From: Sphingobium sp.
GTDB taxonomy: Bacteria > Pseudomonadota > Alphaproteobacteria > Sphingomonadales > Sphingomonadaceae
DNA length: 64,000 nucleotides
Reading direction: 5' to 3'
Assembly: GCA_965279415.1 (NCBI GenBank)
Contig: OZ257238.1
Span: 502,925-566,924 of the forward strand
The position numbers were made by a program, and so were the translations under genes. This document shows positions 1 through 64,000 of the stretch, piece after piece; positions within the stretch are counted from its first letter, which is position 1; every line of letters starts with the position of its first letter. Below the pieces are notes generated by a model. The model was given only the letters and a program-made list of their open reading frames with translations. It was not told where the DNA came from and ran no database searches.

Positions 1-469
1 GATTGCCACCGCCAAGGGATTGCAGCGCAATTTCGGCATCGCCAGCCCACGCCTCGTCATGACGGGTCTCAACCCCCATGCGGGCGAGCAAGGCGCGCTG
101 GGCCGCGAGGAAATCGACGTCATCGCCCCGGCCATCGCCTCGCTGCGCGCCGAAGGAATCGACGTGACCGGTCCGTTTGCCGCCGATGCGCTGTTCCACG
201 CGCGCGCGCGCAAGACCTATGATGCGTGCCTGTGCATGTATCACGATCAGGCGCTGATCCCGGTCAAGACGCTGCATTTCGACGAAGGCGTCAACATGAC
301 GCTGGGGCTGCCGATCATCCGCACCTCGCCCGATCACGGCACGGCGTTCGGCATCGCGGGAACCGACAGCGCCAATCCCGGCGCGATGATCGCCGCGATC
401 CGCATGGCGGGCGAAGCGGCGCTGCATCGCCGGGCGGCGGACGCCGCGCAACTCGCCCCCACCGCCTGA
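1..469 (+). CDS. pdxA: 4-hydroxythreonine-4-phosphate dehydrogenase PdxA, C-terminal part (5' end outside window)
   Basis: The frame is open to the window start. PdxA-type motifs are present: [30 protein letters not shown]. It is followed by rsmA, the classical pdxA-ksgA synteny. Confidence 0.85.
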
Positions 470-1293
470 TGCCGAACCCCAAGCTGCCGCCGCTGCGCGA
501 AGTCATCGCCGCGCACGGGCTTCAGGCCAGCAAGGCGCTGGGCCAGAACTTCCTGCTGGACGAACAGTTGCTGGACCGGATCGCCGCCATCCCCGGATCG
601 CTCGACGGCGCGCGCGTCTATGAAGTCGGCCCCGGCCCCGGTGGCCTGACCCGCGCCTTGCTGCGCGCCGGGGCGAATGTCGTCGCGGTAGAGCGCGACC
701 GGCGTTGCCTGCCCGCACTTGCAGAACTCGATGCGGCCTTCCCCGACCAGTTGACCGTGGTGGAAGGCGACGCGATGGGCATCGATGCCCGTGCGCTGGC
801 GGGGGACGGCGCGCATATCGTCGCCAACCTGCCCTATAATGTCGGGACGGCGCTGCTGGTCGGCTGGCTGTCCGCCGAATGGAAGCCTTGGTGGGCATCG
901 CTGACCTTGATGTTTCAGCAGGAAGTGGCCGAACGGATCGTCGCCCAGCCCGACGGCGATCATTATGGTCGGCTGGCGGTCCTCGGCCAGTGGCGCTCAA
1001 CCGCGCGGATCGCGATGAAGGTGCATCGCAGCGCCTTCACCCCGCCGCCCAAGGTGATGTCCGCCGTCGTCCATGTCACGCCGGACGATGCGCCGGAGGG
1101 CGTGGCCTTCCGCGCGCTGGAAAAGCTGACCGCCGCCGCCTTCGGCCAGCGCCGCAAGATGCTGCGCCAGAGCCTTAAGGGTCTGCCCGGCGGGCTGGCG
1201 GCGCTGGAAGAGGTGGGCATCGATGCCCAGCGGCGCGCCGAGACATTGAGCGTGGCGGAGTTCGTGGCCGTTGCGCGCGTCCTGAGCCGCTGA
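469..1293 (+). CDS. rsmA: 16S rRNA (adenine1518/1519-N6)-dimethyltransferase RsmA/KsgA
   Basis: An in-frame ATG at 469 overlaps the pdxA stop (TGATG). Motifs [18 protein letters not shown] (SAM binding) and NLPYNV are present. The listed ORF from 226 is only an upstream extension running through pdxA. Confidence 0.9.
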
Positions 1294-1295
1294 CC

Positions 1296-1703
1296 TCAGT
1301 TCCCGCGGTAGGTGCTGTACCCGAAGGGGCTGACCACCACGGGCACATGATAATGGCCCGCCATGTCGGACACCCGGAAGGTCACGTCTATTTCGGGGAA
1401 GAAGCGTTCATTGGCATTCGGGCCATAAGCCGAGATATCGAAGCGCAGGCGGTAGATGCCCGTGCCGACAGGCGATTTCACATCGAAGGCGCGCACCCGC
1501 CCGTTCGCATCGGTCCGCGCGGACGCAATGCCGATCCAGCTACCGTCCGCCTGCTTCCGTTCGAGGATGACGGGAATATCGGTTCCTCCGACCCCGGTGG
1601 CGAGATCGAGCACATGGGTGGAGACGTCCGCCGCATAGGCAGGCACCACAGCCAGACTAGCAAGCGCGAGCAGCACCGATCGCAAAACAGCTATTTTACG
1701 CAT
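1296..1703 (-). CDS. hiuH: 5-hydroxyisourate hydrolase (transthyretin-like), with signal peptide
   Basis: 135 aa with an N-terminal signal peptide (LASLAVVPAYA). It has the transthyretin-like core and a C-terminal HYHVPVVVSPFGYSTYRGN typical of HIU hydrolases. Confidence 0.8.
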   Translation of the reverse strand: MRKIAVLRSVLLALASLAVVPAYAADVSTHVLDLATGVGGTDIPVILERKQADGSWIGIASARTDANGRVRAFDVKSPVGTGIYRLRFDISAYGPNANERFFPEIDVTFRVSDMAGHYHVPVVVSPFGYSTYRGN

Positions 1704-1712
1704 GATCTGTGT

Positions 1713-2240
1713 TCAGGGCTTTTCGGTGGTTGTGGTCGGCACGACCGTCGGTACGGCGGTCACGTCCTTCGCGGTCAGCACCATGGGCGGTGCGCCCTTG
1801 TCGATCGCGGCGGACAGTTGCGTGGCGGCGGCGCAGTCGCCCTTGCACAGGTTGCGCACCTGCGCGAGATTTTCGCGCGCCTTAGCAACCGCACCCTTTT
1901 CGACCATCGCCTGCCCCTGCCCCGCCAGCGCCTGCACATCGGTGGGATCGAGCAACAACGCCTCGCGATAATAACGGATCGCCTTGCCTTGCAGCCCTTG
2001 CTGCCGGGCGACCTTGCCCAGCGCCAGATAAGCGCCGCGATTGCGCGGATCGACGGCCAGCGCCGTTTCCAGCGCGTCGGTGGCGGCAACGAGATCGCCG
2101 GAACCGGCGGCCGCCTCGCCCTTCTTCAGCCATTCGAGCGACAGCGGTTCGATCTGCGCATCGGGACGCTGGCTGATACCGACGCTCGATACCGTGGCGA
2201 ACAGCGCGGCCAGAGCGAGGGAAGCAGGGGTGAAACGCAT
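1713..2240 (-). CDS. Secreted TPR-repeat protein
   Basis: The internal ATG at 2240 is preceded by GGAGA. It has a signal-like N-terminus (MRFTPASLALAALFATVS) and repeated TPR-like A..AL..DP....A...LG segments. Confidence 0.6.
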   Translation of the reverse strand: MRFTPASLALAALFATVSSVGISQRPDAQIEPLSLEWLKKGEAAAGSGDLVAATDALETALAVDPRNRGAYLALGKVARQQGLQGKAIRYYREALLLDPTDVQALAGQGQAMVEKGAVAKARENLAQVRNLCKGDCAAATQLSAAIDKGAPPMVLTAKDVTAVPTVVPTTTTEKP

Positions 2241-2308
2241 GATAGTCTCCAGCATCGATTCCGTGTCTGACAGGCCGTGATGTTCACCGGATCGCGCCAT
2301 TTTGTCCA

Positions 2309-3489
2309 TCAAGACTTTTCCAGCACCGCAAGGAAGAAGCCATCCGTGCCATCATGCAGCGGACTTAGCAACCGTCCGTGGCCCCAAGGGCGGCCCGGCG
2401 GCGTTGCCTGCGGCACGGCGTTCCAGCCGGGATGACGGACGAGGAACGCGTCGACCTGATCCTTCCCCTCCGCATCGGTGAGCGCGCAGACGGCGTAGAC
2501 CAGCCGTCCGCCGTCGCGCACCAGCGGCGCGGCGATGTCCATTATGCGCGCCTGTTCCTTCACCAGGCGATCGAGCCGGTCGCGCGACAGGCGCCAGCGC
2601 GCTTCCGGATTGCGCCGCCATGTTCCGGTGCCCGAGCAGGGCGCGTCGACCAAGACGACATCGGCCTTCCCCTCATGGCCGCCCAGCGCGGAGGCTTCGC
2701 GATTTGGATCGAGCAGGATGGTCTCGATGAAGCCGCGCCCGCCCGCTCGGCGCGTGGGGTCAGCCGTTGCAGGCGCGATCGCACCGTATCGGCGGCGATC
2801 AACGTCCCCTCGCCCGCCATGGCGGCAGCAAGCGCCAGCGTCTTGCCGCCCGCACCCGCGCACAGGTCGACGACGGTCATGCCGGGCTGCGCTTTGCAGG
2901 TCGCGGCGATGATCTGGCTGCCTGCGTCCTGCACTTCGACCAGCCCCTGATCCCATATGTCGGACTGTTCGAGCGGCGTGCCCTCGGGCAGGCGCAGGGC
3001 ATCGGGCAGGCCATCTATGGGCGCGGCATCGGGGAAGGACGCGCGTGCCGTTTCCATGGTCGCCTTCAGCCGGTTTACGCGGATGTCGAGCGGCGCACGC
3101 ACCAGCAATGCGGCCTGTTCGGCGCGATCGATCAGCTTGGCGAGCCGGGGCACGATCCATTTGGGCAAAGGCCGCGCTTCCGCCGCCGGTTCGTCCTCGG
3201 CGATCGGGGCCGGGCCGTGCGGCGACCCGTCGAAACAGGCGGCAAGACCGGGCTGATCCCGCACCAGACCCAGCAACGCCGAACGTCCGCTTTCGGGGCG
3301 CTCCCCGGCGCGACGGATCGCATCATAGACGAGATCGCGCACCGCCCGCCGGTCCTTCGACCCGGCATAGCGCCGCGTCTTGAAATAGCGGGCGATCAGC
3401 GTGTCGGCGGCGGGACCGCCGTCCCGCGCGGCGACGATCACTTCGTCGAGCAGGTCAATGGCGGCCTGTGCGCGTGCGGCTGGGGTCAT
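2309..3489 (-). pseudogene. RsmB/NOP-family SAM-dependent rRNA methyltransferase, apparent 1-nt frameshift
   Basis: The N-terminal part is in ORF 2560..3489 (to ...LQRLTPRAERAG). The C-terminal part is in ORF 2309..3160 (GRGFIETILLDP...VLVDAPCSGTGTWRRNPE...). The frames switch inside the G/C run at about 2732..2746. Total length 1181 nt is not a multiple of 3. Confidence 0.7.
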
Positions 3490-3547
3490 GGGGAGAACCT
3501 TTGTTGCCCGCGTCTATCGGGAGGAGTGCAATAGCATATTGCATATC

Positions 3548-3697
3548 ATGCTCGTCACCCTGAACTCGTTTAGCTGCGCTGGCCTCACGGCTCAGGGTCC
3601 ATTAGCTCTGCCTTGTGGGCGTCATTGCAAAGTCAGAGCCAATGGATGCTGAGCCATCGGGCCAGCGCAGCTAAACAAGTTCAGCATGACGAAGTGA
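3548..3697. repeat. Long near-perfect palindrome (MITE/REP-like), arms ~65-70 bp
   Basis: CTGAACTCGTTTAGCTGCGCTGGCC (3560..3584) pairs with GGCCAGCGCAGCTAAACAAGTTCAG (3660..3684) at 24/25. The inner pair is CGGCTCAGGGTCCATTAGCTCTG / CAGAGCCAATGGATGCTGAGCC. It lies between the guaB stop and the rsmB-like start. Confidence 0.7.
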
Positions 3698-3705
3698 AGC
3701 GAAGG

Positions 3706-5253
<1,548 letters not shown>

Positions 5254-5514
5254 TTATGCCGCCAGCGGGCTAGTGCACGACGATATTTTGTTGCGCAGGG
5301 CGCGAAGAGACGCACGACGGACATTTGTTGCACGCGTGCCACAGCGCAACAGATTGTTTCTATTGTCACCAATCAGACACAATCCGGACATAGCGGAGCA
5401 TCAGAGGCGAGGGTCGGAACGCACAAGCCGCACAGGCCATGCGTCCGTACTACCGATATTTACAGACACGGCCATCCGCAGCTTCACGCCCCCCATCGTT
5501 CCGAGGAATCCATC

Positions 5515-7833
5515 ATGTCGCATTTCACCGTGGCGCGCGTCGCCCTTTCGCTGACCGTCGCGCTGGGCGCGCTGTCGCTTGCCTCCGCGGCGCAGGCGCA
5601 GGACGCTGCCCCCGCCGCAGCGTCGACAGACGACAGCCAGTTGGGCGATATCGTCGTCACCGCCGAGCGACGGTCCGAAAACCTGCAGAAAGTCCCGCTG
5701 TCGGTGGGCGTGGTCGCAGGGGACCAGTTGCGCGCGTTCCAGTCGGGTGGCGAGGACATATTGGCGCTGTCCGGACGCGTGCCCGGCCTCTATGCCGAAA
5801 CGACGACGGGCCGCATCTTCCCGCGCTTCTACATTCGCGGCCTTGGCAATATCGATTTCTACCTCGGTGCGTCTCAGCCGGTGTCGATCATCCAGGACGA
5901 AGTCGTGCTGGAGCATGTCGTGCTGAAATCGAACCCGGTGTTCGACGTGACGCAGATCGAAGTGCTGCGCGGGCCGCAGGGATCGCTGTTCGGTCGCAAC
6001 ACGACTGCGGGCATCATCAAGTTCGACACGATCAAGCCCAGCCTGACGCAGTTCGAGGGGCGCGCTTCGGCCAGCTATGGCAGCTACAACACCGTCACGT
6101 TCGACGGCGGCGTCGGCGGCCCGCTAATCGAGGACAAGCTGGCGGTCCGCATTTCCGCGCTCTACCAGCATCGCGACGACTGGGTGGACAACACGTATAG
6201 CGGCCCCAGTGCCGACGGCACCGTTTCGCCGAAGAAGGACGCGATGGGCGGCTTCGACGAGCGGGACATCCGCGCGCAGATACTGGCGACCCCGACCGAA
6301 CAGACCAGCTTCCTGCTGTCCGGCCATCTCCGTGACTATGACGGCACGTCGACCATCTTCCACCGGGCGGCCTTGAAAAAGGGATCGAACAGCGTGGATG
6401 CCGAGCCGCGCGGCAAGATCGCGCTCGACGAAGCGCAGAACAATCCGCAGGCCTACAAGACGCAGGGCGCTTCGCTGAAGGCAGCCTATGATTTCGGCCC
6501 CGTCACGCTGACGTCGATTACCGCCTATGAACATGCCTCCGGCTTCAGCCGTGGCGATACGGACGGGGGCGCTGCGGCCAATTTCCCGGTAAACGGCGTC
6601 GCCAACGGTTTCGGCCAGAGCCAGGGCAATCTGCGCGATCTCGACCAGTGGACGCAGGAAGTGCGCCTTTCCAGCAACGGCGAGGGGCCGTTCAAATATC
6701 AGGTCGGTGGCATCTATTTCGACTCGCGCGACACGACCGACTTCTATCAGCGCGCCTTCTTCCTGACGACCGCCGCGCGCAACCCCAACAACTGGGTGCG
6801 CCTGCACAACGTCAACACGAGCTGGGCACTGTTCGGCCAGGCGAGTTACGAAATCCTGCCGGACTTCACGCTCACGGCGGGCGCGCGCATCACCGAGGAC
6901 ACGAAGCTGACGCGCCTCGTCAAGACGGCGGACACAGCCGCGGGCGTCGTCACCTATCGCGGTCGCCGCAATGTCCGCCTGTCCGACACCAAGCCAAGCT
7001 GGGACGTGAGCGCGCTTTATGAAGCCAGCCCCGACCTCAGCCTCTATGCCCGCGTGGCGCGCGGCTTCCGCGGCCCCACGATCCAAGGGCGTTCGGCGGT
7101 GTTCAATTCCGACTTCACGACCGCCGACTCCGAGACCATCCTATCGTGGGAAGCGGGTTTCAAGAGCCAGATCGCCAATCGCCTGCGCTTCAACGCCAGC
7201 GGTTTCTACTACACGGTCAAGGACATCCAACTGAACGGCAACGACAGCAACGGCAACGGCGTGCTGTTCAACGCCAACAAGGCGGTGGCTTACGGCATGG
7301 AAGCGGAGCTGGACTGGGCGCCGGTCGACAATCTGTCGCTCACCGCCGGCGCAAGCTGGCTGCACAGCGAGATCAAGGACAAGCGCGTCTATGCGCAGGT
7401 CTGCGCGCTGAACGGCGTCGTGGTGTGCACCGTCGGCGATCCCACCATCACCGCGCCGGTATTCGGCGCACCGGCCGTCTTTGCGCAGATCGACGGCAAT
7501 CCGCTGCCCAATGCGCCGGAATATAATCTGAACTTCACCGCGCGCTACGACGTACCGCTGGGCAACGGCGGCAAGCTGTTCGCCGCGACCGACTGGAACG
7601 TGCAGGGCAAGACGCAGTTCGTGCTCTATTCGACCAAGGAGTTCAATTCGAACGGCAGCTTCGAAGGCGGTCTCAAGATCGGCTATGCAGCGCCCGACAA
7701 TGCCTATGAGTTCTCGGTATTCGCCCGCAACATCACCAACGAGAAGAACTTGAAGGGCGTGATCGAAAACTACATGGCCGCCGTTTTCAACGAACCGCGC
7801 GTGATCGGCGTGGCGCTGAGCGGCAGGTTCTGA
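5515..7833 (+). CDS. TonB-dependent outer-membrane receptor
   Basis: Signal peptide ending SAAQAQ, a plug region (IVVTAERRSENLQKVP, EVLRGPQGSLFGRNTTAG), a long beta-barrel, and a C-terminal ...GVALSGRF aromatic terminus. Confidence 0.9.
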   Translation: MSHFTVARVALSLTVALGALSLASAAQAQDAAPAAASTDDSQLGDIVVTAERRSENLQKVPLSVGVVAGDQLRAFQSGGEDILALSGRVPGLYAETTTGRIFPRFYIRGLGNIDFYLGASQPVSIIQDEVVLEHVVLKSNPVFDVTQIEVLRGPQGSLFGRNTTAGIIKFDTIKPSLTQFEGRASASYGSYNTVTFDGGVGGPLIEDKLAVRISALYQHRDDWVDNTYSGPSADGTVSPKKDAMGGFDERDIRAQILATPTEQTSFLLSGHLRDYDGTSTIFHRAALKKGSNSVDAEPRGKIALDEAQNNPQAYKTQGASLKAAYDFGPVTLTSITAYEHASGFSRGDTDGGAAANFPVNGVANGFGQSQGNLRDLDQWTQEVRLSSNGEGPFKYQVGGIYFDSRDTTDFYQRAFFLTTAARNPNNWVRLHNVNTSWALFGQASYEILPDFTLTAGARITEDTKLTRLVKTADTAAGVVTYRGRRNVRLSDTKPSWDVSALYEASPDLSLYARVARGFRGPTIQGRSAVFNSDFTTADSETILSWEAGFKSQIANRLRFNASGFYYTVKDIQLNGNDSNGNGVLFNANKAVAYGMEAELDWAPVDNLSLTAGASWLHSEIKDKRVYAQVCALNGVVVCTVGDPTITAPVFGAPAVFAQIDGNPLPNAPEYNLNFTARYDVPLGNGGKLFAATDWNVQGKTQFVLYSTKEFNSNGSFEGGLKIGYAAPDNAYEFSVFARNITNEKNLKGVIENYMAAVFNEPRVIGVALSGRF

Positions 7834-7927
7834 TTTTTCTCTGACCTGCCTGCACCGGTGGATGCCGCATCAAAAGGCACCGCCGGTGCAAGGAGATGGT
7901 AAGAAAGAACATGGTAAACGCGCCGTC

Positions 7928-9400
7928 ATGCGTGTCCTGTTCCGGCTTGCCCTTGTCGCGGCGATCATCCTGGCCCCCGGCTTCCTCATGGAGCCGGGAT
8001 ACAGCCATTCGGCCAAATACAACTATATCTGGACCAGCCAGTTCGCCGATGCGCTGCGCGCCGGGACGCTCTATCCCCGCTGGATGCCCGCCAGTTTCGA
8101 AGGGCTGGGCAGCCCGACGTTCTTCTTTTATCCGCCGGTCGCCTTCTGGCTGAGTGGCGGACTGAATGCGCTGGGGCTTTCCACCTTTCATGCGATCTAC
8201 GGCGCCGCTTTCCTTTTCCTGCTGTTCTCCGGCCTTGCCATGCACCGCTGGCTGGCGGCGCGCAGCGACTGGCCGCTGCTGGGCGCCACCGCCTATATGG
8301 TCGCGCCCTATCATCTGCTCGACCTGGGTGTGCGGGGGGCGCTGGCGGAGTTCGCGTCGTTCGTCTGGTTGCCGCTGATCGCGCTGGGGATAGACGCCCT
8401 GCCCCGCCGCCGCGGCATATTGCTGCTGGCCGGCGCCTTTGCGGGCCTGATCCTCACCCATCTGCCGATGGCGACTCTGGTCGGGCTGTTCCTGATCGCG
8501 CCGCTGGTGTTTGCCCGTGCATGGACGCAGCCGACGCTTCTGATCCCGGCGGCAGGGGCAGGCGTGCTGGCGATCGGACTGACGGCCTTCTATCTCGTCC
8601 CCGCCATTTCCCTGCAACCCTATATGTCCACGCAGGGCCTGTGGTCCCCCTATTACATGCCGGTGAACTGGCATTTCTTCTGGAGCCCCGATCCGACGCT
8701 GGGCAATCTGCAACTGCTGGGTCTGGGGCTTGTCGCACTTGCCCTGGCTGCGCCGACGCGGACGATCTGGACCTGGCTTACGGTCGGGACGGCGATCGCC
8801 GCGATCGGCATGCTCCCCTTCCTCTGGCTGCTGCCGCCCATCGACAAGGTGCAGTTCCCCTGGCGCCTGCTGGGCGTGACCGAGTTTGCAGCGGTCACGG
8901 CCCTGTTCTCGACGAAAGGCGAAAGGCTGCGGCGCATCTTCGTCGCAATGGGAGCCGCCATGCTGGTCGTGCCCTATGCCCTGCTCGTCAAATACAGCGT
9001 CATCGGTCTCAACAGTCCGCCGGACTTCGCGCGTATCCATGCGACCATGCCCGATGCCGTCGAATATGTGCCCAACGGCTTCAACTACAGGGCGATCATG
9101 AACGGGCAGCGGGAACTGGACCTGCGCCAGTACAAGGCGCTGCCGCGCGGCGACAGCATCAGGGTGGAACGCCCCGGCCCGGTCGTGATGGGCCGCTGGA
9201 CCTTCCCGATCTGGCAAGTCCAACGGGATGGCAAGCCCGTCCCGTCCGCCGGGCCGATGCTCCATTTCGAGGCCCAAGCGCCCGGCACCTACCGGATCGT
9301 CCGGGTCTGGCTGTGGCAGGAAATCGTGGGAGGGATTGTCAGTGCGCTGGCATTGATGGTGGCAGCGACTTTGGGTTGGCGCGGACGGCGGGTGCGGTAG
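7928..9400 (+). CDS. Polytopic integral membrane protein (YfhO/PTPS-related-like, possible glycosyltransferase)
   Basis: It has many hydrophobic helices and the motif YPRWMPASFEGLGSPTFFFYPP. The start is uncertain: ATG 7928 was chosen, while the listed ORF begins at 7862. Confidence 0.55.
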   Translation: MRVLFRLALVAAIILAPGFLMEPGYSHSAKYNYIWTSQFADALRAGTLYPRWMPASFEGLGSPTFFFYPPVAFWLSGGLNALGLSTFHAIYGAAFLFLLFSGLAMHRWLAARSDWPLLGATAYMVAPYHLLDLGVRGALAEFASFVWLPLIALGIDALPRRRGILLLAGAFAGLILTHLPMATLVGLFLIAPLVFARAWTQPTLLIPAAGAGVLAIGLTAFYLVPAISLQPYMSTQGLWSPYYMPVNWHFFWSPDPTLGNLQLLGLGLVALALAAPTRTIWTWLTVGTAIAAIGMLPFLWLLPPIDKVQFPWRLLGVTEFAAVTALFSTKGERLRRIFVAMGAAMLVVPYALLVKYSVIGLNSPPDFARIHATMPDAVEYVPNGFNYRAIMNGQRELDLRQYKALPRGDSIRVERPGPVVMGRWTFPIWQVQRDGKPVPSAGPMLHFEAQAPGTYRIVRVWLWQEIVGGIVSALALMVAATLGWRGRRVR

Positions 9401-9423
9401 ATTATTCTGCGATTACCCTCTTC

Positions 9424-9518
9424 CCGTTCGCCCTGAGCTTGTCGAAGGCTCTTCTGAACGAAGTGAAGAATGCTTCGCTGCGCTCAGCAGAAGGCTTCGA
9501 CAGGCTCAGCCCGAACGG
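9424..9518. repeat. REP/MITE-like palindromic element (family CCGTTCGCCCTGAGCTTGTCGAAGG)
   Basis: Left arm CCGTTCGCCCTGAGCTTGTCGAAGGC and right arm GGCTTCGACAGGCTCAGCCCGAACGG are imperfect reverse complements. Related copies are at 30660..30726 and a degenerate one at 19625..19725. Confidence 0.7.
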
Positions 9519-9541
9519 TTTTTTTGGGATACTGGCGTAAG

Positions 9542-10348
9542 CTAAATCCCCAGTGCCTCCGCCCGCGCGATGAGCGCCCTTGCCGCGTCGACGTGCATCG
9601 CCTCTATCATGCTGCCCTCGAAGCGTTCCGCGCCGCCGGTGGCCGCGTCGATAAGGCGGCGGGCTTCGGCGAGCGCCTGCGGGTCGGGACCGAACAGGGC
9701 GTTAGTGATGCCGATCTGATTGGGATGGATCAGCGTTTTCCCGTCGAAGCCGAAGGCGCGGCCTTCGCGGCATTCCGCTTCCAGCCCCTCCGCATCCTCC
9801 AGACGGTTGTAGACGCCGTCGAATACCGCCTTGCCCGATGCCCGCGCGGCAAGCACGACGCCCTGCAAGGGCAGCGTCAGGCCGCTCCGCCCGGCATCGG
9901 CGGCGATCCCCAGATCCCTGCGCAGATCGTTGACGCCCATGAACAACGCCGCGGTGCCCGGCTGCGCCGCGATGTCCGCCGCCGCGATCAGGCCGCGGGC
10001 ACTTTCGATCATCGCGATCACCGGCTTTTCGGTGACGCTGCGGACATCATGCACCTGCCTTACGGTTTCCACTTTCGGCAGGATCACATAATCCGCTGCG
10101 CTGTGCTTGGCGGCGATCATGTCCGCGCCGTGCCAGGGGGTGCCTTCCATATTGATGCGGATGCCGGTCAGCTTGCCGGGATAGCGCGCAGCGACGGCGG
10201 CGGCGCGCGCCTCCTCCTTTTGCGCGTCCGGCACGGCGTCCTCCAGATCGAGCATCACCATGTCGCATTCCAGCCCCTGCGCCTTTTCCATTGCCCGCGG
10301 ATTGGAGGCGGGCACGAACAGGAGCGACCGGGCAAAGGCAAGCTGCAT
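9542..10348 (-). CDS. HpcH/HpaI aldolase / citrate lyase beta-subunit (CitE)-like lyase
   Basis: Start at MQLAFARSLLFVPASNPRAMEKA. LDLEDAV, ESARG and DGKTLIHPNQI are typical of CitE / malyl-CoA lyase-like proteins. Confidence 0.8.
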   Translation of the reverse strand: MQLAFARSLLFVPASNPRAMEKAQGLECDMVMLDLEDAVPDAQKEEARAAAVAARYPGKLTGIRINMEGTPWHGADMIAAKHSAADYVILPKVETVRQVHDVRSVTEKPVIAMIESARGLIAAADIAAQPGTAALFMGVNDLRRDLGIAADAGRSGLTLPLQGVVLAARASGKAVFDGVYNRLEDAEGLEAECREGRAFGFDGKTLIHPNQIGITNALFGPDPQALAEARRLIDAATGGAERFEGSMIEAMHVDAARALIARAEALGI

Positions 10349-10431
10349 CACATAATCCTTCAAATGCCTTCCCCGGTTAACGCTTTGTCGGCATAGTCCG
10401 AAGTAGGACACGCGAGGGAGGAACCGATTTC

Positions 10432-11412
10432 ATGGTCACGACATTCGCACTGGCAGCCGCGCTGCTCGTCTTTATCTATCTGGCGGCGAGTATCAAGATC
10501 GTCCGGCAAGGCTATCAATATACCATAGAACGCTTCGGCCGCTTTACCGAGGTGGCGCGGCCGGGCCTCAATTTCTATCCCGCCTTCTTCTACAATGTCG
10601 GTCGCAAGATCAACATGATGGAACAGGTCGTTGATATTCCGGGGCAGGAGATCATCACCAAGGACAACGCCATGGTCTCCGTGGACGGCGTGGTGTTCTT
10701 TCAGGTGCTGGACGCCGCCAAGGCCGCATATGAAGTGTCCGAACTCTATGTCGCGATCATGCAGCTGGCGACCACCAACCTGCGGACGGTGATGGGGTCG
10801 ATGGACCTGGACGAGACGCTGTCGAAGCGCGACGAGATCAACGCGCGGCTGCTGTCCGTGGTCGATCATGCGACCGGAAGCTGGGGCGTGAAGATCACGC
10901 GCGTCGAACTGAAGGATATCCGCCCGCCCGCCGACATCGTGAACGCCATGGGCCGCCAGATGAAGGCGGAACGCGAGAAGCGCGCCAACATCCTGGATGC
11001 CGAAGGGATGCGCGCCTCCGAAATCCTGCGCGCCGAGGGCGAGAAGCAGGGACAGATATTGCAGGCCGAAGGGCGACGCGAAGCCGCCTTCCGCGATGCC
11101 GAGGCGCGCGAGCGCGAGGCCGAGGCGGAAGCCAAGGCGACGCAGATGGTGTCCGACGCGATATCGGCGGGCAATCCGCAGGCGCTCAACTACTTCATCG
11201 CGCAGAAATATGTCGAGGCGATCGGCGGCTTTGCGACATCGCCCAATGCCAAGACGATCCTGTTCCCGGTCGAGGCGACGCAGCTGATCGGCACGCTGGG
11301 CGGGATCGGTGAACTGGCGCGCGAGACCTTTGGCGGCGGCACGCCGACCGTGACCGACCCCACGCCCACGACGCCGCGCCGCCGCGGGCCGTTCGAGCAG
11401 GGGGGCGCATGA
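10432..11412 (+). CDS. SPFH/band-7 (stomatin-like) membrane protein
   Basis: An N-terminal TM helix, an SPFH core (IVRQGYQYTIERFGRF ... ITKDNAMVSVDGVVFFQV), and a coiled-coil ER-rich tail. Confidence 0.9.
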   Translation: MVTTFALAAALLVFIYLAASIKIVRQGYQYTIERFGRFTEVARPGLNFYPAFFYNVGRKINMMEQVVDIPGQEIITKDNAMVSVDGVVFFQVLDAAKAAYEVSELYVAIMQLATTNLRTVMGSMDLDETLSKRDEINARLLSVVDHATGSWGVKITRVELKDIRPPADIVNAMGRQMKAEREKRANILDAEGMRASEILRAEGEKQGQILQAEGRREAAFRDAEAREREAEAEAKATQMVSDAISAGNPQALNYFIAQKYVEAIGGFATSPNAKTILFPVEATQLIGTLGGIGELARETFGGGTPTVTDPTPTTPRRRGPFEQGGA

Positions 11413-11852
11413 TCGATATCGGCGCTCTGGACAGTCATTGGCTGTGGCTCATCCTCGCGGTGCTGTTCGGCATCGGCGAGATCGTCATTCCGGGCATATT
11501 CCTGTTCTGGATCGCGATCGCCGCCGCGCTGACCGCGGGCGTGACGATCGTGACCGGCATCGCCCTGCCCGCGCAGATCATCGTTTTCGCCGTGCTGTGC
11601 CTGATCGCGACCTATGCCGGCAAACGCTGGTATCGCGACAATCCGGTCGAATCGCAGGATCCCTTGCTCAACGATCGCGGCGCGCGACTGGTGGGTGAGA
11701 TCGTCACCGTGGTGGAGGCCATCCGCGGCGGACAGGGCCGCGTCAAGCTGGGCGACGGCGTATGGCCATGCCGCGGACCCGATGCTGCGGACGGTGCCCT
11801 GATGCGCGTTACCGGCGTAACCGGCAACGCGCTGATCGTGGAAGTGGTATGA
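11409..11852 (+). CDS. NfeD-family membrane protein
   Basis: The start overlaps the SPFH stop (ATGA). It has TM helices followed by a C-terminal OB-like beta domain (GEIVTVVEAIRGGQGRVKLGDGVWPCRG). The SPFH-NfeD pairing is classical. Confidence 0.85.
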   Translation: MIDIGALDSHWLWLILAVLFGIGEIVIPGIFLFWIAIAAALTAGVTIVTGIALPAQIIVFAVLCLIATYAGKRWYRDNPVESQDPLLNDRGARLVGEIVTVVEAIRGGQGRVKLGDGVWPCRGPDAADGALMRVTGVTGNALIVEVV

Positions 11853-12071
11853 TCCAAACGCCCATCGCGACGCGCGTTCGTAAGCGGTAAAGTTGCGGAA
11901 GTTGCGGCGTAAACAGCCGCAGAAATCCGACGATGTTGCTTCTGACCGCCTGTAAGCGGGCCGATAAAACCGAAACTGGGATTTGAACAAAGGGTATGTT
12001 CGGACGACATGTCCGCTCACTAACCCATCTGGTTATAATTTGCAAGCCTCCGCGAGACGACGCCGAACCGA

Positions 12072-12389
12072 TCAGCCGAACAGACCCTTGGCCAAGCCGC
12101 TCAGATCGTTGACGGGGCTGCCGTCGCCGTCGCGGTCGAACAGGCTACCCAGCTTGCCCATGATCGCTTCGGGACCACCGGCCTGCCCCATCAATTCCTG
12201 CAACTTGTCGGCCGACACGCCATGCGCGGCTGCGGTTTCGGCAAGCGCGGCGACGCTGGTCTTGCCCGATCCGATGTCGGCGGCGATCTGCTGCATCAAC
12301 GGGCCGATCGATTCCGCAGGCAGGCCCAGCTTGGTCGCCAGCGCGTCGAGATCGCCCATATTGCCCAATATGCCGTCGAAAATGCCCAT
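12072..12389 (-). CDS. Small hypothetical protein (105 aa)
   Basis: Start at MGIFDGILGN. It has host-like codon bias and a DRDGDGS EF-hand-like stretch. No family was recognised. Confidence 0.5.
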   Translation of the reverse strand: MGIFDGILGNMGDLDALATKLGLPAESIGPLMQQIAADIGSGKTSVAALAETAAAHGVSADKLQELMGQAGGPEAIMGKLGSLFDRDGDGSPVNDLSGLAKGLFG

Positions 12390-12509
12390 GATCGTCCTCC
12401 GCACGTGATGGAGGCACCATAGCAGCTTTGCCGCGGCACGGGCAAAAAAATGGGGCCGGACGTGCGTGCGTCCGGCCCTCCTCTCCTGGATCGTATCGTG
12501 AAGCGCGGA

Positions 12510-14105
12510 TCAGGCCGCGGTCAGCGCGGCTTCCCGCACGGACGCGTCGACATGGCTTTCGAACTGCGCGAAATTGTCCACGAACTGCTTCACCAGCTTC
12601 GCGGCGGTGTCGTCATAGTCGGCGCCGTCGGCCCAGGTCTGGCGCGGGTCGAGGATCTTGGAATCGACGCCCGGCACCGCGACCGGCACTTCGAACCCGA
12701 AATTGGGATCGGTGCGGAAGGCGACGGCGTTGAGGCTGCCGTCGAGCGCGGCGTTCAGCAACGCGCGGGTGATGCGGATCGGCATCCGGCTGCCCACGCC
12801 ATGCTTGCCGCCGGTCCAGCCGGTGTTGACCAGCCAGCAGGTGACGCCGCCCTTGGCGATGCGTTCCTTGAGCAAATTGCCGTAGACCGAAGGATGACGC
12901 GGCATGAAGGGCGCGCCGAAGCATGTGGAGAAGGTCGCCGTCGGCTCCGTCACGCCGATTTCGGTGCCCGCGACGCGCGCGGTATAGCCCGAAAGGAAAT
13001 GATACATCGCCTGTTCCGGCGTCAGCCGCGCGATCGGCGGCAGGACGCCATAGGCATCCGCCGTCAGGAAGATGATGTTGCGCGGCACGGGGCCGAGATT
13101 GTCGGCGCTGGCATTGGGGATGAAGTCGATCGGATAGGAACCACGGCTGTTTTCGGCGAGGCTGTTGTCGTTGAAGTCCAGTTCGCGCGTTTCCGGGTCC
13201 ATCACCACATTTTCCAGCACCGTGCCGAACCGCTTGGTGGTCGCGAAGATTTCCGGTTCCGCTTCGGGCGAAAGATTGATCATCTTGGCGTAGCAGCCGC
13301 CTTCGAAATTGAACACGGCGGTGTCCGACCAGCCATGTTCGTCGTCACCAATCAGGGTGCGGCTGGCGTCGGCGGACAGCGTGGTCTTGCCGGTGCCGGA
13401 CAGGCCGAAGAACACGGCGGTGTCACCGTCCGGTCCGATATTCGCCGAACAGTGCATCGGCATCACGCCCTTGGCCGGGAGGAGATAGTTGAGGATGCCG
13501 AACACCGACTTCTTCATTTCGCCGGCATATTTCGTGCCGCCGATCAGGATCAGCTTTTCGGTGAAGTTGACCGCGATCACGGTTTCGCTGCGGCTGCCGT
13601 GGCGCGCGGGATCGGCGCGGAAGCTGGGCAGGTTGATGATCGTATATTCGGGCGTGAACCCAGCCAGTTCCTCCGCCGTGGGGCGGACGAGCAAGGTGCG
13701 GATGAACAGGTTGTGCCAGGCCAGTTCATTGATGACGCGGACATTGGCGCGATATTCGGGCTGCGATCCGCCGAACAGGTCGGCGACGTAGAGCTTGTCC
13801 TTGTCGGCCAGCGCCGCGAAGAAATCGGCCTTGAGCGCGGCGAAATGGTCCGGCGTCATGGGGACGTTGGTGCTGCCCCACCAGACGGTGTTTTCCGTCT
13901 CGGCATCGCGCACGATGAACTTGTCCTTGGCGGAGCGGCCGGTGTGCGTGCCGGTCTTGACGACCAGGGGGCCATCCTTCGCCAGCATGCCTTCGCCATT
14001 GGCCAGCGCGGCCTCGACCAGCGGCGCCGTGCCGAGATTCCAATATTGTTCGGCACGGGAAGTGATGCCCTGGTCCGCTAGGGTGAATGAGGATGTCGCC
14101 TGCAC
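12510..14105 (-). CDS. pckA: Phosphoenolpyruvate carboxykinase (ATP)
   Basis: GTG start with AGGAG 7 nt upstream, the kinase-1a motif [13 protein letters not shown], and the PckA-typical [12 protein letters not shown] and IGDDEHGW. Confidence 0.95.
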
Positions 14106-14381
14106 GCGCTTGCTCCTAAACTGTTATGGTCGGCCTGAAAGGCCGAGGACACGGGTTGCGGGGATCGTTTTTCGTCCCTGATGCTCCGCACTGCGAATCC
14201 GCATAAGCCTTTGCCCCATGGGCGTCAAATCGGCGCGGTCGCCTGATCCGATACAGGACAACGGGCTGCCCGGATTCCAGGGCCTGGCCTTAACATATGT
14301 TTCGTATCGAGCGACTTTCTTGCTCCCTGCCCCGCCATCGTCTAGGCCTGCCGACGTGTTTACCCATCTGGACCGCGGAAG

Positions 14382-15086
14382 ATGAGCGCAACCATTGCGT
14401 TGGTCGATGACGACCGCAACATTTTGACGTCCGTTTCCATAGCGCTTCAGGCCGAAGGCTTCATCACGCGGCTCTATTCGGATTCGGAAGCGGCGCTCAA
14501 GGCGCTGATGGACAATCCGGCGGACCTGGCGGTTTTCGATATCAAGATGCCGAAGATGGACGGCATCGAGCTGCTCCGCCGCCTGCGCGAGAAAAGCGCG
14601 ATGCCCGTCATCTTCCTGACCAGCAAGACCGACGAGCTGGACGAGGCGCTGGGACTGGCCATGGGGGCGGACGACTATATCTCCAAGCCGTTCTCGCAAC
14701 GGCTGCTGATCGCGCGGATCAAGGCGATCCTGCGCCGTGCGGAGTTCGCCCGCCCCTCCACCGACGCCGGCGAACAGGCCGCCGAACCGATCGTGCGCGG
14801 ACGGCTCGAAATGGACCCGGCGCGGCATCGGGTGAAATGGAAGGGCCATGACGTGACGTTGACCGTCACCGAGTTCCTGATTCTCGAAACGCTGGCCACG
14901 CGGCCCGGCGTGGTGAAAAGCCGCAACCAGTTGATGGACGCCGCCTATCAGGACGACGTCTATGTCGACGACCGCACCATCGACAGTCACATCAAGCGGC
15001 TCCGCCGCAAGTTTCGCGAGGCAGACCCCGATTTCAACGCAATCGACACGCTCTATGGCGCCGGATACCGATTCTCGGAAGAATGA
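14382..15086 (+). CDS. chvI: OmpR-family response regulator ChvI
   Basis: A receiver domain (LVDDD...DIKMPKMDG...SKPF) plus a winged-helix output domain (YGAGYRF). It is divergent from pckA and followed by chvG/hprK, the conserved alphaproteobacterial arrangement. Confidence 0.85.
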
Positions 15087-15096
15087 AGGCAGCGAC

Positions 15097-16650
15097 ATGG
15101 CGCTCCAGTGGACGGGGCGGCTGTCGCTGACGCGCCGCATTCTTGCGGTGAACATCTTTGCGCTCGCTTTGCTGGCAGGCGGCTTCTTCTATCTCGACAG
15201 CTACCGCACGCGCATCATCGATACACGGCTGGAGCAGTCGCTGCGGGAGTTGCAATTGCTGGGCATCGCGCTGGAAAGCACGCCCGACGACCAGCATAAC
15301 CGTTTAATCGCGGCTTTCTCGCGCAAGAACGACAGCCGCATCCGGCAATATCGCCGCGATGGCCAGTTGATCGCGGACAGCTTCGTCCTCGCGACGCCGC
15401 GCTACGAATTGCGCGATCCGGCCAGCGAGGACTGGCAGCGGCACGTCGCGCGCTTCCTCGACCGCGTGGTCGACCGGATCGTCTTTGCCCCGCCGACACC
15501 CTATTTCGTCGAGCCTGCGGTCGATCGGGCGCAGGCATGGCCCGAAGTGCTGGCGGCGCAACGCACGGGCAAACCGCAGGTGATGAACCGCTTCGCGCCC
15601 GATCGCACGCCGATGATCTCCGCCGCCCTGCCGACGCGCGGCGGCGACATGCTGCTGGCCACGGAAAATGCGCGCGACATCACGCGCGTGGTGCGTGCCG
15701 AAAGATTGCGCCTCGGCTTCGTGCTGGCCGCCGCACTGATGGGATCGACGTTGCTCTCGCTCTTCCTCGCGCGCACGATCGTATTGCCGCTGCGGCGGCT
15801 GGCGCGGGCTGCGGTGCGGGTGCGGCTGGGCCGGGCGCGCGAAGTGACGGTGCCGCGCCTGCCCGAACGACGCGACGAAATCGGGCTGCTGGCGCGCGCC
15901 CTGTCCGACATGAGCCATGCGCTGCGCCAGCGGATCGACGCGACCGACGCCTTCGCCGCGGATGTCAGCCATGAGCTGAAGAACCCCATCGCCTCGCTGC
16001 GCTCCGCGCTCGACGGGCTGGAGCGGATCGAGCGGCCCGACCTGCGCGCGCAATTGCTCGCCATCGCCAAGGACGACGTGCGGCGGCTCGACCGGCTGGT
16101 GACCGACATCGCCGAAGCCTCGCGCGTCGATGCGCAATTGTCGCGCACCCGATTCGAGCCGGTCGATCTGGGCAAGCTGATCGAGCAGCTGATCGTCGCC
16201 CGCGAAACGCGCGGCATAGAGCGCGACGTCCGCATCGCCTTCGCCCGTCCGCGCAAGGATGTGGCGGTGGTGATGGGCGAGGAGCAGCGGCTGGCCCGCG
16301 TGCTCGAAAACCTGCTCGACAACGCCATTTCCTTCTCCCCGCCCGGCGGCCTCGTCCAGATCGTAGCGACGGTGGCGAACGAGCAGGTGCTCGTCAGCGT
16401 CGAGGACGAAGGCCCCGGCGTTCCTACCGAAGAGCGCGAGACGGTGTTCCGCCGCTTCCACAGCGTCCGCCCCGAAGGCGAGCAGTTCGGCAAGCACAGC
16501 GGGCTCGGCCTCGCCATCGCGCGCAGCATCGTGGAGGGGCATCAGGGCCGCATCAGCATCGGCGACCGCGACGATGCGCAGCAGGGCGCTAGCTTCATCG
16601 TCCACCTGCCGATGGCGCAGGCCGCCGACCCCGGCATGGCTTCGGAATAG
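15097..16650 (+). CDS. chvG: Sensor histidine kinase ChvG
   Basis: ATG at 15097. It has two TM segments flanking a periplasmic domain, a HAMP domain, the H-box DVSHELKNPIASL, and the N/G boxes LLDNAISFSP and GLGLAIARSIVEGHQG. Confidence 0.85.
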   Translation: MALQWTGRLSLTRRILAVNIFALALLAGGFFYLDSYRTRIIDTRLEQSLRELQLLGIALESTPDDQHNRLIAAFSRKNDSRIRQYRRDGQLIADSFVLATPRYELRDPASEDWQRHVARFLDRVVDRIVFAPPTPYFVEPAVDRAQAWPEVLAAQRTGKPQVMNRFAPDRTPMISAALPTRGGDMLLATENARDITRVVRAERLRLGFVLAAALMGSTLLSLFLARTIVLPLRRLARAAVRVRLGRAREVTVPRLPERRDEIGLLARALSDMSHALRQRIDATDAFAADVSHELKNPIASLRSALDGLERIERPDLRAQLLAIAKDDVRRLDRLVTDIAEASRVDAQLSRTRFEPVDLGKLIEQLIVARETRGIERDVRIAFARPRKDVAVVMGEEQRLARVLENLLDNAISFSPPGGLVQIVATVANEQVLVSVEDEGPGVPTEERETVFRRFHSVRPEGEQFGKHSGLGLAIARSIVEGHQGRISIGDRDDAQQGASFIVHLPMAQAADPGMASE

Positions 16651-16659
16651 GCAAGACCC

Positions 16660-17133
16660 TTGCCAGAGACGATGTCCGAAAAGATGTCCGAGACGATCCA
16701 CGCGACGAGCATCGTCATCGACGGCAAGGCCATATTGCTGACCGGGCCGAGCGGCAGCGGCAAGTCCGATCTCGCGCTGCGCCTGATCGATCACGGCGCG
16801 ATGCTCCTGAGCGACGATTACACGCTGGCGCAGCGCGACGGCGACACCCTCATCGCGCGACCGCCCGAAAGAATCGAAGGCCGCATGGAAGTGCGCGGCA
16901 TCGGCATCGTGGAAATGCCGCATTGCCCCGCCGCACCGGTGGCGCTGATCCTCGACCTGTCGGCGCCGCCCGATCGGATGCCGGACGCCCTGTCCTCCCG
17001 CATGATCGCAGGGATGGGCGTGCCCGTCCTGCCCTTCGCCCCGTTCGAGGCGAGCGCCCCCATTAAAGTCGCGCTTGCGCTCGACGCCTTCGGACTGGCA
17101 ACAGGGGATCATGGCGCCGCATCCGCATCCTAA
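16660..17133 (+). CDS. hprK: HPr kinase/phosphorylase, short alphaproteobacterial form (kinase domain only)
   Basis: P-loop LLTGPSGSGKSDLAL, then LLSDDYT and EVRGIGI. The start is uncertain: TTG 16660 or ATG 16672/16684. Confidence 0.8.
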   Translation: MPETMSEKMSETIHATSIVIDGKAILLTGPSGSGKSDLALRLIDHGAMLLSDDYTLAQRDGDTLIARPPERIEGRMEVRGIGIVEMPHCPAAPVALILDLSAPPDRMPDALSSRMIAGMGVPVLPFAPFEASAPIKVALALDAFGLATGDHGAASAS

Positions 17134-18043
17134 AACTATTCTGCTCGTGTCCGGACTGTCCGGTGCGGGCAAGACGACGGCGCTCAAGACGCTGGAGGAC
17201 ATGGGCTGGGAAGTGGTGGACAATCTGCCGCTGCTGCTGCTCGATCGCCTCCTCGACACACCGCTGCCCGCCGGCCATGCGGCGGAGGACAGGCCGCTCG
17301 CCATCGGCATCGACGCGCGCACCCGCGGCTTCGACGCCAACGCCATCGTCCAGCGGATCAAGGCGCTGCGCGACAGCCACGGCCACGACATCGAGACGCT
17401 GTTCCTCGATTGCAGCGGGGCGGAGCTGGAGCGGCGCTTTTCGGAAACACGGCGGCGGCATCCGCTGGCGCAGGACCGGCACGCGGCGGACGGGATCGCG
17501 CGCGAACGCGAATTGCTGGAGCCGCTGCGCCGCTGGTCGACCAATATCGTCGACACGACGACGTTCAACAGCAACAGCCTGCAACAGGATATCCGCAGCC
17601 GCTACAGTCTGGAGCGCCTGTCCGATCCGGTGCTGACGATCCTGTCGTTCGGCTTTTCCCGTGGTCTGCCGCGCAATGCCGATTTGGTGTTCGACATGCG
17701 GTTCCTGCGCAATCCCTACTGGGATCCGGCCTTGCGCATGCGCACGGGGCAGGACGCCGATGTCGCGGCCTATATCGCGCAGGACCCGGCCTATGAAAGC
17801 GCCGTAGGGCAGATGGAGACGCTGCTCAAAACGCTGCTTCCCCGCTATGCGGAAGAGGGGAAGGCCTATGTCACGGTCGCTTTCGGCTGTACCGGCGGGA
17901 GACACCGGTCGGTGCATGTCGCCGAACGTGTCGCCGCAGCCTTGCGTCAGGCGGGATTTTCGCCCACGGTCTCGCACCGCAACATGGAATCGGCGCCCCA
18001 GGATGCCCTGGAGAAGCGCCGGGCCGCCGCGCCGGACACATGA
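17111..18043 (+). CDS. rapZ: RNase adapter protein RapZ (YhbJ family)
   Basis: ATG 17111 follows GGGGA. P-loop VSGLSGAGKTTALK and the C-terminal motif VAFGCTGGRHRSV are present. It overlaps the hprK 3' end by 23 nt. Confidence 0.85.
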   Translation: MAPHPHPKTILLVSGLSGAGKTTALKTLEDMGWEVVDNLPLLLLDRLLDTPLPAGHAAEDRPLAIGIDARTRGFDANAIVQRIKALRDSHGHDIETLFLDCSGAELERRFSETRRRHPLAQDRHAADGIARERELLEPLRRWSTNIVDTTTFNSNSLQQDIRSRYSLERLSDPVLTILSFGFSRGLPRNADLVFDMRFLRNPYWDPALRMRTGQDADVAAYIAQDPAYESAVGQMETLLKTLLPRYAEEGKAYVTVAFGCTGGRHRSVHVAERVAAALRQAGFSPTVSHRNMESAPQDALEKRRAAAPDT

Positions 18044-18071
18044 TAATGACGCTAAAGGGCTGCAAAACTCT

Positions 18072-18476
18072 ATGATCGGACTGGTTCTGGTGACGCATGG
18101 CCGGCTGGCGAGCGAATTTGTCGTCGCCATGGAGCATGTCGTCGGTCCGCAGCAGGCGATCGAGACGATCTGCATCGGGCCGGACGACGACATGGAGCTG
18201 CGCCGCGCCGACATCGCGACGGCGGTGGAAAAGGTGAACGACGGCAACGGCGTCATCCTGCTGACCGACCTGTTCGGCGGCACCCCGTCCAACCTTGCCA
18301 TTTCGCTGCTGAAGGCAGGCGAGATCGAAGTGATCGCAGGCATCAACCTGCCTATGCTCATCCGCCTGGAAAGCGCGCGCAAGGCGATGGACGTGCGCGC
18401 CGCCGTCGCCGCCGCACGCGAGGCCGGACAGAAATATATCAGCGTCGCGTCCGAACTGCTGGGCAGCACGACATGA
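18072..18476 (+). CDS. PTS EIIA component, mannose/fructose family
   Basis: MIGLVLVTHGRLA (active-site His region) and LLTDLFGGTPSN. It sits in the conserved hprK-EIIA-HPr cluster. Confidence 0.8.
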   Translation: MIGLVLVTHGRLASEFVVAMEHVVGPQQAIETICIGPDDDMELRRADIATAVEKVNDGNGVILLTDLFGGTPSNLAISLLKAGEIEVIAGINLPMLIRLESARKAMDVRAAVAAAREAGQKYISVASELLGSTT

Positions 18477-18745
18477 GCGGGGCGAGTCGCGAAGTCCTCA
18501 TCACCAACCGGCGTGGCCTGCACGCGCGTGCCAGCGCCAAGTTCGTGACGATCGCCAGCAGCCTGCCCGCACAGATCACCGTCGCCAAGGACGGATCGGA
18601 AGTGACTGGCACGTCGATCATGGGCCTGATGATGCTGGGCGCGGCGATGGGCGACAGTATCGTCATCAGCGCAGCGGGCGACGGCGCGGAGGAGTCGCTG
18701 GGCAAACTCGTCAGCCTGGTCGAGGACAAGTTCGGCGAGGAGTAA
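18473..18745 (+). CDS. ptsH: Phosphocarrier protein HPr
   Basis: 90 aa with RRGLHARASAKF (His-15 region) and GTSIMGLMMLGA (Ser-46 region). The start overlaps the EIIA stop. Confidence 0.8.
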   Translation: MSGASREVLITNRRGLHARASAKFVTIASSLPAQITVAKDGSEVTGTSIMGLMMLGAAMGDSIVISAAGDGAEESLGKLVSLVEDKFGEE

Positions 18746-18848
18746 GCGATAATCGATATTTAGCAATTGCCGTTATGGATTGAATGCTATGGCAACTGCG
18801 AAATCTCCGAAAAACGCCCTTGCCCCTCCTTTTTTGAAGGAGGTGTAT

Positions 18849-19613
18849 ATGCCATTGCCAGACGGCGATGATGATCGCGCCTTCGATACTTATCCTCTTT
18901 CGCTCCCTCTGTTCAGTCGAGGCGATTTCGCACTGCATTTTACGCGCCCTGTAACGATAATCGTGGGCGAAAATGGATCAGGCAAATCGACGCTGCTGGA
19001 AGCGATCGCAAAGCTGGCTGGCTTTAGTGTCATGGGAGGAAGCCGAAACCATATCAACTATGACAGGGAAGATGTTGAACTCGCGCGGCATCTGCGCCTT
19101 TCCTGGCTGCCAAAAGTCGGAAACGGCTTTTTCCTGCGCGCCGAAACCATGTTCAATTTCGCCTCTGCCATTGACGAGCTGGCGCATGAACCGGGCGGCA
19201 GCTATGATGCTTATGGCGGAAAATCTCTGAAGCAGCGTTCGCATGGCGAAGGTTTTCTGGCTTTGTTCGAGAACCGGTTTAGTAGCCGTGGTCTCTACAT
19301 ACTCGACGAACCCGAAGCCGCTTTGTCACCACAAAGGCAAATCGAGTTTTTGCGCGCGATAAGACGCATGGAGCGCAGTGAAAATTGCCAGATTATCATC
19401 GCGACTCATTCGGTTCTGGTTGCCGCCTACCCTGGCGCCCAATTGCTGAATGTCCAGAATGGAAGGCTGGTTGAAACGGAGTTGCACAAGCTGACGCATT
19501 TCAAAACATTGTATAACTTTTTCTATAATCCAGATGCGTTTATCGAGGACGCCCTGTCGGAAGAACAGGATGATGAAAATTGTGATGCCCAGGATGATTT
19601 CGATGATGCGTGA
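18849..19613 (+). CDS. Stand-alone ABC/AAA-type ATPase (COG3910-like predicted ATPase)
   Basis: ATG 18849 has a strong SD (GAAGGAGG). Walker A GENGSGKST, signature-like RSHGEGF, Walker B LYILDEPEAALSP and H-loop IIATHS are present. The gene is visibly AT-richer than its neighbours. Confidence 0.75.
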   Translation: MPLPDGDDDRAFDTYPLSLPLFSRGDFALHFTRPVTIIVGENGSGKSTLLEAIAKLAGFSVMGGSRNHINYDREDVELARHLRLSWLPKVGNGFFLRAETMFNFASAIDELAHEPGGSYDAYGGKSLKQRSHGEGFLALFENRFSSRGLYILDEPEAALSPQRQIEFLRAIRRMERSENCQIIIATHSVLVAAYPGAQLLNVQNGRLVETELHKLTHFKTLYNFFYNPDAFIEDALSEEQDDENCDAQDDFDDA

Positions 19614-19624
19614 GCAGTTTGCTT

Positions 19625-19725
19625 CCCTTCGTCCCAAGCTTGTCGAAAGGTTCGGCTGCGCGTAAGCGGAGGCCTCCACGCCTCACTCTGTTCGGCTGAG
19701 GGCTTCGTCTGCGCTCAACCCGAAC
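19625..19725. repeat. Degenerate copy of the CCGTTCG..CTTGTCGAA REP-like element
   Basis: TTCGTCCCAAGCTTGTCGAAAGG resembles the left arm of the 9424 and 30660 elements. The right arm (GTTCGGCTGAGGGCTTCG...CCCGAACG) is decayed. Confidence 0.4.
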
Positions 19726-19747
19726 GAACTTTCCCGGAGCGCCTTAT

Positions 19748-20548
19748 TTGTCCCGTGAAATAACCGGATTTTCCAATCCGCTGGTGAAGCGGGTGCGCAG
19801 TTTGCGGGAGAAGAAGTTCCGCAAGGCCGAGGGGCTGTTTCTGGCCGAAGGCTTGCGGATACTGACCGAGGCGCGCGATGCCGGCGTGCTGCCCGAGATG
19901 CTGTTCCATGCCGGGTCGGATCATCCCCTCGCCCGCGACCTGATCGCGGCGATGGAGGCGGCGGGCGGGGACGTGATCGAGACGACGCCCGACATCCTCG
20001 CCAAGATAAGCGGGAAGGACAATCCGCAGGCCGTCGTCGGTGTGTATCGCGACCGGCTGACCCCGCTGGATGCGATCGACCGGACGAGCGCGGACATCTG
20101 GATCGTGGCGCAATCGCTGCGCGATCCGGGGAATCTGGGGACGATCCTGCGGACCGGCGACGCGGTGGGCGCAGGCGGGCTGATCCTGATCGACGATTGC
20201 GTCGATCCCTTCTCCGTCGAGGCGGTGCGGGCGAGCATGGGGGCGCTGTTCACGCAGAAGATCGCGACGGCACGGTGGGAAGAGTTTCTTATCTGGTTGC
20301 GACAGGGTCCGGGGCAACTGGTGGGCACCAGCCTCGACACCGACAAGGACTATCAGTTACCCGCCTACCAAAGCCCTACCTTCCTGCTGGTCGGCAACGA
20401 GGCGCAGGGCCTGCCGGACACCTACGAAGCGCAATGCGACCTGCTGGTGAAGATGCCGATGCTGGGCAAGGCCGACAGCCTGAACGTCGCGGTGGCGACG
20501 GCGGTGATGGCCTATGAAATCCTGAACCAGAAGCGGCGGCGCGGATGA
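19748..20548 (+). CDS. TrmH/SpoU-family RNA 2'-O-methyltransferase
   Basis: TTG start. N-terminal substrate-binding domain, then SpoU motifs DPGNLGTILRTGDAVG and LLVGNEAQGL, and SLNVAVATAVMAYE. Confidence 0.8.
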   Translation: MSREITGFSNPLVKRVRSLREKKFRKAEGLFLAEGLRILTEARDAGVLPEMLFHAGSDHPLARDLIAAMEAAGGDVIETTPDILAKISGKDNPQAVVGVYRDRLTPLDAIDRTSADIWIVAQSLRDPGNLGTILRTGDAVGAGGLILIDDCVDPFSVEAVRASMGALFTQKIATARWEEFLIWLRQGPGQLVGTSLDTDKDYQLPAYQSPTFLLVGNEAQGLPDTYEAQCDLLVKMPMLGKADSLNVAVATAVMAYEILNQKRRRG

Positions 20549-21819
20549 GTGGTCTTGCTGCGATGCGCCAGAACAAGCGCATTCTGGGCGCCAGCCTGAT
20601 CGGTACGGCGGTCGAGTTCTACGACTTCTATATCTACGCGACGGCGGCGAGCCTCGTATTTGGATCGCTGTTTTTTCCCAAGTCATCGGCGTCGGCGCAG
20701 TTGATGGCATCCTATGCCACGTTCGCACTCGCCTTTTTCGCGCGGCCGATGGGCGCGGCGGTGTTTGGCCATTATGGCGACCGGATCGGGCGGAAGGCGA
20801 CTCTGGTCTCCTCGCTGATGCTGATGGGGACATCGACATTGCTGATCGCCTTCCTGCCGACCTATCAGTCGATCGGCTGGGTCGCGCCGCTCCTGCTGTG
20901 CATATTGCGGTTCGGGCAAGGGTTCGGGCTTGGCGGCGAATGGGGCGGCGCGGCTTTGCTGGCGGTGGAGAATGCGCCGCCGGGCTGGCGCGCGCGCTTT
21001 GGCATGTTCCCGCAACTCGGCGCGCCCGTCGGCTTTCTCGCGGCGAACGGGATGTTCCTCATCCTGGGTGCGGTGCTGAGCGACGATCAATTCATGGCGT
21101 GGGGATGGCGGCTGCCGTTCCTGGCCAGCGCTATCCTCGTCGTTCTGGGCCTGTGGGTCCGCCTGACGCTGACCGAAACGCGCGAGTTCGCCGCCGCGCA
21201 AAAGGCCGCGCCGCCCCCCGCCCTGCCGATCGCGACGCTGCTGCGCGATCACCTGCGCAGCGCGATTGCGGGAACGTTCGCCGTCGTCGCCTGCTTCGCG
21301 ATCTTCTACATCGCGACGGCCTTCGCGCTGGGATATGGCACGCAGACGCTGAAGATACCGCGCGAGACGTTCCTGGGGCTGCAACTCGGCGCGATCCTGT
21401 TCATGGCGCTGGGCATCATCCTGTCGGGATGGTGGGCGGACAAGCGCAGCCCCGGCTTCGTGCTGGTGGCGGGGTGCATCGGCACGATCCCGATGGGCCT
21501 CATCTTCGGCACCGCGATGGGCAGCGGGTCGCTGCTCGCCATCTTCCTGATCCTGTCGCTGGCGCTGTTCCTGATGGGATTCGTCTATGGTCCGCTCGGC
21601 GCGTTTCTGCCCGCGCTGTTTCCGACGCAGTTGCGTTACACCGGCGCGTCCTTCGGCTTCAATCTGGGTGGGATCATCGGCGGCGCGCTGGCGCCGATCG
21701 TCGCGCAATATCTGGTCGATACGCGCGGGATCGCGCTGGTGGGCCTGTACATGTCGGCGGCGGCGGGGCTGAGCCTGCTGGGGCTGGCGGGGCGGCGGAA
21801 AGAAGCTGCTGCGGCGTAG
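20545..21819 (+). CDS. MFS transporter, metabolite:H+ symporter (MHS) family
   Basis: The start overlaps the trmH-like stop. It has GTAVEFYDFYIYATAA, GHYGDRIGRK and 12 predicted TM segments. Confidence 0.85.
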   Translation: MSGLAAMRQNKRILGASLIGTAVEFYDFYIYATAASLVFGSLFFPKSSASAQLMASYATFALAFFARPMGAAVFGHYGDRIGRKATLVSSLMLMGTSTLLIAFLPTYQSIGWVAPLLLCILRFGQGFGLGGEWGGAALLAVENAPPGWRARFGMFPQLGAPVGFLAANGMFLILGAVLSDDQFMAWGWRLPFLASAILVVLGLWVRLTLTETREFAAAQKAAPPPALPIATLLRDHLRSAIAGTFAVVACFAIFYIATAFALGYGTQTLKIPRETFLGLQLGAILFMALGIILSGWWADKRSPGFVLVAGCIGTIPMGLIFGTAMGSGSLLAIFLILSLALFLMGFVYGPLGAFLPALFPTQLRYTGASFGFNLGGIIGGALAPIVAQYLVDTRGIALVGLYMSAAAGLSLLGLAGRRKEAAAA

Positions 21820-21871
21820 TTGCCAGCGGAAAGGCGCGCGTTACTATGCTCCCTCCAATCAGGGGGACGAT

Positions 21872-23233
21872 ATGCGCAGGCATTTGACGACATGGGCATT
21901 TCTGGCGAGTGCGGCGCTGATGGGCAGCGCGATGCCTGCCCTTGCGCAAACCGGTTTCAGCGCCACCGAAGAGACGCGCCCTGCCGTGCCGCCGGTCCTG
22001 CCCCTGCGCGAACAGGCCGCGATCCGCGATGGCTGGCTCAAGGAACGGCTCGACACGATCGTGCCCGCGCTGATGCGCGAACAGGGCATCGACATGTGGG
22101 TGCTGGTCGCGCGCGAATATATGGAGGATACCGTCGTCGCGACGATGCTGGACGCGCAGTCGATGAGCGCGCGGCGGCGCACGATCCTGATGTTCTACGA
22201 TCCGGGCGACGGGAGGCCGGTCGAGCGGCTGACGGTCAGCCGCTATGGGCTGGCGGGGCTTTTCCCCTCCGCCTGGACGCCGGAGACGCAGCCCGACCAG
22301 TGGAAGCGGCTCGCCGAACTGATCGCGCAGCGCAACCCGAAGAAGATCGCGCTCAACATTTCCCCGCTGACGGCGTTCGGCGACGGCCTGACGCAGGGCC
22401 AGTATCTGGACCTCACCGCCGCACTGACTCCGGCCCTGCGCGAGCGCATCGTGTCGGGCGAGGAACTGGCGGTCGGCTGGCTGGAAACGCGCATTCCGGG
22501 CGAAATGGCGCTCTATCCGCAGATTGTGCGGACGGCGCACGCGATCCTGTCCGAAGGGATGTCGAACGCCGTCATCACGCCGGGCAAGACGACCGCCGAC
22601 GATGTGATGTGGTGGTATCGCGAGCGGATCGCGGAGCTGAAGCTCGACACATGGTTCCAGCCATCGGTGCATATATTCCGCAAGGGCGAGAAGAGCGATC
22701 TGTCCGGCGATGTGGTGATCCAGCCCGGCGACATGCTGTGGACCGATTTCGGCATCACCTACATGGGTCTCAACACCGATACGCAGCATCTGGCCTATGT
22801 GCTGAAACCCGGCGAGACGGAGGCGCCTGCGGGCCTGCGCGCGGGGATGGCGGCGGCGAACAAGGTGATGGATGCACTGACATCCAGCTTCAAGACGGGC
22901 CTTACCGGCAACCAGATGCTGGCGGCGGCGCGGGCGAAGGCTCTGGCGGCGGGGTTGCAGCCCAATATCTATTCGCACGCGATCGGATATCACGGCCATG
23001 CCGCGGGCGGGGCCATCGGCTTCTGGGACAATCAGCAGCCCGGGCCGCAGGGAAACCATCCGCTGCGGCCGAACACCGCCTGGTCGATCGAACTGTCGAA
23101 CACCGCCAGGGTGCCCGAATGGGACGATCAGAGCGTCGTGTTCCGGCGGGAGGAGGACGCCTTTTTCGACGGCAAGGCCATCCGGTATATCGACGGGCGG
23201 CAGACCGCCTTTCACCTGATCGGCGGGCGATAA
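21872..23233 (+). CDS. M24-family metallopeptidase (Xaa-Pro aminopeptidase-like), secreted
   Basis: Signal peptide MRRHLTTWAFLASAALMGSAMPALAQ. Pita-bread fold motifs are DFGITYMGLNTD, HAIGYHGHAAG and the EL...E metal ligands. Confidence 0.75.
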   Translation: MRRHLTTWAFLASAALMGSAMPALAQTGFSATEETRPAVPPVLPLREQAAIRDGWLKERLDTIVPALMREQGIDMWVLVAREYMEDTVVATMLDAQSMSARRRTILMFYDPGDGRPVERLTVSRYGLAGLFPSAWTPETQPDQWKRLAELIAQRNPKKIALNISPLTAFGDGLTQGQYLDLTAALTPALRERIVSGEELAVGWLETRIPGEMALYPQIVRTAHAILSEGMSNAVITPGKTTADDVMWWYRERIAELKLDTWFQPSVHIFRKGEKSDLSGDVVIQPGDMLWTDFGITYMGLNTDTQHLAYVLKPGETEAPAGLRAGMAAANKVMDALTSSFKTGLTGNQMLAAARAKALAAGLQPNIYSHAIGYHGHAAGGAIGFWDNQQPGPQGNHPLRPNTAWSIELSNTARVPEWDDQSVVFRREEDAFFDGKAIRYIDGRQTAFHLIGGR

Positions 23234-24496
23234 TCAGCAGCTGGCGACGTCTCCGTCCGCTTCGATTTCGCGATCCTGCATCGCTTCCTCGACATTGTGC
23301 TGCGGGTGCAGCGGAGCGAAGCGCAGGACGGCGAAGCCGACGAGTGCGGACAGGATCGACCCCATGAGGATGCCGATCTTGGCCTCCTCGATCAGCAAGG
23401 CTTCTCCGGGGAAGGCGAGGCCGCCGATGAACAGGCTCATGGTGAAGCCGATGCCGCAGAGCAAGGCGACGCCGTAGACTTGCAGCCATGTCGCACCACG
23501 CGGACGGACGCCGAAGCCCAGCTTTACGGCGACATAGACGCTCAGGAATATGCCGACCTGCTTGCCCACGAACAACCCGGCGGCGATCCCGACGGGGAGC
23601 GGCGCGAATATCTGCGCAAGGCCGAGACCACCGAGCGTTACTCCGGCATTGGCGAAGCCGAACAGCGGCACTACGAAATAGGCGCTGAGCGGATGCAGCG
23701 CATGTTCCAGCCTGTGCAGGGGGCTGTCGTCGGCATCGGGCGCGCCGGGCGTGCGGCGGATCGGTATGGTGAAGGCCGCCAGCACGCCTGCGATCGTCGC
23801 GTGGACGCCCGACAGCAGCAGCGCATACCATAGCAATGCGAAGCCGATGAGATAGACCGGCAAGGACCGTACGCCCAAGCGGTTGAGGCTGAACATCACG
23901 CCCAGGATCACGGCCGCCGCGAACAGTGCCATCACGTCCAGCCCCTGCGTATAGACGATGGCGATGATTGCGACCGCGCCCATGTCGTCGACGATGGCGA
24001 CGGTCATCAGGAACAGCTTGAGCGATGTCGGCGCGCGCTTGCCGAGCAGCGCGAGCACGCCGATCGCGAAGGCGATGTCGGTCGCCGCGGGTATAGCCCA
24101 GCCATTGGCAACCGCGGGATCACCCCAGACGATCGAAAAATACACTGCCGCAGGCACCATCATGCCTGCCGCTGCGGCGATCATCGGGAGGCGGCGCGCG
24201 CTCCAGCTTGCAAGGCGCCCGTCCACGAACTCGCGCTTGATTTCCAGCCCGACGAGCAGGAAGAACAGCGCCATCAGACCGTCGTTGATCCACAGATGCA
24301 CCGTCATCGGCCCGAGCTTCGGCGTCAGCACAGGCCCGGTCTGTGCATGGACGAAGTGGTGATAGGCTTCCGCGATCACCGCAGGGCCGTTGGCCGCCAG
24401 CATCGCGAGAGCGGCGGCGAACATCAGCAATACTCCGCCCCCGGCCTCGCTGGTCAGGAAATCGCGCAAGGCGGATCGGTTGCGGTTCTGCGTCAC
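23234..24496 (-). CDS. nhaA: Na+/H+ antiporter NhaA
   Basis: GTG start. NhaA hallmarks are WINDGLMALFFLLVGLEIKRE and AIVDDMGAV, with 11-12 TM helices. Its stop directly abuts the convergent M24 gene stop. Confidence 0.9.
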   Translation of the reverse strand: MTQNRNRSALRDFLTSEAGGGVLLMFAAALAMLAANGPAVIAEAYHHFVHAQTGPVLTPKLGPMTVHLWINDGLMALFFLLVGLEIKREFVDGRLASWSARRLPMIAAAAGMMVPAAVYFSIVWGDPAVANGWAIPAATDIAFAIGVLALLGKRAPTSLKLFLMTVAIVDDMGAVAIIAIVYTQGLDVMALFAAAVILGVMFSLNRLGVRSLPVYLIGFALLWYALLLSGVHATIAGVLAAFTIPIRRTPGAPDADDSPLHRLEHALHPLSAYFVVPLFGFANAGVTLGGLGLAQIFAPLPVGIAAGLFVGKQVGIFLSVYVAVKLGFGVRPRGATWLQVYGVALLCGIGFTMSLFIGGLAFPGEALLIEEAKIGILMGSILSALVGFAVLRFAPLHPQHNVEEAMQDREIEADGDVASC

Positions 24497-24569
24497 GGTA
24501 AAAAAAGGCGCCTCTGCATCGGGATGTGCGGGCCTTCCCTAGCGTTTCGCGACACGCGCGGTCAAATCC

Positions 24570-26057
24570 TTGAAAAATGGTTTACAATATCTTGCAAATC
24601 CATCCGATTTGGACAGTATCAGGGCGACCACACGAAAGCCAACGGGGGGACTTTCGATCGACCTTGCACCTGTCCTTGTCACCATGCTGTCCGGCGTGCA
24701 GCAGGAAGTGATGCTGTTCGCCGCGATCGGCCTGCTTCTGGGCGGGCTGGACGAGCTGGCGATCGACCTCCTCTATCTGGGGCGGACGCTATGGCGGCGC
24801 GCCACCGTCTATCGCCGCCATAGCGCCATGACCACGCGCACGCTGCCGCCCCCCGCCACAGCGGGGCGGATGGCGATCTTCGTGCCTGCCTGGAACGAAG
24901 CCGACGTGATCGGCCCGATGCTTTGGTCGGCCCTGCGCGCCTGGGGGCCGGGCGATTATCGCATCTTCGTGGGCGTCTATCCCAACGATCCCGACACGAT
25001 CGCGGCGGTCGCCAGTCTTGCCGAGAATGAACCGCGGATCGTGATGGCGATCCACAGCAGGCAGGGACCGACGACCAAGGCCGATTGCCTCAACCTGCTC
25101 TGGCGCGCGATGCTGCGCGACGAGAAGGCGGAAAGAGCGCGCTTCAAGGCGATCGTGCTGCACGATGCCGAAGATGTGGTGCATGCGGATGCGTTGCGGC
25201 TGCTCGACCGGATGTGCGACCGCTTCGATCTGGTGCAATTGCCGGTATTGCCGCTACCCAGTCAGCAATCGCAATGGGTTGCGGGGCATTATTGCGACGA
25301 GTTCGCCGAAAGTCATACGAAGAACCTGATCGTGCGGGAGGCGCTGGGCGCCGCCGTGCCGTCCGCCGGCGTAGGCTGCGCCTTCCGCCGCGATGCGCTG
25401 GCGCGGCTGGCGGAGGAACAGAGCGGTCGACCGTTCGATCCCTATTCGCTGACCGAGGATTACGAGATCGGCCTGCGCCTCGCCGAACGCGGATGCAGCA
25501 GCGTGTTCGTGCGGATGATGGATGCGCAGGGCCAGCCGGTCTGCACGCGCGAACATTTCCCCGAGCGGCTGGAAGATGCCGTGCGGCAAAAGACGCGCTG
25601 GACGATCGGCATCTCGCTGGCGGGATGGGATCGGCTGGGCTGGCACGGCGGCTTTACCGAACGCTGGATGCGGCTGCGCGACCGGCGTGCCGCGCTGTCT
25701 GCGCTGGTGCTGGGCGCCGCCTATCTGGGTGGGGTCGGCTGGATGCTGTTGACGGGGATCGACTGGCTGGGCGGGCCTGTGCCGCTGCCGCCGCATCCGT
25801 CGATGTCGCCGTTGCTCACGATCACCGCGCTGCTGATGCTGTGGCGGGTGCTGATGCGCATGTGCTTCGTTACCCATGCCTATGGCTGGCGGCAAGGGCT
25901 GCGATCAATACCGCGCATCGCGATCGGCAATGTGATCGCGATGCTGGCCGCCCGACGTGCGCTGTTCCGCTATGCCGCGATGCTGCGCGGCGCGCCTCTG
26001 CAATGGGACAAGACGACGCATCGCTTTCCTGCCTATGCGATGGACGGCGCGCGATGA
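24570..26057 (+). CDS. Family-2 glycosyltransferase, NfrB (phage N4 adsorption protein B)-like membrane synthase
   Basis: IFVPAWNEADVIG, VGVYPNDPDT, HDAEDVVH, and the CDEFAESHTK...AGVGCAFRR motifs, plus C-terminal TM helices. The start is uncertain: TTG 24570 or ATG 24684. Confidence 0.7.
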   Translation: MKNGLQYLANPSDLDSIRATTRKPTGGLSIDLAPVLVTMLSGVQQEVMLFAAIGLLLGGLDELAIDLLYLGRTLWRRATVYRRHSAMTTRTLPPPATAGRMAIFVPAWNEADVIGPMLWSALRAWGPGDYRIFVGVYPNDPDTIAAVASLAENEPRIVMAIHSRQGPTTKADCLNLLWRAMLRDEKAERARFKAIVLHDAEDVVHADALRLLDRMCDRFDLVQLPVLPLPSQQSQWVAGHYCDEFAESHTKNLIVREALGAAVPSAGVGCAFRRDALARLAEEQSGRPFDPYSLTEDYEIGLRLAERGCSSVFVRMMDAQGQPVCTREHFPERLEDAVRQKTRWTIGISLAGWDRLGWHGGFTERWMRLRDRRAALSALVLGAAYLGGVGWMLLTGIDWLGGPVPLPPHPSMSPLLTITALLMLWRVLMRMCFVTHAYGWRQGLRSIPRIAIGNVIAMLAARRALFRYAAMLRGAPLQWDKTTHRFPAYAMDGAR

Positions 26058-27133
26058 CGGCGCTCGCCCCGTCCGGTCGCGGCAGGCCGCTGCGTTTCCT
26101 GCTGCTCGTCCTGCTGTGCTGGACGGGCGGAAGGATCGCGATGACGCAGGACTGGGCAGCCGATGTGCCGCATACGGCCCCGCAGCTTTTTGCACGCGGT
26201 TCTGAAGCGGCGGCGTTTCCTCCCGCTCTCGGCGCAAGGCAGAGTGCTGCGGTACGCGCGATGATGCCGCTAAAGCCATTGCGTGCCGCCAGACCGGCGC
26301 AGCTTACGCCCGTCTCAGGCGGATCGATGAGCGGCAACCGCCTCCTCGACTATCTGCGTTTCAGCATCGCCTTCGCCAATCGTACGTCCGCCCCGGCGTT
26401 CTCCGCTGGTCCCGAACCGATCGCCGACATTCCGGGCCGGGGCATGCCGGTGCCCTTGCCCGGCAGCGCCTTTGCGACCTCCGAAGCATCGGAAAAGCGG
26501 CTGAGCGGCAGTGCGTGGCTGTTCTGGCGGGATACGGGCGGCGGCGCGCTCGCCGCGGGGACGGGACAGCTTGGCGGCGCGCAGGCCGGCGTGCGGATCG
26601 CCTATGTCCTGACGCCGGAACGACCCGAGCGGCTGGCGCTCTATGCGCGGGCGACTTCCGCCTTGCGGCGACCCTTTGCGCATGAAGCGGCGCTGGGCGT
26701 CGCGTTTCAGCCCGTCGCGCGGGTGCCGGTGCGCCTGACCGCGGAGCGGCGGGCGAATATCGGCGACGGCGGACGCAACGCCTTCGCCGTCGGCATGGTC
26801 GGCGGCTATGGCCCCGCCCCCGTCGCCGGGGCGATGACGGTCGAAGCCTATGGGCAGGCAGGTATGGTCGGCGTGACGCAGCGCGACGCCTATGTCGACG
26901 GGAAGCTGAGCGTGGGGCATCCGCTGCCCGGCGTGCAGCCCGTCGCCGCCGGGTTCAGCCTGTCGGGTGGCGCGCAGCCGCAGGTCGCGCGGCTCGACAT
27001 CGGGCCTCAGATCAGTGCGCGCCTGCGGCTGGGCGCCACGCCCGCCCGCCTGACCGCAGAATGGCGGGAACGGATCGCGGGCAATGCGCGTCCCGGTTCC
27101 AGCGTCGCCCTTACACTGGCAGCCGACTTTTAG
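26054..27133 (+). CDS. Hypothetical exported protein coupled to the NfrB-like synthase
   Basis: ATG 26054 overlaps the upstream stop (ATGA). It has an N-terminal hydrophobic segment (LRFLLLVLLCW) and a Gly/Ala-rich C-terminal half with alternating pattern ending ...LTLAADF (beta-barrel-like terminal Phe). Only the 3' part of listed ORF 25085..27133 is used. Confidence 0.5.
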   Translation: MTALAPSGRGRPLRFLLLVLLCWTGGRIAMTQDWAADVPHTAPQLFARGSEAAAFPPALGARQSAAVRAMMPLKPLRAARPAQLTPVSGGSMSGNRLLDYLRFSIAFANRTSAPAFSAGPEPIADIPGRGMPVPLPGSAFATSEASEKRLSGSAWLFWRDTGGGALAAGTGQLGGAQAGVRIAYVLTPERPERLALYARATSALRRPFAHEAALGVAFQPVARVPVRLTAERRANIGDGGRNAFAVGMVGGYGPAPVAGAMTVEAYGQAGMVGVTQRDAYVDGKLSVGHPLPGVQPVAAGFSLSGGAQPQVARLDIGPQISARLRLGATPARLTAEWRERIAGNARPGSSVALTLAADF

Positions 27134-27194
27134 AGGATTTTTAGATGCGCGGGAGGTTCCCCGCCGTCTGAAATAGGGCTAGGCCCGATGTTCC

Positions 27195-28109
27195 ATGGAC
27201 ATTTACCTGCCGATCGCGAATCTGTCCGTCAATGCGCTGGTCATCATCGGCCTTGGCGGCATCGTCGGCATCCTGTCCGGCATGTTCGGCGTGGGCGGCG
27301 GTTTTCTGACGACGCCGCTGCTGATCTTCTACGGCATTCCCCCCACCGTCGCCGCCGCATCCGCCGCGACGCAGGTGACGGGCGCGAGCGTTTCGGGCGT
27401 GTTCAGCCATCTTTCGCGCAAGACCGTCGACATCCAGATGGGCGGCGTGATGGTGGTGGGCGGCATCATCGGCGCGCTGATCGGCGCGGGGCTGTTTCGC
27501 CTGCTGCAGCAACTGGGGCAGATCGATACGGTCATCGCCGTCCTCTACGTCCTGATGCTGGGATCGATCGGGTCGCTGATGGCGCGCGAATCCATCCAGT
27601 CGCTCGTCGCCATGCGGACGGGCGCGCGGCCTCCGGCGCGCAAGCGGCGGCATCATCCGCTGGTCGCCGCCCTGCCGATGCGCTGGCGCTTCTATCGCTC
27701 GGGGCTGTACATCTCGCCGCTGGCGCCGCTGCTGCTGGGCGTGGCGACGGGCATATTGACGATGCTGCTGGGCGTGGGCGGCGGCTTCATCATGGTGCCC
27801 GCCATGCTCTACCTTCTGGGAATGACGACGCAGGTGGTGGTCGGCACGTCGCTGTTCCAGATATTGTTCGTGACGATGGCGACGACTATGGTCCACAGCC
27901 TGACGACCAAGGCCGTCGATCTGGTCCTCGCCCTGCTGCTGCTGATCGGCAGCGTCGTCGGCGCGCAGATCGGCACGCGGATTTCGATGGCGGCGCGCCC
28001 GGAATATCTGCGCATCATCCTGTCGTTCATCGTGCTGGTCATCGCCATCCGCATGGCGCTTGGCCTGGGCTGGCGACCCGACGAAATCTATACGGTGCAG
28101 GTGCAATGA
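27195..28109 (+). CDS. TauE/SafE (TSUP) family anion permease
   Basis: Duplicated 4-TM halves with GVGGGF motifs (GMFGVGGGFLTTP and LLGVGGGFIMVP). Confidence 0.8.
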   Translation: MDIYLPIANLSVNALVIIGLGGIVGILSGMFGVGGGFLTTPLLIFYGIPPTVAAASAATQVTGASVSGVFSHLSRKTVDIQMGGVMVVGGIIGALIGAGLFRLLQQLGQIDTVIAVLYVLMLGSIGSLMARESIQSLVAMRTGARPPARKRRHHPLVAALPMRWRFYRSGLYISPLAPLLLGVATGILTMLLGVGGGFIMVPAMLYLLGMTTQVVVGTSLFQILFVTMATTMVHSLTTKAVDLVLALLLLIGSVVGAQIGTRISMAARPEYLRIILSFIVLVIAIRMALGLGWRPDEIYTVQVQ

Positions 28110-28870
28110 CCGCGCTGCGCCGCCTGTGCATGCTGCTGCCGGTCGCGCTGCTGCTGGGCGCGGCGAAGGCGCCGATGCTGGTGCCGGACGTGTCGCAGCG
28201 CGAAGTGGTCATCCAGTACAGCTTTACCGGCGCCGAACTGCTGCTGTTTGGCGCGATCGTCTATCCCGACGGACGTCCGCCCGATAAGCAGGCGGACATC
28301 GTGGTCGTGCTGAAGGGACCGGACCAGTCGATCACCATGCGCGAGAAGCAGAAGGTGGCGGGCATGTGGGTCAATGCCGACAGCGCGCGCTTCCGCTCCG
28401 CCCCCAGCTTCTACGCGATGGCGTCCTCCCGCCCGATCGACAGGATCGTGGACGATCGCACCGCCGCCATATTCGAACTGGGCGTCGACAAGCTGCAGCT
28501 TTCCCCCGCCTCGCTCAACGACAATGCGGAGATCGAGCGGTTTCAGGCGGGGCTGGTGGAACTGCGGCGACGCAGCGGCCTGTTCGTCGAGCGGCCCGGC
28601 ACCGTCGAGATCACCGACGGCGTTCTCTATCGCGCGCGTCTGCCCCTGTCTGCGCGGGTCATCGTCGGCGACTATACGGCGGAGACGTTCCTGGTGCAGG
28701 ATGGTCGGGTGGTCGCCGCCGCCGTGCGCGACATCGTGATCCGCAAATCGGGCTTCGAGCAGTTCATCGCGCAAGCGGCGCAAAACTGGTCGTTCCTCTA
28801 CGGTCTCGTCGCCATCGCCATGGCGGTGGGCATGGGCTGGGCCGCCGGCGCGATCGCACGGCGCATATAG
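28106..28870 (+). CDS. Conserved alphaproteobacterial membrane protein (TIGR02186-like)
   Basis: The start overlaps the TauE stop (ATGA). It has a signal peptide and a C-terminal TM helix. This family is habitually found after TauE-like permeases in alphaproteobacteria (recalled from memory, not searched). Confidence 0.55.
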   Translation: MTALRRLCMLLPVALLLGAAKAPMLVPDVSQREVVIQYSFTGAELLLFGAIVYPDGRPPDKQADIVVVLKGPDQSITMREKQKVAGMWVNADSARFRSAPSFYAMASSRPIDRIVDDRTAAIFELGVDKLQLSPASLNDNAEIERFQAGLVELRRRSGLFVERPGTVEITDGVLYRARLPLSARVIVGDYTAETFLVQDGRVVAAAVRDIVIRKSGFEQFIAQAAQNWSFLYGLVAIAMAVGMGWAAGAIARRI

Positions 28871-28947
28871 CGGGCGCAAGGCGCCGTAAGCCTATGTTTA
28901 CCCGTTTCCGTTACCCACGACGCTTCGGCCTTTACGGTCAGGAGCGG

Positions 28948-30633
28948 ATGCGGGGCATTATGAACAGCATGACGGGTGCGACACAGTTCGATCAGGCGAT
29001 GCAGGGCAGCGCCCCGATGACGAACGGCGGCATGGGCGACCCATCCATGGGCTTCGTATTTCAGGTCGCCGGATCAAGTTCGCAACTGCTGCTCGAAACC
29101 GCGTGCCTTGCCCATTACAGCCATGATACCGATCCTTCGATCGCGATGGCGGGGCAGGTCGGCAGCCAGGTCAAGATGCGCGTCGGCAGCAACTGGCTGG
29201 TCGCCAACGTCCGCGCCATGGTGCTCGACCGGCACGACCCGACGAAGATCGTCGCCGACATCGACTTTCTGGGCGAAGGCGACGAGGAGCGGCTGACCGG
29301 CAAGATCTACGGCTTCCGCCGGGGCGTCACCCGCTATCCCACGCCGGGCACCGACGTCTACCCCGTGTCCAGCGTCGAGATGAACCAGATCTATGCCGCG
29401 GACGAGCGCGCGAATGTTCAGATCGGCACCGTCTATCCCACCAAATCCACGCGCGCCGCGCTCTATGTCGATGCGATGCTGGGCAAGCATTTCGCGCTGC
29501 TCGGCTCCACCGGCACCGGCAAGTCGACCAGCGCCGCGCTCATCCTGCACCGCATCTGCGACCTTGCGCCGCAGGGGCACATCGTGATGATCGACCCGCA
29601 CGGCGAATATTCGGCCGCGTTCAAGACGAACGGCGCGATCTTCGACGTCAACAACCTCGCGCTCCCCTACTGGCTGATGAACTTCGAGGAGCATTGCGAA
29701 GTGTTCGTCACGTCCGAAGGGGCGGAGCGGACGCTGGATTGCGACATCCTCGCCAAGTGCCTGCTCGCCGCGCGATCGAAGAACCGCCTCGCCGAAAGCA
29801 CGGGGCGACTGACGGTGGATTCGCCGATCCCCTATCTGCTGTCCGACCTCACCAACATCCTCCAGAACGAAATGGGCAAGCTCGACAAGGGCACCAATTC
29901 GCTGCCCTATATGCGCCTCAAGACCAAGATCGACGAGATCAAGACCGATCCGCGCTACAGCTTCATGTTCTCCGGCATGCTGGTCGCCGACACGATGCAC
30001 GATTTTCTGGCGAAGGTGTTCCGCCTGCCCGCCAACGGCAAGCCGATCTCCATCATCGACGTGTCCGCCATGCCGTCCGACATCACCTCCACCGTGGTGT
30101 CGGTGCTGGCGCGGCTGGTGTTCGACTACGCCATCTGGGCGCGCAACGAACCGCAGCGGCCGATCCTCCTCGTCTGCGAGGAAGCGCATCGCTATATCCC
30201 CAGCAGCAAGACCGGCGGGGGGCAGGCGGTGCGCAAGATACTGGAGCGGATCGCCAAGGAAGGCCGCAAATACGGCGTGTCGCTGGGCCTCATCACGCAG
30301 CGCCCGTCTGACCTCGCCGAAGGCGTGCTGTCGCAGTGCGGCACGATCATCGCCATGCGCCTCAACAACGATCGCGACCAGGCCTTCGTGAAGGCGGCGA
30401 TGCCCGAAGGGGCGCGCGGCTTCCTCGATTCGATCCCCGCGCTGCGCAACCGCGAGTGCATCATCTGCGGCGAAGGCGTCGCCGTGCCGATCCGCGTGGC
30501 GCTCGACAATCTGGAACCTGAACGCCGCCCGGCATCCAGCGACCCCAGCTTCACCGACCAGTGGCGCGATTGCGGCGGCGAGAACGAGATACTGGAGCGG
30601 ACCGTCAACCGCTGGCGCAATCAGGGGCGGTAA
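28948..30633 (+). CDS. HerA-like / DUF87 P-loop ATPase
   Basis: Walker A LLGSTGTGKST, Walker B-like ILLVCEEAHRYIP, and ITQRPSDL. The start is uncertain: ATG 28948 or 28960. The listed ORF from 28366 runs through the upstream gene. Confidence 0.75.
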   Translation: MRGIMNSMTGATQFDQAMQGSAPMTNGGMGDPSMGFVFQVAGSSSQLLLETACLAHYSHDTDPSIAMAGQVGSQVKMRVGSNWLVANVRAMVLDRHDPTKIVADIDFLGEGDEERLTGKIYGFRRGVTRYPTPGTDVYPVSSVEMNQIYAADERANVQIGTVYPTKSTRAALYVDAMLGKHFALLGSTGTGKSTSAALILHRICDLAPQGHIVMIDPHGEYSAAFKTNGAIFDVNNLALPYWLMNFEEHCEVFVTSEGAERTLDCDILAKCLLAARSKNRLAESTGRLTVDSPIPYLLSDLTNILQNEMGKLDKGTNSLPYMRLKTKIDEIKTDPRYSFMFSGMLVADTMHDFLAKVFRLPANGKPISIIDVSAMPSDITSTVVSVLARLVFDYAIWARNEPQRPILLVCEEAHRYIPSSKTGGGQAVRKILERIAKEGRKYGVSLGLITQRPSDLAEGVLSQCGTIIAMRLNNDRDQAFVKAAMPEGARGFLDSIPALRNRECIICGEGVAVPIRVALDNLEPERRPASSDPSFTDQWRDCGGENEILERTVNRWRNQGR

Positions 30634-30659
30634 ATACACTCCCGCGAGCACCAACCTCT

Positions 30660-30726
30660 CCGTTCGGTTCGAGCCTGTCGAGAACCCTTATCCAGGACGC
30701 CTTCTCGACAAGCTCGAAGCGAACGG
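30660..30726. repeat. REP-like palindrome (same family as 9424..9518)
   Basis: CCGTTCGGTTCGAGCCTGTCGAGAA and TTCTCGACAAGCTCGAAGCGAACGG are reverse complements at 23/25, separated by 17 bp. Confidence 0.75.
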
Positions 30727-30753
30727 GTGTAGAGGGTATCGAACGCGCGCACC

Positions 30754-32217
30754 CTAACCCGTCGGGGTCATCCGCCCGGTCGGTTCCCCGCTCACATTCG
30801 TCGCGTCGCGGCATTCCTCCTCATGCGGCGGGGCCATCATCCGGGCCTTGCGCCAGCCGCCTTGCAGATAATAGGCGCCCGCCAGCACCAGCGACACCAC
30901 CGATCCCACCGGGAAACTGAGCCAGATCGCATCCGCGCCGAGCATCGGATAGAACAGCCAGTAGAAGCCGATCCGCACCGGATAGAGCGCGACGACCAGG
31001 ATCACCAGCGGGGCCATCACCACCCCGTTCGATCGCATCGTGCCGAACAATACCATGGTGAGGCCGAAGAGCAGGAAGCTCCAGCTTGCGAGAAACTGCA
31101 TATGCCGGGCAAGTTCGATCGCGTCGCTGCCCGACCCCAGGAACAGCGCCAGCACCGGTCGGTCGAACGCCAGCATCAGCAGAATGAGGCTGCCCGTCAT
31201 CACCATGTTGAACGCCATGCCGCGCCAGGTGATGCCGTTCACCCTGTCCCACCGGCCCGCGCCGATATTCTGCGCGGCCATCGCGCTCACCGCCGCGCCG
31301 ATCGCCATGGCGGGCATCTGGAGATAGGTCCAAAGCTGCTGCGCGGCGCCATAGGCGGCGGAGGTGAGCAGCCCTTCGCGGTTGACGAGGCTGACCATGA
31401 TGAGACCGGCGGTCGAGATGACGATCATCTGAAGCCCCATCGGAAAGCCCTTGGCGACGATCACCTTGAGCTGCGCGCCGCTGGGGATGAGATAGCCCAG
31501 TTCCTTGCCCCGCAGGCGCAACGGCAAGTCCTTGGCATAGACATAGGCCAGCATCGCGATCAGGCTGACATAGCCCGCCACCGCCGTCGCGGTCGCCGAT
31601 CCGGCGATGCCCATCGCGGGGATCGGGCCGTAGCCGAGGATGAACAGGGGGTTGAGGCCGCTATCCAGAATCACGCTCAGGATCATGAACCAGAGCGGCG
31701 TGATCGAATCGCCCGATCCGCGCAGGCCCATCATCACCATCACGCTGATGAGCGATGCGGGCATGGCGAGGAAGATGACGCGCAGATAAGTGAGCGCCAG
31801 CGCGAACGCCTCGCCCGGCGTGGCCAGCGCGCGCAGGATCGCGGGCGCGCCGAACCAGCCCGCCGTCGCGACGACCAGCGACAGGATAAAGCAGAAGCCG
31901 AGCGCCGATCCGAAGGCGCAGCGCGCGGCGTCTATGTCGCGCCGCCCGAACGCCTGCCCCACCATCACCGTCGCCGCCATGCCGAAGCCGAACACGGCGG
32001 AAAACAGCAGGAACATGATGATGTTGGCGTTCGCCGTCGCCGCCAGCGCGCCTTCGCCCAGGAAACGTCCGACCCACACCGAATTGATCGAACCGTTCAG
32101 CGATTGCAGGATGTTGGACGCCAGCGTGGGCAACGCGAAGGCGAACAGCGTCGCGCTGATCGGCCCGGCGGTGAGATCGGGCCGCTTGCGAGCTCTGTCT
32201 GCGGCTAGAGTTGCCAT
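30754..32217 (-). CDS. MATE-family efflux transporter
   Basis: 487 aa with 12 TM helices and the N-terminal MATE signature ...ATLFAFALPTLASNILQSLNGSINSVWVGRFLGE. Confidence 0.85.
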   Translation of the reverse strand: MATLAADRARKRPDLTAGPISATLFAFALPTLASNILQSLNGSINSVWVGRFLGEGALAATANANIIMFLLFSAVFGFGMAATVMVGQAFGRRDIDAARCAFGSALGFCFILSLVVATAGWFGAPAILRALATPGEAFALALTYLRVIFLAMPASLISVMVMMGLRGSGDSITPLWFMILSVILDSGLNPLFILGYGPIPAMGIAGSATATAVAGYVSLIAMLAYVYAKDLPLRLRGKELGYLIPSGAQLKVIVAKGFPMGLQMIVISTAGLIMVSLVNREGLLTSAAYGAAQQLWTYLQMPAMAIGAAVSAMAAQNIGAGRWDRVNGITWRGMAFNMVMTGSLILLMLAFDRPVLALFLGSGSDAIELARHMQFLASWSFLLFGLTMVLFGTMRSNGVVMAPLVILVVALYPVRIGFYWLFYPMLGADAIWLSFPVGSVVSLVLAGAYYLQGGWRKARMMAPPHEEECRDATNVSGEPTGRMTPTG

Positions 32218-32267
32218 GCTGTGTGCCGTCCCTCGTTCACCATATCACCTCGCCCCAAGGGTCGCCG

Positions 32268-32353
32268 TGTTCCTGCGAAGGCAGGAACCCAGAGTAACGA
32301 CGAAGGCAAGAGCCTGCCCCCCACCCTGGACTCCTGCTTTCGCAGGAGAACGG
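32268..32353. repeat. Pair of inverted small hairpin repeats (family TTCCTGCGAAGGCAGGAACCCAG)
   Basis: GTGTTCCTGCGAAGGCAGGAACCCAG (32268..) and CTGGACTCCTGCTTTCGCAGGAGAACGG (..32353) are mutually inverted. Related copies are at 54999..55135. Confidence 0.6.
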
Positions 32354-32371
32354 TTGGGCACGTATACGCCC

Positions 32372-35300
32372 CTACCCCAGCCGCGCCAGCGCCGCCGCCA
32401 GCCTCTCCGCCTCCGCGGATTTCTCCGCATGATCGGCCCGCGCCTTCTCGACCGCTTCGGGCTTGGCCCGCTCGACGAAGCTGGCGTTGGACAGCCGCCC
32501 CGCCAGCGCGTTGCGCTCCTTGGCGGCGGCCTCCATCGCCTTGGTCAGGCGCGCCTTCTCGGCGGCGAGGTCGATGACGCCTTCGAGGGGCAGGATATAG
32601 GTCGCTTCATCGACCACGACCTGCGCCGCGCCACCTTCGCTGGCATCGCCGAATGTGACGCTCTCTATGCGCGCCAACCGCGCCAGCGACGCTTGCTGCC
32701 GCTGAAGCCGCGCGCGGGTCGCTTCGGAGGCATCGCGCACGACCGCCTTCATCTTCGCGCCTGGCGGCACGTTGAGTTCGGTACGCGCGGTGCGGATAGC
32801 CTGCACAAGGCGGATCAGCCAGTCGATCTCCGCACGCGCTTCGTTATCGCCAGCAACAACAGGTTGCGGCCACTGCGCCACGATCAGGTCGTTCTCCCGC
32901 TCGCCCATGGCGTGCCACAGTTCTTCGGTGATGAACGGCATGAAGGGGTGGAGCATCACGAGAATCTGGTCGAACGCCCATCCCGCGACCGCGCGCGTTT
33001 CGTCATCCATCGCGCCCTTGGTCAGTTCGATGTACCAGTCGCAAAACTGATCCCAGACGAAGTGATAGATCGCGTTCGCCGCCGCGTCGAAGCGCAGGTC
33101 GGCGAGCGCCTTGTCGATCGCCTGCACGGTGTCGACGACTTCGCCGATGATCCACTTGTTGACGGGCAGGGTCGCGGTCGGCGCGATCACCGATTGCGAC
33201 GCGCCGATGCCGTTGGATTGCAGGAAGCGCGCGGCGTTCCACAGCTTCGTGGCGAAGTTGCGGTAACCCTCGACGCGCTTCTCGTCCATCTTGATGTCGC
33301 GGCCCTGACTCTCCATCGCCGCCATGAAGAAGCGCAGCGCATCGGCGCCATAAGTGTCGATCAGGCCCAGCGGATCGACGGTATTGCCCTTCGACTTCGA
33401 CATCTTCGAGCCATCCGCCGCGCGGACGAGACCGTGGAGATACAGGCGCTTCCAGGGTACATCTCCCATGAACTCCTGCCCCATCATCGCCATCCGCGCA
33501 TCCCAGAAGAACAGGATGTCGAAGCCCGAAATCAGCAGGTCGTTGGGGTAATGGCGATCCACCAGACTCTCCCGCTCCCTTTCAGGGAAGAGGCGCTCCT
33601 TTGGACTCCCCTCCCCTTCAGGGGAGGGGCTGGGGGTTGGGGCTGTAATGCTGGCGTCAGGGACATCCCCCACCCCAACCCCTCCCCTGAAGGGGAGGGG
33701 CTTTCCGGCCTGCTCTTCCGGCCAGCCCAGCGTGGCGAAGGGCCAGAGGGCGGAGGAGAACCATGTGTCGAGAACGTCGGGGTCGCGGAATAGAGCTATG
33801 GTGCTACCATCACTCTTCAGCCCTGCCTCTTCTCTGTCATTCACGAATACAATTTCAGGGTTTGGCAAAGCGTCAGAACGATAAAACTCAATCGCAGCAG
33901 CGCGCGCTGCTTCTTCATCCATTTCTACGAATGGCTGACAGTCCTCAGAACGATTCAGATTTTGCTCGAAGTACCCGTCATTTAAATAGATGTGATAACG
34001 AACTCCATCTTTTTCCCATACTGGCGGACCATACCAAACAGGTATCCGGTGCCCCCACCATAATTGCCGGGACACGCACCAGGGCTGGATATTCTCCATC
34101 CAGTTGAACCACGTCTTTTCCCATGTTTTCGGTACGATCTCGATCGCGCCGGAGCGGACCGCTTCGATCGCAGGCTTGGCCAGCGTCGCCGCGTCGACAT
34201 ACCACTGGTCGGTCAGCCAGGGCTCGATCACCACGCCGCTGCGGTCGCCATAAGGGGTCTGGATCACGCGCGGCTCAAAATCTGCGGCGACTTCCTCGCC
34301 ATCCTTTCCCTTGGTGATATGCGGAACCAGCATAGCCAGCGCCTTCATTTCCGCGACGACAGCCTCGCGCGCACCGTCCACACCATCGCGGCGAAAGCGG
34401 TGCAGGCCGAGGAAGCGATCGGGGATCAACCCGTCGCTCGTCTGGACGACATTGGCGTCGGCGTCGAACATGTTGAGCATGTCCGCCGCCTTGAACCCGG
34501 CGCGCTTGCCGACATCGAAATCGTTGAAGTCATGCCCCGGCGTGATCTTGACCGCGCCCGATCCCAGTTCGGGGTCGGCATGTTCGTCCGGTACAATCCT
34601 GAAACGACGACCGGTGATCGGCTGGACGATATCCTTGCCGATCACGCTTGCGTAGCGCGCATCGTCGGGGTGCACGGCGACTGCCATGTCGGCCAGCATC
34701 GTTTCCGGGCGCGTGGTGGCGACGACGATATGGTCCGCGCCATCGGCGAGCGTCACGCCATCCGCCAGCGGATATTTGATGCGCCAAAAGCCGCCGCTCA
34801 CTTCCCGCGTTTCGACTTCCAGATCGGAAATCGCCGTTTTCAGGCCCGGATCCCAGTTGACCAGCCTTTTGTCGCGATACAGCAGGCCGCGATTGTAGAG
34901 GTCTACGAAAACCTTGACGACCGCCTTCGAGAAATGCGGGTCCATGGTGAACTGCTCGCGGCTCCAGTCCATTGAGCAGCCCAGCCGCCGAAGCTGGCCG
35001 GTGATGGTGCCGCCGCTCTCGCGCTTCCAGTCCCACACTTTCTCGACGAACTGGTCGCGCGTGTAATCGGTGCGCTTTTCACCGCGCGCGTTCATCTGCC
35101 GCTCGACCACCATCTGCGTGGCGATGCCCGCATGATCGGTGCCGACCACCCACAGCGCATCCTTGCCGCGCAGCCGCTCGTAGCGGATCACGATATCCTG
35201 CAACGTATTGTCCAGCGCATGGCCGATATGCAGGCTGCCCGTCACATTGGGCGGCGGATTGACGATGGTGAAAGGCTGCGCATCGGGCCGTTCCGGGCGG

Positions 35301-35380
35301 AACAGGCCGTTATCCTCCCAGTGGCTGTACCAGCGGGATTCGATTGTCGCGGGGTCGAATGTCTTGGGCAGATCGGTCAT
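32372..35380 (-). CDS. valS: Valine--tRNA ligase
   Basis: It has the HIGH motif ([14 protein letters not shown]), KMSKS (KMSKSKGN), [14 protein letters not shown], and a C-terminal coiled coil. At 1002 aa it carries two unusual internal insertions (see findings). Confidence 0.95.
33560..33720. repeat. G/C-rich palindromic repeat cluster embedded in frame within valS
   Basis: CCCCTCCCCTTCAGGGGAGGGGCTGGGGGTTGGGG (about 33608..33642) and CCCCACCCCAACCCCTCCCCTGAAGGGGAGGGG (about 33668..33700) are inverted copies, each itself a hairpin. A third weaker hairpin, CTCCCTTTCAGGGAAG, lies at about 33575. Confidence 0.65.
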
Positions 35381-35452
35381 CCGACTGCCTTTAGCGATTG
35401 CGGCGAAAGCGTCAAAGCCAATGTCTGCGCCCCGCGAAGGGACGCGGTGCCG

Positions 35453-36064
35453 TTACAGATCGCGCCCGGTGATCCGTGCGATTTCCTTCGCGACCATCGC
35501 CTCGACCAGATCGGGCAGGTTCGCGTCCAGCCAGTCCTTCATCATCGGGCGCAGCAATTCGCGCACCAGCGCTTCCAGCGTGTTGTCGCCGCCTTCCGCC
35601 TGCGGCTTCACGACCATGGCGGACAAGGCGGAGAGCGAATGGCGGGTTGCGACTTCGCTTTCGACCGACAGCATCGTGTCGGCCTGTGCCGATTCGGCGG
35701 CAGGCGCTGCGACAGGTGCGGCAGGCTTCGGTGCGGGCTTGGCCATGACGGGCGCCTCCGGTGCGGGCGATGAAACGGGCGGGGGCGCCGGCTGTTCCGG
35801 GGCGGGTTCGGCGGCCACTTCCTCAAGGTCGAGGGGATCGGTCAGTTCCAGGATTTCCTCGGCCTGTACATAGGGCGAAGGGGCCTCTTCCTCGAAGCCA
35901 TGTTCTTCGATATCAAGGCGTTGCGTGACCTCTTCGACCGGGCGGACGCGACGCGACGTGCGCGCCGAAATGCCCCGGCTGGCTTCATCGCCTTCTTCGG
36001 CAATGATGCGCTTGATGGAGGAGAGTATCTCTTCCATCGAGGGTTCCTTGCTCATGTCCCCCAT
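35453..36064 (-). CDS. popZ: Pole-organising protein PopZ homologue (DUF2497)
   Basis: The N-terminus EPSMEEILSSIKRIIAEE and C-terminus TLEALVRELLRPMMKDWLDANLPDLVE match the conserved ends of Caulobacter PopZ as recalled. A Pro/Ala/Glu-rich linker lies between them. Confidence 0.75.
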   Translation of the reverse strand: MGDMSKEPSMEEILSSIKRIIAEEGDEASRGISARTSRRVRPVEEVTQRLDIEEHGFEEEAPSPYVQAEEILELTDPLDLEEVAAEPAPEQPAPPPVSSPAPEAPVMAKPAPKPAAPVAAPAAESAQADTMLSVESEVATRHSLSALSAMVVKPQAEGGDNTLEALVRELLRPMMKDWLDANLPDLVEAMVAKEIARITGRDL

Positions 36065-36130
36065 TGCGTACCCCTCACTTCACCCTTGCTCGGCCCGGTC
36101 GGCGCAGCGAACCGCGCGGACCGTTAACCA

Positions 36131-37594
36131 TCATTTTGCGGCGTCGGGGGCCACCATGGCGTTTTGTGCGGGCGTGTCAACGGTGCGCGTGGCGACGGGC
36201 TGAGGCCGGGGATCGCCGCCCCAGTCGAGCAGCTTGTTCTTCACCCGGTCGTAGTTGAGAACCGGATCGTAAAGCGCCCCGCCGCCGAGGCTCAGATCGT
36301 CCGCCTCCGCATGGCCCATCGCCGCAAGCAGCGAAAAGCCCGCGACATAGGCGTTGCGCCGGGCGGAAACGAGCTGCACGCGCGCGTTCAATGCCTCCTG
36401 CTCGGCATTGAGGATATCGAGAATCGTACGGCTGCCGACCGAGTTTTCCGCACGCACGCCTTCCAGCGAGAGCAGGGTCGCATCCACCGCCGCCTGGCTC
36501 GACACGATCGTCTGGAGCGAGGCCTGCCAACTGGCGTAGGAGGCGCGCACCTGAGAGATCACGCTGCGCTCGGCTTCGATCTCGCGCTCGATCGCCTGCG
36601 ATTCGATGGCCTGCTGCTGACGCACTTGCGCCGCCGGACGTCCGCCCTGATAGAGCGGGACGGTGAGCTGGACACCGGCGGAAGCCGTCTTGTTGATCTG
36701 CGACGCGCTGTCTTGGAGCGAATTGAGATAGTTGGTATAGCCGCCCTGCGTGAACACCGAGACGGTCGGCTTGGCCGCGGCACGCGCGGCCTTCACGTCG
36801 TATATGGCGGCTTCGCGCTGCTTCTTCGCGGCGAGAATATCGGGATTGTCGGCGACCGCGACCTGCACGGCCAGATCGGGGCTTTGCGGCAGGCCGGGCA
36901 AGGGCGGCGGCGTTTCCAGATTTTCGGGCGGAGACCCGACCAGCGCGATGTAGTTTTCCCGCGAGCGGATGAGATTGGCTTCGGCGGTCTGAAGGTCGCT
37001 GCGGGCGAGCGCCAGGCGCGATTGCGACTGGGCGATGTCGGTGCGCGTCAGGTCGCCCACTTCGAAACGATCGTTCGTCGCCTGCAGGTTCACGTCCAGC
37101 ACGCCGACATTGGCGCGGTTGAGCGACACGATCGCACTGTCGCGGATCACGTCCATATAAGCGGCGACGACCTGCGAGAAAACCGACGCTTCGGTGCCGC
37201 GCAGGCCCGCACGGCCTGCATCGACCCGCGTCTTGGCCCCCGTGATGGCATTCTTCACCGCGCCGCCCGAATAGATCGGCACGTTGAGTTGCGCCTGCGT
37301 GTTGATCGTACGCTGCGGCGACGTGAAGCTGATCGTCGGCTTCAGGATGCTTTCGGTGAACGATCCGCTGGCCTGCGCGCTCGGGCGCCCGGCAGCTTTC
37401 TGGATCGGGACATTCTCGTCATTCGCGCGCAGCGACGCCCGCGCGCCGGTCAGCGTCGGATTGGTCTGATAGGCTTTGAGCAAAGCCTCCTGCAGCGTTT
37501 CGGCGGAAACCGGCTGCGTGGCCAGAACGGCAAGAGAGGCGCTGGTGCCCAGCGCTTTGGCGAGGCGAAGGGCGGTAATGGAAAGACGTGTCAA
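36131..37594 (-). CDS. tolC: TolC-family outer-membrane channel
   Basis: Signal peptide ...LAVLATQPVSA, then ETLQEAL. It has the two-fold internal repeat typical of TolC. The listed TTG at 37636 would overlap pcm, so TTG 37594 gives a cleaner signal peptide and was chosen. Confidence 0.8.
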   Translation of the reverse strand: MTRLSITALRLAKALGTSASLAVLATQPVSAETLQEALLKAYQTNPTLTGARASLRANDENVPIQKAAGRPSAQASGSFTESILKPTISFTSPQRTINTQAQLNVPIYSGGAVKNAITGAKTRVDAGRAGLRGTEASVFSQVVAAYMDVIRDSAIVSLNRANVGVLDVNLQATNDRFEVGDLTRTDIAQSQSRLALARSDLQTAEANLIRSRENYIALVGSPPENLETPPPLPGLPQSPDLAVQVAVADNPDILAAKKQREAAIYDVKAARAAAKPTVSVFTQGGYTNYLNSLQDSASQINKTASAGVQLTVPLYQGGRPAAQVRQQQAIESQAIEREIEAERSVISQVRASYASWQASLQTIVSSQAAVDATLLSLEGVRAENSVGSRTILDILNAEQEALNARVQLVSARRNAYVAGFSLLAAMGHAEADDLSLGGGALYDPVLNYDRVKNKLLDWGGDPRPQPVATRTVDTPAQNAMVAPDAAK

Positions 37595-37607
37595 ATGCCG
37601 GACTTTC

Positions 37608-38249
37608 TCAAAAGACGAATGTTTTCGGCCGGGCAAACCCCGGAAGCACTACCATTTCGATGTCCGCAATATGGCTGAGGCCGAAGGCGCCGCCGCTCTT
37701 GCGCCCGACGGCCAGGCGCGTCACGCCCTTGTCGACCAGCCCGGTCGCCATCCGCCCGCCATCGCCAAGCTGATCAACGAGCGTCGCGGGGACTTCCTCT
37801 ATCGCCCCGTCGATGACGATGACGTCGTAAGGGGCGCGATCCGGCGCGCCGGCGGCCAGCGATCCGGGTGCCAGAGTAACGCCGGTGGGAGCATCGCTGT
37901 GGGAGAGCAGTTCCGCGTCGTCCACCGCCGTCACCACCGCGCCCATCGCGGCGAGCACGGCGGCGCAATAGCCCGTCGCCGCGCCGATCAGCAGCACCTT
38001 GTCCCCACGTCGTACGGCGGCTTCGGTCAACAGCCGTCCGGTCGCCAATGGCGGGTTGAGCGAACGACCGTCCCCCAGGGGAACAGGACGGTCGATATAG
38101 GCCATGGCCTGCCGCGCCGCGGGCACGAACGCCTCACGCGGTACATGCGCCATAGCCTCGATCACGCGGACATCGTTGACGTCGCTGGTGCGCAACTGGC
38201 TTTCCACCATGGCGGCGCGCATCGCGGCGAGATCGGGTTCAGTCACCAT
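37608..38249 (-). CDS. pcm: Protein-L-isoaspartate O-methyltransferase
   Basis: ATG 38249 is preceded by GGAGA. It has MVESQLRTSDV, VPREAFVP and the SAM motif VLLIGAATGY. Confidence 0.85.
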   Translation of the reverse strand: MVTEPDLAAMRAAMVESQLRTSDVNDVRVIEAMAHVPREAFVPAARQAMAYIDRPVPLGDGRSLNPPLATGRLLTEAAVRRGDKVLLIGAATGYCAAVLAAMGAVVTAVDDAELLSHSDAPTGVTLAPGSLAAGAPDRAPYDVIVIDGAIEEVPATLVDQLGDGGRMATGLVDKGVTRLAVGRKSGGAFGLSHIADIEMVVLPGFARPKTFVF

Positions 38250-38493
38250 AGGTCTCCGATTGGCATAACCGTGTTGCCAATGCAATACAGCAGATGGCTC
38301 TGCAAACCTCTAATTCATGTGCTCCGCGACGCCAAGCGGCTTTTACGCATCCGCAACGGAGTTTTGAACGGTTGCGGATGGACTGTTGCGCAGGCGCCGC
38401 GCCGCGCTCCGGGTCGCAGGGCGCGGCATGGCGACGCTCTCCCTTGACTTTGCGGCCAAGCCTGCGCATTGGGCTCCTCCCACGACACGGTTT

Positions 38494-38567
38494 GGCCCGA
38501 TGGCGGAGTGGTTACGCAGAGGACTGCAAATCCTTGCACGCCGGTTCGATTCCGGCTCGGGCCTCCA
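38494..38567 (+). tRNA. tRNA-Cys (anticodon GCA)
   Basis: A manual cloverleaf fits: acceptor GGCCCGA/TCGGGCC, anticodon loop CTGCAAA, T-arm GGTTCGATTCC, encoded CCA. The adjacent downstream sequence turns AT-rich. Confidence 0.9.
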
Positions 38568-38768
38568 CCGTTAACTTGTTGATTTAGTGTTATTAAATCA
38601 ACATTTATGCGTTTTCGATTTTTACCCTGCAACCCTTCCCGCATGTAAATCTGGTGTAATTGTGCCGGGTATCGGCCCATCTGGAACGCACATCGCCTGA
38701 TCTATGTGGCTTCCATAGAAATGCCCATATCTAGGCACCATCGCCAACGTCCTGTGTCCGCTAATTCG

Positions 38769-38880
38769 CTATATCGTCGGAAGGTCCACACCGGCTTTCA
38801 CCAGATTGGCGATTGCGGTGCGGCGCATGCTGTGCGGAGTGACTTTAGCTGGATTTAGACCCGCGCGAACGACAGCACGG
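38769..38880 (-). pseudogene. Tyrosine recombinase fragment (box II region only)
   Basis: The minus-strand translation ...AVVRAGLNPAKVTPHSMRRTAIANLVKAGVDLPTI* matches the HxLRHT / GVDL region of XerC/D-type integrases. It is truncated at both sides and has no full ORF. Confidence 0.5.
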
Positions 38881-38952
38881 GCCACCAGCCCTGTTTATGT
38901 ACGCAGGGAATACCGGATCTGGGATGTATTGCGTGCTTTATGGGTCTTTCCA

Positions 38953-39237
38953 CTGCGTTTGCATGAACGCGTTTGCGCTTCGCAAAGGATCGCCAGAAGG
39001 GCCACCACCCTTCCGAATGAGACAGCTGCCTGTAATCCCGACGCCATCGACAGACAATTGGCCGATGCCGACGACACGTCGATACGGGGGGCCTATGTGC
39101 GAAGGCAATATTGGGAGGATCGCGTCCGCATGATGCAATATTGGTCGGTTGCGGACGGTCAGGTTGGAAACCGATATGCGAACGAGCGGACGTTCGATTG
39201 TGGAGCTATCGCTCAGAAACTCCAGGGGATGTCATAG
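38953..39237 (+). pseudogene. P4/IntS-like integrase C-terminal remnant
   Basis: The plus-strand translation ...PDAIDRQLADADDTSIRGAYVRRQYWEDRVRMMQYWSV resembles the C-terminus of P4-type integrases (DDAIERQLSH....AAY......ERR.MLQWWADYL). The conserved His is replaced by Asp and upstream domains are absent. Confidence 0.5.
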
Positions 39238-40642
39238 GGGGTGTTTGCCAGCCCCCTCCCAGTGCACGGAACATGTCCACCTGTCGGTCGATCAGCGTCG
39301 CGTCGGAGGCCGCCAGGTTCGCCTCCGCGGTCGTGAGGGCAGCCTGCGCGGTGAGCAGCGACAGGAAATCGGTGCGGCCGAAGCGGTAGAGCTTGCTCGC
39401 TTGATCGGCGGCCATCGCGGCACTTGCACGAGCGCGGGCCAGAGCGGTGTTGCGGTCACGCTCCCGCGCATAAGCGGACAGTGCGGTCTCGGTCTGGCGC
39501 AGCGCCTCCAGCACACTGCCGTCGAACGTCGCCAGTGCGGCGTCGGCGCTTGCGCCAGCCTGGGCGATGCGAGCGCGAACGATCGAGCGGTTGGGGAAAC
39601 TCCAGCTTATCAGCGGGCCGAGCCCGAGATGGAAGGCGTCGTCGGAGCCTAAGGCCGAAAGCGGCCCGGTAAACCCGGCCGATCCGCCGAGGCTGACCTG
39701 CGGATAGAGATCAGCGGTGGCGACGCCGATCCTTGCGGTCGCGGCGGCGAGGGAGCGTTCGGCGGCGCGCAAATCGGGACGGCGGCGGATCAACGCGGCG
39801 CCATCTCCGATCGGAATCGGTCGCGACATCGTCGGCGGCGTCGCGCAGCTTTCGACGTCGTTTGGATAATCCGCGGGCGGGCGGCCCATCAGCGTCGCGA
39901 GCCGGTACAGCGCGGCGGTGCGGGTGGCGAGGATTGCGGGGATCAGCGCCGCGCTCTGGTCGACCACGCTTTGTGCGCGGGTCACGTCGAAGGCGGTGCC
40001 GCGCCCACCGCGTTGCAGCCGCTGCGTCACGCCCAGCGTCTGGCGTTGCGCGCCCAGCACATGATTGTTGGCGGCGAGCGTCCGGTTTGCGGCACAGGCC
40101 GCAGCGTAACTGCGCGCGACCTCCGCCGCGACGGTGACGCGGACGTTGTCGCGGGCAGCAGCCACGGCTTCGGCATCGCCCTGCGCCGCCTCGATCGCGC
40201 GGCGGATCTTGCCGGAGAGATCGAGCGGATATGCGAGACCGATGCCGAGATCGTAGCCGACCGTGCCGGGCAGGCCGGAGCCGGTGCCGTACGGCCGCGC
40301 GAGCGTCGCGCCGCCGCTCGCTGTCGTCGCGAGGGTGCGTCCCGCAGCGACCTCCTGCACGACTGCATCGGCACGGGCAAGGTTGGCGTCGGCGGCGCGC
40401 AGATCGGTGTTTGCGGCCAGCGCCTCGGCGATGAAACCGTCGAGCCGGGCGTCGCCGTAAAGCTGCCACCAATGATCAGGCAGATCGGTTTGGGTGAACG
40501 CCTCATCCTTGCCGCTGTCGAACGCGCCGTTGGCGGCCGGCAGGTTGACGGCGGCGCGTTCGGGCAGCGAATAGTTCGGCCCCACCGTGGTGCAGGCAGC
40601 CAGCGCCAGCGCAGACGCGAGCGGGACGAGCCGGCGGATCAC
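39206..40642 (-). CDS. Efflux outer-membrane lipoprotein, NodT family
   Basis: GTG 40642 overlaps the upstream stop (GTGA). The lipobox is LALAACTT. Two OEP repeats are present. Confidence 0.85.
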   Translation of the reverse strand: MIRRLVPLASALALAACTTVGPNYSLPERAAVNLPAANGAFDSGKDEAFTQTDLPDHWWQLYGDARLDGFIAEALAANTDLRAADANLARADAVVQEVAAGRTLATTASGGATLARPYGTGSGLPGTVGYDLGIGLAYPLDLSGKIRRAIEAAQGDAEAVAAARDNVRVTVAAEVARSYAAACAANRTLAANNHVLGAQRQTLGVTQRLQRGGRGTAFDVTRAQSVVDQSAALIPAILATRTAALYRLATLMGRPPADYPNDVESCATPPTMSRPIPIGDGAALIRRRPDLRAAERSLAAATARIGVATADLYPQVSLGGSAGFTGPLSALGSDDAFHLGLGPLISWSFPNRSIVRARIAQAGASADAALATFDGSVLEALRQTETALSAYARERDRNTALARARASAAMAADQASKLYRFGRTDFLSLLTAQAALTTAEANLAASDATLIDRQVDMFRALGGGWQTPPMTSPGVSER

Positions 40643-41514
40643 TTCGCAACCCTCGGCACGACCGTCACCGTCGCGGTGCGACCGACGATGAGCGGCACGC
40701 CGGCGGGCACGCGCTCCAGCTTGATGCGAACGGGGATACGCTGCGCGAGGCGCACCCAATTGAAGGTCGGGTTGACGTTTGGCAGCAGGTTGCTGGTGTT
40801 GGTGCGCTCACTGTCGTTGATGCCCGCCGCAATACTGTCGACGCGACCGTGCAGCGCGGCGGGCTCGCCCATGAGATGCACCGTGACCGCATCGCCGAGA
40901 TGAATCTGGCCGAGCTTGGTCTCCTCGAAATAGCCCTCGACGCGCAAGGAATCGGTATCGACCAGCGCCATCGCCTGCGTGCCGACCGCAATATAGTCGC
41001 CGGGGTGAAGATCGAGATTGGTGACGGTGCCGTGCACGCTCGCGCGTATGGTCGTGCGTTCGAGATTGAGCGCGGCGGTCGCGCGCTGGCTCTCCGCCTG
41101 CGCCAGCGCCGCGGATGCCGTGGCGACGCGCGCGACATTCTGTTCGTGCGTCTCCTTCGCGACGAGGTCGCCGAGCGCGAGATCGCGCTGCGCCTCGCGC
41201 CGGGCCTGCAGCACAGTCGCGCGGGCGCTCTGGATTGCCGCGTCTGTCTGCGCCAGCGCCAGCGCGTATCGCGGGCGATCGACCACGAACAGCACGTCGC
41301 CCGGTTTCACGATCTGATTGTCGTGCACGGCGACCTTGGTGACGAGACCGGCGACGTCGGGCGTCACCCGCACGATATCCGCGCGGATATGCCCGTCGCG
41401 GGTCCACGGATCGGTCTCGTACCTGCTCCACAGCCAGAAGGCCACAGCGATCGCGAGGGCGACAAGGAGGATCGTGGCGGCAGAGCGCAGGGCGAAGGCA
41501 TAGACAGGCTTCAT
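40639..41514 (-). CDS. HlyD-family efflux periplasmic adaptor (AaeA-like)
   Basis: ATG 41514 overlaps the DUF1656 stop (ATGA). It has an N-terminal TM helix, a lipoyl-like motif (VTKVAVHDNQIVKPGDVLFVVD) and a coiled-coil hairpin. Confidence 0.85.
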   Translation of the reverse strand: MKPVYAFALRSAATILLVALAIAVAFWLWSRYETDPWTRDGHIRADIVRVTPDVAGLVTKVAVHDNQIVKPGDVLFVVDRPRYALALAQTDAAIQSARATVLQARREAQRDLALGDLVAKETHEQNVARVATASAALAQAESQRATAALNLERTTIRASVHGTVTNLDLHPGDYIAVGTQAMALVDTDSLRVEGYFEETKLGQIHLGDAVTVHLMGEPAALHGRVDSIAAGINDSERTNTSNLLPNVNPTFNWVRLAQRIPVRIKLERVPAGVPLIVGRTATVTVVPRVAK

Positions 41515-41726
41515 GAATAGGGTCCGGATGGGCCGGTCGTGAGCGACAGCAGGCCGAGGATGATGACGAAGAGCGCGAGATCTACCAGCGGTCGATAGAC
41601 GACGAAGCGGTATAGCCCGGCGATCGAGAGCAGGCGTGTCGCGACGCCGGTGAGGATTACCGCCGACACAGCAAGCAACAGAATGGCGGGCAGGTAGACG
41701 CCGCCGATCGAGAGTTCGCCGGTCAT
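41511..41726 (-). CDS. DUF1656 small membrane protein (AaeX-like)
   Basis: 71 aa with two TM helices. It sits between the FUSC and HlyD genes as in aaeXAB-type operons. Confidence 0.75.
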   Translation of the reverse strand: MTGELSIGGVYLPAILLLAVSAVILTGVATRLLSIAGLYRFVVYRPLVDLALFVIILGLLSLTTGPSGPYS

Positions 41727-43789
41727 GCCGCCACCTCGGCGGGTGCGGCCGGATAGGCCGGGGCGGTGGGGAACAGATTGCGGCGCAGCGAGGTAAGGGC
41801 GAGCACACCCCTGCGGCGGGTATCCGCATCGTCGTCGCGCGAAAGGCCGGCGAGCGCATGGTCGATCTCACCGAGCAGCACCGGCTCGGGCGGGTTCGGG
41901 CGATCGGGCCGTAGCGCGCGGTAATGCTGCGCCACGCCGCGCAGCACGGGCGTGATCGTTGCCCCGGTTTCTGCGGCGCCGTCGAGCCGCAACTGGCGCA
42001 GTTCGCCGATGTTCACGCCGATGCGCAGATCGGCCAGCGCATCGAGCAGAGGCCGCCCCGGGTCCTGCCCCTGCGCGGCGAGACGCGGCGCAAGCAGGCC
42101 GATCCGGTCGAGCATGCGCGCGACCCAGCCGGCGGCATCGGGCGGACCTGCCGCGTCGCTGCGCTGCGCCAGTTCGCGCCAGCCCGCGCGGATCAGGCGC
42201 CGCGCGCTCGCCTCCGCGCCGATCGTCTGGAACAGCCGGACCGTCACGACTGCGAACAGCGTGCCGGACAACAGCGCAAGGCCACCGTTCAGGAAGGTGT
42301 CGAAGCGGCCGTAATAGCGATCGTTCAATCCGATCGAGTTGAGCCCGTTCAAAAGCCCGCCGAGCGCCATGAGGGCGGTCGCGGGGCGCGCCATGAAGAA
42401 GCCCCCGATCAGCATCACCGGCGCCAGTACGGCGATCAGCGTCACGAAATCGGTGACGCGCGGCATGATCGCAAATGCGTAAATCGCCGCGAAAAAGAGG
42501 CCGATAAGAGTACCGTAGAAGAACGTAAGAATCGACGGAGCGGGATTGTCCGAACTGCCGAACAGCGCACAGCACACGCCCGCGATCAGCACCGCCCCTG
42601 CTCCGTCCGCCCAGCCCGTCACGATCCAGAAAATGCAACCGAGCAGGATCGTCGCGATGGTGCCCGCTGCGGCCCGCAGCGCGATGCCGCGGTCGCGGTG
42701 CAGCGGGCGTGACGCGCTGCGGGCGATCAGCACCGCCACGCCGGGCGTCACCGGCGTCCGGCCGGGGGAGCGCATCTGGTCGCGCAGATCCCGTACGTTG
42801 CGATGCGCATCGATCAGGTCGGCCAGCCGGGCGAGCACGCTCAGCCGCAGCGCGTCGCGCCAGATCAGCGGGTCATGGTCCAGCGGCTCCAGCGCGCGGG
42901 CGCGTGCGATCAGACGGTCGGCAGTGGCGGCACGCTCCGCGACGGGCGGCGTTGCGCCGAGCCACTCCCGGACATCCTCGATCAGCGCGAGCGCTTCCGG
43001 GCGCGGGGCATCGGCGCCGCGCTGCAATTCGAGGATGCGATCATCGACCGCGCTCGCCAGCGGCAGCAGCATCGACAGTTCGGCCTGCAGTGCGCGCAAG
43101 GTGCGCACGCGCGGTGCGAGCCGCGCGGTGTCGAACGGAAGGTGAATGGAAAGCTGGTGCAGTTCGTTGATGTCGAGTGCCAGCCGGCGACGGTCCGCGT
43201 CCAGGGCCGGGCTGCGCTCGGCGAGCCCACCGAGCGAATCGCGTGACCATTGCTCGGCATCAGCGATCATCGCGTCGATCCGCGCGAGCAGGGTCGCCGT
43301 CACTGTCTGCGGAAAGACCAGCCCGTGGACCAGGCTGCCGCACAGGATACCGATCACGATCTCCTGCACGCGCAGGCTCGCCGTGGTGAAAACCGCATCG
43401 GGCGCCAACACGGAGGGGAAGCCGATGATGCTCGCCGTGTACCCCGCCAGGAGAAAGACGTAGGCGCGCGGCGTCCGGTCGAGCAGTGAGATGTAGAGGC
43501 ACAACCCCAGCCACAACGCCAGTCCGAGCGAAAGCAGTTCAGGCGCATTGACGAGATTGGGCACCAGCACGATAGCGGCGATGGCGCCGAGCACGGTGCC
43601 GATCACACGAAACACCGCCTTCGACAACACGGCACCCGCGAGCGGCGCCGCGACGATATAGGAGGTCGTAACCGCCCAATAGGGGCGCGTCAGCCCGATG
43701 CTGAGCGCGATCCAGTATGCGAGCACCGCCGCGATCAGGCACTTGATCGAAAACAACGCCTCACGCGTGCCGAAACGCTCTCCGATCAT
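41723..43789 (-). CDS. FUSC-family (fusaric acid resistance / AaeB-like) inner-membrane efflux protein
   Basis: 688 aa with two blocks of ~5-6 TM helices separated by a large cytoplasmic domain. The start overlaps the marR stop. Confidence 0.85.
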   Translation of the reverse strand: MIGERFGTREALFSIKCLIAAVLAYWIALSIGLTRPYWAVTTSYIVAAPLAGAVLSKAVFRVIGTVLGAIAAIVLVPNLVNAPELLSLGLALWLGLCLYISLLDRTPRAYVFLLAGYTASIIGFPSVLAPDAVFTTASLRVQEIVIGILCGSLVHGLVFPQTVTATLLARIDAMIADAEQWSRDSLGGLAERSPALDADRRRLALDINELHQLSIHLPFDTARLAPRVRTLRALQAELSMLLPLASAVDDRILELQRGADAPRPEALALIEDVREWLGATPPVAERAATADRLIARARALEPLDHDPLIWRDALRLSVLARLADLIDAHRNVRDLRDQMRSPGRTPVTPGVAVLIARSASRPLHRDRGIALRAAAGTIATILLGCIFWIVTGWADGAGAVLIAGVCCALFGSSDNPAPSILTFFYGTLIGLFFAAIYAFAIMPRVTDFVTLIAVLAPVMLIGGFFMARPATALMALGGLLNGLNSIGLNDRYYGRFDTFLNGGLALLSGTLFAVVTVRLFQTIGAEASARRLIRAGWRELAQRSDAAGPPDAAGWVARMLDRIGLLAPRLAAQGQDPGRPLLDALADLRIGVNIGELRQLRLDGAAETGATITPVLRGVAQHYRALRPDRPNPPEPVLLGEIDHALAGLSRDDDADTRRRGVLALTSLRRNLFPTAPAYPAAPAEVAA

Positions 43790-44238
43790 GCGCCTCTCCG
43801 GCGCTGGAAGCGCGTCGCAAGCTGTTCCGCCACGGACAGGGCGACAGCCAGATCCTTGTCGGTGATTTCGGACAGCATATCCGCCCGCAGCGCCGACAGC
43901 ATTTTCTCGATCTCGGCGGCGACCGTCCGCCCCTTGTCCGTCAAACGGATCCGGCTGACCCGTGCATCGACGGGGTCGCGGCGCCGCTCGACCATACCGC
44001 TTGCCGTCATCAGGTCGAGCAGGCGGACAAGCGAGGCACCCGTCAGATCGAGCTCATGCGCAAGGTCTGTCTGGCGGACATCGTCGCCGAGTCGGCTGAC
44101 CTGCGTCAATACCCAACCGTTCGACGCCGAAACGCCCGTGCTGCTCAGCGCGCGATCCGCCGCCTGCCGCCACATCCGCGCGAGCGGAAGGAGCGTACGA
44201 GCATATCGTGCTTCCAGTGCGAGTCGTTTGGATATCAT
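43786..44238 (-). CDS. MarR-family transcriptional regulator
   Basis: ATG 44238, 150 aa. It has a winged-helix core (QTDLAHELDLTGASLVRLLDLMTASGMVERRRDPVDARVSRIRLTDKG) and is the first gene of the efflux operon. Confidence 0.85.
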   Translation of the reverse strand: MISKRLALEARYARTLLPLARMWRQAADRALSSTGVSASNGWVLTQVSRLGDDVRQTDLAHELDLTGASLVRLLDLMTASGMVERRRDPVDARVSRIRLTDKGRTVAAEIEKMLSALRADMLSEITDKDLAVALSVAEQLATRFQRRRGA

Positions 44239-44680
44239 TAGGATGCTAATTAATGTGCTTTTGGTGGATTGCAATCGCGGATTGAAACAGACTGGTACAA
44301 AATCGGGCGATCTTTCGCGCACCCGCTTTGGGTCTGGCTCATCATACCGATCCGAAGCGATCGCATTCGTAACCGCGCGACCGCGCGGTCCCGTAACTCT
44401 GGAACGCCGCGAAGTCCCAAAGTCTTTCTCAAGCGCCCGCTCGCTGTCCTGAACGGATGGCCGCTTCCAGGACAAGGCGCTCTGGAGCTGAACGGCGACG
44501 ATTGGGCGCATCGTGCGGGCCGGGGAACGGCGTGAGTTGGTCGGGAGGAGACACAACGCGAACGGCAGCTATCCGCCGACACCTCTGCGATGCTGACGTT
44601 CGCTTACGGGCCGTTGGAGATGCCCGACGAAAAGACAGCGTGGGATATATTGCGGATATCCCCGATACCGAAAGCGACCG

Positions 44681-45142
44681 TCAGTTTGGAATGATCTTCC
44701 ATTTATGCGCTGTCCCCGGCGCGGGGGAAAAGCTCGATGGTTGGGGTGACAGGGGCGGCGGGTCGCAGACGCCTTCCTGAATGTAGCGCATCGCCGACAT
44801 CAGGCCGGACCGGCTGAATGGCTTGGGGATGACGCCATCGGCGCCGCAGAAGTCGCTCGGAATTTTCTTCGGATTGGCGGTGAGGAATATGACGGCGGTG
44901 TCCGCCCATTGCCGCCGGATGTGGGCGCAGACGTCGAGGCCGCTCGATCCCTCGTCGAGCTGGATATCGACGAAGGCGATGTGCGGTTGGCGGTCCCTCG
45001 GCAAGGCGACGACTTCGCGCAGCGACGAGGCCTCGCCGACGACATTGTGGCCGGAATCCAGGATCATGGCTTCGATGTCCATGGCCAGCAAGGCTTCATC
45101 CTCCACGATGAGCACGTCGAGCGGCGGGACACAGGGGGGCAT
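44681..45142 (-). CDS. Single-domain response regulator (receiver only) partnered with the LOV kinase
   Basis: VLIVEDEALLAMD, phospho-acceptor region AFVDIQLDEGSSG, and PKPF. No output domain. It lies 11 nt downstream of the kinase stop. Confidence 0.8.
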   Translation of the reverse strand: MPPCVPPLDVLIVEDEALLAMDIEAMILDSGHNVVGEASSLREVVALPRDRQPHIAFVDIQLDEGSSGLDVCAHIRRQWADTAVIFLTANPKKIPSDFCGADGVIPKPFSRSGLMSAMRYIQEGVCDPPPLSPQPSSFSPAPGTAHKWKIIPN

Positions 45143-45153
45143 TGTGATAATCC

Positions 45154-46260
45154 TCAGCTTTCAGGCATTGCGGGGAAGGTTACGGTCGCGCAGGTGCCCT
45201 CCCCGTTCGTGCGCCACAGGGTTTGCGCCTTGATCTGTCTCGACAAACGCTGGACCAGCGACGTGCCGATCGACAACGGGCGGGTGACGTCCGGATCGAA
45301 GCCGGGGCCGTCATCGCACAATTCCATCACGACGCTGTCGTCCTGCTGCTTGACGGTCAGGCCGATGGTGCCCGATCGCCCGTCGGCAAAGGCATGCTTC
45401 ACGGCATTGGTGATGAGTTCGTTGAGTATGAGGCCCGTCGCCGAGGCCTTGCTGGCCGGAATCATCACGGAATCCACGTCGATTGCGAGCATGATGTCGC
45501 GCCGTCCCGTAGACGCGAGCACATCCTGCGCCAGATTCGTGGCGAAGGCACCGATGTCGAAGCGCGTGATGTCATCCGATTGGTAGAGGCGGCGATGCAC
45601 CACCGCCAGCGCGTCGATCCGCTCCAGCATATTCTCCAGGGTGCGCTGCAATTGCGGGTCGCCCAGCGTACGCGACTGGAGCCGCAGCAGCGCACCGATC
45701 ATCGTCAGATTGTTCTTCACGCGGTGATCGACTTCGTGGAGCAGCAGCGTCTTTTCCTCCAGCGCCGCCTGAAGGTCGGCGGTGCGCAGCCGCACCTGCT
45801 CCTCGACCTGCGCCTTCTGATCGGCGATCTGTTGCTGCGCGACCACGCGATCCGTCACGTCGAGTTGCGAGGCGAAGAAGAACTGCACGCTGCCGTCCTC
45901 GCCGCGCACCGGGCTGATATAGAGCGCGTTCCAGAAGGTGCTGCCATCCTTGCGATGGTTCAGGAGATCGATGCTGATCGACTCCTCCGCGGCCAGGGCG
46001 TCGCGGATCTTCGCCACGGCGACGGGATCGGTTTCCGGCCCCTGAAGGAAACGGCAATTGCGACCGACGATTTCGTCGACGCCGTATCCGGACAGCCGCT
46101 GGAACGCTTCATTGGCGAAGACGATGGGATTATCGTCCTGCCGCGGGTCGGTAATCACCATGGGCATACGCGTGCCGCGAATGGCGGCGGCGAAGGGATC
46201 GCCCCGTCCATGTTCATGCATAACGCGTTCCGTAAGGTGCCAGTCGTCTCGTTGCTTCAT
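45154..46260 (-). CDS. LOV-domain blue-light sensor histidine kinase (HisKA_2/HWE type)
   Basis: The LOV core has the canonical GRNCRFLQGPETD; the adduct-forming Cys codon is at 46054..46056. H-box EVDHRVKNNLTMIGALLRLQ, followed by an ATPase domain. Confidence 0.85.
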   Translation of the reverse strand: MKQRDDWHLTERVMHEHGRGDPFAAAIRGTRMPMVITDPRQDDNPIVFANEAFQRLSGYGVDEIVGRNCRFLQGPETDPVAVAKIRDALAAEESISIDLLNHRKDGSTFWNALYISPVRGEDGSVQFFFASQLDVTDRVVAQQQIADQKAQVEEQVRLRTADLQAALEEKTLLLHEVDHRVKNNLTMIGALLRLQSRTLGDPQLQRTLENMLERIDALAVVHRRLYQSDDITRFDIGAFATNLAQDVLASTGRRDIMLAIDVDSVMIPASKASATGLILNELITNAVKHAFADGRSGTIGLTVKQQDDSVVMELCDDGPGFDPDVTRPLSIGTSLVQRLSRQIKAQTLWRTNGEGTCATVTFPAMPES

Positions 46261-46330
46261 TCCAGGCTCCGCTCAGCTAGGGAGCGGGGGCGCTCCGGCT
46301 TGAACTAACCTGCACAAAGCGCCTCAGTGG

Positions 46331-46357
46331 CCCCGAAGGTTCCTCGAAACCTTCAGG
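46331..46357 (-). terminator. Hairpin downstream of ahpF (candidate terminator)
   Basis: On the minus strand, CCTGAAGGTT-TCGAGG-AACCTTCGGG forms a 10-bp stem about 35 nt after the ahpF stop. There is no clear U-tract, so confidence is low. Confidence 0.35.
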
Positions 46358-46390
46358 ACCGTTGCCAGAGGATTGCTGTTACGCGAATAA

Positions 46391-47983
46391 TCAGGCCGCG
46401 ACAGCCGTCGTCTGCTCGACTTCCACCGGCGCGAGACGGATCAGATAATCGAATGCGGAAAGCGCCGCCTTCGATCCTTCGCCCATCGCGATGATGATCT
46501 GCTTGAAGGGCGTCGTCGTCGCGTCGCCCGCCGCGAAGATGCCGGGGATCGAGGTCGCGCCGCGATGATCCACTTCGATTTCGCCGCGCGGCGACAGCGC
46601 CACCGTCTCGGTCAGGAACTCGGTGTTCGGCACCAGCCCGATCTGCACGAAGATACCCTGCAGATCGACGACATGCGACGTGTCGCTATTGCGGTCCTTG
46701 TACGTCAGGCCGATCACCTTGTTGCCGTCGCCCAGCACTTCGGTGGTCAGGGCGGACGTGATGACCCTGACGTTCGGGAGGCTGTTGAGCTTGCGCTGCA
46801 GCACCGCGTCGGCGCGCAACTGGCTGTCATATTCGATCAGCGTGACATGCCCGACGATGCCCGCCAGGTCGATCGCCGCCTCGACGCCGCTGTTGCCGCC
46901 GCCGATCACCGCCACGTCCTTGCCCTTGAACAGCGGACCGTCGCAATGCGGGCAATAGGCGACGCCCTTGTTGCGATATTCGTCCTCGCCCGGCACGTTC
47001 ATCTGCCGCCAGCGCGCGCCGGTGGACAGGATGACCGAACGCGCCTTGAGCGACGCGCCGCTCGCCAGCACGACTTCGTGCAGACCGCCTTCGCTGGTCG
47101 CCGGGATCAGCTTTTCAGCGCGTTGCAGGTTCATGATGTCAACGTCGTAATCCTTGACGTGCTGTTCGAGCTGCGCGACCAGCTTGGGCCCTTCGGTGTG
47201 GCTGACCGAGATGAAGTTCTCGATCCCCATCGTGTCCATCACCTGCCCGCCGAAGCGTTCGGCGACGATGCCGGTGCGGATGCCCTTGCGCGCGGCATAG
47301 ATGGCCGACGCCGCGCCCGCGGGGCCGCCGCCGATCACCAGCACGTCGAAGGCGTCCTTCTGCGCGATCTTTTCCGCCGCACGGGCGACCGCGCCGCTGT
47401 CCAGCTTCGCGACGATCTGCTCCAGTTCCATGCGGCCCTGGCCGAACACTTCGCCGTTCAGGAAGATGGTGGGCACCGCCATCACCTTGCGTGCGTCTAC
47501 TTCCTCCTGAAACAGCGCGCCGTCGATCGCCGTGTGGCTGATCCGGGGGTTGAGCACCGCCATCAGATTGAGCGCCTGCACCACGTCCGGGCAGTTCTGG
47601 CAGGACAGCGAGAAATAGGTTTCGAAGGCGTAATCGCCGTCGAGATTCCTGACCTGCTCGATCAGATCCTGCGCCGCCTTCGACGGATGGCCGCCGACCT
47701 GCAGCAGCGCCAGCACCAGCGAGGTGAACTCATGCCCCATCGGCAGGCCGGCGAAGCGCACGCCGATATCGGTGCCCGCACGGCGAATCATGAAACTGGG
47801 CTTACGCTTCTCGTCGTCCTTGCGGACCAGCGTCGCCTTGTCGGTCAGGCTCACGATATCTTCGAGCAGCCCCAGCATTTCGCGCGACTTGGCGCCGTCG
47901 TCCAGCGACGCCACCAGCTCGATCGGCTGCGTGATGTTCACGAGATAGCCCTTCAACTGGGCTTTGACATTGGCGTCCAACAT
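46391..47983 (-). CDS. ahpF: Alkyl hydroperoxide reductase subunit F
   Basis: N-terminal thioredoxin-like CQNCPD, redox centre CPHCDG, and FAD/NAD motifs [11 protein letters not shown] and [10 protein letters not shown]. Confidence 0.95.
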
Positions 47984-48229
47984 GGCGGAAACTCCGTAAT
48001 AGCTCTGGGCGCGAACCTACACCCCGGAGACATGCCATGGGCCAGTCTCCGGGATGCTTCGCGACCCACGGGGGGTTCGGGTAACTCAGGGCCGATCGAC
48101 ATTCAGATGATGACGTGCCGAAAATGGTGATTTTTCGTGACCCGGAGCGCAGCGTACTAAAAGTACGTGAGCACCGGAAGCACGGGAAAGCGCCATTTGC
48201 AGGCCGTCAGGGCTGAATGTCGGTCGGTC

Positions 48230-48793
48230 CTAGATCTTGCCGACGAGGTCGAAGGACGGCGCCAGCGTGGTTTCGCCTTCTTCCCACTTGGCGGGGCACA
48301 CTTCGCCGGGATGGCTCTGCCAATATTGCGCGGCCTTGATCTTGCGCAGCAGTTCCACGGCGTTGCGGCCGACGCCTTCGGGCGTGATCTCGACCAGCTG
48401 GATCTTGCCTTCCGGGTCGATCACGAAGGTCGCGCGATCAGCGAGGCCGACGCCTTCGCGCAGCACGCCGAAGTTGTTGCTGATGTCGTGGTTCTGGTCG
48501 CCCAGCATGTAATAGTTGATCTTGCCAATGGCCGGCGACGTGTCGTGCCATGCCTTGTGGCTGAAATGCGTGTCGGTCGATACCGAATAGACTTCGACGC
48601 CCATGCCCTGAAGGGTCGGGTAGATGTCGGCCAGATCTTCCAGTTCGGTCGGGCACACGAAGGTGAAGTCCGCCGGGTAGAAGAAGAATACGGCCCACTT
48701 GCCCTTCACATCGGCATCGGTGACGTCGACGAACTTGCCTTCCTTATATGCAGTCGCAGTGAAAGGTTTGAGGTCGCTGCCAATAATCGCCAT
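48230..48793 (-). CDS. ahpC: Peroxiredoxin AhpC (typical 2-Cys)
   Basis: [15 protein letters not shown] peroxidatic Cys motif and the resolving Cys in GEVCPAKW. 187 aa. Confidence 0.95.
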
Positions 48794-48898
48794 GATGTCT
48801 CCAATTCTGTGGATGGGTTCAGATAACGATGCCCATATAGGGCACCGTCGTCGATTGGAGAAATTGCTTTTTTATGCCCGACTGATCGATTGAGGCGA

Positions 48899-49504
48899 TC
48901 AGTTGCGATCCACCCAATGCGCGATCCACTGCCGGGTCATCGTCCGCGCTTCCTCCACGGCGAAGGTGGTGGGGTCGAGGCACAATTCAAGCCACAGTCC
49001 GTCCACCAGTGCCGCGATCCCGATGGCTGCCATCCGCACCCGATCGGGCGGAAGCTGCGGCGCGCAGGCACGGATATGGCCTGAGAGTTCGGCGCGGTAG
49101 TCGGCATAGAGTTCGGCATGGGCCTGCGCCATGTCGTCCCGCCCCTTGATAAGGCTCCAGAAGGCGACCCAGGTGGCGAGGAGATCGGGGTCGAGCACCG
49201 GCGGCACGAAACTCGCCAGCACGCAGGCTTCCAGCCGCGCGCGCGGATCCGGCCCCGCCGCCGCAATCGCCTGTTCCGTCGCCTCCGCCACGCGCCGTCC
49301 GACATCGCGATAGGTCGCGACGATCAGCGCGTCGATGCCGTCGAAATAATGGGTGATAAGGCCCGACGATACCCCGGCCCGCGCGCAGATCGCCCGGACG
49401 GACGTCCCGGTCGCGCCCCGCTCCGCCAGGCAGCGCGCGGTCGCATCGATCAGGCTCTGACGCCGCACATCGGCGGCTTCACGCACGAAACTGGCCCGGC
49501 TCAA
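48899..49504 (-). CDS. TetR-family transcriptional regulator
   Basis: N-terminal HTH RQSLIDATARCLAERGATGTSVRAICARAGVSSGLITHYF. The start is inferred at TTG 49504, because the listed ORF extends to 49654 through implausible sequence. It has the same orientation as ahpCF. Confidence 0.7.
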   Translation of the reverse strand: MSRASFVREAADVRRQSLIDATARCLAERGATGTSVRAICARAGVSSGLITHYFDGIDALIVATYRDVGRRVAEATEQAIAAAGPDPRARLEACVLASFVPPVLDPDLLATWVAFWSLIKGRDDMAQAHAELYADYRAELSGHIRACAPQLPPDRVRMAAIGIAALVDGLWLELCLDPTTFAVEEARTMTRQWIAHWVDRN

Positions 49505-49846
49505 ACTTATGTCACCCCCGTGAGACCCGCAAGGTGGCGGGCAATCGCAGACTAATGCCTGTCCCTTGCGTGGCAAGGGCTGCGGTGCCGATAGTTTGTG
49601 AGCATATTGCGAGGCCGTGGACGCATTAAGTGCAGCCGGACGGCAAACAACCATTCTTGGTCACTCCACCAGATCATACGCATTCCTGAAAGCCGCCACT
49701 CGTTTAGATGGTAGGTCGAAGGCTGGATAACCAAACCTGGTGGAAAACAGACAGGCGGCTTTATGACAGCATTGGCAATAACCTGCCCTTCTTCGTAAAC
49801 GTCTTTAGCGCTTGCCAGCGCTCAACCCGCTCGCCAAGCTACAAAA

Positions 49847-50263
49847 ATGACCACAGTATTTGTGCTTCACCATGTCCGTAAGGACGACGAGTTTGGAGAC
49901 TATCCCAAGCTGATCGGCGTCTACTCAACCGGTGCCAGCGCAGACGCCGCAAAGGTGCGGCTATCGACCGAGCCTGGCTTTCGCGAGCATCCGGCAGGGT
50001 TCGAAGTTGAGGAGTATGTCCTCGACATGGACGACTGGGACGGAGGGTTTATCTCAGAAACGCGTATCAACATGCCACTCGAGCAAGAGGAGCCGGAAGC
50101 ATGGGCGATGGTCCGCGTGCAAGACCTTTATGACGGTCGATACGAAGTTTATGGCCCAATGCCGGACAACGAGCACTGGCGCTTCCCTCCTGGCTCCATT
50201 GTAAGATGTGATACCGTGCTTGAGGACGGGGTAGAGTGCTTGGTAGCCTCCTCGATCGCATAA
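49847..50263 (+). CDS. Hypothetical protein (138 aa) in an AT-rich islet
   Basis: A clean ATG ORF, acidic, with no recognisable motifs. The surrounding ~0.9 kb is visibly AT-richer than the flanks. Confidence 0.5.
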   Translation: MTTVFVLHHVRKDDEFGDYPKLIGVYSTGASADAAKVRLSTEPGFREHPAGFEVEEYVLDMDDWDGGFISETRINMPLEQEEPEAWAMVRVQDLYDGRYEVYGPMPDNEHWRFPPGSIVRCDTVLEDGVECLVASSIA

Positions 50264-50496
50264 GGCCCTATCTTTGCCAAAATGGCGCTGTGCCATTCTC
50301 AACCTATGGCCGTTTCCGGTAGCGGCGGCAACGGTCACGAATGGCGAGTTCTGGGGCGATTGTTACCGAATGATTTTTTACCGCGCAACGTCAGCTATCG
50401 CTAGCCATCTCTCCAAAAGCCGACTTTCCGCTATCCACCCTATCCGGACATTCAGCCCTCCTGCTGATAGCAATCGCTTACGGGTTCACAACCAAA

Positions 50497-52824
50497 TCAC
50501 GCCGCGACCCGCGCCTGTCCGTCCTCGCCAAGCCCCAGCAGCAGCTTGTTCACTTCGCCCAGCGGCAGCGGCCTGCTGAAATAATAGCCCTGTATCTGGT
50601 TGCAGCCCTGATCGCGCAATATGTCGAGCTGGTCGATATTCTCCACGCCTTCGGCCGTCGTTTCCATCCCCAGCGCCTCGGCCAGAGTCGTGATCGACTT
50701 GATGATCGCCGTCGCCCCGTCATGCGCCAGCAGGTCGACGATGAAGCTGCGGTCGATCTTGATCTTGTCGAACGGGAACGCGCGCAGATAGCTGAGTGAG
50801 GAATAGCCGGTGCCGAAATCGTCGAGCGCCACCCGCACGCCCAGGCTGCGCAGATTGTGCAGCGAGGCCAGCGTCGCCTCGACATTGTCGATGAACAGGC
50901 TTTCGGTGATTTCCAGCTCCAGCCGGTTGGGCGCCAACTGGCTTTCCGCCAGCGCGTTGAGGATGATGCCGTTCAGCGCCGGGCTGCGGAACTGGATGGG
51001 AGATATGTTGACGGCGACGCGGATATGCTCTGGCCATTGCGCGGCGATGCGGCACGCTTCGCGGATCGCCCATTCGCCGATCGGGATGATGAGGCCGGTA
51101 TCCTCCGCCAGCGGAATGAAATTGACCGGCGGCACCAGCCCGCGTGTCGGATGGTTCCAGCGCATCAGCGCCTCGAACGCCGTCACCCGGTTCTGCGACA
51201 GCGTGAACAGCGGCTGGAAATACAGCTCCAGCTCGCCGTTCGCCAGCGCATCGTGCAGGTCGATCTCGACCCGGCGACGCTCCTGCGCTTCGGCGTCCAT
51301 CGCTGACTCAAAGAAGCGATAGCTGCCCTTGCCTTCGTTCTTGGCGCGATAGAGCGCCAGATCGGCGTTCTTCAGCAGTTCGACCGCGTCGTTTCCGTCC
51401 TGCGGCGCCAGCGCGATGCCGATGCTGGTGTTGATGACGATGCGATGGCCGTTGACGATCGCGGGCTTGGCGACCGCCGCGATGATATCGTTGGCGAGGC
51501 GCGCGACGCTGCGTTCGCTGGTGGTCGTCACCAGCGCGAACTCGTCACCCCCCAGCCGCGCTACGAAGCCTTCGCTCACCGTCGCCTTGAGCCGTTCGGC
51601 CACTTCGCAAAGCAGGGCATCGCCCGTGGGATGGCCCAGCGTGTCGTTCACCGCCTTGAAATTGTCGAGGTCGAGGCACAGCATCGCCAGCGTGCCTTCG
51701 CCCTTCACCCGCGTCAGCGCATTGGACAGATGCTCGCGCAGCAGCGCCCGGTTGGCGAGGCCGGTCAGCGTGTCGTGGAAGGCGAGATGCGCGATCTGCC
51801 GTTCGCGCTCGCCGATGTCGTTGACCATCTGGTTGAACGACGCGGCCAGCCGCCCCAGCTCGTCGCTGGTCGTGACCGGCACCTGCACATGTTCGCCCGA
51901 GCTGACCTTTTGCGCCGCCGCGTCGAGTTGCGCGATCGGGCGCGTCAGCCCCCGCGCGACCCAGGCGCTGCCGATCACCACCAGCACGCCGCCGCCGATA
52001 CCGAAGATCAGCAGCGTCCACAGGATCGGCAGATAGCCGTCCATCGCCTTTGTAAGGCTGTATTCCAGCACCAGCGCCTGCTGTTCGCCCGATCCGAAAT
52101 TGCGCACCGGCGTTGCCTGCAACAGGATGCGTTCGTCGCCGCGCCGCCACAGGCTGGCTTCGCCAGCGCCTTGCGTCGCCGGTTTAAGGCTGCGCAGATT
52201 GGCATAGGGCATGATCCGCGGATTGAGATCGACAGAGGTCAGCTTGGCGATCTGCTGCAATTCGGGCGTATCGAAGTTATTGGCGAACACCACCCAGCCG
52301 ATCAGCGCCGGGGTTTCGACCGGTGCGGCGACGACGCTGTGGTTGCGCCCCTGCCAGCGGGCGATGCCCTGTTCCGCGCCTTCGTCCAGCGCGGCGTAGA
52401 GCCGGTCGCTGTCCGCCTGCGACAGGCGTCCCTCGAAACCCGTGATGCTGCCGTCGATGCCGACCATGAAGGCCTGCGACAGTTTCAGGCGGTTCTGCAG
52501 GCTGTGCAGCGCGGATTCGATCGTCGGCGCATCGCCGGTGGCCGCCGCCGCGCGAAAGCCGAAATCGGCGGAGAGCAGGCGCCCGCCCTGCCGCAACTGC
52601 TCGTAGCGCATCTGCGTGATCCGCTCGAACACCGCGACACCGGCGGTCATGTCCCGCTTGATGGTCGATTCGGCATAGCGTTCGATGCCCGCCTGCACGC
52701 CGAACAGGATCAGCGCGAGCACGGCGGTGAACAGCCCGGCATAGAACAGCGTCATCTTGATCGACAGCGTCTCGCGCACGCGTCGCGCAATGTTCGCGCG
52801 TGCCGAATGAAGCGCCGCGATCAC
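50497..52824 (-). CDS. Membrane-bound GGDEF-EAL protein with periplasmic sensor and HAMP domains
   Basis: Two TM segments flank a ~250-aa periplasmic domain. Then HAMP, GGDEF (RLGGDEFALV), and EAL (EALMRWNHP, DDFGTGYSSLSYL, KIDRSF). Confidence 0.85.
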   Translation of the reverse strand: MIAALHSARANIARRVRETLSIKMTLFYAGLFTAVLALILFGVQAGIERYAESTIKRDMTAGVAVFERITQMRYEQLRQGGRLLSADFGFRAAAATGDAPTIESALHSLQNRLKLSQAFMVGIDGSITGFEGRLSQADSDRLYAALDEGAEQGIARWQGRNHSVVAAPVETPALIGWVVFANNFDTPELQQIAKLTSVDLNPRIMPYANLRSLKPATQGAGEASLWRRGDERILLQATPVRNFGSGEQQALVLEYSLTKAMDGYLPILWTLLIFGIGGGVLVVIGSAWVARGLTRPIAQLDAAAQKVSSGEHVQVPVTTSDELGRLAASFNQMVNDIGERERQIAHLAFHDTLTGLANRALLREHLSNALTRVKGEGTLAMLCLDLDNFKAVNDTLGHPTGDALLCEVAERLKATVSEGFVARLGGDEFALVTTTSERSVARLANDIIAAVAKPAIVNGHRIVINTSIGIALAPQDGNDAVELLKNADLALYRAKNEGKGSYRFFESAMDAEAQERRRVEIDLHDALANGELELYFQPLFTLSQNRVTAFEALMRWNHPTRGLVPPVNFIPLAEDTGLIIPIGEWAIREACRIAAQWPEHIRVAVNISPIQFRSPALNGIILNALAESQLAPNRLELEITESLFIDNVEATLASLHNLRSLGVRVALDDFGTGYSSLSYLRAFPFDKIKIDRSFIVDLLAHDGATAIIKSITTLAEALGMETTAEGVENIDQLDILRDQGCNQIQGYYFSRPLPLGEVNKLLLGLGEDGQARVAA

Positions 52825-52826
52825 GG

Positions 52827-53441
52827 TCAGTTGCCTGCGCGCAGGTTCAGTTTGACGAGGCGATCGACCGACCCACTGGCCGTCACCGGCACCTGCATCA
52901 CCAGTTCATTGTCCTTGCCGCGCAAATTGGGGTGCCAGACCGTCACGGTAGCCGCCCCCGCGGGCAGACCGGCGATCTGCACCTGACCCGCGCCGTTGGT
53001 CCGGGCGGCGAAAGGCGTATCGACGACCTTGATGAAGCCGCTCATCGTATCGTGAATGTTGCAGCCCAGCGCGACGGCGCCCGGCGACGTGAAGGTATAG
53101 CTGCGCGTCTCGTCCCGGCTGAACAGTTTCAGCTCGAAACGCGCGGGCTTGGAGAAGGAATAGACATGATGCCGCACCTTGTCCTTGTTCGGAAAGGACA
53201 CGGTCGCGCCGACCGGCACGATGAGGACATGGGGATTGAACGCGATATTCTGCTGCGTCATCGTGGTGCCCCACGGGAAGCGGATGGGACCACGACCCAC
53301 GCCGGAGGCAGGTTTGACGGTGACGACGGCATCGGCCACCGGCTTTCCGCCCACATCCACGATCCTCAGGTCCAGAGTGCCGGCCATGGCGGGAAAAGGC
53401 GCCATGAGGAGGGGAAGCGCAGACAGAATGTTCCTAAGCAT
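52827..53441 (-). CDS. Periplasmic cupredoxin-like protein (family often annotated methylamine utilisation protein)
   Basis: Signal peptide ...PFPAMAG. It has VSFPNKDKVRHHVYSF and GCNIHDTMSGF ligand-like motifs. Its stop lies 2 nt before the GGDEF-EAL start. Confidence 0.6.
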   Translation of the reverse strand: MLRNILSALPLLMAPFPAMAGTLDLRIVDVGGKPVADAVVTVKPASGVGRGPIRFPWGTTMTQQNIAFNPHVLIVPVGATVSFPNKDKVRHHVYSFSKPARFELKLFSRDETRSYTFTSPGAVALGCNIHDTMSGFIKVVDTPFAARTNGAGQVQIAGLPAGAATVTVWHPNLRGKDNELVMQVPVTASGSVDRLVKLNLRAGN

Positions 53442-53526
53442 TACATCCGATTAGGACGGAAAAGCCAATTTATCGTTAATGGATACAATAACGGAATATT
53501 TACCATGTTCGGCGATCAAGCGGAAC

Positions 53527-54405
53527 ATGACTTCACTTCGCTTTCTCGCCGGGCCGATTATCGCGGCCCTTGGCCTCATGGCCGCGCCTGCCTCCGCCGA
53601 ACCGCTGCGCAACGGGGGCAAGCTGCTGCTCACCAATGGCATCACCTCGATCGAAGGCGCATCGGGCGGCGGCCTGACCCCATGGGCGACGATCGCAGGC
53701 AACGAGACGCGCGACGGCATCGGCGCGTCAGGCCACGCCACGATCATCGAACTGAAGGATTACGACTATCGGAGCGCGGGCGTCAGCATCGGCCTGTTCG
53801 ATCGGGTCGAACTGTCATGGGCGCGGCAGGATTTCAACACCAACGAGATCGGCGGCGCGCTGGGGCTGGGCAACGACTATGCCTTCGGTCAGGACATCTT
53901 CGGCGCGAAAGTGAAGCTGATCGGCGATCTGGTCTATGATGCACCGCTGCTTCCCGCGATCGCCATCGGCGCGCAATACAAGAAAAGCCGCAATGCCGAC
54001 GTGGTCCGCCTGCTCGGCGCGACCGACGACGACGGCATCGATTATTATGTGTCCGCGACCAAGCTGTTCCTTGCGCGCAGCATCCTCGTCAACGCCACCG
54101 CGCGCCTGACGAAGGCGAACCAGAACGGGCTGCTCGGCTTCGGCGGCGACCGGCAGGACGATTATACCGTGCAGTTCGAAGGCTCGCTCGGCTGGCAATT
54201 GTCGCGCCGCCTCGCCATCGGCGGCGAATATCGCACCAAGCCGAATAACCTCGGCGTCGCGAAGGAGGACGACTGGTTCGACGCCTTCGCCGCCTATGCC
54301 GTCAATCGCCATCTGACCGCGACGCTCGCCTACACCGATCTCGGTTCGATCGCGACGGTCGACAAGCAGCGCGGCGTATTGTTCTCGCTTCAGGCCGCCT
54401 TCTGA
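53527..54405 (+). CDS. DUF3034-family exported protein
   Basis: ATG 53527 and signal peptide ...LMAAPASA. It has IEGASGGGLTPWATIAG and a beta-rich body ending ...FSLQAAF. Confidence 0.65.
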   Translation: MTSLRFLAGPIIAALGLMAAPASAEPLRNGGKLLLTNGITSIEGASGGGLTPWATIAGNETRDGIGASGHATIIELKDYDYRSAGVSIGLFDRVELSWARQDFNTNEIGGALGLGNDYAFGQDIFGAKVKLIGDLVYDAPLLPAIAIGAQYKKSRNADVVRLLGATDDDGIDYYVSATKLFLARSILVNATARLTKANQNGLLGFGGDRQDDYTVQFEGSLGWQLSRRLAIGGEYRTKPNNLGVAKEDDWFDAFAAYAVNRHLTATLAYTDLGSIATVDKQRGVLFSLQAAF

Positions 54406-54422
54406 TCTTCAGGACCCCCATC

Positions 54423-54953
54423 ATGTCCCTTCTCGCCTTCGCTCCCTTGCTTCTGCTTCAGGCCGCAACCGATGCGCCTGCCCCGCCGCCGCCTCTCCCG
54501 CCGCCGCCTGTCGCTGCGCCTTATGCGGTGCCGGGCGAGGATGCCGTCGATCCCTATGTCGCCGACAATGCCAATGCCGGCGCCACGCCGTTCCGCGGCA
54601 CCGGCATGGCCGACGCCTTCCACGGCAGGGAAGGCATCCAGCGGATCGTCGACGGTTTCGTGACGCGCAATTATGCCGACCCGGTGATCGGCGAAATCTT
54701 CGAAGGCCACGACAAGATACGCCTGCGCCGGACGCTGTTCGAGCAGTTCTGCTACATATTGAACGCCGGATGCGCCTATACCGGCCGCGACATGCAATCC
54801 TCGCACAAGGATCTGGGTACGCAGCATGGCGACATGAACCGGCTGGTCGAAAATCTGCAAAAGGCGATGGCGGAGGAAGGCGTGTCCTTCCCGGCGCAGA
54901 ACCGCTTCCTCGCGAAGCTGGCGCCGATGCGCAGGAATACCGTAGATCGCTGA
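54423..54953 (+). CDS. Group-1 truncated haemoglobin (TrHbN-like) with N-terminal signal / Pro-rich extension
   Basis: The globin core is GREGIQRIVDGFVTRNYADPVIGEIF...AGCAYTGRDMQSSHKDLGT..GDMNRLVENLQKAMAEEGV. Confidence 0.7.
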   Translation: MSLLAFAPLLLLQAATDAPAPPPPLPPPPVAAPYAVPGEDAVDPYVADNANAGATPFRGTGMADAFHGREGIQRIVDGFVTRNYADPVIGEIFEGHDKIRLRRTLFEQFCYILNAGCAYTGRDMQSSHKDLGTQHGDMNRLVENLQKAMAEEGVSFPAQNRFLAKLAPMRRNTVDR

Positions 54954-54998
54954 ACCATAATCCGTGCCGTTATTGATGGTTATGGCGGCGTATAGCTT

Positions 54999-55135
54999 CT
55001 TGTTCCCCGGCGAAGGCCCGGGGTCCAGGGCAACAAGGATGTACTGTGCGACTCTGGACCCCCGCCTTCGCAAGACCTCTGCAAAAAGGGGAATAAGATA
55101 AAAGTCGTCGTCATTCCCGCGAAGGCGGGGGGGTA
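54999..55135. repeat. Three copies of the small CCCGCGAAGGCGGGGGTCCAG-type hairpin repeat
   Basis: The copies are TTCCCCGGCGAAGGCCCGGGGTCCAG, the inverted CTGGACCCCCGCCTTCGCAAG, and TCATTCCCGCGAAGGCGGGGGGG. They belong to the same family as 32268..32353. Confidence 0.6.
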
Positions 55136-55186
55136 TAGTGATAGATGGAATTATGCACGTCGCTGACCACACTAGCACTAACAGCC

Positions 55187-55720
55187 TTATGATGGACCGA
55201 CTTGTTCGCCATCGAGAAAGATGCGCCTGCCTTCCGGGCATTTGACATAAGAGAACCGCTTACCCTGATCATTAAAGGTGAGTGTATCGGCGGTTAGCTT
55301 GACGATTGGAAAGCGATTGACCTGACGAAGCGTAGTCACAGCAGGGGGAGCATCCGCATCTGCCGTTTCGTCCAGTTCATATTTCGATGTGGTGTCGCGT
55401 ACCAAAGTGGCATCTGTGATTTCCCACCGCCCTTCAACACCGCTAAACTCGTCACCTTCGGAAAACCTGCCGCTTGCGCTGTAAACCGCGCCATAGCCAG
55501 TGCCGCAACCGCCATCAACGGGTGCCCAAACACCAACAATCTTTGATGCCTCATCGGGGACATTTGGGCTGCTGCTGGTAACATGGCTGGATACAGCATT
55601 ATTCGCTTGAATAGCCAAATTCGGATTGCTGTTAATTTCCTGTCCGGCGTAGTAACCCGCTCCGGCAAGGGAAACCGCAAGCATAAATCCACCGATGCCA
55701 TATAGAAAGGGCTTACTCAT
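55187..55720 (-). CDS. Hypothetical membrane-anchored protein (177 aa)
   Basis: N-terminal TM helix (LYGIGGFMLAVSLAGAGYYAG). AT-rich codon usage. No family recognised. Confidence 0.5.
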   Translation of the reverse strand: MSKPFLYGIGGFMLAVSLAGAGYYAGQEINSNPNLAIQANNAVSSHVTSSSPNVPDEASKIVGVWAPVDGGCGTGYGAVYSASGRFSEGDEFSGVEGRWEITDATLVRDTTSKYELDETADADAPPAVTTLRQVNRFPIVKLTADTLTFNDQGKRFSYVKCPEGRRIFLDGEQVGPS

Positions 55721-55741
55721 AGCGTTGCTCCCACCCTGCTA

Positions 55742-56332
55742 TCAGAATTTCACTTTGCTTTCTGCCGCTGCCCGTCCCGGTTTATTCACTTTGTCCTCGT
55801 CCGTCCAAAGAACGCGGAAATCCAGAAGCGTCATTTCGAGGGACTTTGCACCTCCGTTATCCATGACCATTGCCGTCATCCACATAGTCCGGAAGGGATT
55901 GGCCTCGCCTTCGGGTGTGCGTACCTGTTCGATCAATTCCCATTCGTAAACACTGGCAGTGGTGCGGGCAGGAACGCCATATTTCGCAGATAGCTTATTG
56001 GCGAGTGTCGAACGAAAAGCATCATCTAAGGCAAATTGCCCAAGCTGCTGGCTGGACTGGATGCGATAAATGCGGCCAAGCGGCGTCACTTCAAAGTTGA
56101 AGTGCAACCCATCGCGCTCCGTTTCAAACTGGTATCCGCCAACAGATGTGATTGTCGATAGCTTCGCTGCCTCTCTAATAGGCATCCCCAACGCAAAACC
56201 GCCAATCTCACGCGATTTCGTTGCCGAAGCTATGGCGGGAGAATGCGTCGGCTGTCCTGTCGCTTCACCATATCCTAATGGCAATGCAAGAACGGAAACG
56301 GCCAATGCCGCTACGGCCAGATGCTTCTGCAT
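55742..56332 (-). CDS. Hypothetical secreted protein (196 aa)
   Basis: Signal peptide MQKHLAVAALAVSVLALPLG. No family recognised. Confidence 0.5.
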   Translation of the reverse strand: MQKHLAVAALAVSVLALPLGYGEATGQPTHSPAIASATKSREIGGFALGMPIREAAKLSTITSVGGYQFETERDGLHFNFEVTPLGRIYRIQSSQQLGQFALDDAFRSTLANKLSAKYGVPARTTASVYEWELIEQVRTPEGEANPFRTMWMTAMVMDNGGAKSLEMTLLDFRVLWTDEDKVNKPGRAAAESKVKF

Positions 56333-56424
56333 AAGGAATTATTCTCCATCAATTTCAGTAATCAGCTTTAATATGATGGATATAGGCAGTGGTTTAATGA
56401 CCGCTTAATTGGCGCTCTACGATC

Positions 56425-56694
56425 ATGCGTGGGCGTGATCTTGTCGGTAAAAATGTGCGGCGCATACGCGTTGCGCAGAATGTCTCGCAAGAACGCCTGG
56501 CTTTCGATGCTGGCGTGGATCGGTCCTATCTTGGCGGATTGGAACGGGGCGAGGAAAATCCCACAATAGATTTGCTTGAACGACTGGCAGCGACATTGAC
56601 CGTTCAGCTTCAAGAGCTTTTCATTGAGGTGCCGGATGACGATGCGTCATCGGGACTGCCGCGTGGTCGTAAAAAGGGCGGGCGTCCCGCTTGA
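56425..56694 (+). CDS. XRE-family helix-turn-helix transcriptional regulator
   Basis: The HTH_3 pattern is VGKNVRRIRVAQNVSQERLAFDAGVDRSYLGGLERGEENPTIDLLERLA. Its 3' end overlaps the convergent cas1-like 3' end by 48 nt. Confidence 0.8.
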   Translation: MRGRDLVGKNVRRIRVAQNVSQERLAFDAGVDRSYLGGLERGEENPTIDLLERLAATLTVQLQELFIEVPDDDASSGLPRGRKKGGRPA

Positions 56695-57771
56695 CTGTGG
56701 CGCGACGATTGCAGCGATCATTCTCGCCAATTGGGGTGATAGCCTGCAAACGCCATCGCTACGCAGAATGAAATCTGCGCCCGAAAATCTCTGGCTGCGT
56801 ATGAAAGCCAATATTGCCCGATCTACCAAAGGCCGTTCCGGTTCAATCTGATCGAAGATATAGGCAGGCAAGCCGCGTCGCCCGCTGTGCATCACGCCGA
56901 TTGTCGGATCATAGCCATCGGCAATCGCGGCAATCTGCAACTGTGCCTGTTTTACGGCATAGGCATAATTGAGCATTGCGTTGATGGGATGGGACGCATT
57001 GACGTTTTTGGGTTTCAGACCATTGGCGAGGGACGGACGACCTTCATAGTCTCCCCATGCCGGGGAGATCGGATAGCGTCCGGTGGATTTCCAGTTCAAA
57101 CGCAATCCGGCCCAGACGCCAAAATAGGCGCTGGCACAACTCGCTTCGATACCGCGCAATTGTTTGAGGTCAGCGGGCGGATTGCTGCTAAAGTCCGCAA
57201 TGGCGTTCTGCAATTTCTCTACAGCCCGTTGCCGCCGTTCGCTTGGTTCAAACGCAACTTCCAACGTATCTATGCAGTGGGCAAATTTGGTTCTGATAAG
57301 ATCGACTGAATAGGCCAATTGCGCAGCCCGGTCTTGCCCGGTTTCCATTTGCCAGAATATCTTTTCCCGGTCCCCGATAGTGCCGCTGCTACTTGCGACG
57401 GTAGCCACATCGCCGGTCCAGCTTATGCGGGCCAAGGCAACATTCTGTTCCGCCAGCCATGACAGCACATCGAACGACAAGGTGCCGCTGCCGTCCAGCA
57501 ACAGGATGCGAGGCGGTAGTGCAAGGTCGCCGCGAAAATAGCGATGTAGGGATTGCGTCTGCGGATGATGCGTAAACCCGTCACGAATAACGAGTGCGCC
57601 CTTTTCGATCCGCATCGAAACGCCATTGCCGCACAGGATCAAAGGGGTTGAATTGCGTTCGCGGCGTTTCCGCTTGGCGGGCAATTTTGCCAGTTCGGAA
57701 ATCCAGTTTTCCGACCGGATGGCCCATTCGTCGGTCGCTGCAACCTTGGAAAAATTGTCCAGTGTTTTCAT
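56647..57771 (-). CDS. cas1: Cas1-family integrase homologue (stand-alone, casposase-like)
   Basis: The N-terminal beta domain is GVSMRIEKGALVIRDG...LLLDGSGTLSFDVLSWLAEQNVALARISWTG. The catalytic-type motifs are LRGIEASCASAYF, ASHPINAMLNYAYAV and YIFDQIEPERPLVD. Start at ATG 57771; GTG 57792 is an alternative. Confidence 0.8.
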   Translation of the reverse strand: MKTLDNFSKVAATDEWAIRSENWISELAKLPAKRKRRERNSTPLILCGNGVSMRIEKGALVIRDGFTHHPQTQSLHRYFRGDLALPPRILLLDGSGTLSFDVLSWLAEQNVALARISWTGDVATVASSSGTIGDREKIFWQMETGQDRAAQLAYSVDLIRTKFAHCIDTLEVAFEPSERRQRAVEKLQNAIADFSSNPPADLKQLRGIEASCASAYFGVWAGLRLNWKSTGRYPISPAWGDYEGRPSLANGLKPKNVNASHPINAMLNYAYAVKQAQLQIAAIADGYDPTIGVMHSGRRGLPAYIFDQIEPERPLVDRAILAFIRSQRFSGADFILRSDGVCRLSPQLARMIAAIVAPQSSGTPALFTTTRQSR

Positions 57772-57837
57772 GTTCTCGACATAACAGATCACACGCGGAA
57801 TATCGCCGGTAAATCAGTGAATGTTCGATCATTAACC

Positions 57838-58761
57838 CTAAATTTCCGGGCATTTAACGCCCCGCCTAATGGCTAAAATACACTGTACGAATCGCATAGC
57901 TGGCCATGGACCCGTCGAAGTTTGTTTTGCCACAGAGTTTTGCATTTCCAGCATGGCACGAAGCGGGTTTGCTACATCCAAATCCGCGATATCCAGGCGC
58001 TCTGTCATCTGCGCTAATTGCCGCGGCATTCGCCCAATTCGGTAATTTAGCGCCCGTGCAATTCTAAACTCTCGCTGCGACGCATTTTTGATTTCGCTTT
58101 CGGCAGAGTCCTCAATTTCATCTTCGGTTCCCATGACGCCGGACCATAGGTTTGCGAGTCCTTCGATGCTGGCGCTGAATAGGGAAAGGTCGATACCGGG
58201 CAATATCTGTTCAGCCGCACTTTGCAAAAGTGTCGCGTTTTGATCGACGGCTGTTGCCTTTCCCTTGTGTGCCAATTCCGCGAAGGTTGCGTAGAAAGCA
58301 TCGGATTGCTGGAATGGCGTATCTATGAATCGGCTATCAAGCCGTCCAATTTGCGTCCGAATGGCTCGCTTTTGGGTTTGGCCCAAATCTGCGTAATTTT
58401 TATTGTCCATGTATGTTGTTCGACGATGCACCAATTGCGCCCGCCACTTGCCCAATTCTTTGACCAACGCTTCCCTCACACGATCAAAGTCAGAATGACC
58501 CCATTCAAGATATGCTTGCACGATCAGTTCATGTTGCCTGCGGACACCCCTCTTACGCAGTTCGGCTAATCGCATTGCCCTCCTCAATGAGGTTTCGGTT
58601 CGCGACCACTCCGGTCCCTTCCCATATACGCGCCCGATCGCTTTAGCTTTAGGTAAAATATCCCATGCCACCCATTGCCGAATGACATGGATGGTAAGTG
58701 CATCCGGTCCGGATAGTCCGGCCTTTTCATTGAGCAAGGCCGCAAATTCGCTGTTCGTCAT
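57838..58761 (-). CDS. Hypothetical protein (307 aa), first gene of the cas1 operon
   Basis: A clean ORF with the same strand as cas1, ending 66 nt upstream of it. No motif recognised. Confidence 0.55.
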   Translation of the reverse strand: MTNSEFAALLNEKAGLSGPDALTIHVIRQWVAWDILPKAKAIGRVYGKGPEWSRTETSLRRAMRLAELRKRGVRRQHELIVQAYLEWGHSDFDRVREALVKELGKWRAQLVHRRTTYMDNKNYADLGQTQKRAIRTQIGRLDSRFIDTPFQQSDAFYATFAELAHKGKATAVDQNATLLQSAAEQILPGIDLSLFSASIEGLANLWSGVMGTEDEIEDSAESEIKNASQREFRIARALNYRIGRMPRQLAQMTERLDIADLDVANPLRAMLEMQNSVAKQTSTGPWPAMRFVQCILAIRRGVKCPEI

Positions 58762-58844
58762 AGCAGCCCCTCGAAAGACAGCCTCACACAGATGCGTCTC
58801 GATTTGCGAGATTGGACTCCGGTTGGCGAGTCACAAATGCCGTC

Positions 58845-59414
58845 ATGGCACGCAAAAGAGACCATCGCCGGGAATATCAACGCCGCTTGGCCAATGCCGA
58901 AAAGCGCGGCCTAACCCGTTCGCAGGCTCGCGGCCATGCGAAGGCAGGCGAAAAGCCTGTTGGCAAACCTTCGACAAGGGACATGGGCAAGTTTGAAGCG
59001 GCCCTAAAAATCTACCGTCAGTCCGGCAATCGTGGTGCTGCGGCTAAGGCGATGGGCATTGCGCCGGAACGGTTCAGCCGGTTGCTAGCGGATACCGTGC
59101 AAGTATCGGGGCGCGGCAAATCGCTCAAAATCATCGACAACCGCCCTCGCGAAATGGCCGTCATCACCGATGGTCAAATGCGCCGGATCATCCTGCGCGA
59201 TTACGATCAGGCAGCGATCAATGGCGAGTATCTCAATGCCGCCAAAGCCTTTCTGGCATCCAACGATGACGAGGTGCTGCATCCCTTTGCAGGCCGATCA
59301 ATCGTGGACGCCAAGGGCAAAGCGCACCTCCTCGAAACCGACCCCAACATTTTACACCGGATTGCAGGGTCAGACGATCCGGCATTCCTCGAAATCTATC
59401 GCATTGTTCAGTGA
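58845..59414 (+). CDS. Hypothetical protein (189 aa) with basic N-terminus, first gene of the HNH-polB operon
   Basis: ATG 58845. It has the basic segment RKRDHRREYQRRLANAEKRGLTRSQARGH and a possible HTH (NRGAAAKAMGIAPERFSRLL). Confidence 0.55.
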   Translation: MARKRDHRREYQRRLANAEKRGLTRSQARGHAKAGEKPVGKPSTRDMGKFEAALKIYRQSGNRGAAAKAMGIAPERFSRLLADTVQVSGRGKSLKIIDNRPREMAVITDGQMRRIILRDYDQAAINGEYLNAAKAFLASNDDEVLHPFAGRSIVDAKGKAHLLETDPNILHRIAGSDDPAFLEIYRIVQ

Positions 59415-59427
59415 AAGGAGAAGCAAT

Positions 59428-59793
59428 ATGAATACGTTAGAATTGCGGAAAGAGTCTCGCAGGCAAGGCCGATTGGAACGGCTTGGCACTAATGATCCAA
59501 ATTGCGGCCTGTGTGGCGAGCATGATGACCGTTGCTTGGAACTGCATCATGTGGCCGACTATCGGCGCGATGACGGCACGGTAGTTATATGCCGGAACTG
59601 CCATCGTAAGGTGAGCGACGATCAGAAGGATCATCCCCGCTTTGATCCCGCTGCCGACCCGATGCTGGATCGTATCGGCCATTTCCTGTTGGGCTTGGCA
59701 GACCTGCTGCGCCTCATCGTCGAGAAGCTGATGGTCTTTGGTCATTGTCTGATCGAACGCGCCGCGCCCTCCAGCAAGGGAGAGGTGGCATGA
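59428..59793 (+). CDS. HNH endonuclease
   Basis: ATG 59428 with SD AAAGGAGA. The motif is CGLCGE...LELHHV...VVICRNCHRKV (CxxC..HH..CxxCH zinc/HNH pattern). Confidence 0.75.
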   Translation: MNTLELRKESRRQGRLERLGTNDPNCGLCGEHDDRCLELHHVADYRRDDGTVVICRNCHRKVSDDQKDHPRFDPAADPMLDRIGHFLLGLADLLRLIVEKLMVFGHCLIERAAPSSKGEVA

Positions 59794-62700
59794 CATATAT
59801 CCCGCCGATCACCGATCATCTGGCCGTCGCGATCCGGGCATTTACCGGACCACAGTTCACGGTCCTTGCTGATCCAAATGATAATAAACCCAAGTCGAAA
59901 AAAGCGATAGCGCCAGCGTCAGACTGGACGCTCGTTTTCGATACCGAGACGACAGCCGATGCCGCCCAAGCATTGCGGTTCGGCACCTATCAGTTTCGCA
60001 ATAAGGATGCGTTGGAAGAGGCAGGCATATTCTATGATCCCGATGGCGTGACCCCAACGGAACTGGAATGCCTGACAGCCTACGCCGATACCCATGGCCT
60101 ATGCCTGCGAACGCGGCAGAGTTTCGTGGACGATGTATTCTTTGCCCGCGCCTATCAACTTCGGGCAACGATTATCGGCTTCAATCTGCCCTTCGACATT
60201 TCGCGCCTCGCCGTCAGCCACGGAACGGCACGAACGCCGATTGCGGATGAGACGGGCACCTTGCGCGGCGGCTTCACCTTCAAGCTGTCGGAACAGAAAA
60301 TCTATCCCAACATTCGCGTCAAACATATGTCGCGGCGGGCGGCGCTGATTTCCTTTGCCGCCACGATGGGACAGCGTGACAGTCGCGGCCAACGCAACCG
60401 GGGCTTCAAAAGCCCGGTTCGGCGCGGCCATTTCATCGACGTAAAAACATTGGCCGGGGCGCTCTTTGCGCGCAGTTTCTCGCTGGCCAGCCTGTGCCGC
60501 TTTCTCAACGTCGAGCATCCCAAGCTGGACTTTGAGGATTTCGCAGCGCCGATCAGCGATGACATGATCCGCTATGCCGTTGCAGACGTGCAGGCGACAT
60601 GGGAATGCTACCGGGCAGCGCTGGCGCGTTTCGATCAGCTTGGTTTGCGCCAAGCCAAGCCCGAAAAAATCTACAGCGAAGCCAGCATCGGCAAAGCCTA
60701 TATCAAGGCGATGGGCATTCAGCCTTGGCGCACGATGCAACCGGATTTCCCACGCGATGTGCTGGCCAAGATCATGGGCAGCTATTTCGGCGGACGTTCG
60801 GAAGTTCGCATTCGTCGGGAAATGCGGCAAGTCATGCTCTGCGATTTCCTGTCCATGTATCCGACCGTCTGCACGTTGATGGGGCTTTGGCGCTTCGTCA
60901 TTGCTACGGGGATGACATGGCGAGATTCTACCGACGAAACCCGCTCGTTTCTGGACAGCATCGACTTGGCGACGTTGCAATCGCAGGATGTCTGGCAACA
61001 TCTGACTACGCTTGTTCGGGTGCTATCTGATTGGGACATTTTCCCTGTTCGTGCCGACTATGCGGAAAAGGGGCAGAACACGATTGGCGCAAATGCCCTG
61101 ACATCGGATACGCCATTGTGGTTCACTCTGGCGGATTGCATCGCATCCAAATTGCTGACGGGCAAGACGCCCCAAGTCATAGAAACGATCAGCTTCACGC
61201 CGGGGTCGCTGCAACCCAATCTTGAAGCCATCAATATCAGTGGCAATCCGGCCTATCGCGTCGATCCGAACGAAACGGATTTCTTCAAGCGCGTCATCGA
61301 ATTGCGTCAGACAATCAAACAAAAGCGCGATGCTGCTGATCCACAAGAACGCGATGTGCTGGACATCGAACAGAACGCCCTCAAAATTGCGGCCAATGCG
61401 ACCAGCTACGGCATATGGGTGGAAGTGAATGTTGATGTCCGGCCCACGCCATCCTCCGTGACGGTGCATAGTTCTACTTGTGATCCGTTCAGTTTCCAGA
61501 CCGACAAGCGGGAAAATCCCGGCACCTATTTTCATCCCTTGCTGGCCACGCTGATAACCGGCGCTGCTCGGTTGATGCTAGCGATCACCGAACGGCTTGT
61601 GACCGACGCAGGGCTGGATTGGACCTTTTGCGATACGGACAGCATGGCGATGGCCAAGCCCGACACGATGTCACCAGACGAGTTTGCGGAAAAAGCCAAT
61701 GCTGTCGTTACGTGGTTTGCGGCGCTCAATCCTTATGCGTTCGATGCGTCGATCCTGAAAATCGAGGATGTGAACTATGCCCTCGCATCGAACGAACCTG
61801 AACCGCTTTACTGTTGGGCCATTTCGTCCAAGCGATATGCGCTGTTCAATCTGGACGCCAATGGGCAACCCATCATGCGCAAGGTATCTGCGCATGGCTT
61901 GGGGCATTATCTGCCGCCCTATGACGATGCCGACGCGCCACCGGATTTTCCGGTGCCTGACAAGTCCGTCCTGAAAGATGGCACGTTACGCTGGCATTGC
62001 GACCTGTGGCATCAAATCGTCACCGCTGCGATAGCCGGGTATCCCGATCAGGTGGCACGAAACTATCATCCGGCGATGAGCCAACCGGCGCGCAGTCGTT
62101 ATGCCGCGACCTCTCCGGACCTGTTGCGATGGTTCAAATCCTACAACGTCAATCGGTCTTATCGCGATCAGGTCAAGCCCTTCGGCTTCATGCTGGCGTT
62201 TAGCGAACAGCAGAATCATGCAGCGGAAAGTGTCGTTACCTCGGCAAAGAAGGGGAGGCCAAAAAAGGCTACCGCGATCAAGCCGATTGCACCCTTCGAG
62301 AGGGACAGCGCGAAAGCCGCTGCAATGGCTTTTGATCGGGTGACGGGAAAAGCTGTTCCAGCTTCAAGCCTGCGCACTTATGCCGATGCGCTTTTCCAAT
62401 ATCATATCTCGCCAGAAGCCAAATTCCTGAATGGCGATTATCTGGACAAGGGCATCACGCAGCGGCGGCATGTGTATATGGCAAACGTCCACCACATCGG
62501 GAAGGAGGCGCATGATTGGGAGCGCCACGCCATGCTGGGGACAAGTGCCGATGGTGAAATCAGCTATGGCAATCGAACCAACATAATCGGGGCAGTGTCA
62601 GCACTGATCGTGGAATTTGGCCATGTGCCAACAGCCAAAGCGTTTGGGGTGTCATCACGGCAATTAACGGCGGCAGTGCGTGATGCGCCTGAAAGCGGCA

Positions 62701-62897
62701 AAAGTCGTATTGCGTCCAGTCTGACGGTCAGGCTTCCCAAGGTCGTCAAGACATTGCGGCAAGCGGCGGCGGCTAAACGAAAGGAAGTGCGGCACCTTCG
62801 TGCTTTGGTTGATAACTATGGGTTGCGGGAAGCTGCTCGCCAAGAGGGATTAGACCCGTCAAATCTGAGGCGTAGGATTGCGCAAAGAAAGCTGTGA
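59790..62897 (+). CDS. polB: Family-B DNA polymerase with 3'-5' exonuclease domain
   Basis: The start overlaps the HNH stop (ATGA). ExoI is VFDTET (59937..59954), ExoII GFNLPFDISRL, ExoIII YAVADVQ. Pol motif A is DFLSMYPT (60842..60865), B is KIAANATSYG (61383..61412), C is FCDTDSM (61626..61646), and KxY is SSKRYALF. Confidence 0.85.
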   Translation: MTYIPPITDHLAVAIRAFTGPQFTVLADPNDNKPKSKKAIAPASDWTLVFDTETTADAAQALRFGTYQFRNKDALEEAGIFYDPDGVTPTELECLTAYADTHGLCLRTRQSFVDDVFFARAYQLRATIIGFNLPFDISRLAVSHGTARTPIADETGTLRGGFTFKLSEQKIYPNIRVKHMSRRAALISFAATMGQRDSRGQRNRGFKSPVRRGHFIDVKTLAGALFARSFSLASLCRFLNVEHPKLDFEDFAAPISDDMIRYAVADVQATWECYRAALARFDQLGLRQAKPEKIYSEASIGKAYIKAMGIQPWRTMQPDFPRDVLAKIMGSYFGGRSEVRIRREMRQVMLCDFLSMYPTVCTLMGLWRFVIATGMTWRDSTDETRSFLDSIDLATLQSQDVWQHLTTLVRVLSDWDIFPVRADYAEKGQNTIGANALTSDTPLWFTLADCIASKLLTGKTPQVIETISFTPGSLQPNLEAINISGNPAYRVDPNETDFFKRVIELRQTIKQKRDAADPQERDVLDIEQNALKIAANATSYGIWVEVNVDVRPTPSSVTVHSSTCDPFSFQTDKRENPGTYFHPLLATLITGAARLMLAITERLVTDAGLDWTFCDTDSMAMAKPDTMSPDEFAEKANAVVTWFAALNPYAFDASILKIEDVNYALASNEPEPLYCWAISSKRYALFNLDANGQPIMRKVSAHGLGHYLPPYDDADAPPDFPVPDKSVLKDGTLRWHCDLWHQIVTAAIAGYPDQVARNYHPAMSQPARSRYAATSPDLLRWFKSYNVNRSYRDQVKPFGFMLAFSEQQNHAAESVVTSAKKGRPKKATAIKPIAPFERDSAKAAAMAFDRVTGKAVPASSLRTYADALFQYHISPEAKFLNGDYLDKGITQRRHVYMANVHHIGKEAHDWERHAMLGTSADGEISYGNRTNIIGAVSALIVEFGHVPTAKAFGVSSRQLTAAVRDAPESGKSRIASSLTVRLPKVVKTLRQAAAAKRKEVRHLRALVDNYGLREAARQEGLDPSNLRRRIAQRKL

Positions 62898-63067
62898 TCA
62901 GCTTACACGGTGTCCTTCATACGAACCTCCAAACCGGATGCATCTATATTTTGGTTGCTATCAAATTAATGCATTTTCGCACTATACAATCTATCAAAAT
63001 TGAAAATATAACAAAGCCTTACGGATTTCCTTTGTTTGCAGGGGAGCCGTGGAACGGGGGGCAATAT

Positions 63068-63844
63068 ATGGCAGATTTTTTACGGTTGTTGGCCGGTCAC
63101 ATCACCCGTCGAACCTATGCAGTAGGGGTTATGCTTCTGATCTCCAGTTGTGGCCAAGCGAGTGGGCAGAATTATCCGCCGTACCGCTATCGCCTCACCG
63201 TGGAAGTGGACACGCCGTCGGGTCTGCGGACTGGATCGAGTGTTATTGAGGTTCGTACTTTCGTTGCTGGGAAAAACGCTATTCCCAGTCCGGGTCAAGT
63301 GTTCCATCGTGTGACCGGAGAGGCTGTTGCTGTTGATCTGCCGGGCAATCAGAGGCTCTTTGCCTTGCTGCGTTCGGAAGAATCCTATGACTGGGCCTCC
63401 GGGGTTTTGGCGGCGCAGACAGAGCCTATTACAGTCAAGGAAACGCTCAGGATGCGGAAAGAGGGTAAAGACCCTTTTGACGAAAGGATGCGCCGCACGC
63501 TTACTTTGACCGGCGTGCATGTACTGCCCCGTTGGCAGCGTCCCTCCAAAGTCAAGGCACAAAATATGCACCGTATCAGCGGCTATCCTATTCTTGCCAG
63601 GTTTCGTGATATTCGCGATCCAAAGACAGTTGGGCTGGTTGATCCTGATAATCTTGACGTGAGTTTCGGGCAAGGCGTGTCGCTTCGGCGAATTACTGTC
63701 GAACGAACACAAGCCGCCGTGACAAAGAGCATTGACAGAAAGTTGCCTAGCTTTGGCCCAGAAACAGGCTTTAGCACTTGGCTAAAAAAATTGCCGTTCA
63801 GTGATGAACGCAGGCAAATAGTTGATAGCTTTAGGCGGAGATAA
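63068..63844 (+). CDS. Hypothetical lipoprotein (258 aa)
   Basis: ATG 63068 and the lipobox-like MLLISSCGQ. AT-rich. No family recognised. Confidence 0.5.
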   Translation: MADFLRLLAGHITRRTYAVGVMLLISSCGQASGQNYPPYRYRLTVEVDTPSGLRTGSSVIEVRTFVAGKNAIPSPGQVFHRVTGEAVAVDLPGNQRLFALLRSEESYDWASGVLAAQTEPITVKETLRMRKEGKDPFDERMRRTLTLTGVHVLPRWQRPSKVKAQNMHRISGYPILARFRDIRDPKTVGLVDPDNLDVSFGQGVSLRRITVERTQAAVTKSIDRKLPSFGPETGFSTWLKKLPFSDERRQIVDSFRRR

Positions 63845-63848
63845 AAAC

Positions 63849-64000
63849 ATGAACGACAATGTCATGCGAGCAATTCTCGCAATGGATTCTTATAACCGTA
63901 GCTATGGACAAGGAATAAACGGAATATCCGACTCTTCGATGGTTGGGAATGCATCTGTAATAAAAGATTCAAGCATATTTGAAATTGATGATCAAAGAAT
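63849..64000 (+). CDS. Hypothetical protein, N-terminal 50 aa only (continues beyond window)
   Basis: ATG 63849 lies 2 nt after the upstream stop codon. The frame is open to the window end (MNDNVMRAILAMDSYNRSYGQGING...) and very AT-rich. Confidence 0.4.
   Translation, partial: MNDNVMRAILAMDSYNRSYGQGINGISDSSMVGNASVIKDSSIFEIDDQR

Follow-up and report, generated by a model that had tools for sequence, protein, structure and literature searches.

A probable family-3 casposon in a Sphingobium chromosome, with relatives that usually enter short GC-rich palindromes

What is a low-GC island that encodes both a Cas1 homologue and a family-B DNA polymerase (PolB) in the chromosome of a sphingomonad? 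We analyzed 64,000 nt from Sphingobium sp. (GCA_965279415.1 OZ257238.1:502925-566924), referred to here as the window, with the island at its right end. A first-pass annotation, made from the sequence alone, had noted lower GC over at least 8.9 kb and read the island as a casposon or a close relative in a sphingomonad-like host. A composition scan agrees with the first point: GC per 1-kb segment is 0.50-0.58 throughout about 55000-64000, versus mostly 0.61-0.69 in the 15 kb upstream, where local dips to 0.55-0.59 are found near 48-51 kb. The drop, from about 0.63-0.69 to 0.50-0.58, falls at 55130 and runs to the window end. The annotated start, 55140, lies no more than 10 bases from the actual end of the element, 55130. 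The visible part of the element is 8.87 kb (55130-64000) and encodes the Cas1 homologue, an XRE regulator, a 307-aa helix-turn-helix (HTH)-like protein, a 189-aa protein, an HNH nuclease, and a 1035-aa PolB. The genes flanking the island are bacterial, coding for GGDEF-EAL, DUF3034, and globin proteins. Very probably, 55130-64000 represents the left-hand 8.9 kb of a casposon of family 3, the bacterial family, that has integrated into the chromosome of a sphingomonad. The Cas1 and PolB matches, a casposon-type terminal inverted repeat (TIR), and homology to the casposon HenMar-C1 support the reading of the first pass. The features are as follows.

55115..55129, no strand: predicted left copy of a target-site duplication (TSD), TCCCGCGAAGGCGGG (length and position inferred from the 15-bp TSD of relatives)
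55130..55171, plus strand: left TIR, GGGGTATAGTGAT, 22 nt, then GACCACA (match to the ends of relatives)
55187..55720, minus strand: cargo gene, 177 aa, hydrophobic N-terminal segment (ORF)
55742..56332, minus strand: cargo gene, 196 aa, signal-peptide-like N-terminus (ORF)
56425..56694, plus strand: XRE/Cro-type helix-turn-helix regulator, 89 aa (PF01381 HTH_3, E 2e-13)
56647..57792, minus strand: Cas1 homologue, casposase (predicted integrase), 381 aa, GTG start (PF01867, TIGR00287, HenMar-C1 homology)
57838..58761, minus strand: 307-aa protein upstream of cas1, N-terminal MerR-like helix-turn-helix (ORF)
58845..59414, plus strand: 189-aa core protein from the gene that opens the polymerase operon (ORF; conserved in relatives)
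59425..59793, plus strand: HNH-type nuclease, 122 aa (PHROG HNH families, CxxC...HH...CxxCH motif)
59790..62897, plus strand: family-B DNA polymerase, 1035 aa, divergent CDTDS type (PF00136, structure model, motifs)
62894..63844, plus strand: cargo ORF, 316 aa, GTG start (ORF)
63845..64000, no strand: continuation of the element, with the right arm and right TIR beyond the window (no reverse-complement TIR copy in the window; complete relatives 10.5-14 kb)

The Cas1 assignment held up in profile searches (PF01867, E 2.5e-29; TIGR00287, 84.6 bits versus a cutoff of 71.7), and none of the subtype-specific Cas1 models in NCBIfam reached its cutoff for the Sphingobium protein. An alternative start, an ATG at 57771, gives 374 aa. 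The protein shares 44% identity over 315 aa (E 2e-98) with its counterpart in HenMar-C1, a founding family-3 casposon, and has only local similarity to a family-2 casposase. The best solved structure in a sequence search of the PDB was 6OPM (E 2.4e-16), which we take to be the M. mazei casposase (its database label is Cas1); the best CRISPR Cas1 reached 1.3e-11. Residues E216, H302, D314, and E317 are unchanged among 20 aligned family members, which include HenMar-C1 and a Fimbriimonadaceae homologue, and these residues line up with the motifs of casposases and CRISPR Cas1. The C-terminus extends about 20 aa past the Cas1 domain and, like that of HenMar-C1 Cas1, carries no fused HTH or zinc domain, in contrast to family-2 Cas1 with its C-terminal HTH. 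Pairwise Cas1 identity and gene order would place the element in family 3. As annotated, cas1 (56647-57792) forms a minus-strand pair with the 307-aa gene that precedes it (57838-58761). The annotated XRE regulator is also real (PF01381, E 2e-13). Its gene is convergent with cas1, overlapping the cas1 3' end, and is kept beside cas1 in the related loci L004 (61% identity) and L005.

Divergent from this pair, the plus-strand operon of the 189-aa, HNH, and PolB genes is arranged as the first pass described, with the PolB ATG overlapping the HNH stop codon (ATGA). Profile and fold searches both bear out the annotated PolB. Its PF00136 score is at threshold (23.2 bits versus a cutoff of 23), the protein being very divergent from standard PolBs, and its family profile found no match below E 0.01 among PDB sequences. 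With a mid-confidence AlphaFold model (pLDDT 66, pTM 0.61), Foldseek matched 189 PDB chains at E <= 0.001; the best 50 of the 189 are all PolBs, the top one at 1e-10. Motifs FDTET, NLPFD, YAVAD, DFLSMYPT, KIAANATSYG, and CDTDS (Exo I-III and Pol A/B/C) are all intact, with no variation in their key catalytic residues among 32 homologues. A 3'-5' exonuclease domain is present, and the helices at the C-terminus are helix-turn-helix-like. From the motifs and the model it is predicted to be a polymerase. CDTDS is also the name of the PolB cluster that holds the A. boonei casposon polymerase (PMC7544198).

The putative HNH nuclease is moderately supported, on weaker evidence than the other genes: it matches PHROG HNH endonuclease families (E 3.6e-5 and 1.5e-4) and, weakly, the HNH region of IscB. 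The gene is kept in every related locus covering that position. The 189-aa protein is found in the 10 related loci that cover its position, at 33-68% identity, the L011 copy being partial at a contig edge. It has 301 homologues in a large protein database, every one named hypothetical. Its model (pLDDT 81) has three helices and a beta-hairpin at residues 44-97. A fold search with it gave no significant match and the weak ones are mostly winged-helix regulators, weakly suggesting that this is probably a winged-helix DNA-binding protein.

The remaining genes vary. The 307-aa protein has no family match in Pfam, NCBIfam, or PHROGs. Its counterpart in L001 is 33% identical, while the one in L010 has only the N-terminal motif in common, with a borderline MerR_1 match (20.9 bits), and in L004 and L005 the slot is taken by an unrelated gene on the plus strand. 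None of the three cargo ORFs (55187-55720, 55742-56332, and 62894-63844) matched Pfam, NCBIfam, or PHROGs, and none is conserved among related elements. The secreted or lipoprotein cargo reported in the first pass is consistent with their hydrophobic N-termini, one with a lipobox-like LISSC, as judged by eye. For the third ORF the real start is likely the ATG at 63068, which would give a lipoprotein-like N-terminus (LLISSC).

If the island is a casposon, as the first pass proposed, its ends should be TIRs flanked by a TSD, not att sites with a conventional integrase. The island does start with a casposon-type TIR, at 55130. GGGGTATAGTGAT has one exact match in the window, exactly at the GC drop, and the left TIR fits the family pattern at fixed positions (13-nt terminus, 22-nt spacing, GACCACA). 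No reverse-complement copy of the TIR was found in the 64-kb window. The right TIR and second TSD copy lie outside it, so that a complete, true transposon is a prediction for the Sphingobium copy. TIRs and the TSD were seen in relatives. The same terminus and 22-nt spacing to GACCAC(A) are present at both ends of the complete elements L004, L005, and L010, and the same terminus at more than 100 metagenomic ends. Complete elements bounded by it, which come from other Sphingomonadales and have the same gene module, are 10.5, 11.1, and 13.8 kb; the Fimbriimonadaceae element L008 is 14.0 kb with a variant terminus, GGGATATAGTCGC. Both TIRs are present in complete L004, L005, L008, and L010 and in the deleted derivative L009. 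In complete relatives, the downstream end is reached within about 2-4 kb of PolB. A TSD of exactly 15 bp flanks L004, L008, L009, and L010, and three metagenomic pairs of ends, with flanks read by eye, show the same length. In L028 a 15-bp spacer separates two tandem elements, and four extra C are present at the right junction of L005. An empty site was not found for any insertion.

The module Cas1 (minus strand), variable gene, 189-aa gene, HNH, and PolB (plus strand) recurs in 9 independent loci, representing Sphingomonadales, Hyphomonadaceae, and Fimbriimonadaceae. The family is large, with more than 2,600 PolB clusters. L009 is reduced to 2.6 kb with a PolB fragment only. L005 has a serine recombinase as cargo, along with ParB/RepB genes. 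According to database metadata, the 3.53-Mb contig with the Sphingobium element apparently encodes a second, diverged Cas1/PolB pair.

Could the cas1 gene instead be a stray CRISPR adaptation gene, an orphan that lies in a low-GC island by chance? Public sources do call its homologues 'CRISPR-associated endonuclease Cas1', and the NCBIfam TIGR00287 cutoff is passed. However, no subtype-specific Cas1 model is reached, the closest characterized relatives are casposases, the relatives show the TIR/TSD structure, and no array, cas2, or effector is present in the window, making this reading barely credible. A CRISPR-Cas adaptation module was rejected as well, the window having no cas2, no array (no spaced direct repeats), and no Rfam CRISPR repeat. 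In the scanned ORFs of the visible 8.9 kb we found no cas2, effector, recombinase, or transposase domains. For the visible part, profiles, Rfam, and the repeat search upheld the first-pass statement that the island has no CRISPR repeats, cas2, effector cas genes, or tyrosine/serine recombinase.

PolBs are also found in other mobile elements, and one of these might have acquired a cas1. In pipolins, which have att direct repeats and mostly sit at a tRNA gene, the PolB is primer-independent and is accompanied by a tyrosine recombinase; further candidates are linear plasmids or viruses that have inverted terminal repeats and have become integrated. The divergence of the PolB from standard PolBs, the phi29 polymerase among its fold matches, and the serine recombinase and ParB/RepB of L005 could be taken in this direction. 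We nevertheless regard such an origin as very improbable. The visible part lacks tyrosine recombinase, capsid, and packaging genes, the PolB shares the CDTDS motif C of casposon PolBs, and the linkage of Cas1 to the PolB operon is strict in three bacterial lineages. Short TIRs together with a 15-bp TSD mark Cas1-type transposition rather than att recombination. A pipolin was rejected: neither a tyrosine recombinase nor an adjacent tRNA was found at the island and the relatives end in TIRs with a 15-bp TSD. ParB and a serine resolvase are published cargo of the family-3 casposon HypCY54-C1 (PMC4779613), which L005 resembles in this respect. A less remote reading, though still an unlikely one, is that the Sphingobium copy is a casposon remnant, its right end lost or the element otherwise immobile, and now a fixed genomic island. 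That the right end is not visible in the window, that deleted derivatives such as L009 occur in the family, and that L005 has extra bases at its right junction would all be compatible with this. Against it, Cas1, the 189-aa protein, HNH, and PolB are full length relative to their homologues with catalytic residues intact, the left TIR keeps the family pattern, and the contig apparently holds the second Cas1/PolB pair.

With a family-3 casposon as the preferred reading, we also examined where these elements insert. The predicted Sphingobium target TCCCGCGAAGGCGGG is a small GC-rich hairpin (CCCGC-GAAG-GCGGG), intergenic and downstream of the globin-like gene. It is modest, with a 5-bp stem, -6.3 kcal/mol, and a z of -1.8. 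Among 109 unique flanks, 52% contain a perfect hairpin of 6 bp or more, versus 6% of control GGGG sites and 3% of shuffles. Pairing in the flanks peaks at centre -8.0, the centre of the TSD (61% versus about 26-31% at distant centres). Roughly half of the flanks have no perfect hairpin of 6 bp, and one TIR sublineage inserts at another site, which is not palindromic. In the commonest target class, the terminal G4/C4 of the element lengthens the stem on both sides. Based on about 100 independent insertions, the target in this casposon lineage is usually a short GC-rich intergenic palindrome, REP- or terminator-like, with the 15-bp TSD centred on the dyad. No account of such palindrome targeting was found in the literature searched. 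REP-targeting insertion sequences such as IS1397 and ISKpn1 enter short palindromic extragenic repeats, sparing genes. These elements are about 1.5 kb with DDE transposases and no polymerase. The likeness is limited to target choice, as the transposases are unrelated.

By analogy with the studied archaeal casposons, the Cas1 homologue would act as the integrase. The ends of the element would be set by the inverted repeats GGGGTATAGTGAT...GACCACA, with Cas1 joining their 3' termini to a pair of target phosphates with a 15-bp stagger; after joining, gap repair would duplicate the 15 bp. In Sphingobium, the hairpin TCCCGCGAAGGCGGG downstream of the globin-like gene would have been the insertion target. 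The element may be copied by its own CDTDS-type PolB. For the HNH nuclease and the predicted DNA-binding protein of 189 aa, a supporting role in end processing or end recognition is probable, and the XRE protein probably holds the element quiet. CRISPR spacer integration would be similar in its homologous integrase and in a staggered attack flanking a short, often palindromic, sequence that is duplicated (the repeat versus the TSD). The Sphingobium element differs in having no Cas2, array, or leader and in the size of what is integrated, a 10-14 kb element versus a 30-nt spacer.

Family 3 already includes the alphaproteobacterial casposons HenMar-C1, HenMar-C2, HypCY54-C1, and CitBat-C1 (Krupovic et al. 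2014, PMC4046053; 2016, PMC4779613); as the first pass rightly said, the class itself had been described before. Since 2016 the members have included CitBat-C1 from Citromicrobium, a genus of the Sphingomonadales (PMC4779613), which we compared by its published description. As casposons were reported in Sphingomonadales in 2016, the Sphingobium element is a further member of a described kind. It shares PolB, HNH, a conserved HTH-like protein, a bacterial host, and intergenic insertion with family 3 but has another host and other cargo (two secreted-looking proteins and one lipoprotein-like protein). HenMar-C1 was published with a 37-nt TIR and a 1-nt direct repeat, in contrast to the GGGGTATAG terminus here and the 15-bp TSD of the relatives. 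Published casposon TIRs that resemble the Sphingobium terminus are those of NitAL212-C1, GGGGTATGTT, and of a family-2 element, GGGATATAGG.

The experimentally studied family-2 casposons, AciBoo-C1 of Aciduliprofundum boonei and those of Methanosarcina mazei, have the same core of Cas1, CDTDS-type PolB, HNH, and HTH. They also have a similar terminus (GGGATATAG in family 2 and in the Fimbriimonadaceae element L008), a TSD of 14-15 bp, and tandem insertions sharing one target copy, as in L028. The A. boonei casposase is reported to recognize a palindromic tRNA segment. However, family-2 hosts are archaea, and insertion is at the 3' ends of tRNAs or at particular intergenic sites, not in the generic GC-rich palindromes found here. 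According to PMC8464041, little is known of casposases outside family 2, which we read as no family-3 casposase having been tested biochemically. Relatives of the Sphingobium element are common in sphingomonads, and the casposon they represent is a known but little-studied kind of transposon, one with its own DNA polymerase that inserts by a Cas1-type integrase.

The terminus of the left terminal inverted repeat (TIR), GGGGTATAGTGAT, has a single exact match in the window, at 55130, where GC content falls. Upstream the GC by position is mostly 0.61-0.69, while from about 55000 to the window end it is 0.50-0.58. The first-pass annotation had called a low-GC casposon-like island beginning at 55140, 10 bases off the TIR match; every ORF it listed was found and the low GC is confirmed. 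As no inverted copy of the TIR is present before 64000, the element is truncated by the window. Genes on its left encode a GGDEF-EAL sensor, a DUF3034 protein, and a globin-like protein of the host. The element encodes the following:

56425-56694, plus strand: XRE regulator gene, 89 aa (PF01381, E 2e-13), overlapping the 3' end of cas1
56647-57792, minus strand: cas1, 381 aa (PF01867, E 2.5e-29; TIGR00287, 84.6 bits, cutoff 71.7)
57838-58761, minus strand: gene for a 307-aa protein without a family match, upstream of cas1
58845-59414, plus strand: gene for a 189-aa protein, on the divergent strand
59425-59793, plus strand: HNH protein gene, 122 aa (PHROG HNH families, E 3.6e-5 and 1.5e-4; CxxC...HH...CxxCH motif)
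59790-62897, plus strand: PolB gene, 1035 aa, its ATG overlapping the HNH stop codon
Three cargo ORFs: hydrophobic N-termini, no family match in Pfam, NCBIfam or PHROGs

The island had also been described as free of CRISPR, cas2, effector, and recombinase genes; we found no CRISPR array in the window, and no cas2, effector, or recombinase domain in the ORFs of the island that were scanned. The XRE gene and cas1 run toward each other and share 48 nt (56647-56694). The arrangement is repeated in two related elements, L004 and L005, a hint that casposase expression is controlled through antisense or occlusion effects.

Profile searches had been proposed in the first-pass annotation as a check on both Cas1 and PolB. 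Cas1 was matched by PF01867 and reached none of the subtype-specific CRISPR Cas1 models. Over 315 residues it shares 44% identity (E 2e-98) with the Cas1 of HenMar-C1, a founding family-3 casposon from Henriciella marina, whose sequence was taken from the alignment supplied with Krupovic et al. 2014 (PMC4046053). Like the HenMar-C1 protein, the window Cas1 is without a fused HTH or zinc-binding domain. Among solved structures the best match was 6OPM (2.4e-16), the Methanosarcina mazei casposase (labelled Cas1 in the database), with CRISPR Cas1 proteins at 1.3e-11 and weaker. E216, H302, D314, and E317 are invariant in 20 family members.

For PolB, PF00136 scored 23.2 bits against a cutoff of 23, and both motifs and model agree with the assignment. 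A PDB search with the single sequence gave weak matches confined to the motif-B region, and a profile of 32 homologues gave no PDB match at E < 0.01. All the catalytic motifs are present nonetheless (Exo I FDTET, Exo II NLPFD, Exo III YAVAD, A DFLSMYPT, B KIAANATSYG, C CDTDS) with the key catalytic residues invariant in the 32 homologues. The AlphaFold model (mean pLDDT 66, pTM 0.61) is confident in the exonuclease, palm, and fingers. Compared with PDB folds it gave 189 matches at E <= 0.001, and the best 50 of these 189 are all family-B polymerases (top 1e-10). A divergent cluster, PolB_CDTDS, is named after its motif C and includes the polymerase of the A. boonei casposon (Kazlauskas et al. 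2020, PMC7544198). Such divergence accounts for the weak Pfam score of the window PolB, and the shared motif C ties it to casposons. None of its homologues was found on plasmids in PLSDB.

Scanning species-representative genomes, we found 12 related loci. Their hosts are Sphingomonadales, Hyphomonadaceae, and one Fimbriimonadaceae. The module of Cas1 on the minus strand, a variable gene, the 189-aa gene, HNH, and PolB on the plus strand is found in nine of the 12. Complete elements measure 10.5 kb (L010), 11.1 kb (L004), 13.8 kb (L005), and 14.0 kb (L008). The last, at L008:1562-15576, is the Fimbriimonadaceae member and thus comes from a different phylum. L009:9700-12318 is a 2.6-kb internally deleted derivative with both TIRs and a 15-bp target-site duplication (TSD, CCGGACTTGATCCGG), encoding only a PolB fragment (residues 184-771), and may be a non-autonomous casposon. 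A large protein database holds over 2,600 PolB clusters and over 1,700 Cas1 clusters of this family. They are mostly from sphingomonads and are labelled "hypothetical protein" or "CRISPR-associated endonuclease Cas1". In the database comparison the window Cas1 and PolB are identical to entries P0121 and P0241, respectively, both assigned to a contig of 3,529,432 bp. Another such pair, a PolB 91% identical to that of the window (P0001) and a Cas1 68% identical (P0132), is assigned to a contig of equal length. If the two contigs are one, the source chromosome apparently holds two related casposons, their modules unequally diverged or exchanged.

Beyond Cas1 and PolB, the 189-aa core protein is encoded in every related locus that covers its position (33-68% identity). 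Its 301 homologues are all named hypothetical, and nothing in Pfam, NCBIfam, or PHROGs matched it. The model (pLDDT 81) has a three-helix and beta-hairpin unit typical of winged-helix domains; compared with PDB folds it had no significant match, only weak winged-helix hits. We infer that it is probably the "conserved HTH protein" of family 2 and 3 casposons. The position of the 307-aa gene varies. In L001, L008, and L010 it codes for distantly related proteins with a MerR-like N-terminal HTH, and in L004 and L005 an unrelated plus-strand gene is found there. An N-terminal HTH-like motif is all the window protein has in common with its L010 counterpart. Cargo arms are wholly different between elements. 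L005 carries a serine recombinase, two ParB/RepB proteins, an AAA_21 ATPase, and a DNA methylase, resembling the published cargo of HypCY54-C1 (PMC4779613). L008 encodes an SMEK-domain NTPase, a radical SAM protein, and a kinase, and L010 a transglycosylase and LprI.

The inverted repeats of the complete alphaproteobacterial elements start with GGGGTATAGTGAT, followed 22 nt on by GACCACA. L008 ends in a variant terminus, GGGATATAGTCGC. The end sequence of this type spans 42 nt, and its terminus resembles published casposon ends, those of NitAL212-C1 (GGGGTATGTT) and of a family-2 element (GGGATATAGG). Another TIR-like match in the window, at 30188, lies inside a 755-aa ORF and was dismissed as chance. 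The elements are flanked by a direct repeat of exactly 15 bp, and TSDs of 14-15 bp are known from the casposons studied. The repeat is CCGGATCAAGTCCGG in L004, CCGGACTTGATCCGG in L009, CCCGGCCCGGAAGGG in L010, and ATGGTGGAGGTAGGG in L008. Metagenomic flanks, read by eye, gave CCCCATGAAGGGGAG (L073/L080), CTCCCAAGGGGAGAG (L054/L088), and CCGGAACAAGTCCGG (L026/L078). At the right junction of L005 (L005:16673-16700), eight C rather than four separate CTATA from the TSD, which suggests slippage or filler at integration. In the locus L028 (positions 30-70), two element ends stand back to back around one 15-bp spacer, reading ATCACTATACCCC, GGCAGCTGACTGGCC, GGGGTATAGTGAT. This is a tandem insertion with one target copy common to both elements, the same kind as described for Methanosarcina casposons.

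All defining casposon features that can be tested inside the window are present, and relatives show the second TIR and the TSD; the element therefore belongs to an already described kind of casposon. The gene module, left TIR, Cas1 homology to HenMar-C1, and the TIRs and TSD of relatives bear out the first-pass interpretation. So does the literature its remark that bacterial casposons were already reported. Casposons were defined in 2014 with family 3 comprising the bacterial elements, among them HenMar-C1 of the alphaproteobacterium H. marina (PMC4046053). In 2016 elements of Hyphomonas and, from the order Sphingomonadales, of Citromicrobium bathyomarinum were added to family 3 (PMC4779613).

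We also examined what the elements insert into. A TIR-pattern scan of metagenome contigs gave at least 120 loci, which with the genome loci and the window provided 109 non-identical outer flanks. In 52% of them the junction is abutted by a perfect hairpin, 6 bp or longer; control GGGG sites from the same DNA gave 6% and shuffled flanks 3%. Watson-Crick pairing across flank positions peaks sharply at a centre of -8.0 (61% versus about 26-31% at distant centres), and -8 falls midway through the 15 duplicated bases. There is an excess of C at positions -17 to -14 and of G at -1 and -2, so that many stems are lengthened by the G4 terminus of the element. Palindromes of the GTCACCCCGGACTTGATCCGGGGTCC type recur in unrelated contexts (L003, L004, L005, L007, L009, and many metagenomic contigs), and L009 has another such copy without an insertion. 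Several other flanks have an A-tract ahead of the stem, as in intrinsic terminators read on the opposite strand. The window target, TCCCGCGAAGGCGGG (55115-55129), is itself a hairpin with a 5-bp stem.

A hairpin abutting the TIR could instead be part of it. We rejected this as the loops are in direct orientation on both sides, which makes the hairpin target DNA, and as hairpins differ between close elements. The published 37-nt "TIR" of HenMar-C1, CCCCCTCTCCCGGATCGGGAGGGGATAAGGG (supplement, PMC4046053), opens on a GC-rich palindrome that resembles the targets described above. This part of it may belong to the target and not to the element, with a single loop mismatch slightly favouring an inverted repeat. 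We lean, if only modestly, toward the sphingomonad branch of family 3 targeting a structural class and not a unique site, namely short GC-rich palindromes resembling REPs or intrinsic terminators. The strand-transfer points would be symmetric, 15 bp apart around the dyad, and in the commonest class the G4/C4 of the element would extend the stem of both copies. Published work places bacterial casposons only as intergenic (PMC4779613), and recognition of the palindromic T-arm segment of tRNA-Pro is reported for the A. boonei casposase. The literature searched contained no link between casposons and palindromes, REPs, or terminators as targets, nor casposons in Sphingomonas.

Similar sequences occur elsewhere in the window. 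A similar hairpin without an insertion, TTCCTGCGAAGGCAGGAA, is at 32270-32287. The intergenic region from the globin-like gene to the casposon end (54954-55129) has several segments that resemble GC-rich palindromes, among them CCCCGGCGAAGGCCCGGGG near 55006, and may be a cluster of REP-like repeats. A tRNA target in L008 was discarded, ARAGORN finding no tRNA. In Rfam the L008 flank (15577-15725) matched only tmRNA (RF00023), at 20.3 bits and so under the gathering score; the insertion lies at the 3' end of this tmRNA-like stretch.

A cross-comparison of flanks from 132 loci and the window for empty sites returned only duplicate contigs and one orthologous site-specific lineage. A TIR sublineage starting GGGGTATAGTGATATCCGCCGGATTAGTCGCGA is without hairpin flanks (L041, L068, L102, and L103 on one side; L077, L089, L108, and L109 on the other). 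Its flanks are orthologous between contigs (68-84% identity). The L068 end is about 80 nt upstream of a LexA-like gene, and a PpiD/SurA-like gene is in the neighbourhood of the L108 end. This sublineage looks like a site-specific branch.

One further bacterial casposon is no news in itself. The element is ordinary as a class; what is revealed here are the precise position of its ends, a family larger than expected, and a choice of target centred on palindromes, with the duplication fixed at 15 bp. To our knowledge, bacterial casposons were thought rare, and casposon biochemistry to date covers a few archaeal elements, with none that we know of for family-3 casposases. The family is useful in being large: its clusters in soil and water metagenomes number in the thousands, and the source chromosome of the window apparently has two copies. 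Its hosts are mesophilic bacterial groups with many cultured members, and its parts are sharply defined: a 42-nt end sequence, the fixed duplication, and a simple palindromic target. With these properties the family offers a practical way to study how a Cas1-type integrase reads palindromic targets. Palindrome-class targeting, if true, would also explain the abundance of the sphingomonad branch. The CRISPR adaptation machinery has been proposed to descend from casposons, and palindrome reading by a Cas1-type integrase bears directly on the origin of CRISPR repeats. If such targeting is real and undescribed, the branch would provide a naturally occurring integrase of the Cas1 family, one that duplicates a short palindrome with each insertion and is able to form tandem arrays, as in L028. 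The ancestor of CRISPR repeats has been postulated to behave in this way.

Follow-up and report, generated by a model that had tools for sequence, protein, structure and literature searches.

What does a gene for a Cas1 homologue belong to when it lies in an alphaproteobacterial chromosome with no CRISPR-like tandem array anywhere in the surrounding 64 kb? This question is raised by a 64,000-nucleotide stretch of a Sphingobium-like chromosome (hereafter, the window), in which an initial annotation had noted a stand-alone Cas1 gene with an apparently intact active site and had taken it for an integrase rather than a decaying CRISPR remnant. Casposons, a known kind of self-replicating transposon, have been put forward as forerunners of the machinery for CRISPR adaptation. 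Biochemical work has been confined to families 1 and 2, and the literature that we searched names about eight bacterial elements of family 3.

Here, we report a comparative analysis of this locus and its relatives. The ORF is, in all likelihood, the casposase of a family 3 casposon that begins at position 55130 and runs past position 64000. The window thereby adds an apparently intact family 3 element, with one end seen, and a sister strain seemingly without the insertion. We further describe the size of family 3 and the association of its members with GC-rich palindromes, both of which go beyond the literature searched.

The Cas1 gene and its closest structural relatives

The gene (56647-57771, minus strand) encodes 374 amino acids from an ATG start; a GTG at 57792, in frame with the ORF, would give 381 amino acids, the form held in the protein database (P0001). 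The product carries a conserved basic N-terminal extension and matches the Pfam Cas_Cas1 family (PF01867) over residues 93-352 (E=2.3e-29; 102.9 bits against a cutoff of 22.3). It also passes the general NCBIfam Cas1 model, TIGR00287 (84.6 bits; cutoff 71.7), and scores far under the cutoff of every subtype-specific NCBIfam Cas1 model. An AlphaFold (AF2) model computed with 22 homologues as input (mean pLDDT 78.5, pTM 0.78) comprises an N-terminal beta domain (residues ~44-126) and a C-terminal helical domain (135-359), with nothing beyond residue ~359; the profile match ends at about residue 353 of 374, so that no room is used by a C-terminal HTH. By Pfam, NCBIfam and predicted fold, this is a genuine, intact Cas1-type integrase gene, and the initial description of a Cas1 homologue with the Cas1 two-domain layout and no fused C-terminal HTH is confirmed.

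The initial annotation had further proposed a structural comparison with Cas1 structures and a comparison with casposases. A Foldseek search with the model yielded 128 PDB matches at E<=0.001, the best 50 of which are all casposase or Cas1 chains. The best fold match, ahead of all CRISPR Cas1 structures, is 6OPM, the casposase of Methanosarcina mazei (E=7e-18, TM 0.66/0.72). The same structure is the best PDB relative by sequence, with E-values of 2.2e-16 for the single sequence and 9.8e-27 for the family profile, and the pointer to casposases was thus the right lead. The closest Cas1 in the database is only ~70% identical to that of the window.

The catalytic triad

The active site of 6OPM consists of E162, H232 and E247 (PMC6977970). 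We paired residues by counting along HMMER alignments, with the deposited chain numbering of 6OPM at +17. In these alignments, E162 corresponds to E209 of the window protein (RGIE), H232 to H295 (IGVMH) and E247 to E310 (DQIEP). E209, H295, D307 and E310 are invariant among 22 homologues with 52-69% identity. The putative metal-binding triad E209/H295/E310 is intact, as judged from these alignments, and the motif of the catalytic histidine is IGVMHSG.

The three peptides in which the catalytic residues had originally been placed are all present in the protein, LRGIEAS at residues 205-211, SHPINAMLNYAY at 260-271 and FDQIEPERPLVD at 306-317. Two of the three assignments, the glutamate (E209) and the acidic residue (E310), agree with the 6OPM alignment. 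The third does not: the histidine of SHPINAM (H261) is the wrong residue because it lies opposite an aspartate in 6OPM and is nearly, not fully, invariant among the 22 homologues, and H295 takes its place. The active site is thus intact as claimed, judging from the homologues and 6OPM, but through H295 and not through the histidine originally proposed.

Core genes and cargo of the element

The Cas1 gene proved to be anything but stand-alone, as genes for a DNA polymerase, an HNH endonuclease and HTH proteins lie within 5 kb of it, together with a recognisable end of an element with terminal inverted repeats (TIRs). The separate XRE gene that had been noted at its 3' end is indeed there: a regulator of the XRE/Cro-C1 HTH type (56425..56694, plus strand, 89 amino acids; Pfam HTH_3 2e-13; PADLOC 'control protein' 3.9e-16) faces Cas1 in convergent orientation, with an overlap of 48 nt at the Cas1 3' end. 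An XRE gene is adjacent and convergent to Cas1 in about 18 related loci.

On the other side of Cas1, upstream and co-directional with it, lies a gene for a 307-amino-acid protein, p307 (57838..58761, minus strand), an accessory protein that evolves fast and has an HTH-like signature at its N-terminus. Its homologues, found with jackhmmer, occupy the same position in 25 loci, with a mean identity of 25% in the alignment; the matches to characterised folds are restricted to armadillo repeats and are insignificant (E ~0.2). Tentatively, p307 may correspond to the HTH-HEAT protein that family 2 casposons encode. It is followed by the gene for a conserved core protein of 189 amino acids, p200 (58845..59414, plus strand), with a conserved RGLSRSQARGH motif, which is found between Cas1 and HNH in nearly all related loci. 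Residues 48-97 of p200 give weak profile matches to small HTH and KorA-domain proteins, and on these matches it is probably an HTH DNA-binding protein.

The HNH endonuclease gene (59428..59793, plus strand, 121 amino acids) was identified by a PHROG HNH match (5e-5) and by Pfam HNH matches in 7 of 21 family members. The CxxC...H...CxxC pattern is invariant in the family, and a histidine after the second pair is nearly so. The HNH stop codon overlaps the start codon of the next gene (ATGA), which encodes a family B DNA polymerase (PolB; 59790..62897, plus strand, 1035 amino acids from ATG) with an intact 3'-5' exonuclease domain. The polymerase matches Pfam DNA_pol_B at the gathering cutoff (3.8e-5), the PHROG DNA polymerase (6.6e-8) and PADLOC DEDDh (7e-6). 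Against the PDB, it gave no match as a single sequence and marginal matches to archaeal PolB only as a profile. Motifs Exo I-III and Pol A/B/C (FDTET, NLPFD, YxxxD, DFLSMYP, KxxxNxxxYG and CDTD) do not vary among 20 homologues and are all found in the window's polymerase.

The remaining genes are cargo. Just inside the TIR boundary, an ORF for 177 amino acids (55187..55720, minus strand) begins with a hydrophobic, signal-like segment; the adjoining ORF for 196 amino acids (55742..56332, minus strand) has a signal-peptide-like N-terminus, and its homologues occur at the equivalent site, just past XRE and Cas1, in five related loci (L006, L024, L028, L044 and L047). Beyond PolB follow a putative lipoprotein gene (63068..63844, plus strand, open from 62894) with a lipobox-like LISSCG, which is not kept in related loci, and the 5' part of a further ORF (63849..64000, plus strand) that is cut at the window end. 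None of the first three ORFs matched a family in Pfam, PHROGs or PADLOC. No RNA family was detected by Rfam between 54 and 64 kb, and no tyrosine or serine recombinase or other transposase was matched among the ORFs of the element in Pfam, NCBIfam, PHROGs or PADLOC. Among the nine element ORFs scanned, PADLOC and Pfam detected neither cas2 nor any Cas protein besides Cas1. With an intact triad, no array in 64 kb and no cas2, the locus has the appearance of a working integrase gene rather than of a decaying CRISPR remnant, as initially argued.

Relatives and assignment to family 3

Scanning one genome per species with a profile, we identified 213 confirmed Cas1 loci, nearly all in Alphaproteobacteria (Sphingomonadales, Hyphomonadaceae including Henriciella and Hyphomonas, Rhodobacterales, Caulobacterales and Rhodospirillales), and 80 of these loci were fetched for comparison. 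The named relatives are all bacterial and mostly alphaproteobacterial; none at E<=1e-30 is plasmid-borne. In tblastn searches with the window's proteins as queries, 66 of the 80 loci showed the window's order of Cas1, p200, HNH and PolB, and Cas1 and PolB were kept together in 67. Among the 14 exceptions to the synteny, 12 are cut by contig ends, one (L074) has no detectable HNH, and one (L032) is without the module despite 10 kb of upstream sequence. The cargo varies across related loci and the core is constant.

This gene set is that of a casposon, and the bacterial casposons make up family 3, with named members that include those of Hyphomonas sp. CY54-11-8, Henriciella marina and the sphingomonad Citromicrobium bathyomarinum (PMC4046053, PMC4779613). 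Our set contains the Hyphomonas CY54-11-8 contig (L072), which carries the ParB/RepB genes and the serine recombinase published for HypCY54-C1 (PMC4779613) and also an ABC-3C system. The Cas1 of this element is 43% identical to that of the window over 345 residues (E=3e-106), the catalytic motifs align, and PolB, p200 and HNH are syntenic with the window's. The assignment to family 3 was made because of this homology and synteny with one verified published member. At E<=1e-30, the Cas1 family comprises ~210 clusters at 50% identity; with 213 loci, family 3 is much larger than the literature searched suggests.

Termini and target-site duplications

Inverted-repeat searches found significant TIRs that bracket the module in complete relatives, with both ends present in 26. 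The terminus of these elements reads GGGGTATAG(T)GAT, and 51-53 of the 53 ends contain GGGG and TATAG. In sphingomonad elements, there is in addition a TGACCACAC box in subterminal position. The spacing between the two TIR boxes varies, and a search with fixed spacing found none. The terminus resembles published TIRs of families 2 and 3, namely GGGATATAGG of MetMaz-C1, GGGTTATAGG of MetMah-C1 and GGGGTATG of NitAL212-C1, and the complementary strand, with its ...CTATACCCC-3' end, is similar to the TATATCCC-3' end in the 6OPM casposase crystal.

Directly outside each terminus of the relatives lies a GC-rich palindrome. In 25 of the 26 elements, the copies at the two ends, read on one strand, form a perfect direct repeat, 14-23 nt in length (median 18). 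As an inverted repeat, they match less well, with 1-13 mismatches over 20 nt, owing to the asymmetry of the loops. Perfect as a direct repeat and imperfect as an inverted one, the palindrome is therefore a target-site duplication (TSD) and not part of the TIR. The published annotation of HenMar-C1 places the hairpin inside a 37-bp TIR and gives a 1-nt TSD; the hairpin as TSD would revise the published end annotation of at least this one family 3 element. A general reading of the hairpins as terminators was rejected, since flanking A/T tracts occur at only ~5 of 26 targets, and REP-like is the better description for the sphingomonad hairpins.

The window contains the Cas1-proximal end of such an element. 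The TIR (55130..55172, plus strand) consists of a terminal box GGGGTATAGTGATAG at 55130-55144 and a subterminal box TGACCACAC at 55164-55172, so that the whole end (55116-55172) reads CCCGCGAAGGCGGG, then GGGGTATAGTGATAG...TGACCACAC. It matches the GGGGTATAG end of the family consensus exactly. The only exact copy of the core terminal 13-mer in the window lies at 55131-55143 (0.22 occurrences expected with up to two mismatches), and GC content falls from ~63% to ~53% at this terminus, with the shift at ~55000.

Neither inverted-repeat BLAST nor a search with the terminal motif found a PolB-side terminus in the window. One pair of segments, 56347-56372 and 63967-63990, was considered as TIRs; the match was weak (E=0.4), and the pair was dropped after reading of the sequences and with the true motif found only at 55131. 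Complete relatives are 8.9-14.8 kb long and their PolB-side end lies 2-4 kb past PolB, so that no such end is to be expected before position 64000. Past this position, the predicted order would be ...GTGTGGTCA...CTATCACTATACCCC, then CCCGCGAAGGCGGG, then host DNA resembling AACCC.

The host hairpin and a sister strain

The 14-nt GC-rich palindrome CCCGCGAAGGCGGG (55116..55129) abuts the element, and its left copy alone lies within the window. It is predicted to be both the integration target and the left copy of the TSD. The identical 14-mer is perfectly duplicated at both ends of three related elements (L002, L003 and L073), in the same orientation relative to the element.

In the host flank, a gene at 53479-54405 encodes a protein with a DUF3034 domain. 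Its counterpart in Sphingobium algorifonticola shares 88% identity, and a closer match, at 98%, is encoded on a 3.7-kb contig of a different sample (L081). This contig follows the window across a globin gene and the intergenic DNA (87% identity), and the match runs as far as the final hairpin base. There, the two diverge, with AACCC on the contig and GGGGT in the window. This point of divergence places the putative boundary of the element at 55129/55130 and suggests a sister strain without the insertion, a comparison limited to the 5 nt of the contig that remain past the hairpin. The apparent absence of the insertion from this strain argues for acquisition after the strains split. The S. algorifonticola locus (L082) was considered as an empty site and set aside; the gene order is kept, and the locus is uninformative because its intergenic DNA is unrelated. 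A search of metagenome contigs for empty sites of the Ruegeria element (L071) and of the window's own junction gave no match.

Alternative explanations

The alternative that survives best is that the locus is an immobilised or domesticated casposon remnant, in which Cas1 is intact and the other end or the mobility has been lost, leaving a fixed island that possibly serves the host. The single terminus visible in the window would fit such an island, as would the ~70% identity of the nearest database Cas1, which gives no sign of recent multiplication, and inactive casposons devoid of TIRs have been published from Methanococcoides burtonii (PMC4779613). However, all four core genes are full length with intact catalytic motifs, the visible terminus does not depart from the family consensus, and the sister strain, with its 98% identical flanking protein, is apparently without the insertion. 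The PolB-side end of complete relatives lies 2-4 kb past PolB, a distance at which its absence from the window is expected. We consider a remnant unlikely.

Much less probable is a solo Cas1 of a system other than a transposon, for example in a defence island, next to a polymerase gene that merely adjoins it. The uncharacterised genes in the cargo, the ABC-3C system of the related Hyphomonas element and the resemblance of the XRE protein to controller proteins of restriction-modification systems could be read in this way, but in 25-26 relatives the whole module is bracketed by TIRs and TSDs, the cargo is variable against a constant core, and the element ends are similar to those of proven casposons. 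A degraded CRISPR-Cas adaptation module, with Cas1 left behind by Cas2, array and effectors, is scarcely credible: NCBIfam, PADLOC and the database homologues carry the name 'CRISPR-associated endonuclease Cas1', but the 64 kb contain no array, the element has neither cas2 nor a further cas gene, the PolB and HNH neighbourhood is kept in 66 of 80 loci, the closest relative by structure and sequence is a casposase, and the protein falls far under all subtype-specific cutoffs. Against these last two readings stand the conserved PolB/HNH context, the TIRs with their TSDs and the best matches to casposases, which together all but exclude them and leave the family 3 casposon as the preferred reading.

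A proposed mechanism of integration

No biochemistry of a family 3 casposase was found in the literature searched, and the mechanism proposed here is therefore transferred from family 2, with the integration chemistry that of the casposases of Aciduliprofundum boonei and M. mazei (PMC6977970, PMC5137440). A casposase oligomer would bind both ends of the element, the transferred strands of which would terminate in ...CTATACCCC-3'. The 3'-OH groups of these ends would attack the target, one strand at each edge of a GC-rich palindrome of ~14-19 bp, and gap repair would then duplicate the palindrome as the TSD. The element would be copied by its own PolB. By conjecture, the HNH nuclease probably takes part in end processing and excision, the small HTH proteins p200 and p307 probably in DNA recognition, and the convergent XRE protein probably acts as a regulator of expression.

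A report of hairpin targeting by casposons was not found in the literature searched. It is conceivable, and we offer it as a tentative proposal, that alphaproteobacterial family 3 casposases specifically select short GC-rich extragenic palindromes (REP- or terminator-like, CCCC-N8-11-GGGG) and duplicate the whole palindrome. If so, every insertion would create a unit of the form 'palindromic repeat - insert - palindromic repeat'. Should the casposase itself read the palindrome, this would provide a testable model for the origin of palindromic CRISPR repeats from casposon target sites. Insertion at, and duplication of, such palindromes is, with the size of family 3, the part of this work that extends the literature searched. 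The element ends (...GTGATAGC-style TIR, CTATACCCC-3'), the target sequences and the triad residues are concrete substrates for the first biochemistry of a bacterial casposase.

Comparison with known systems

Polintons/Mavericks resemble casposons in being bounded by TIRs and encoding their own family B DNA polymerase (PMC4046053). They differ from the element in the window in their retroviral-type integrase, protein-primed polymerase, eukaryotic hosts and capsid genes. The Cas1 of the CRISPR Cas1-Cas2 complex has a homologous fold with the same active-site residues, and its chemistry is of the kind proposed here, a staggered attack by 3'-OH groups at two positions with duplication of the sequence between them. 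In contrast to CRISPR adaptation, the locus in the window has no Cas2, array or leader, and the unit concerned is an element of ~10 kb rather than a spacer of ~30 bp.

Family 2 casposons, such as those of M. mazei (6OPM) and A. boonei, share with the window the Cas1 fold, the E/H/E triad and the HNH and PolB partners. Their TIRs likewise start with GGGnTATAG, which gives a transferred strand ending in TATAnCCC-3', and a near-invariant GGGGTATAG terminus is thus common to family 3 and to archaeal family 2. The size of the TSD is also similar, 14-15 bp in family 2 and 14-23 bp in the family 3 relatives. The differences are in the host, archaeal in family 2 and bacterial here, with ~22% sequence identity; in the C-terminal HTH, present in the family 2 casposase and absent from that of the window; and in the targets, which in family 2 are tRNA genes (at the 3' end) or CGCA-containing sites and here are GC-rich palindromes.

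The closest likeness is to the published members of family 3 (HypCY54-C1, HenMar-C1/C2 and CitBat-C1), which share with the window an alphaproteobacterial host, an intergenic insertion and a core of Cas1, a conserved HTH protein, HNH and a PolB of the RNA-primed type in the same order (PMC4046053, PMC4779613). The Cas1 of HenMar-C1, like that of the window, has no fused HTH or zinc-binding domain. Compared with HypCY54-C1, Cas1 is 43%, PolB 43% and p200 40% identical, and both elements have the GGGGTATAG terminus; the cargo differs, with small secreted proteins or lipoproteins and XRE in the window and ParB/RepB, a serine recombinase and ABC-3C in HypCY54-C1. The remaining difference is one of annotation, in that HenMar-C1 was published with the hairpin in its TIR, whereas our analysis of 26 elements identifies it as the TSD.

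Palindromes beside the insertion site

Of the palindromes clustered beside the insertion site, the casposon occupies only the third, the hairpin at 55116-55129. Between the globin gene and this hairpin lie a GC-rich, palindrome-like CCCCGGCGAAGGCCCGGGG (approximately 55004-55022) and a half-copy, CCCCGCCTTCGC, in the opposite orientation (approximately 55061-55072), both of which are empty. Both are also retained in the sister-strain contig (L081) and are therefore host DNA; together, the palindromes at 55004-55072 look like a REP-like cluster. Related loci in other genomes contain inverted pairs of the same 14-mer as the occupied hairpin, CCCGCCTTCGCGGG, at 14372-14443 and 17762-17855 in L028 and at 13061-13103 in L043. 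These pairs lie away from casposon ends, and their arrangement is that of REP/BIME-type repeats. The inverted pairs suggest that potential casposon targets are numerous in each genome.

Related casposons and their cargo

Over 60 nt, the terminal inverted repeats (TIRs) of related elements are identical in L071, from Ruegeria, and in L059 (60/60 each), and nearly so in L056 (56/60) and L078 (55/60), with perfect target-site duplications in all four. This combination suggests that the insertions are recent, in Ruegeria atlantica as well as in metagenome-assembled genomes (MAGs) of Rhodobacteraceae, Rhodospirillaceae and Bryobacterales, and makes these elements good candidates in the search for active bacterial casposons.

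Between the TIRs of the published casposon HypCY54-C1, from Hyphomonas sp. CY54-11-8 (L072), lies an ABC-3C system of three genes (DUF3732 ATPase, MC3 and CTD7; 11695-15067), which the consulted passages of the 2016 casposon paper (PMC4779613) do not mention. The presence of ABC-3C inside this element would make a conflict or defense system a casposon cargo.

The sole locus with 10 kb of sequence upstream of Cas1 and yet without detectable p200 (the conserved 189-aa core protein), HNH nuclease or family B DNA polymerase (PolB) is L032, from a Hyphomicrobiales MAG. Its Cas1 may be a truly solo, or a rearranged, copy of the window casposase's family. Outside the window, the source genome probably encodes another Cas1 of this family (P0012), 68% identical to the window casposase, and would thus harbor two distinct family 3 casposons.

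Gene organization of the window casposon

Within the window, p200, HNH, PolB and the next open reading frame (ORF) are closely spaced (59414-62897): 13 nt separate p200 from HNH, and start and stop codons overlap at HNH/PolB (ATGA) and PolB/next ORF (GTGA). This tight packing suggests that the four genes would form a single translationally coupled operon, divergent from the pair formed by cas1 and the gene for the 307-aa protein (p307). Over the final 500 nt (63500-64000), the GC content drops again, to about 45%, and a further cargo ORF, starting at 63849 (MNDNVMRAILAMDSYNRSYGQG...), continues past the window end. A 283-aa ORF (54390-55241, minus strand) runs across the edge of the casposon and shares sequence with the globin gene, which is encoded on the other strand; this ORF is almost certainly a spurious product of GC-rich sequence and is best left unannotated.

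The N-terminal extension of the casposase

At its N-terminus, the window Cas1 carries an extension particular to its family (residues 14-40), in which W16, W23, R34, R37 and R39 are invariant and which includes a KRKRRER patch; the extension precedes the region alignable to any solved Cas1, and model confidence there is low. Whereas the family 2 casposases carry a fused HTH, the window casposase has this basic extension, a candidate DNA-binding arm that may stand in for that domain.

Follow-up and report, generated by a model that had tools for sequence, protein, structure and literature searches.

The CRISPR adaptation machinery is presumed to descend from casposons. In 2014, just four bacterial (family 3) casposons were on record, and no biochemically characterised casposon polymerase was found in the literature that was searched. 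One family 3 casposon, HenMar-C1, comes from Henriciella marina (Krupovic et al. 2014, PMC4046053). In the same study, C-terminal helix-turn-helix (HTH) domains were reported on the PolBs of family 2 casposons, and the polymerase of NitAL212-C1 (family 3) was annotated as 'PolB-HTH'. The fusion of a polymerase to HTH units, called unusual in the initial annotation of the DNA studied here, had thus already been described in 2014, and the present locus is a further example of a kind already known. A later study described the casposon-linked PolB_CDTDS cluster as related to PolBmain as well as to pPolB (Kazlauskas et al. 2020, PMC7544198).

The polymerase gene considered here lies in a 64,000-nucleotide stretch of Sphingobium DNA, the whole of which is called the window. 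The transposon to which it belongs is a family 3 casposon, which encodes Cas1, replicates itself and sits in the chromosome of a sphingomonad. This context was absent from the initial annotation and explains most of the polymerase gene. On the best overall explanation, the gene encodes the polymerase that replicates an integrated, HenMar-C1-like casposon of family 3, with the anatomy and mechanism set out below, and a probability of roughly 0.7 was assigned to this reading.

The casposon locus and its relatives

The context of the Cas1-solo gene was read from the ORF list of 48-64 kb (Table 1). The GC content falls from ~0.65 to ~0.53 from roughly position 54800, and both cargo ORFs lie inside the low-GC element; neither gave a Pfam or PHROG match or a tblastn homologue in the related loci. 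The 307-aa protein gave no Pfam match, and a homologue was present in a single related locus, L001. The ~190-aa HTH protein adjoins the HNH and PolB genes in 9 loci and contains a segment that weakly resembles the first HTH unit of the polymerase (hhalign probability 60%), while the HNH nuclease, which shows weak matches to the HNH domains of IscB and AI2M, is kept in 10 loci. The order of Cas1, HTH protein, HNH and PolB is shared by 9 loci, which come from four sphingomonad genera as well as from Hyphomonadaceae and Fimbriimonadaceae. Neither plasmid nor phage homologues were found.

Table 1. Coordinates of the element and of the polymerase features in the window. Conservation values for the polymerase motifs are taken from an alignment of 86 sequences (31-91% identity).
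Feature	Position	Strand	Details
Left copy of 15-bp target-site duplication (predicted)	55115..55129	.	TCCCGCGAAGGCGGG; by analogy with complete relatives
Left terminal inverted repeat	55130..55172	+	GGGGTATAGTGATAG ... CTGACCACAC; exact match to the relatives' terminal motif
Two cargo ORFs	55187-55720 (177 aa), 55742-56332 (196 aa)	-	From ORF list; hydrophobic N-termini
Cas1-solo (casposase)	56647..57792	-	381 aa; Pfam Cas_Cas1 2.5e-29, TIGR00287 6.7e-24
307-aa protein, poorly conserved	57838..58761	-	Position of the HenMar-C1 MerR-like HTH gene (Table S2, PMC4046053)
Conserved casposon HTH protein	58812..59414	+	~190-200 aa; likely start ATG near 58845, MARKRD...
HNH-type nuclease, Cys4 zinc motif	59425..59793	+	122 aa; PHROG HNH endonuclease 3.6e-05
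Casposon B-family DNA polymerase	59790..62897	+	1035 aa; start ATG
3'-5' exonuclease domain	59925..60779	+	Residues 46-330; no archaeal-type N-terminal domain before the exonuclease
ExoI FDTETT	residues 50-55		D51/E53; D 98%, E 98%
ExoII NLPFD	residues 132-136		N132/D136; D 98%
ExoIII YAVAD	residues 262-266		Y262/D266; D 100%
Polymerase core	60780..61886	+	Residues 331-699: YxGG, motifs A, B, Tx2AR, C (FCDTDS), KRY
YxGG	residues 332-335		GG 100%
Motif A DFLSMYP	residues 352-358		D352; D 99%
Motif B KIAANATSYG	residues 532-541		K532/N536/Y540/G541; K 99%
Motif C FCDTDS	residues 613-618		D615/T616/D617; DTD 100%
KxY KRY	residues 681-683		K and R 100%
Family-wide conserved post-KxY module	61887..62534	+	Residues 700-915
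HTH unit 1, XRE/Cro-type	62562..62684	+	Residues 925-965; helices 929-943, 945-952, 956-964
Long connecting helix (predicted)	62703..62819	+	Residues 972-1010, ~40 residues
HTH unit 2	62787..62894	+	Residues ~1000-1035; helices 1012-1019, 1023-1031; homologous to unit 1

On comparing the locus with HenMar-C1, it was found that both share the order Cas1, small gene, HTH protein, HNH/zinc protein and PolB (PMC4046053), with the limit that the small gene encodes a MerR-like HTH protein there and a 307-aa protein of no detectable family here. The two Cas1 proteins are 44% identical (E 3e-80) and neither has fused domains, the one in the window lacking both an HTH and a zinc domain; both hosts are alphaproteobacteria. 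The elements differ in their polymerases, the HenMar-C1 enzyme having been annotated without an HTH and that of the window having two HTH units, as well as in their terminal repeats (CCCCCTCTCCCGGATCGGGAGGGG... against GGGGTATAGTGATAG...), their duplications (1 bp reported against 15 bp here) and their cargo. The terminal repeat of NitAL212-C1 (GGGGTATGTTAAC...) opens as that of the window does, its duplication is 14 bp, and its casposon PolB also carries a C-terminal HTH, the tail having matched VanU, an XRE-type regulator, in HHpred. By description, however, NitAL212-C1 and the family 2 elements have a single HTH, unlike the two tandem units on a long helix found here, and in family 2 the HTH on the PolB is also fused to Cas1, which in the window has none.

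The terminal motif was found as inverted pairs in three related loci, namely L010 (53 nt, 50/53 matching), L004 and L009, and it is unique in the window, bar one unrelated match with 3 mismatches at 45134. The termini of all copies open with four or more identical bases, and the outer boundary of the left repeat is ambiguous within its G run. The conserved repeat blocks GGGGTATAGTGATAG and TGACCACAC lie ~33 bp apart. Complete relatives are flanked by 15-bp duplications (CCCGGCCCGGAAGGG in L010, CCGGATCAAGTCCGG in L004 and CCGGACTTGATCCGG in L009), and by analogy the left duplication of the present element is predicted to be TCCCGCGAAGGCGGG, which forms part of a palindromic, GC-rich hairpin. 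Of the element, the window contains the left terminus (55130) and the core genes, the right end lying beyond base 64000, and no second copy of TCCCGCGAAGGCGGG occurs downstream within the window.

The polymerase family comprises 4148 clusters at 50% identity (E 1e-3 or better), and more than 2600 protein matches were obtained for HenMar-C1-like casposons in Sphingomonadales, where such elements are, by this count of sequence matches, common. Together with its relatives, the locus gives defined termini, 15-bp duplications in GC-rich palindromes and a conserved 915-aa polymerase body with predicted interchangeable DNA-binding tails. Being culturable and genetically tractable, sphingomonads would offer a practical system for studying the priming and recruitment of a casposon polymerase.

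The polymerase and its mode of priming

By its motifs, the ORF encodes a proofreading B-family polymerase with intact catalytic residues, which is predicted to be active. The full exonuclease and polymerase motif set read in the initial annotation (ExoI-III, A, B, C and KxY) was found in its entirety and is conserved across the 86 relatives; D51/E53, N132/D136 and Y262/D266 show conservation of 95-100%. Pfam DNA_pol_B is matched at 23.2 bits, where the cutoff is 23, and at motif B the profile of the polymerase has matches to both archaeal PolB and Pol alpha. The ATG start codon and the stop codon of the HNH gene before it share bases (ATGA, 59790-59793). An in-frame TTG at 59745, which would give 1050 aa, was rejected as an alternative start; the relatives begin at the position of the ATG.

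Judged by motif C (FCDTDS), the polymerase is probably a member of the casposon-linked 'CDTDS' lineage. Its Cys614 is kept in 92% of the aligned sequences, and it is casposon-encoded, as is the Aciduliprofundum boonei member of PolB_CDTDS; the cluster itself was set by CLANS clustering and the enzyme of the window is matched to it by motif C and casposon linkage. The enzyme is also equidistant from main-group and phi29-type PolBs, as stated for the cluster, although neither this bacterial branch of sphingomonads nor its size is described there (PMC7544198).

The AlphaFold2 model of the full polymerase reached a pLDDT of 90.2 and a pTM of 0.88. In Foldseek searches with the whole model, Pol alpha, archaeal PolB and phi29 DNA polymerase were all retrieved at E ~1e-13, with alignments of 830-900 columns to Pol alpha and archaeal PolB, and the best target-normalised TM-score was that of phi29 (0.57). 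In this model the layout appears to resemble phi29 more than archaeal PolB: the exonuclease lies near the N-terminus, and extra sequence is present at the TPR1 position (an insert of ~130 aa in the core, residues 366-497) and, as a predicted long beta-hairpin after motif B (32 residues, 546-577), at the TPR2 position. The enzyme is nevertheless almost twice as long as that of phi29, with 12-14% identity, has a 215-aa post-KxY module in place of a 45-aa thumb, carries HTH tails in addition, and has no known terminal protein.

The tail

The tail is lineage-specific and, on the predicted structure and the homologies given here, consists of two XRE/Cro-type HTH units that share homology and are linked by a long helix. 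The two HTH-like strings noticed initially, TAKAFGVSSRQLTAAVRD (residues 948-965) and YGLREAARQEGLDPSNLRRRIAQRKL (residues 1010-1035), both lie in helices that a high-confidence AlphaFold2 model places in helix-turn-helix units, the helices at 929-964 and 1012-1031 being predicted in the full-length and the C-terminal models alike, and unit 2 stops directly after its recognition helix. Comparison of the two units by hhalign gave a probability of 95.6% (E 1.3e-08). These predicted helices, the mutual homology and the Pfam matches in relatives support the reading of both strings as genuine HTH units. The window's own segments remain under the Pfam thresholds (E 0.011-0.09), whereas relatives at the aligned tail positions reach 24.8 and 23.3 bits for HTH_3 (cutoff 23) and 28.6 for LacI (cutoff 27), so membership of the XRE/Cro-C1 (HTH_3) clan rests on homology. 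Matches to HTH_3 or HTH_31 occur in relatives at both unit positions, some of them above the gathering score.

The second string had been labelled Fis/resolvase-like, and this label proved wrong. In the tails of 26 relatives (E 0.01 or better), HTH_3 was matched in 10 and HTH_31 in 7, against HTH_8 in one (0.0015); HTH_7 appeared at E 0.089 in one relative, and neither of these two profiles gave a match for the window. The Foldseek lists for the C-terminal model are dominated by XRE proteins, but at E values of at least 0.3; they include C-proteins, antitoxins, cII and ClgR.

Tails vary across the family: the position is either empty or occupied by a single HTH, a pair of HTHs, an HTH with a zinc ribbon, or just a zinc ribbon, and the zinc-ribbon tails have basic C-termini. 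The Hyphomonadaceae relatives (L007 and L011) have no tail, yet their gene set is unchanged, so the mechanism of the family does not depend on a tail. Such swapping is the pattern expected of interchangeable nucleic-acid-binding add-ons.

Proposed replication of the element and the region after KxY

In the proposed mechanism, Cas1 would cut and join the element at its GGGGTATAGTGATAG termini, giving the 15-bp duplications, and copying of the element by the polymerase would probably involve processive synthesis with strand displacement. Through its HTH tail, the polymerase may be tethered or recruited to element DNA, with the conserved blocks in the terminal inverted repeat as the most likely site; this would supply origin and end recognition in cis. 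The recruitment to the element ends suggested in the initial annotation is plausible. The shared-site argument available for family 2 does not transfer here, because Cas1 in this family, unlike that of family 2, lacks a matching HTH.

The tail could instead be a regulatory or assembly device, its HTHs repressing or tuning the divergent promoters of the element (58761-58812), or its helix dimerising or docking to Cas1, the HTH protein or the HNH nuclease. XRE-type HTHs are typically transcription regulators, as the proteins in the fold lists illustrate, a 39-residue helix separates the units, and the existence of tail-less relatives marks the tail as accessory. It was also reported that the HTH of the casposase is essential, though DNA binding by the isolated domain could not be shown (Hickman et al., PMC6977970). 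Fusing a regulator to a 915-aa enzyme would, however, be an inefficient repressor design, the alternative zinc-ribbon tails with their basic C-termini suggest generic nucleic-acid tethering, and the terminal-repeat motifs are absent from the intergenic region, although other operators may be present. This use of the tail is considered improbable, and tethering to element DNA is preferred.

With respect to priming, the polymerase may be a phi29-like protein-primed or self-priming replicase, with a small conserved protein as terminal protein, sliding-back initiation on the G run and the tail positioning the enzyme at the end. ExoI at residue 51 leaves no room for an N-terminal domain, motifs A and B are 180 aa apart against ~83 aa in Deep Vent, by alignment, and the hairpin after motif B, the TM-score for phi29, the relation of the PolB_CDTDS cluster to PolBmain and pPolB (PMC7544198) and the identical bases that open all termini point the same way. 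The inserts, however, match TPR1 and TPR2 by position only, the small proteins have no informative matches and include no terminal protein candidate, and integrated casposons give no sign of a covalently attached protein. By E-value, the matches to Pol alpha and archaeal PolB are just as good, and the PolBs of families 2 and 3 were placed apart from the protein-primed enzymes of family 1 (Krupovic et al. 2014, PMC4046053). This protein-primed or self-priming reading is judged unlikely.

The polymerase carries the canonical KxY as K681-R682-Y683, conserved at 98-100%, and not the KTRG variant for which the initial annotation had proposed a check. In 2017, Redrejo-Rodriguez and co-workers reportedly defined piPolB by KTRG in place of KxY. 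The primer-independent piPolB type of pipolins is disfavoured because the motif is KRY.

An extension of the tethering reading, similarly doubtful, is that of a replicase with built-in origin recognition, whose tandem HTHs would read GGGGTATAGTGATAG and TGACCACAC and set the PolB on the G-run terminus with no host initiator. The connecting helix would then be a rigid spacer of ~60 angstroms between the two HTHs, and the PolB would be phi29-like and strand-displacing, possibly protein-primed or self-priming. If this were true, the tail swaps (HTH, zinc ribbon or none) would record the retargeting of the polymerase in each lineage.

Only part of the extension of ~330 aa claimed initially is tail: 352 residues do follow KxY, of which ~215 (700-915) belong to the body of the polymerase family, the HTH tail proper being limited to ~110-120 residues (~925-1035). 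That the whole region is a standard PolB thumb, with thumb helices mistaken for HTHs, as the initial annotation had itself considered, is highly improbable: a thumb follows KxY in every PolB and the Foldseek spans of 830-900 columns allow part of 700-915 to superpose on one, but the tail units aligned in relatives attain HTH_3 or LacI gathering scores, the two units repeat one another, and the C-terminal model alone matches HTH proteins and no polymerase. Some relatives moreover stop 20-30 residues past IGKE (~residue 906) and lack the tail; a thumb that the enzyme requires cannot therefore lie in residues 925-1035, and for these residues the thumb reading is largely refuted. The module at 700-915 is probably the equivalent of the thumb with a family-specific elaboration. 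Modelled alone, it gave no fold match in PDB or BFVD, while within the full polymerase model its pLDDT exceeds 90. It is kept even in relatives that have no HTH at all, and its near-invariant columns comprise SAHGLGH, W735, W740, F782, N786 and IGKE (903-906).

Polymerase gene and catalytic core

The gene under study encodes an intact proofreading B-family DNA polymerase (PolB) within a casposon, carrying two helix-turn-helix (HTH) units of the XRE type; we put the probability of the identification as a casposon PolB at about 0.9. Its ATG start and the stop codon of the HNH gene before it overlap in the sequence ATGA, which implies translational coupling. The initial annotation had read a complete set of exonuclease and polymerase motifs in this frame, and both the frame and all the listed motifs were confirmed, the catalytic positions being 98-100% conserved in an alignment of 86 relatives with identities of 31-91%. 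The closest relative (P0001) shares 91% identity.

The family is highly divergent, since the single protein as query scarcely reaches PolB, and does so at motif B only (Pfam, 23.2 bits; PDB, E 0.05; NCBIfam, likewise only a marginal match); a profile search improves the match only to E ~5e-06. It is also large: the 90% collection yielded more than 2600 matches, and at 50% identity 4148 clusters have an E of 1e-3 or better.

The AlphaFold2 model of the full-length protein (pLDDT 90.2, pTM 0.88) matched Pol alpha, archaeal PolB and phi29 polymerase in Foldseek, all with E ~1e-13 and 12-14% identity, phi29 being the top target-normalised match (TMt 0.57). The layout of the enzyme is phi29-like rather than archaeal. 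It lacks an N-terminal domain, as ExoI is already reached at residue 51. Motifs A and B are 180 residues apart, compared with ~83 in Deep Vent in the alignment; in phi29 the distance is ~134 residues. A 32-residue beta-hairpin follows motif B in the full model, at the position of phi29 TPR2. The KTRG sequence is a hallmark of piPolB and is absent here, because the KxY motif is canonical (KRY). Motif C reads FCDTDS with a conserved Cys, and by these features the polymerase fits the PolB_CDTDS cluster, which includes a casposon enzyme and is described as related to both the main PolB group and protein-primed PolBs (Kazlauskas et al. 2020).

Features of the casposon, its polymerase and related loci (L004, L006, L009 and L010, each in its own coordinates); motif and HTH positions are PolB residues
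Feature	Position	Strand	Remarks
Left terminus, insertion region	55115-55172		exact terminus at 55130
177-aa and 196-aa ORFs	55187-56332	-	between left terminus and Cas1
Cas1-solo	56647-57792	-	Pfam 2.5e-29
307-aa protein			between Cas1 and 200-aa HTH protein
Divergent intergenic region	58761-58812		~50 bp
200-aa HTH protein			between 307-aa protein and HNH
HNH/Cys4 protein			directly upstream of PolB
PolB	59790-62897	+	1035 aa
Region downstream of PolB	62894-64000	+	GC 0.45-0.53
ExoI	D51/E53		98-100% conserved
ExoII	D136		98-100% conserved
ExoIII	Y262/D266		98-100% conserved
YxGG	G334/G335		98-100% conserved
Motif A	D352		98-100% conserved
Motif B	K532/Y540/G541		98-100% conserved
Motif C	D615/T616/D617		98-100% conserved
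KxY	K681/R682/Y683		98-100% conserved
HTH unit 1	929-964		three helices
Connecting helix	972-1010		39 residues
HTH unit 2	~1000-1031		
L010 ends	4548-4615 and 15066-15133		53-nt repeat; duplication CCCGGCCCGGAAGGG
L004 ends	~4391-4455 and 15448-15512		palindrome CCGGATCAAGTCCGG copy
L009 ends	~9685-9714 and 12304-12333		palindrome CCGGATCAAGTCCGG copy
L009 element	9700-12318		2.6 kb, NZ_OZ245749.1
L006 inverted repeat	1-137 and 12371-12507		137 nt, 134/137 matching

Conserved module and HTH tail

The sequence after KxY had been described as a 330-residue C-terminal extension with two HTH-like segments, the last of them Fis/resolvase-like. The HTH part (residues ~925-1035) stands and is the true appendage of the polymerase; the single extension does not, residues 700-915 being a module conserved throughout the family. 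Conserved positions in this module include SAHGLGH (700-706), W735, W740, F782, N786 and IGKE (903-906), and conservation reaches 98-100% at several of these; within the full-length model the pLDDT of the module exceeds 90. It is present in two Hyphomonadaceae loci (L007 and L011), whose polymerases end 20-30 residues after IGKE, and presumably contains the equivalent of the thumb. Taken from a model of the isolated C-terminal region, it gave no significant fold match in PDB or BFVD; that model was of lower confidence than the full-length one, with a pLDDT of 78.5 that fell under 50 at the 894-906 hairpin.

The tail sequence itself scored below threshold for Pfam HTH models. The aligned units in relatives reach gathering scores (HTH_3, 24.8 and 23.3 bits; LacI, 28.6 bits), with HTH_3 matches in 10 of 26 tails, and an hhalign comparison shows units 1 and 2 to be homologous (probability 95.6%, E 1.3e-08). 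Distant relatives show the full XRE signature in both units, with a '...G.R.PS...L..L' continuation; in sphingomonad polymerases unit 2 ends after the recognition helix. Fold-search lists for the tail, not significant, contained nearly exclusively XRE/Cro proteins, plus the N-terminal domain of MuB. Two HTH units are thus borne out, as XRE-type; neither the HMM matches in relatives nor the fold lists favour a Fis/resolvase-like unit.

A survey of the 223 family members in which IGKE can be recognised revealed several arrangements: no tail, one HTH, two HTHs, or a zinc ribbon either with an HTH or by itself. Zinc ribbons occur in 15 of the 223 (P0153, P0155, P0168, P0183, P0189, P0212 and others), have the pattern CxxC-x10-13-CxxxC with a basic tail, and replace or follow the HTH. 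The Hyphomonadaceae members are tail-less and one Fimbriimonadaceae member has a single HTH. The tail types are small nucleic-acid-binding modules swapped at one position, and this interchangeability is the best indirect evidence by which the tail is read as probably DNA-binding.

The initial annotation considered a polymerase-HTH fusion unusual. It is already known in kind, since C-terminal HTHs were reported in 2014 on polymerases of family 2 casposons and of the family 3 casposon NitAL212-C1, the latter annotated as 'PolB-HTH' with a VanU/XRE match (PMC4046053).

Gene order, termini and insertion sites

PolB is the last gene of a conserved block. Nine loci share the order Cas1, 200-aa protein, HNH and PolB; they come from Sphingomonas, Sphingobium, Sphingopyxis, Novosphingobium, Hyphomonadaceae and Fimbriimonadaceae, and a single one of them has a homologue of the 307-aa gene. 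HenMar-C1, the family 3 casposon of Henriciella marina, has a gene order equal to that of this block (Table S2 of PMC4046053), and the Cas1 proteins share 44% identity (E 3e-80). The short divergent intergenic region separates the leftward genes for the 307-aa protein and Cas1 from a rightward operon of HTH protein, HNH and PolB. The 177-aa and 196-aa ORFs have signal-peptide-like N-termini and are probably lineage-specific cargo, as no family matches and no counterparts in related casposons were found. Downstream of PolB, where GC is still low, lie a 316-aa ORF of no known family and an ORF starting at ~63850 (MNDNVMRAILAMDSYNRSYG...), probably further cargo ahead of a right end beyond the window.

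GC content drops from ~0.65 to ~0.53 from roughly 54800 through the window end, and no homologue was found in the plasmid or phage collections searched. Terminal inverted repeats of relatives start GGGGTATAG(T/C)GATAG, several with a second block, TGACCACAC, and these elements are flanked by 15-bp duplications within GC-rich palindromes. The window carries an exact left terminus (GGGGTATAGTGATAG...CACAC; flank TCCCGCGAAGGCGGG). Neither a right terminus nor another occurrence of the 15-mer next to the left one was found within the 64 kb, so the element extends past base 64000. At 62967-62987 a weak match in inverted orientation (71% over 21 nt) has GTATAGTG in common with the left terminus; it was rejected as the right end because G run, CACAC block and second flanking 15-mer are all missing there. 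Internal copies of the terminal-repeat motifs, as possible HTH operators, were not found in the window.

The insertion sites are GC-rich palindromes resembling REP or terminator sequences, and two loci, L004 and L009, sit in copies of one palindrome in opposite orientations, which suggests that the family 3 casposase may target hairpins or palindromes.

Proposed mechanism and related elements

The termini of the element are defined in relatives. Cas1 would integrate the casposon, making the 15-bp duplications, and PolB would replicate it, probably with strand displacement. The HTH tail may recruit or tether PolB to the DNA of the element; the two conserved blocks of the terminal repeat are obvious candidate sites for this. 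The recruitment step is given somewhat less than even odds: tail-less relatives exist, Cas1 of family 2 casposons has a matching HTH whereas that of the window has none, and published work on a casposase could not show that its isolated HTH binds DNA (PMC6977970).

No report of casposons in sphingomonads was found in the literature searched, and within it several features seem undescribed: the host range among sphingomonads, the tandem duplication of the HTH on PolB, the series of modular tails, the conserved module at residues 700-915 and the palindrome-targeted 15-bp duplications. These are increments and establish no new category.

In the L009 element, on a Sphingopyxis chromosome, the two terminal repeats and a 15-bp duplication are present, and residues 184-771 are all that there is of PolB. 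This element is a non-autonomous casposon derivative with an internal deletion. In L006, from a Sphingomonadales MAG, the inverted repeat surrounds the Cas1-PolB block, far exceeds the GGGGTATAG termini in length and differs from them; it may be the terminal repeat of that lineage or represent flanking IS copies.
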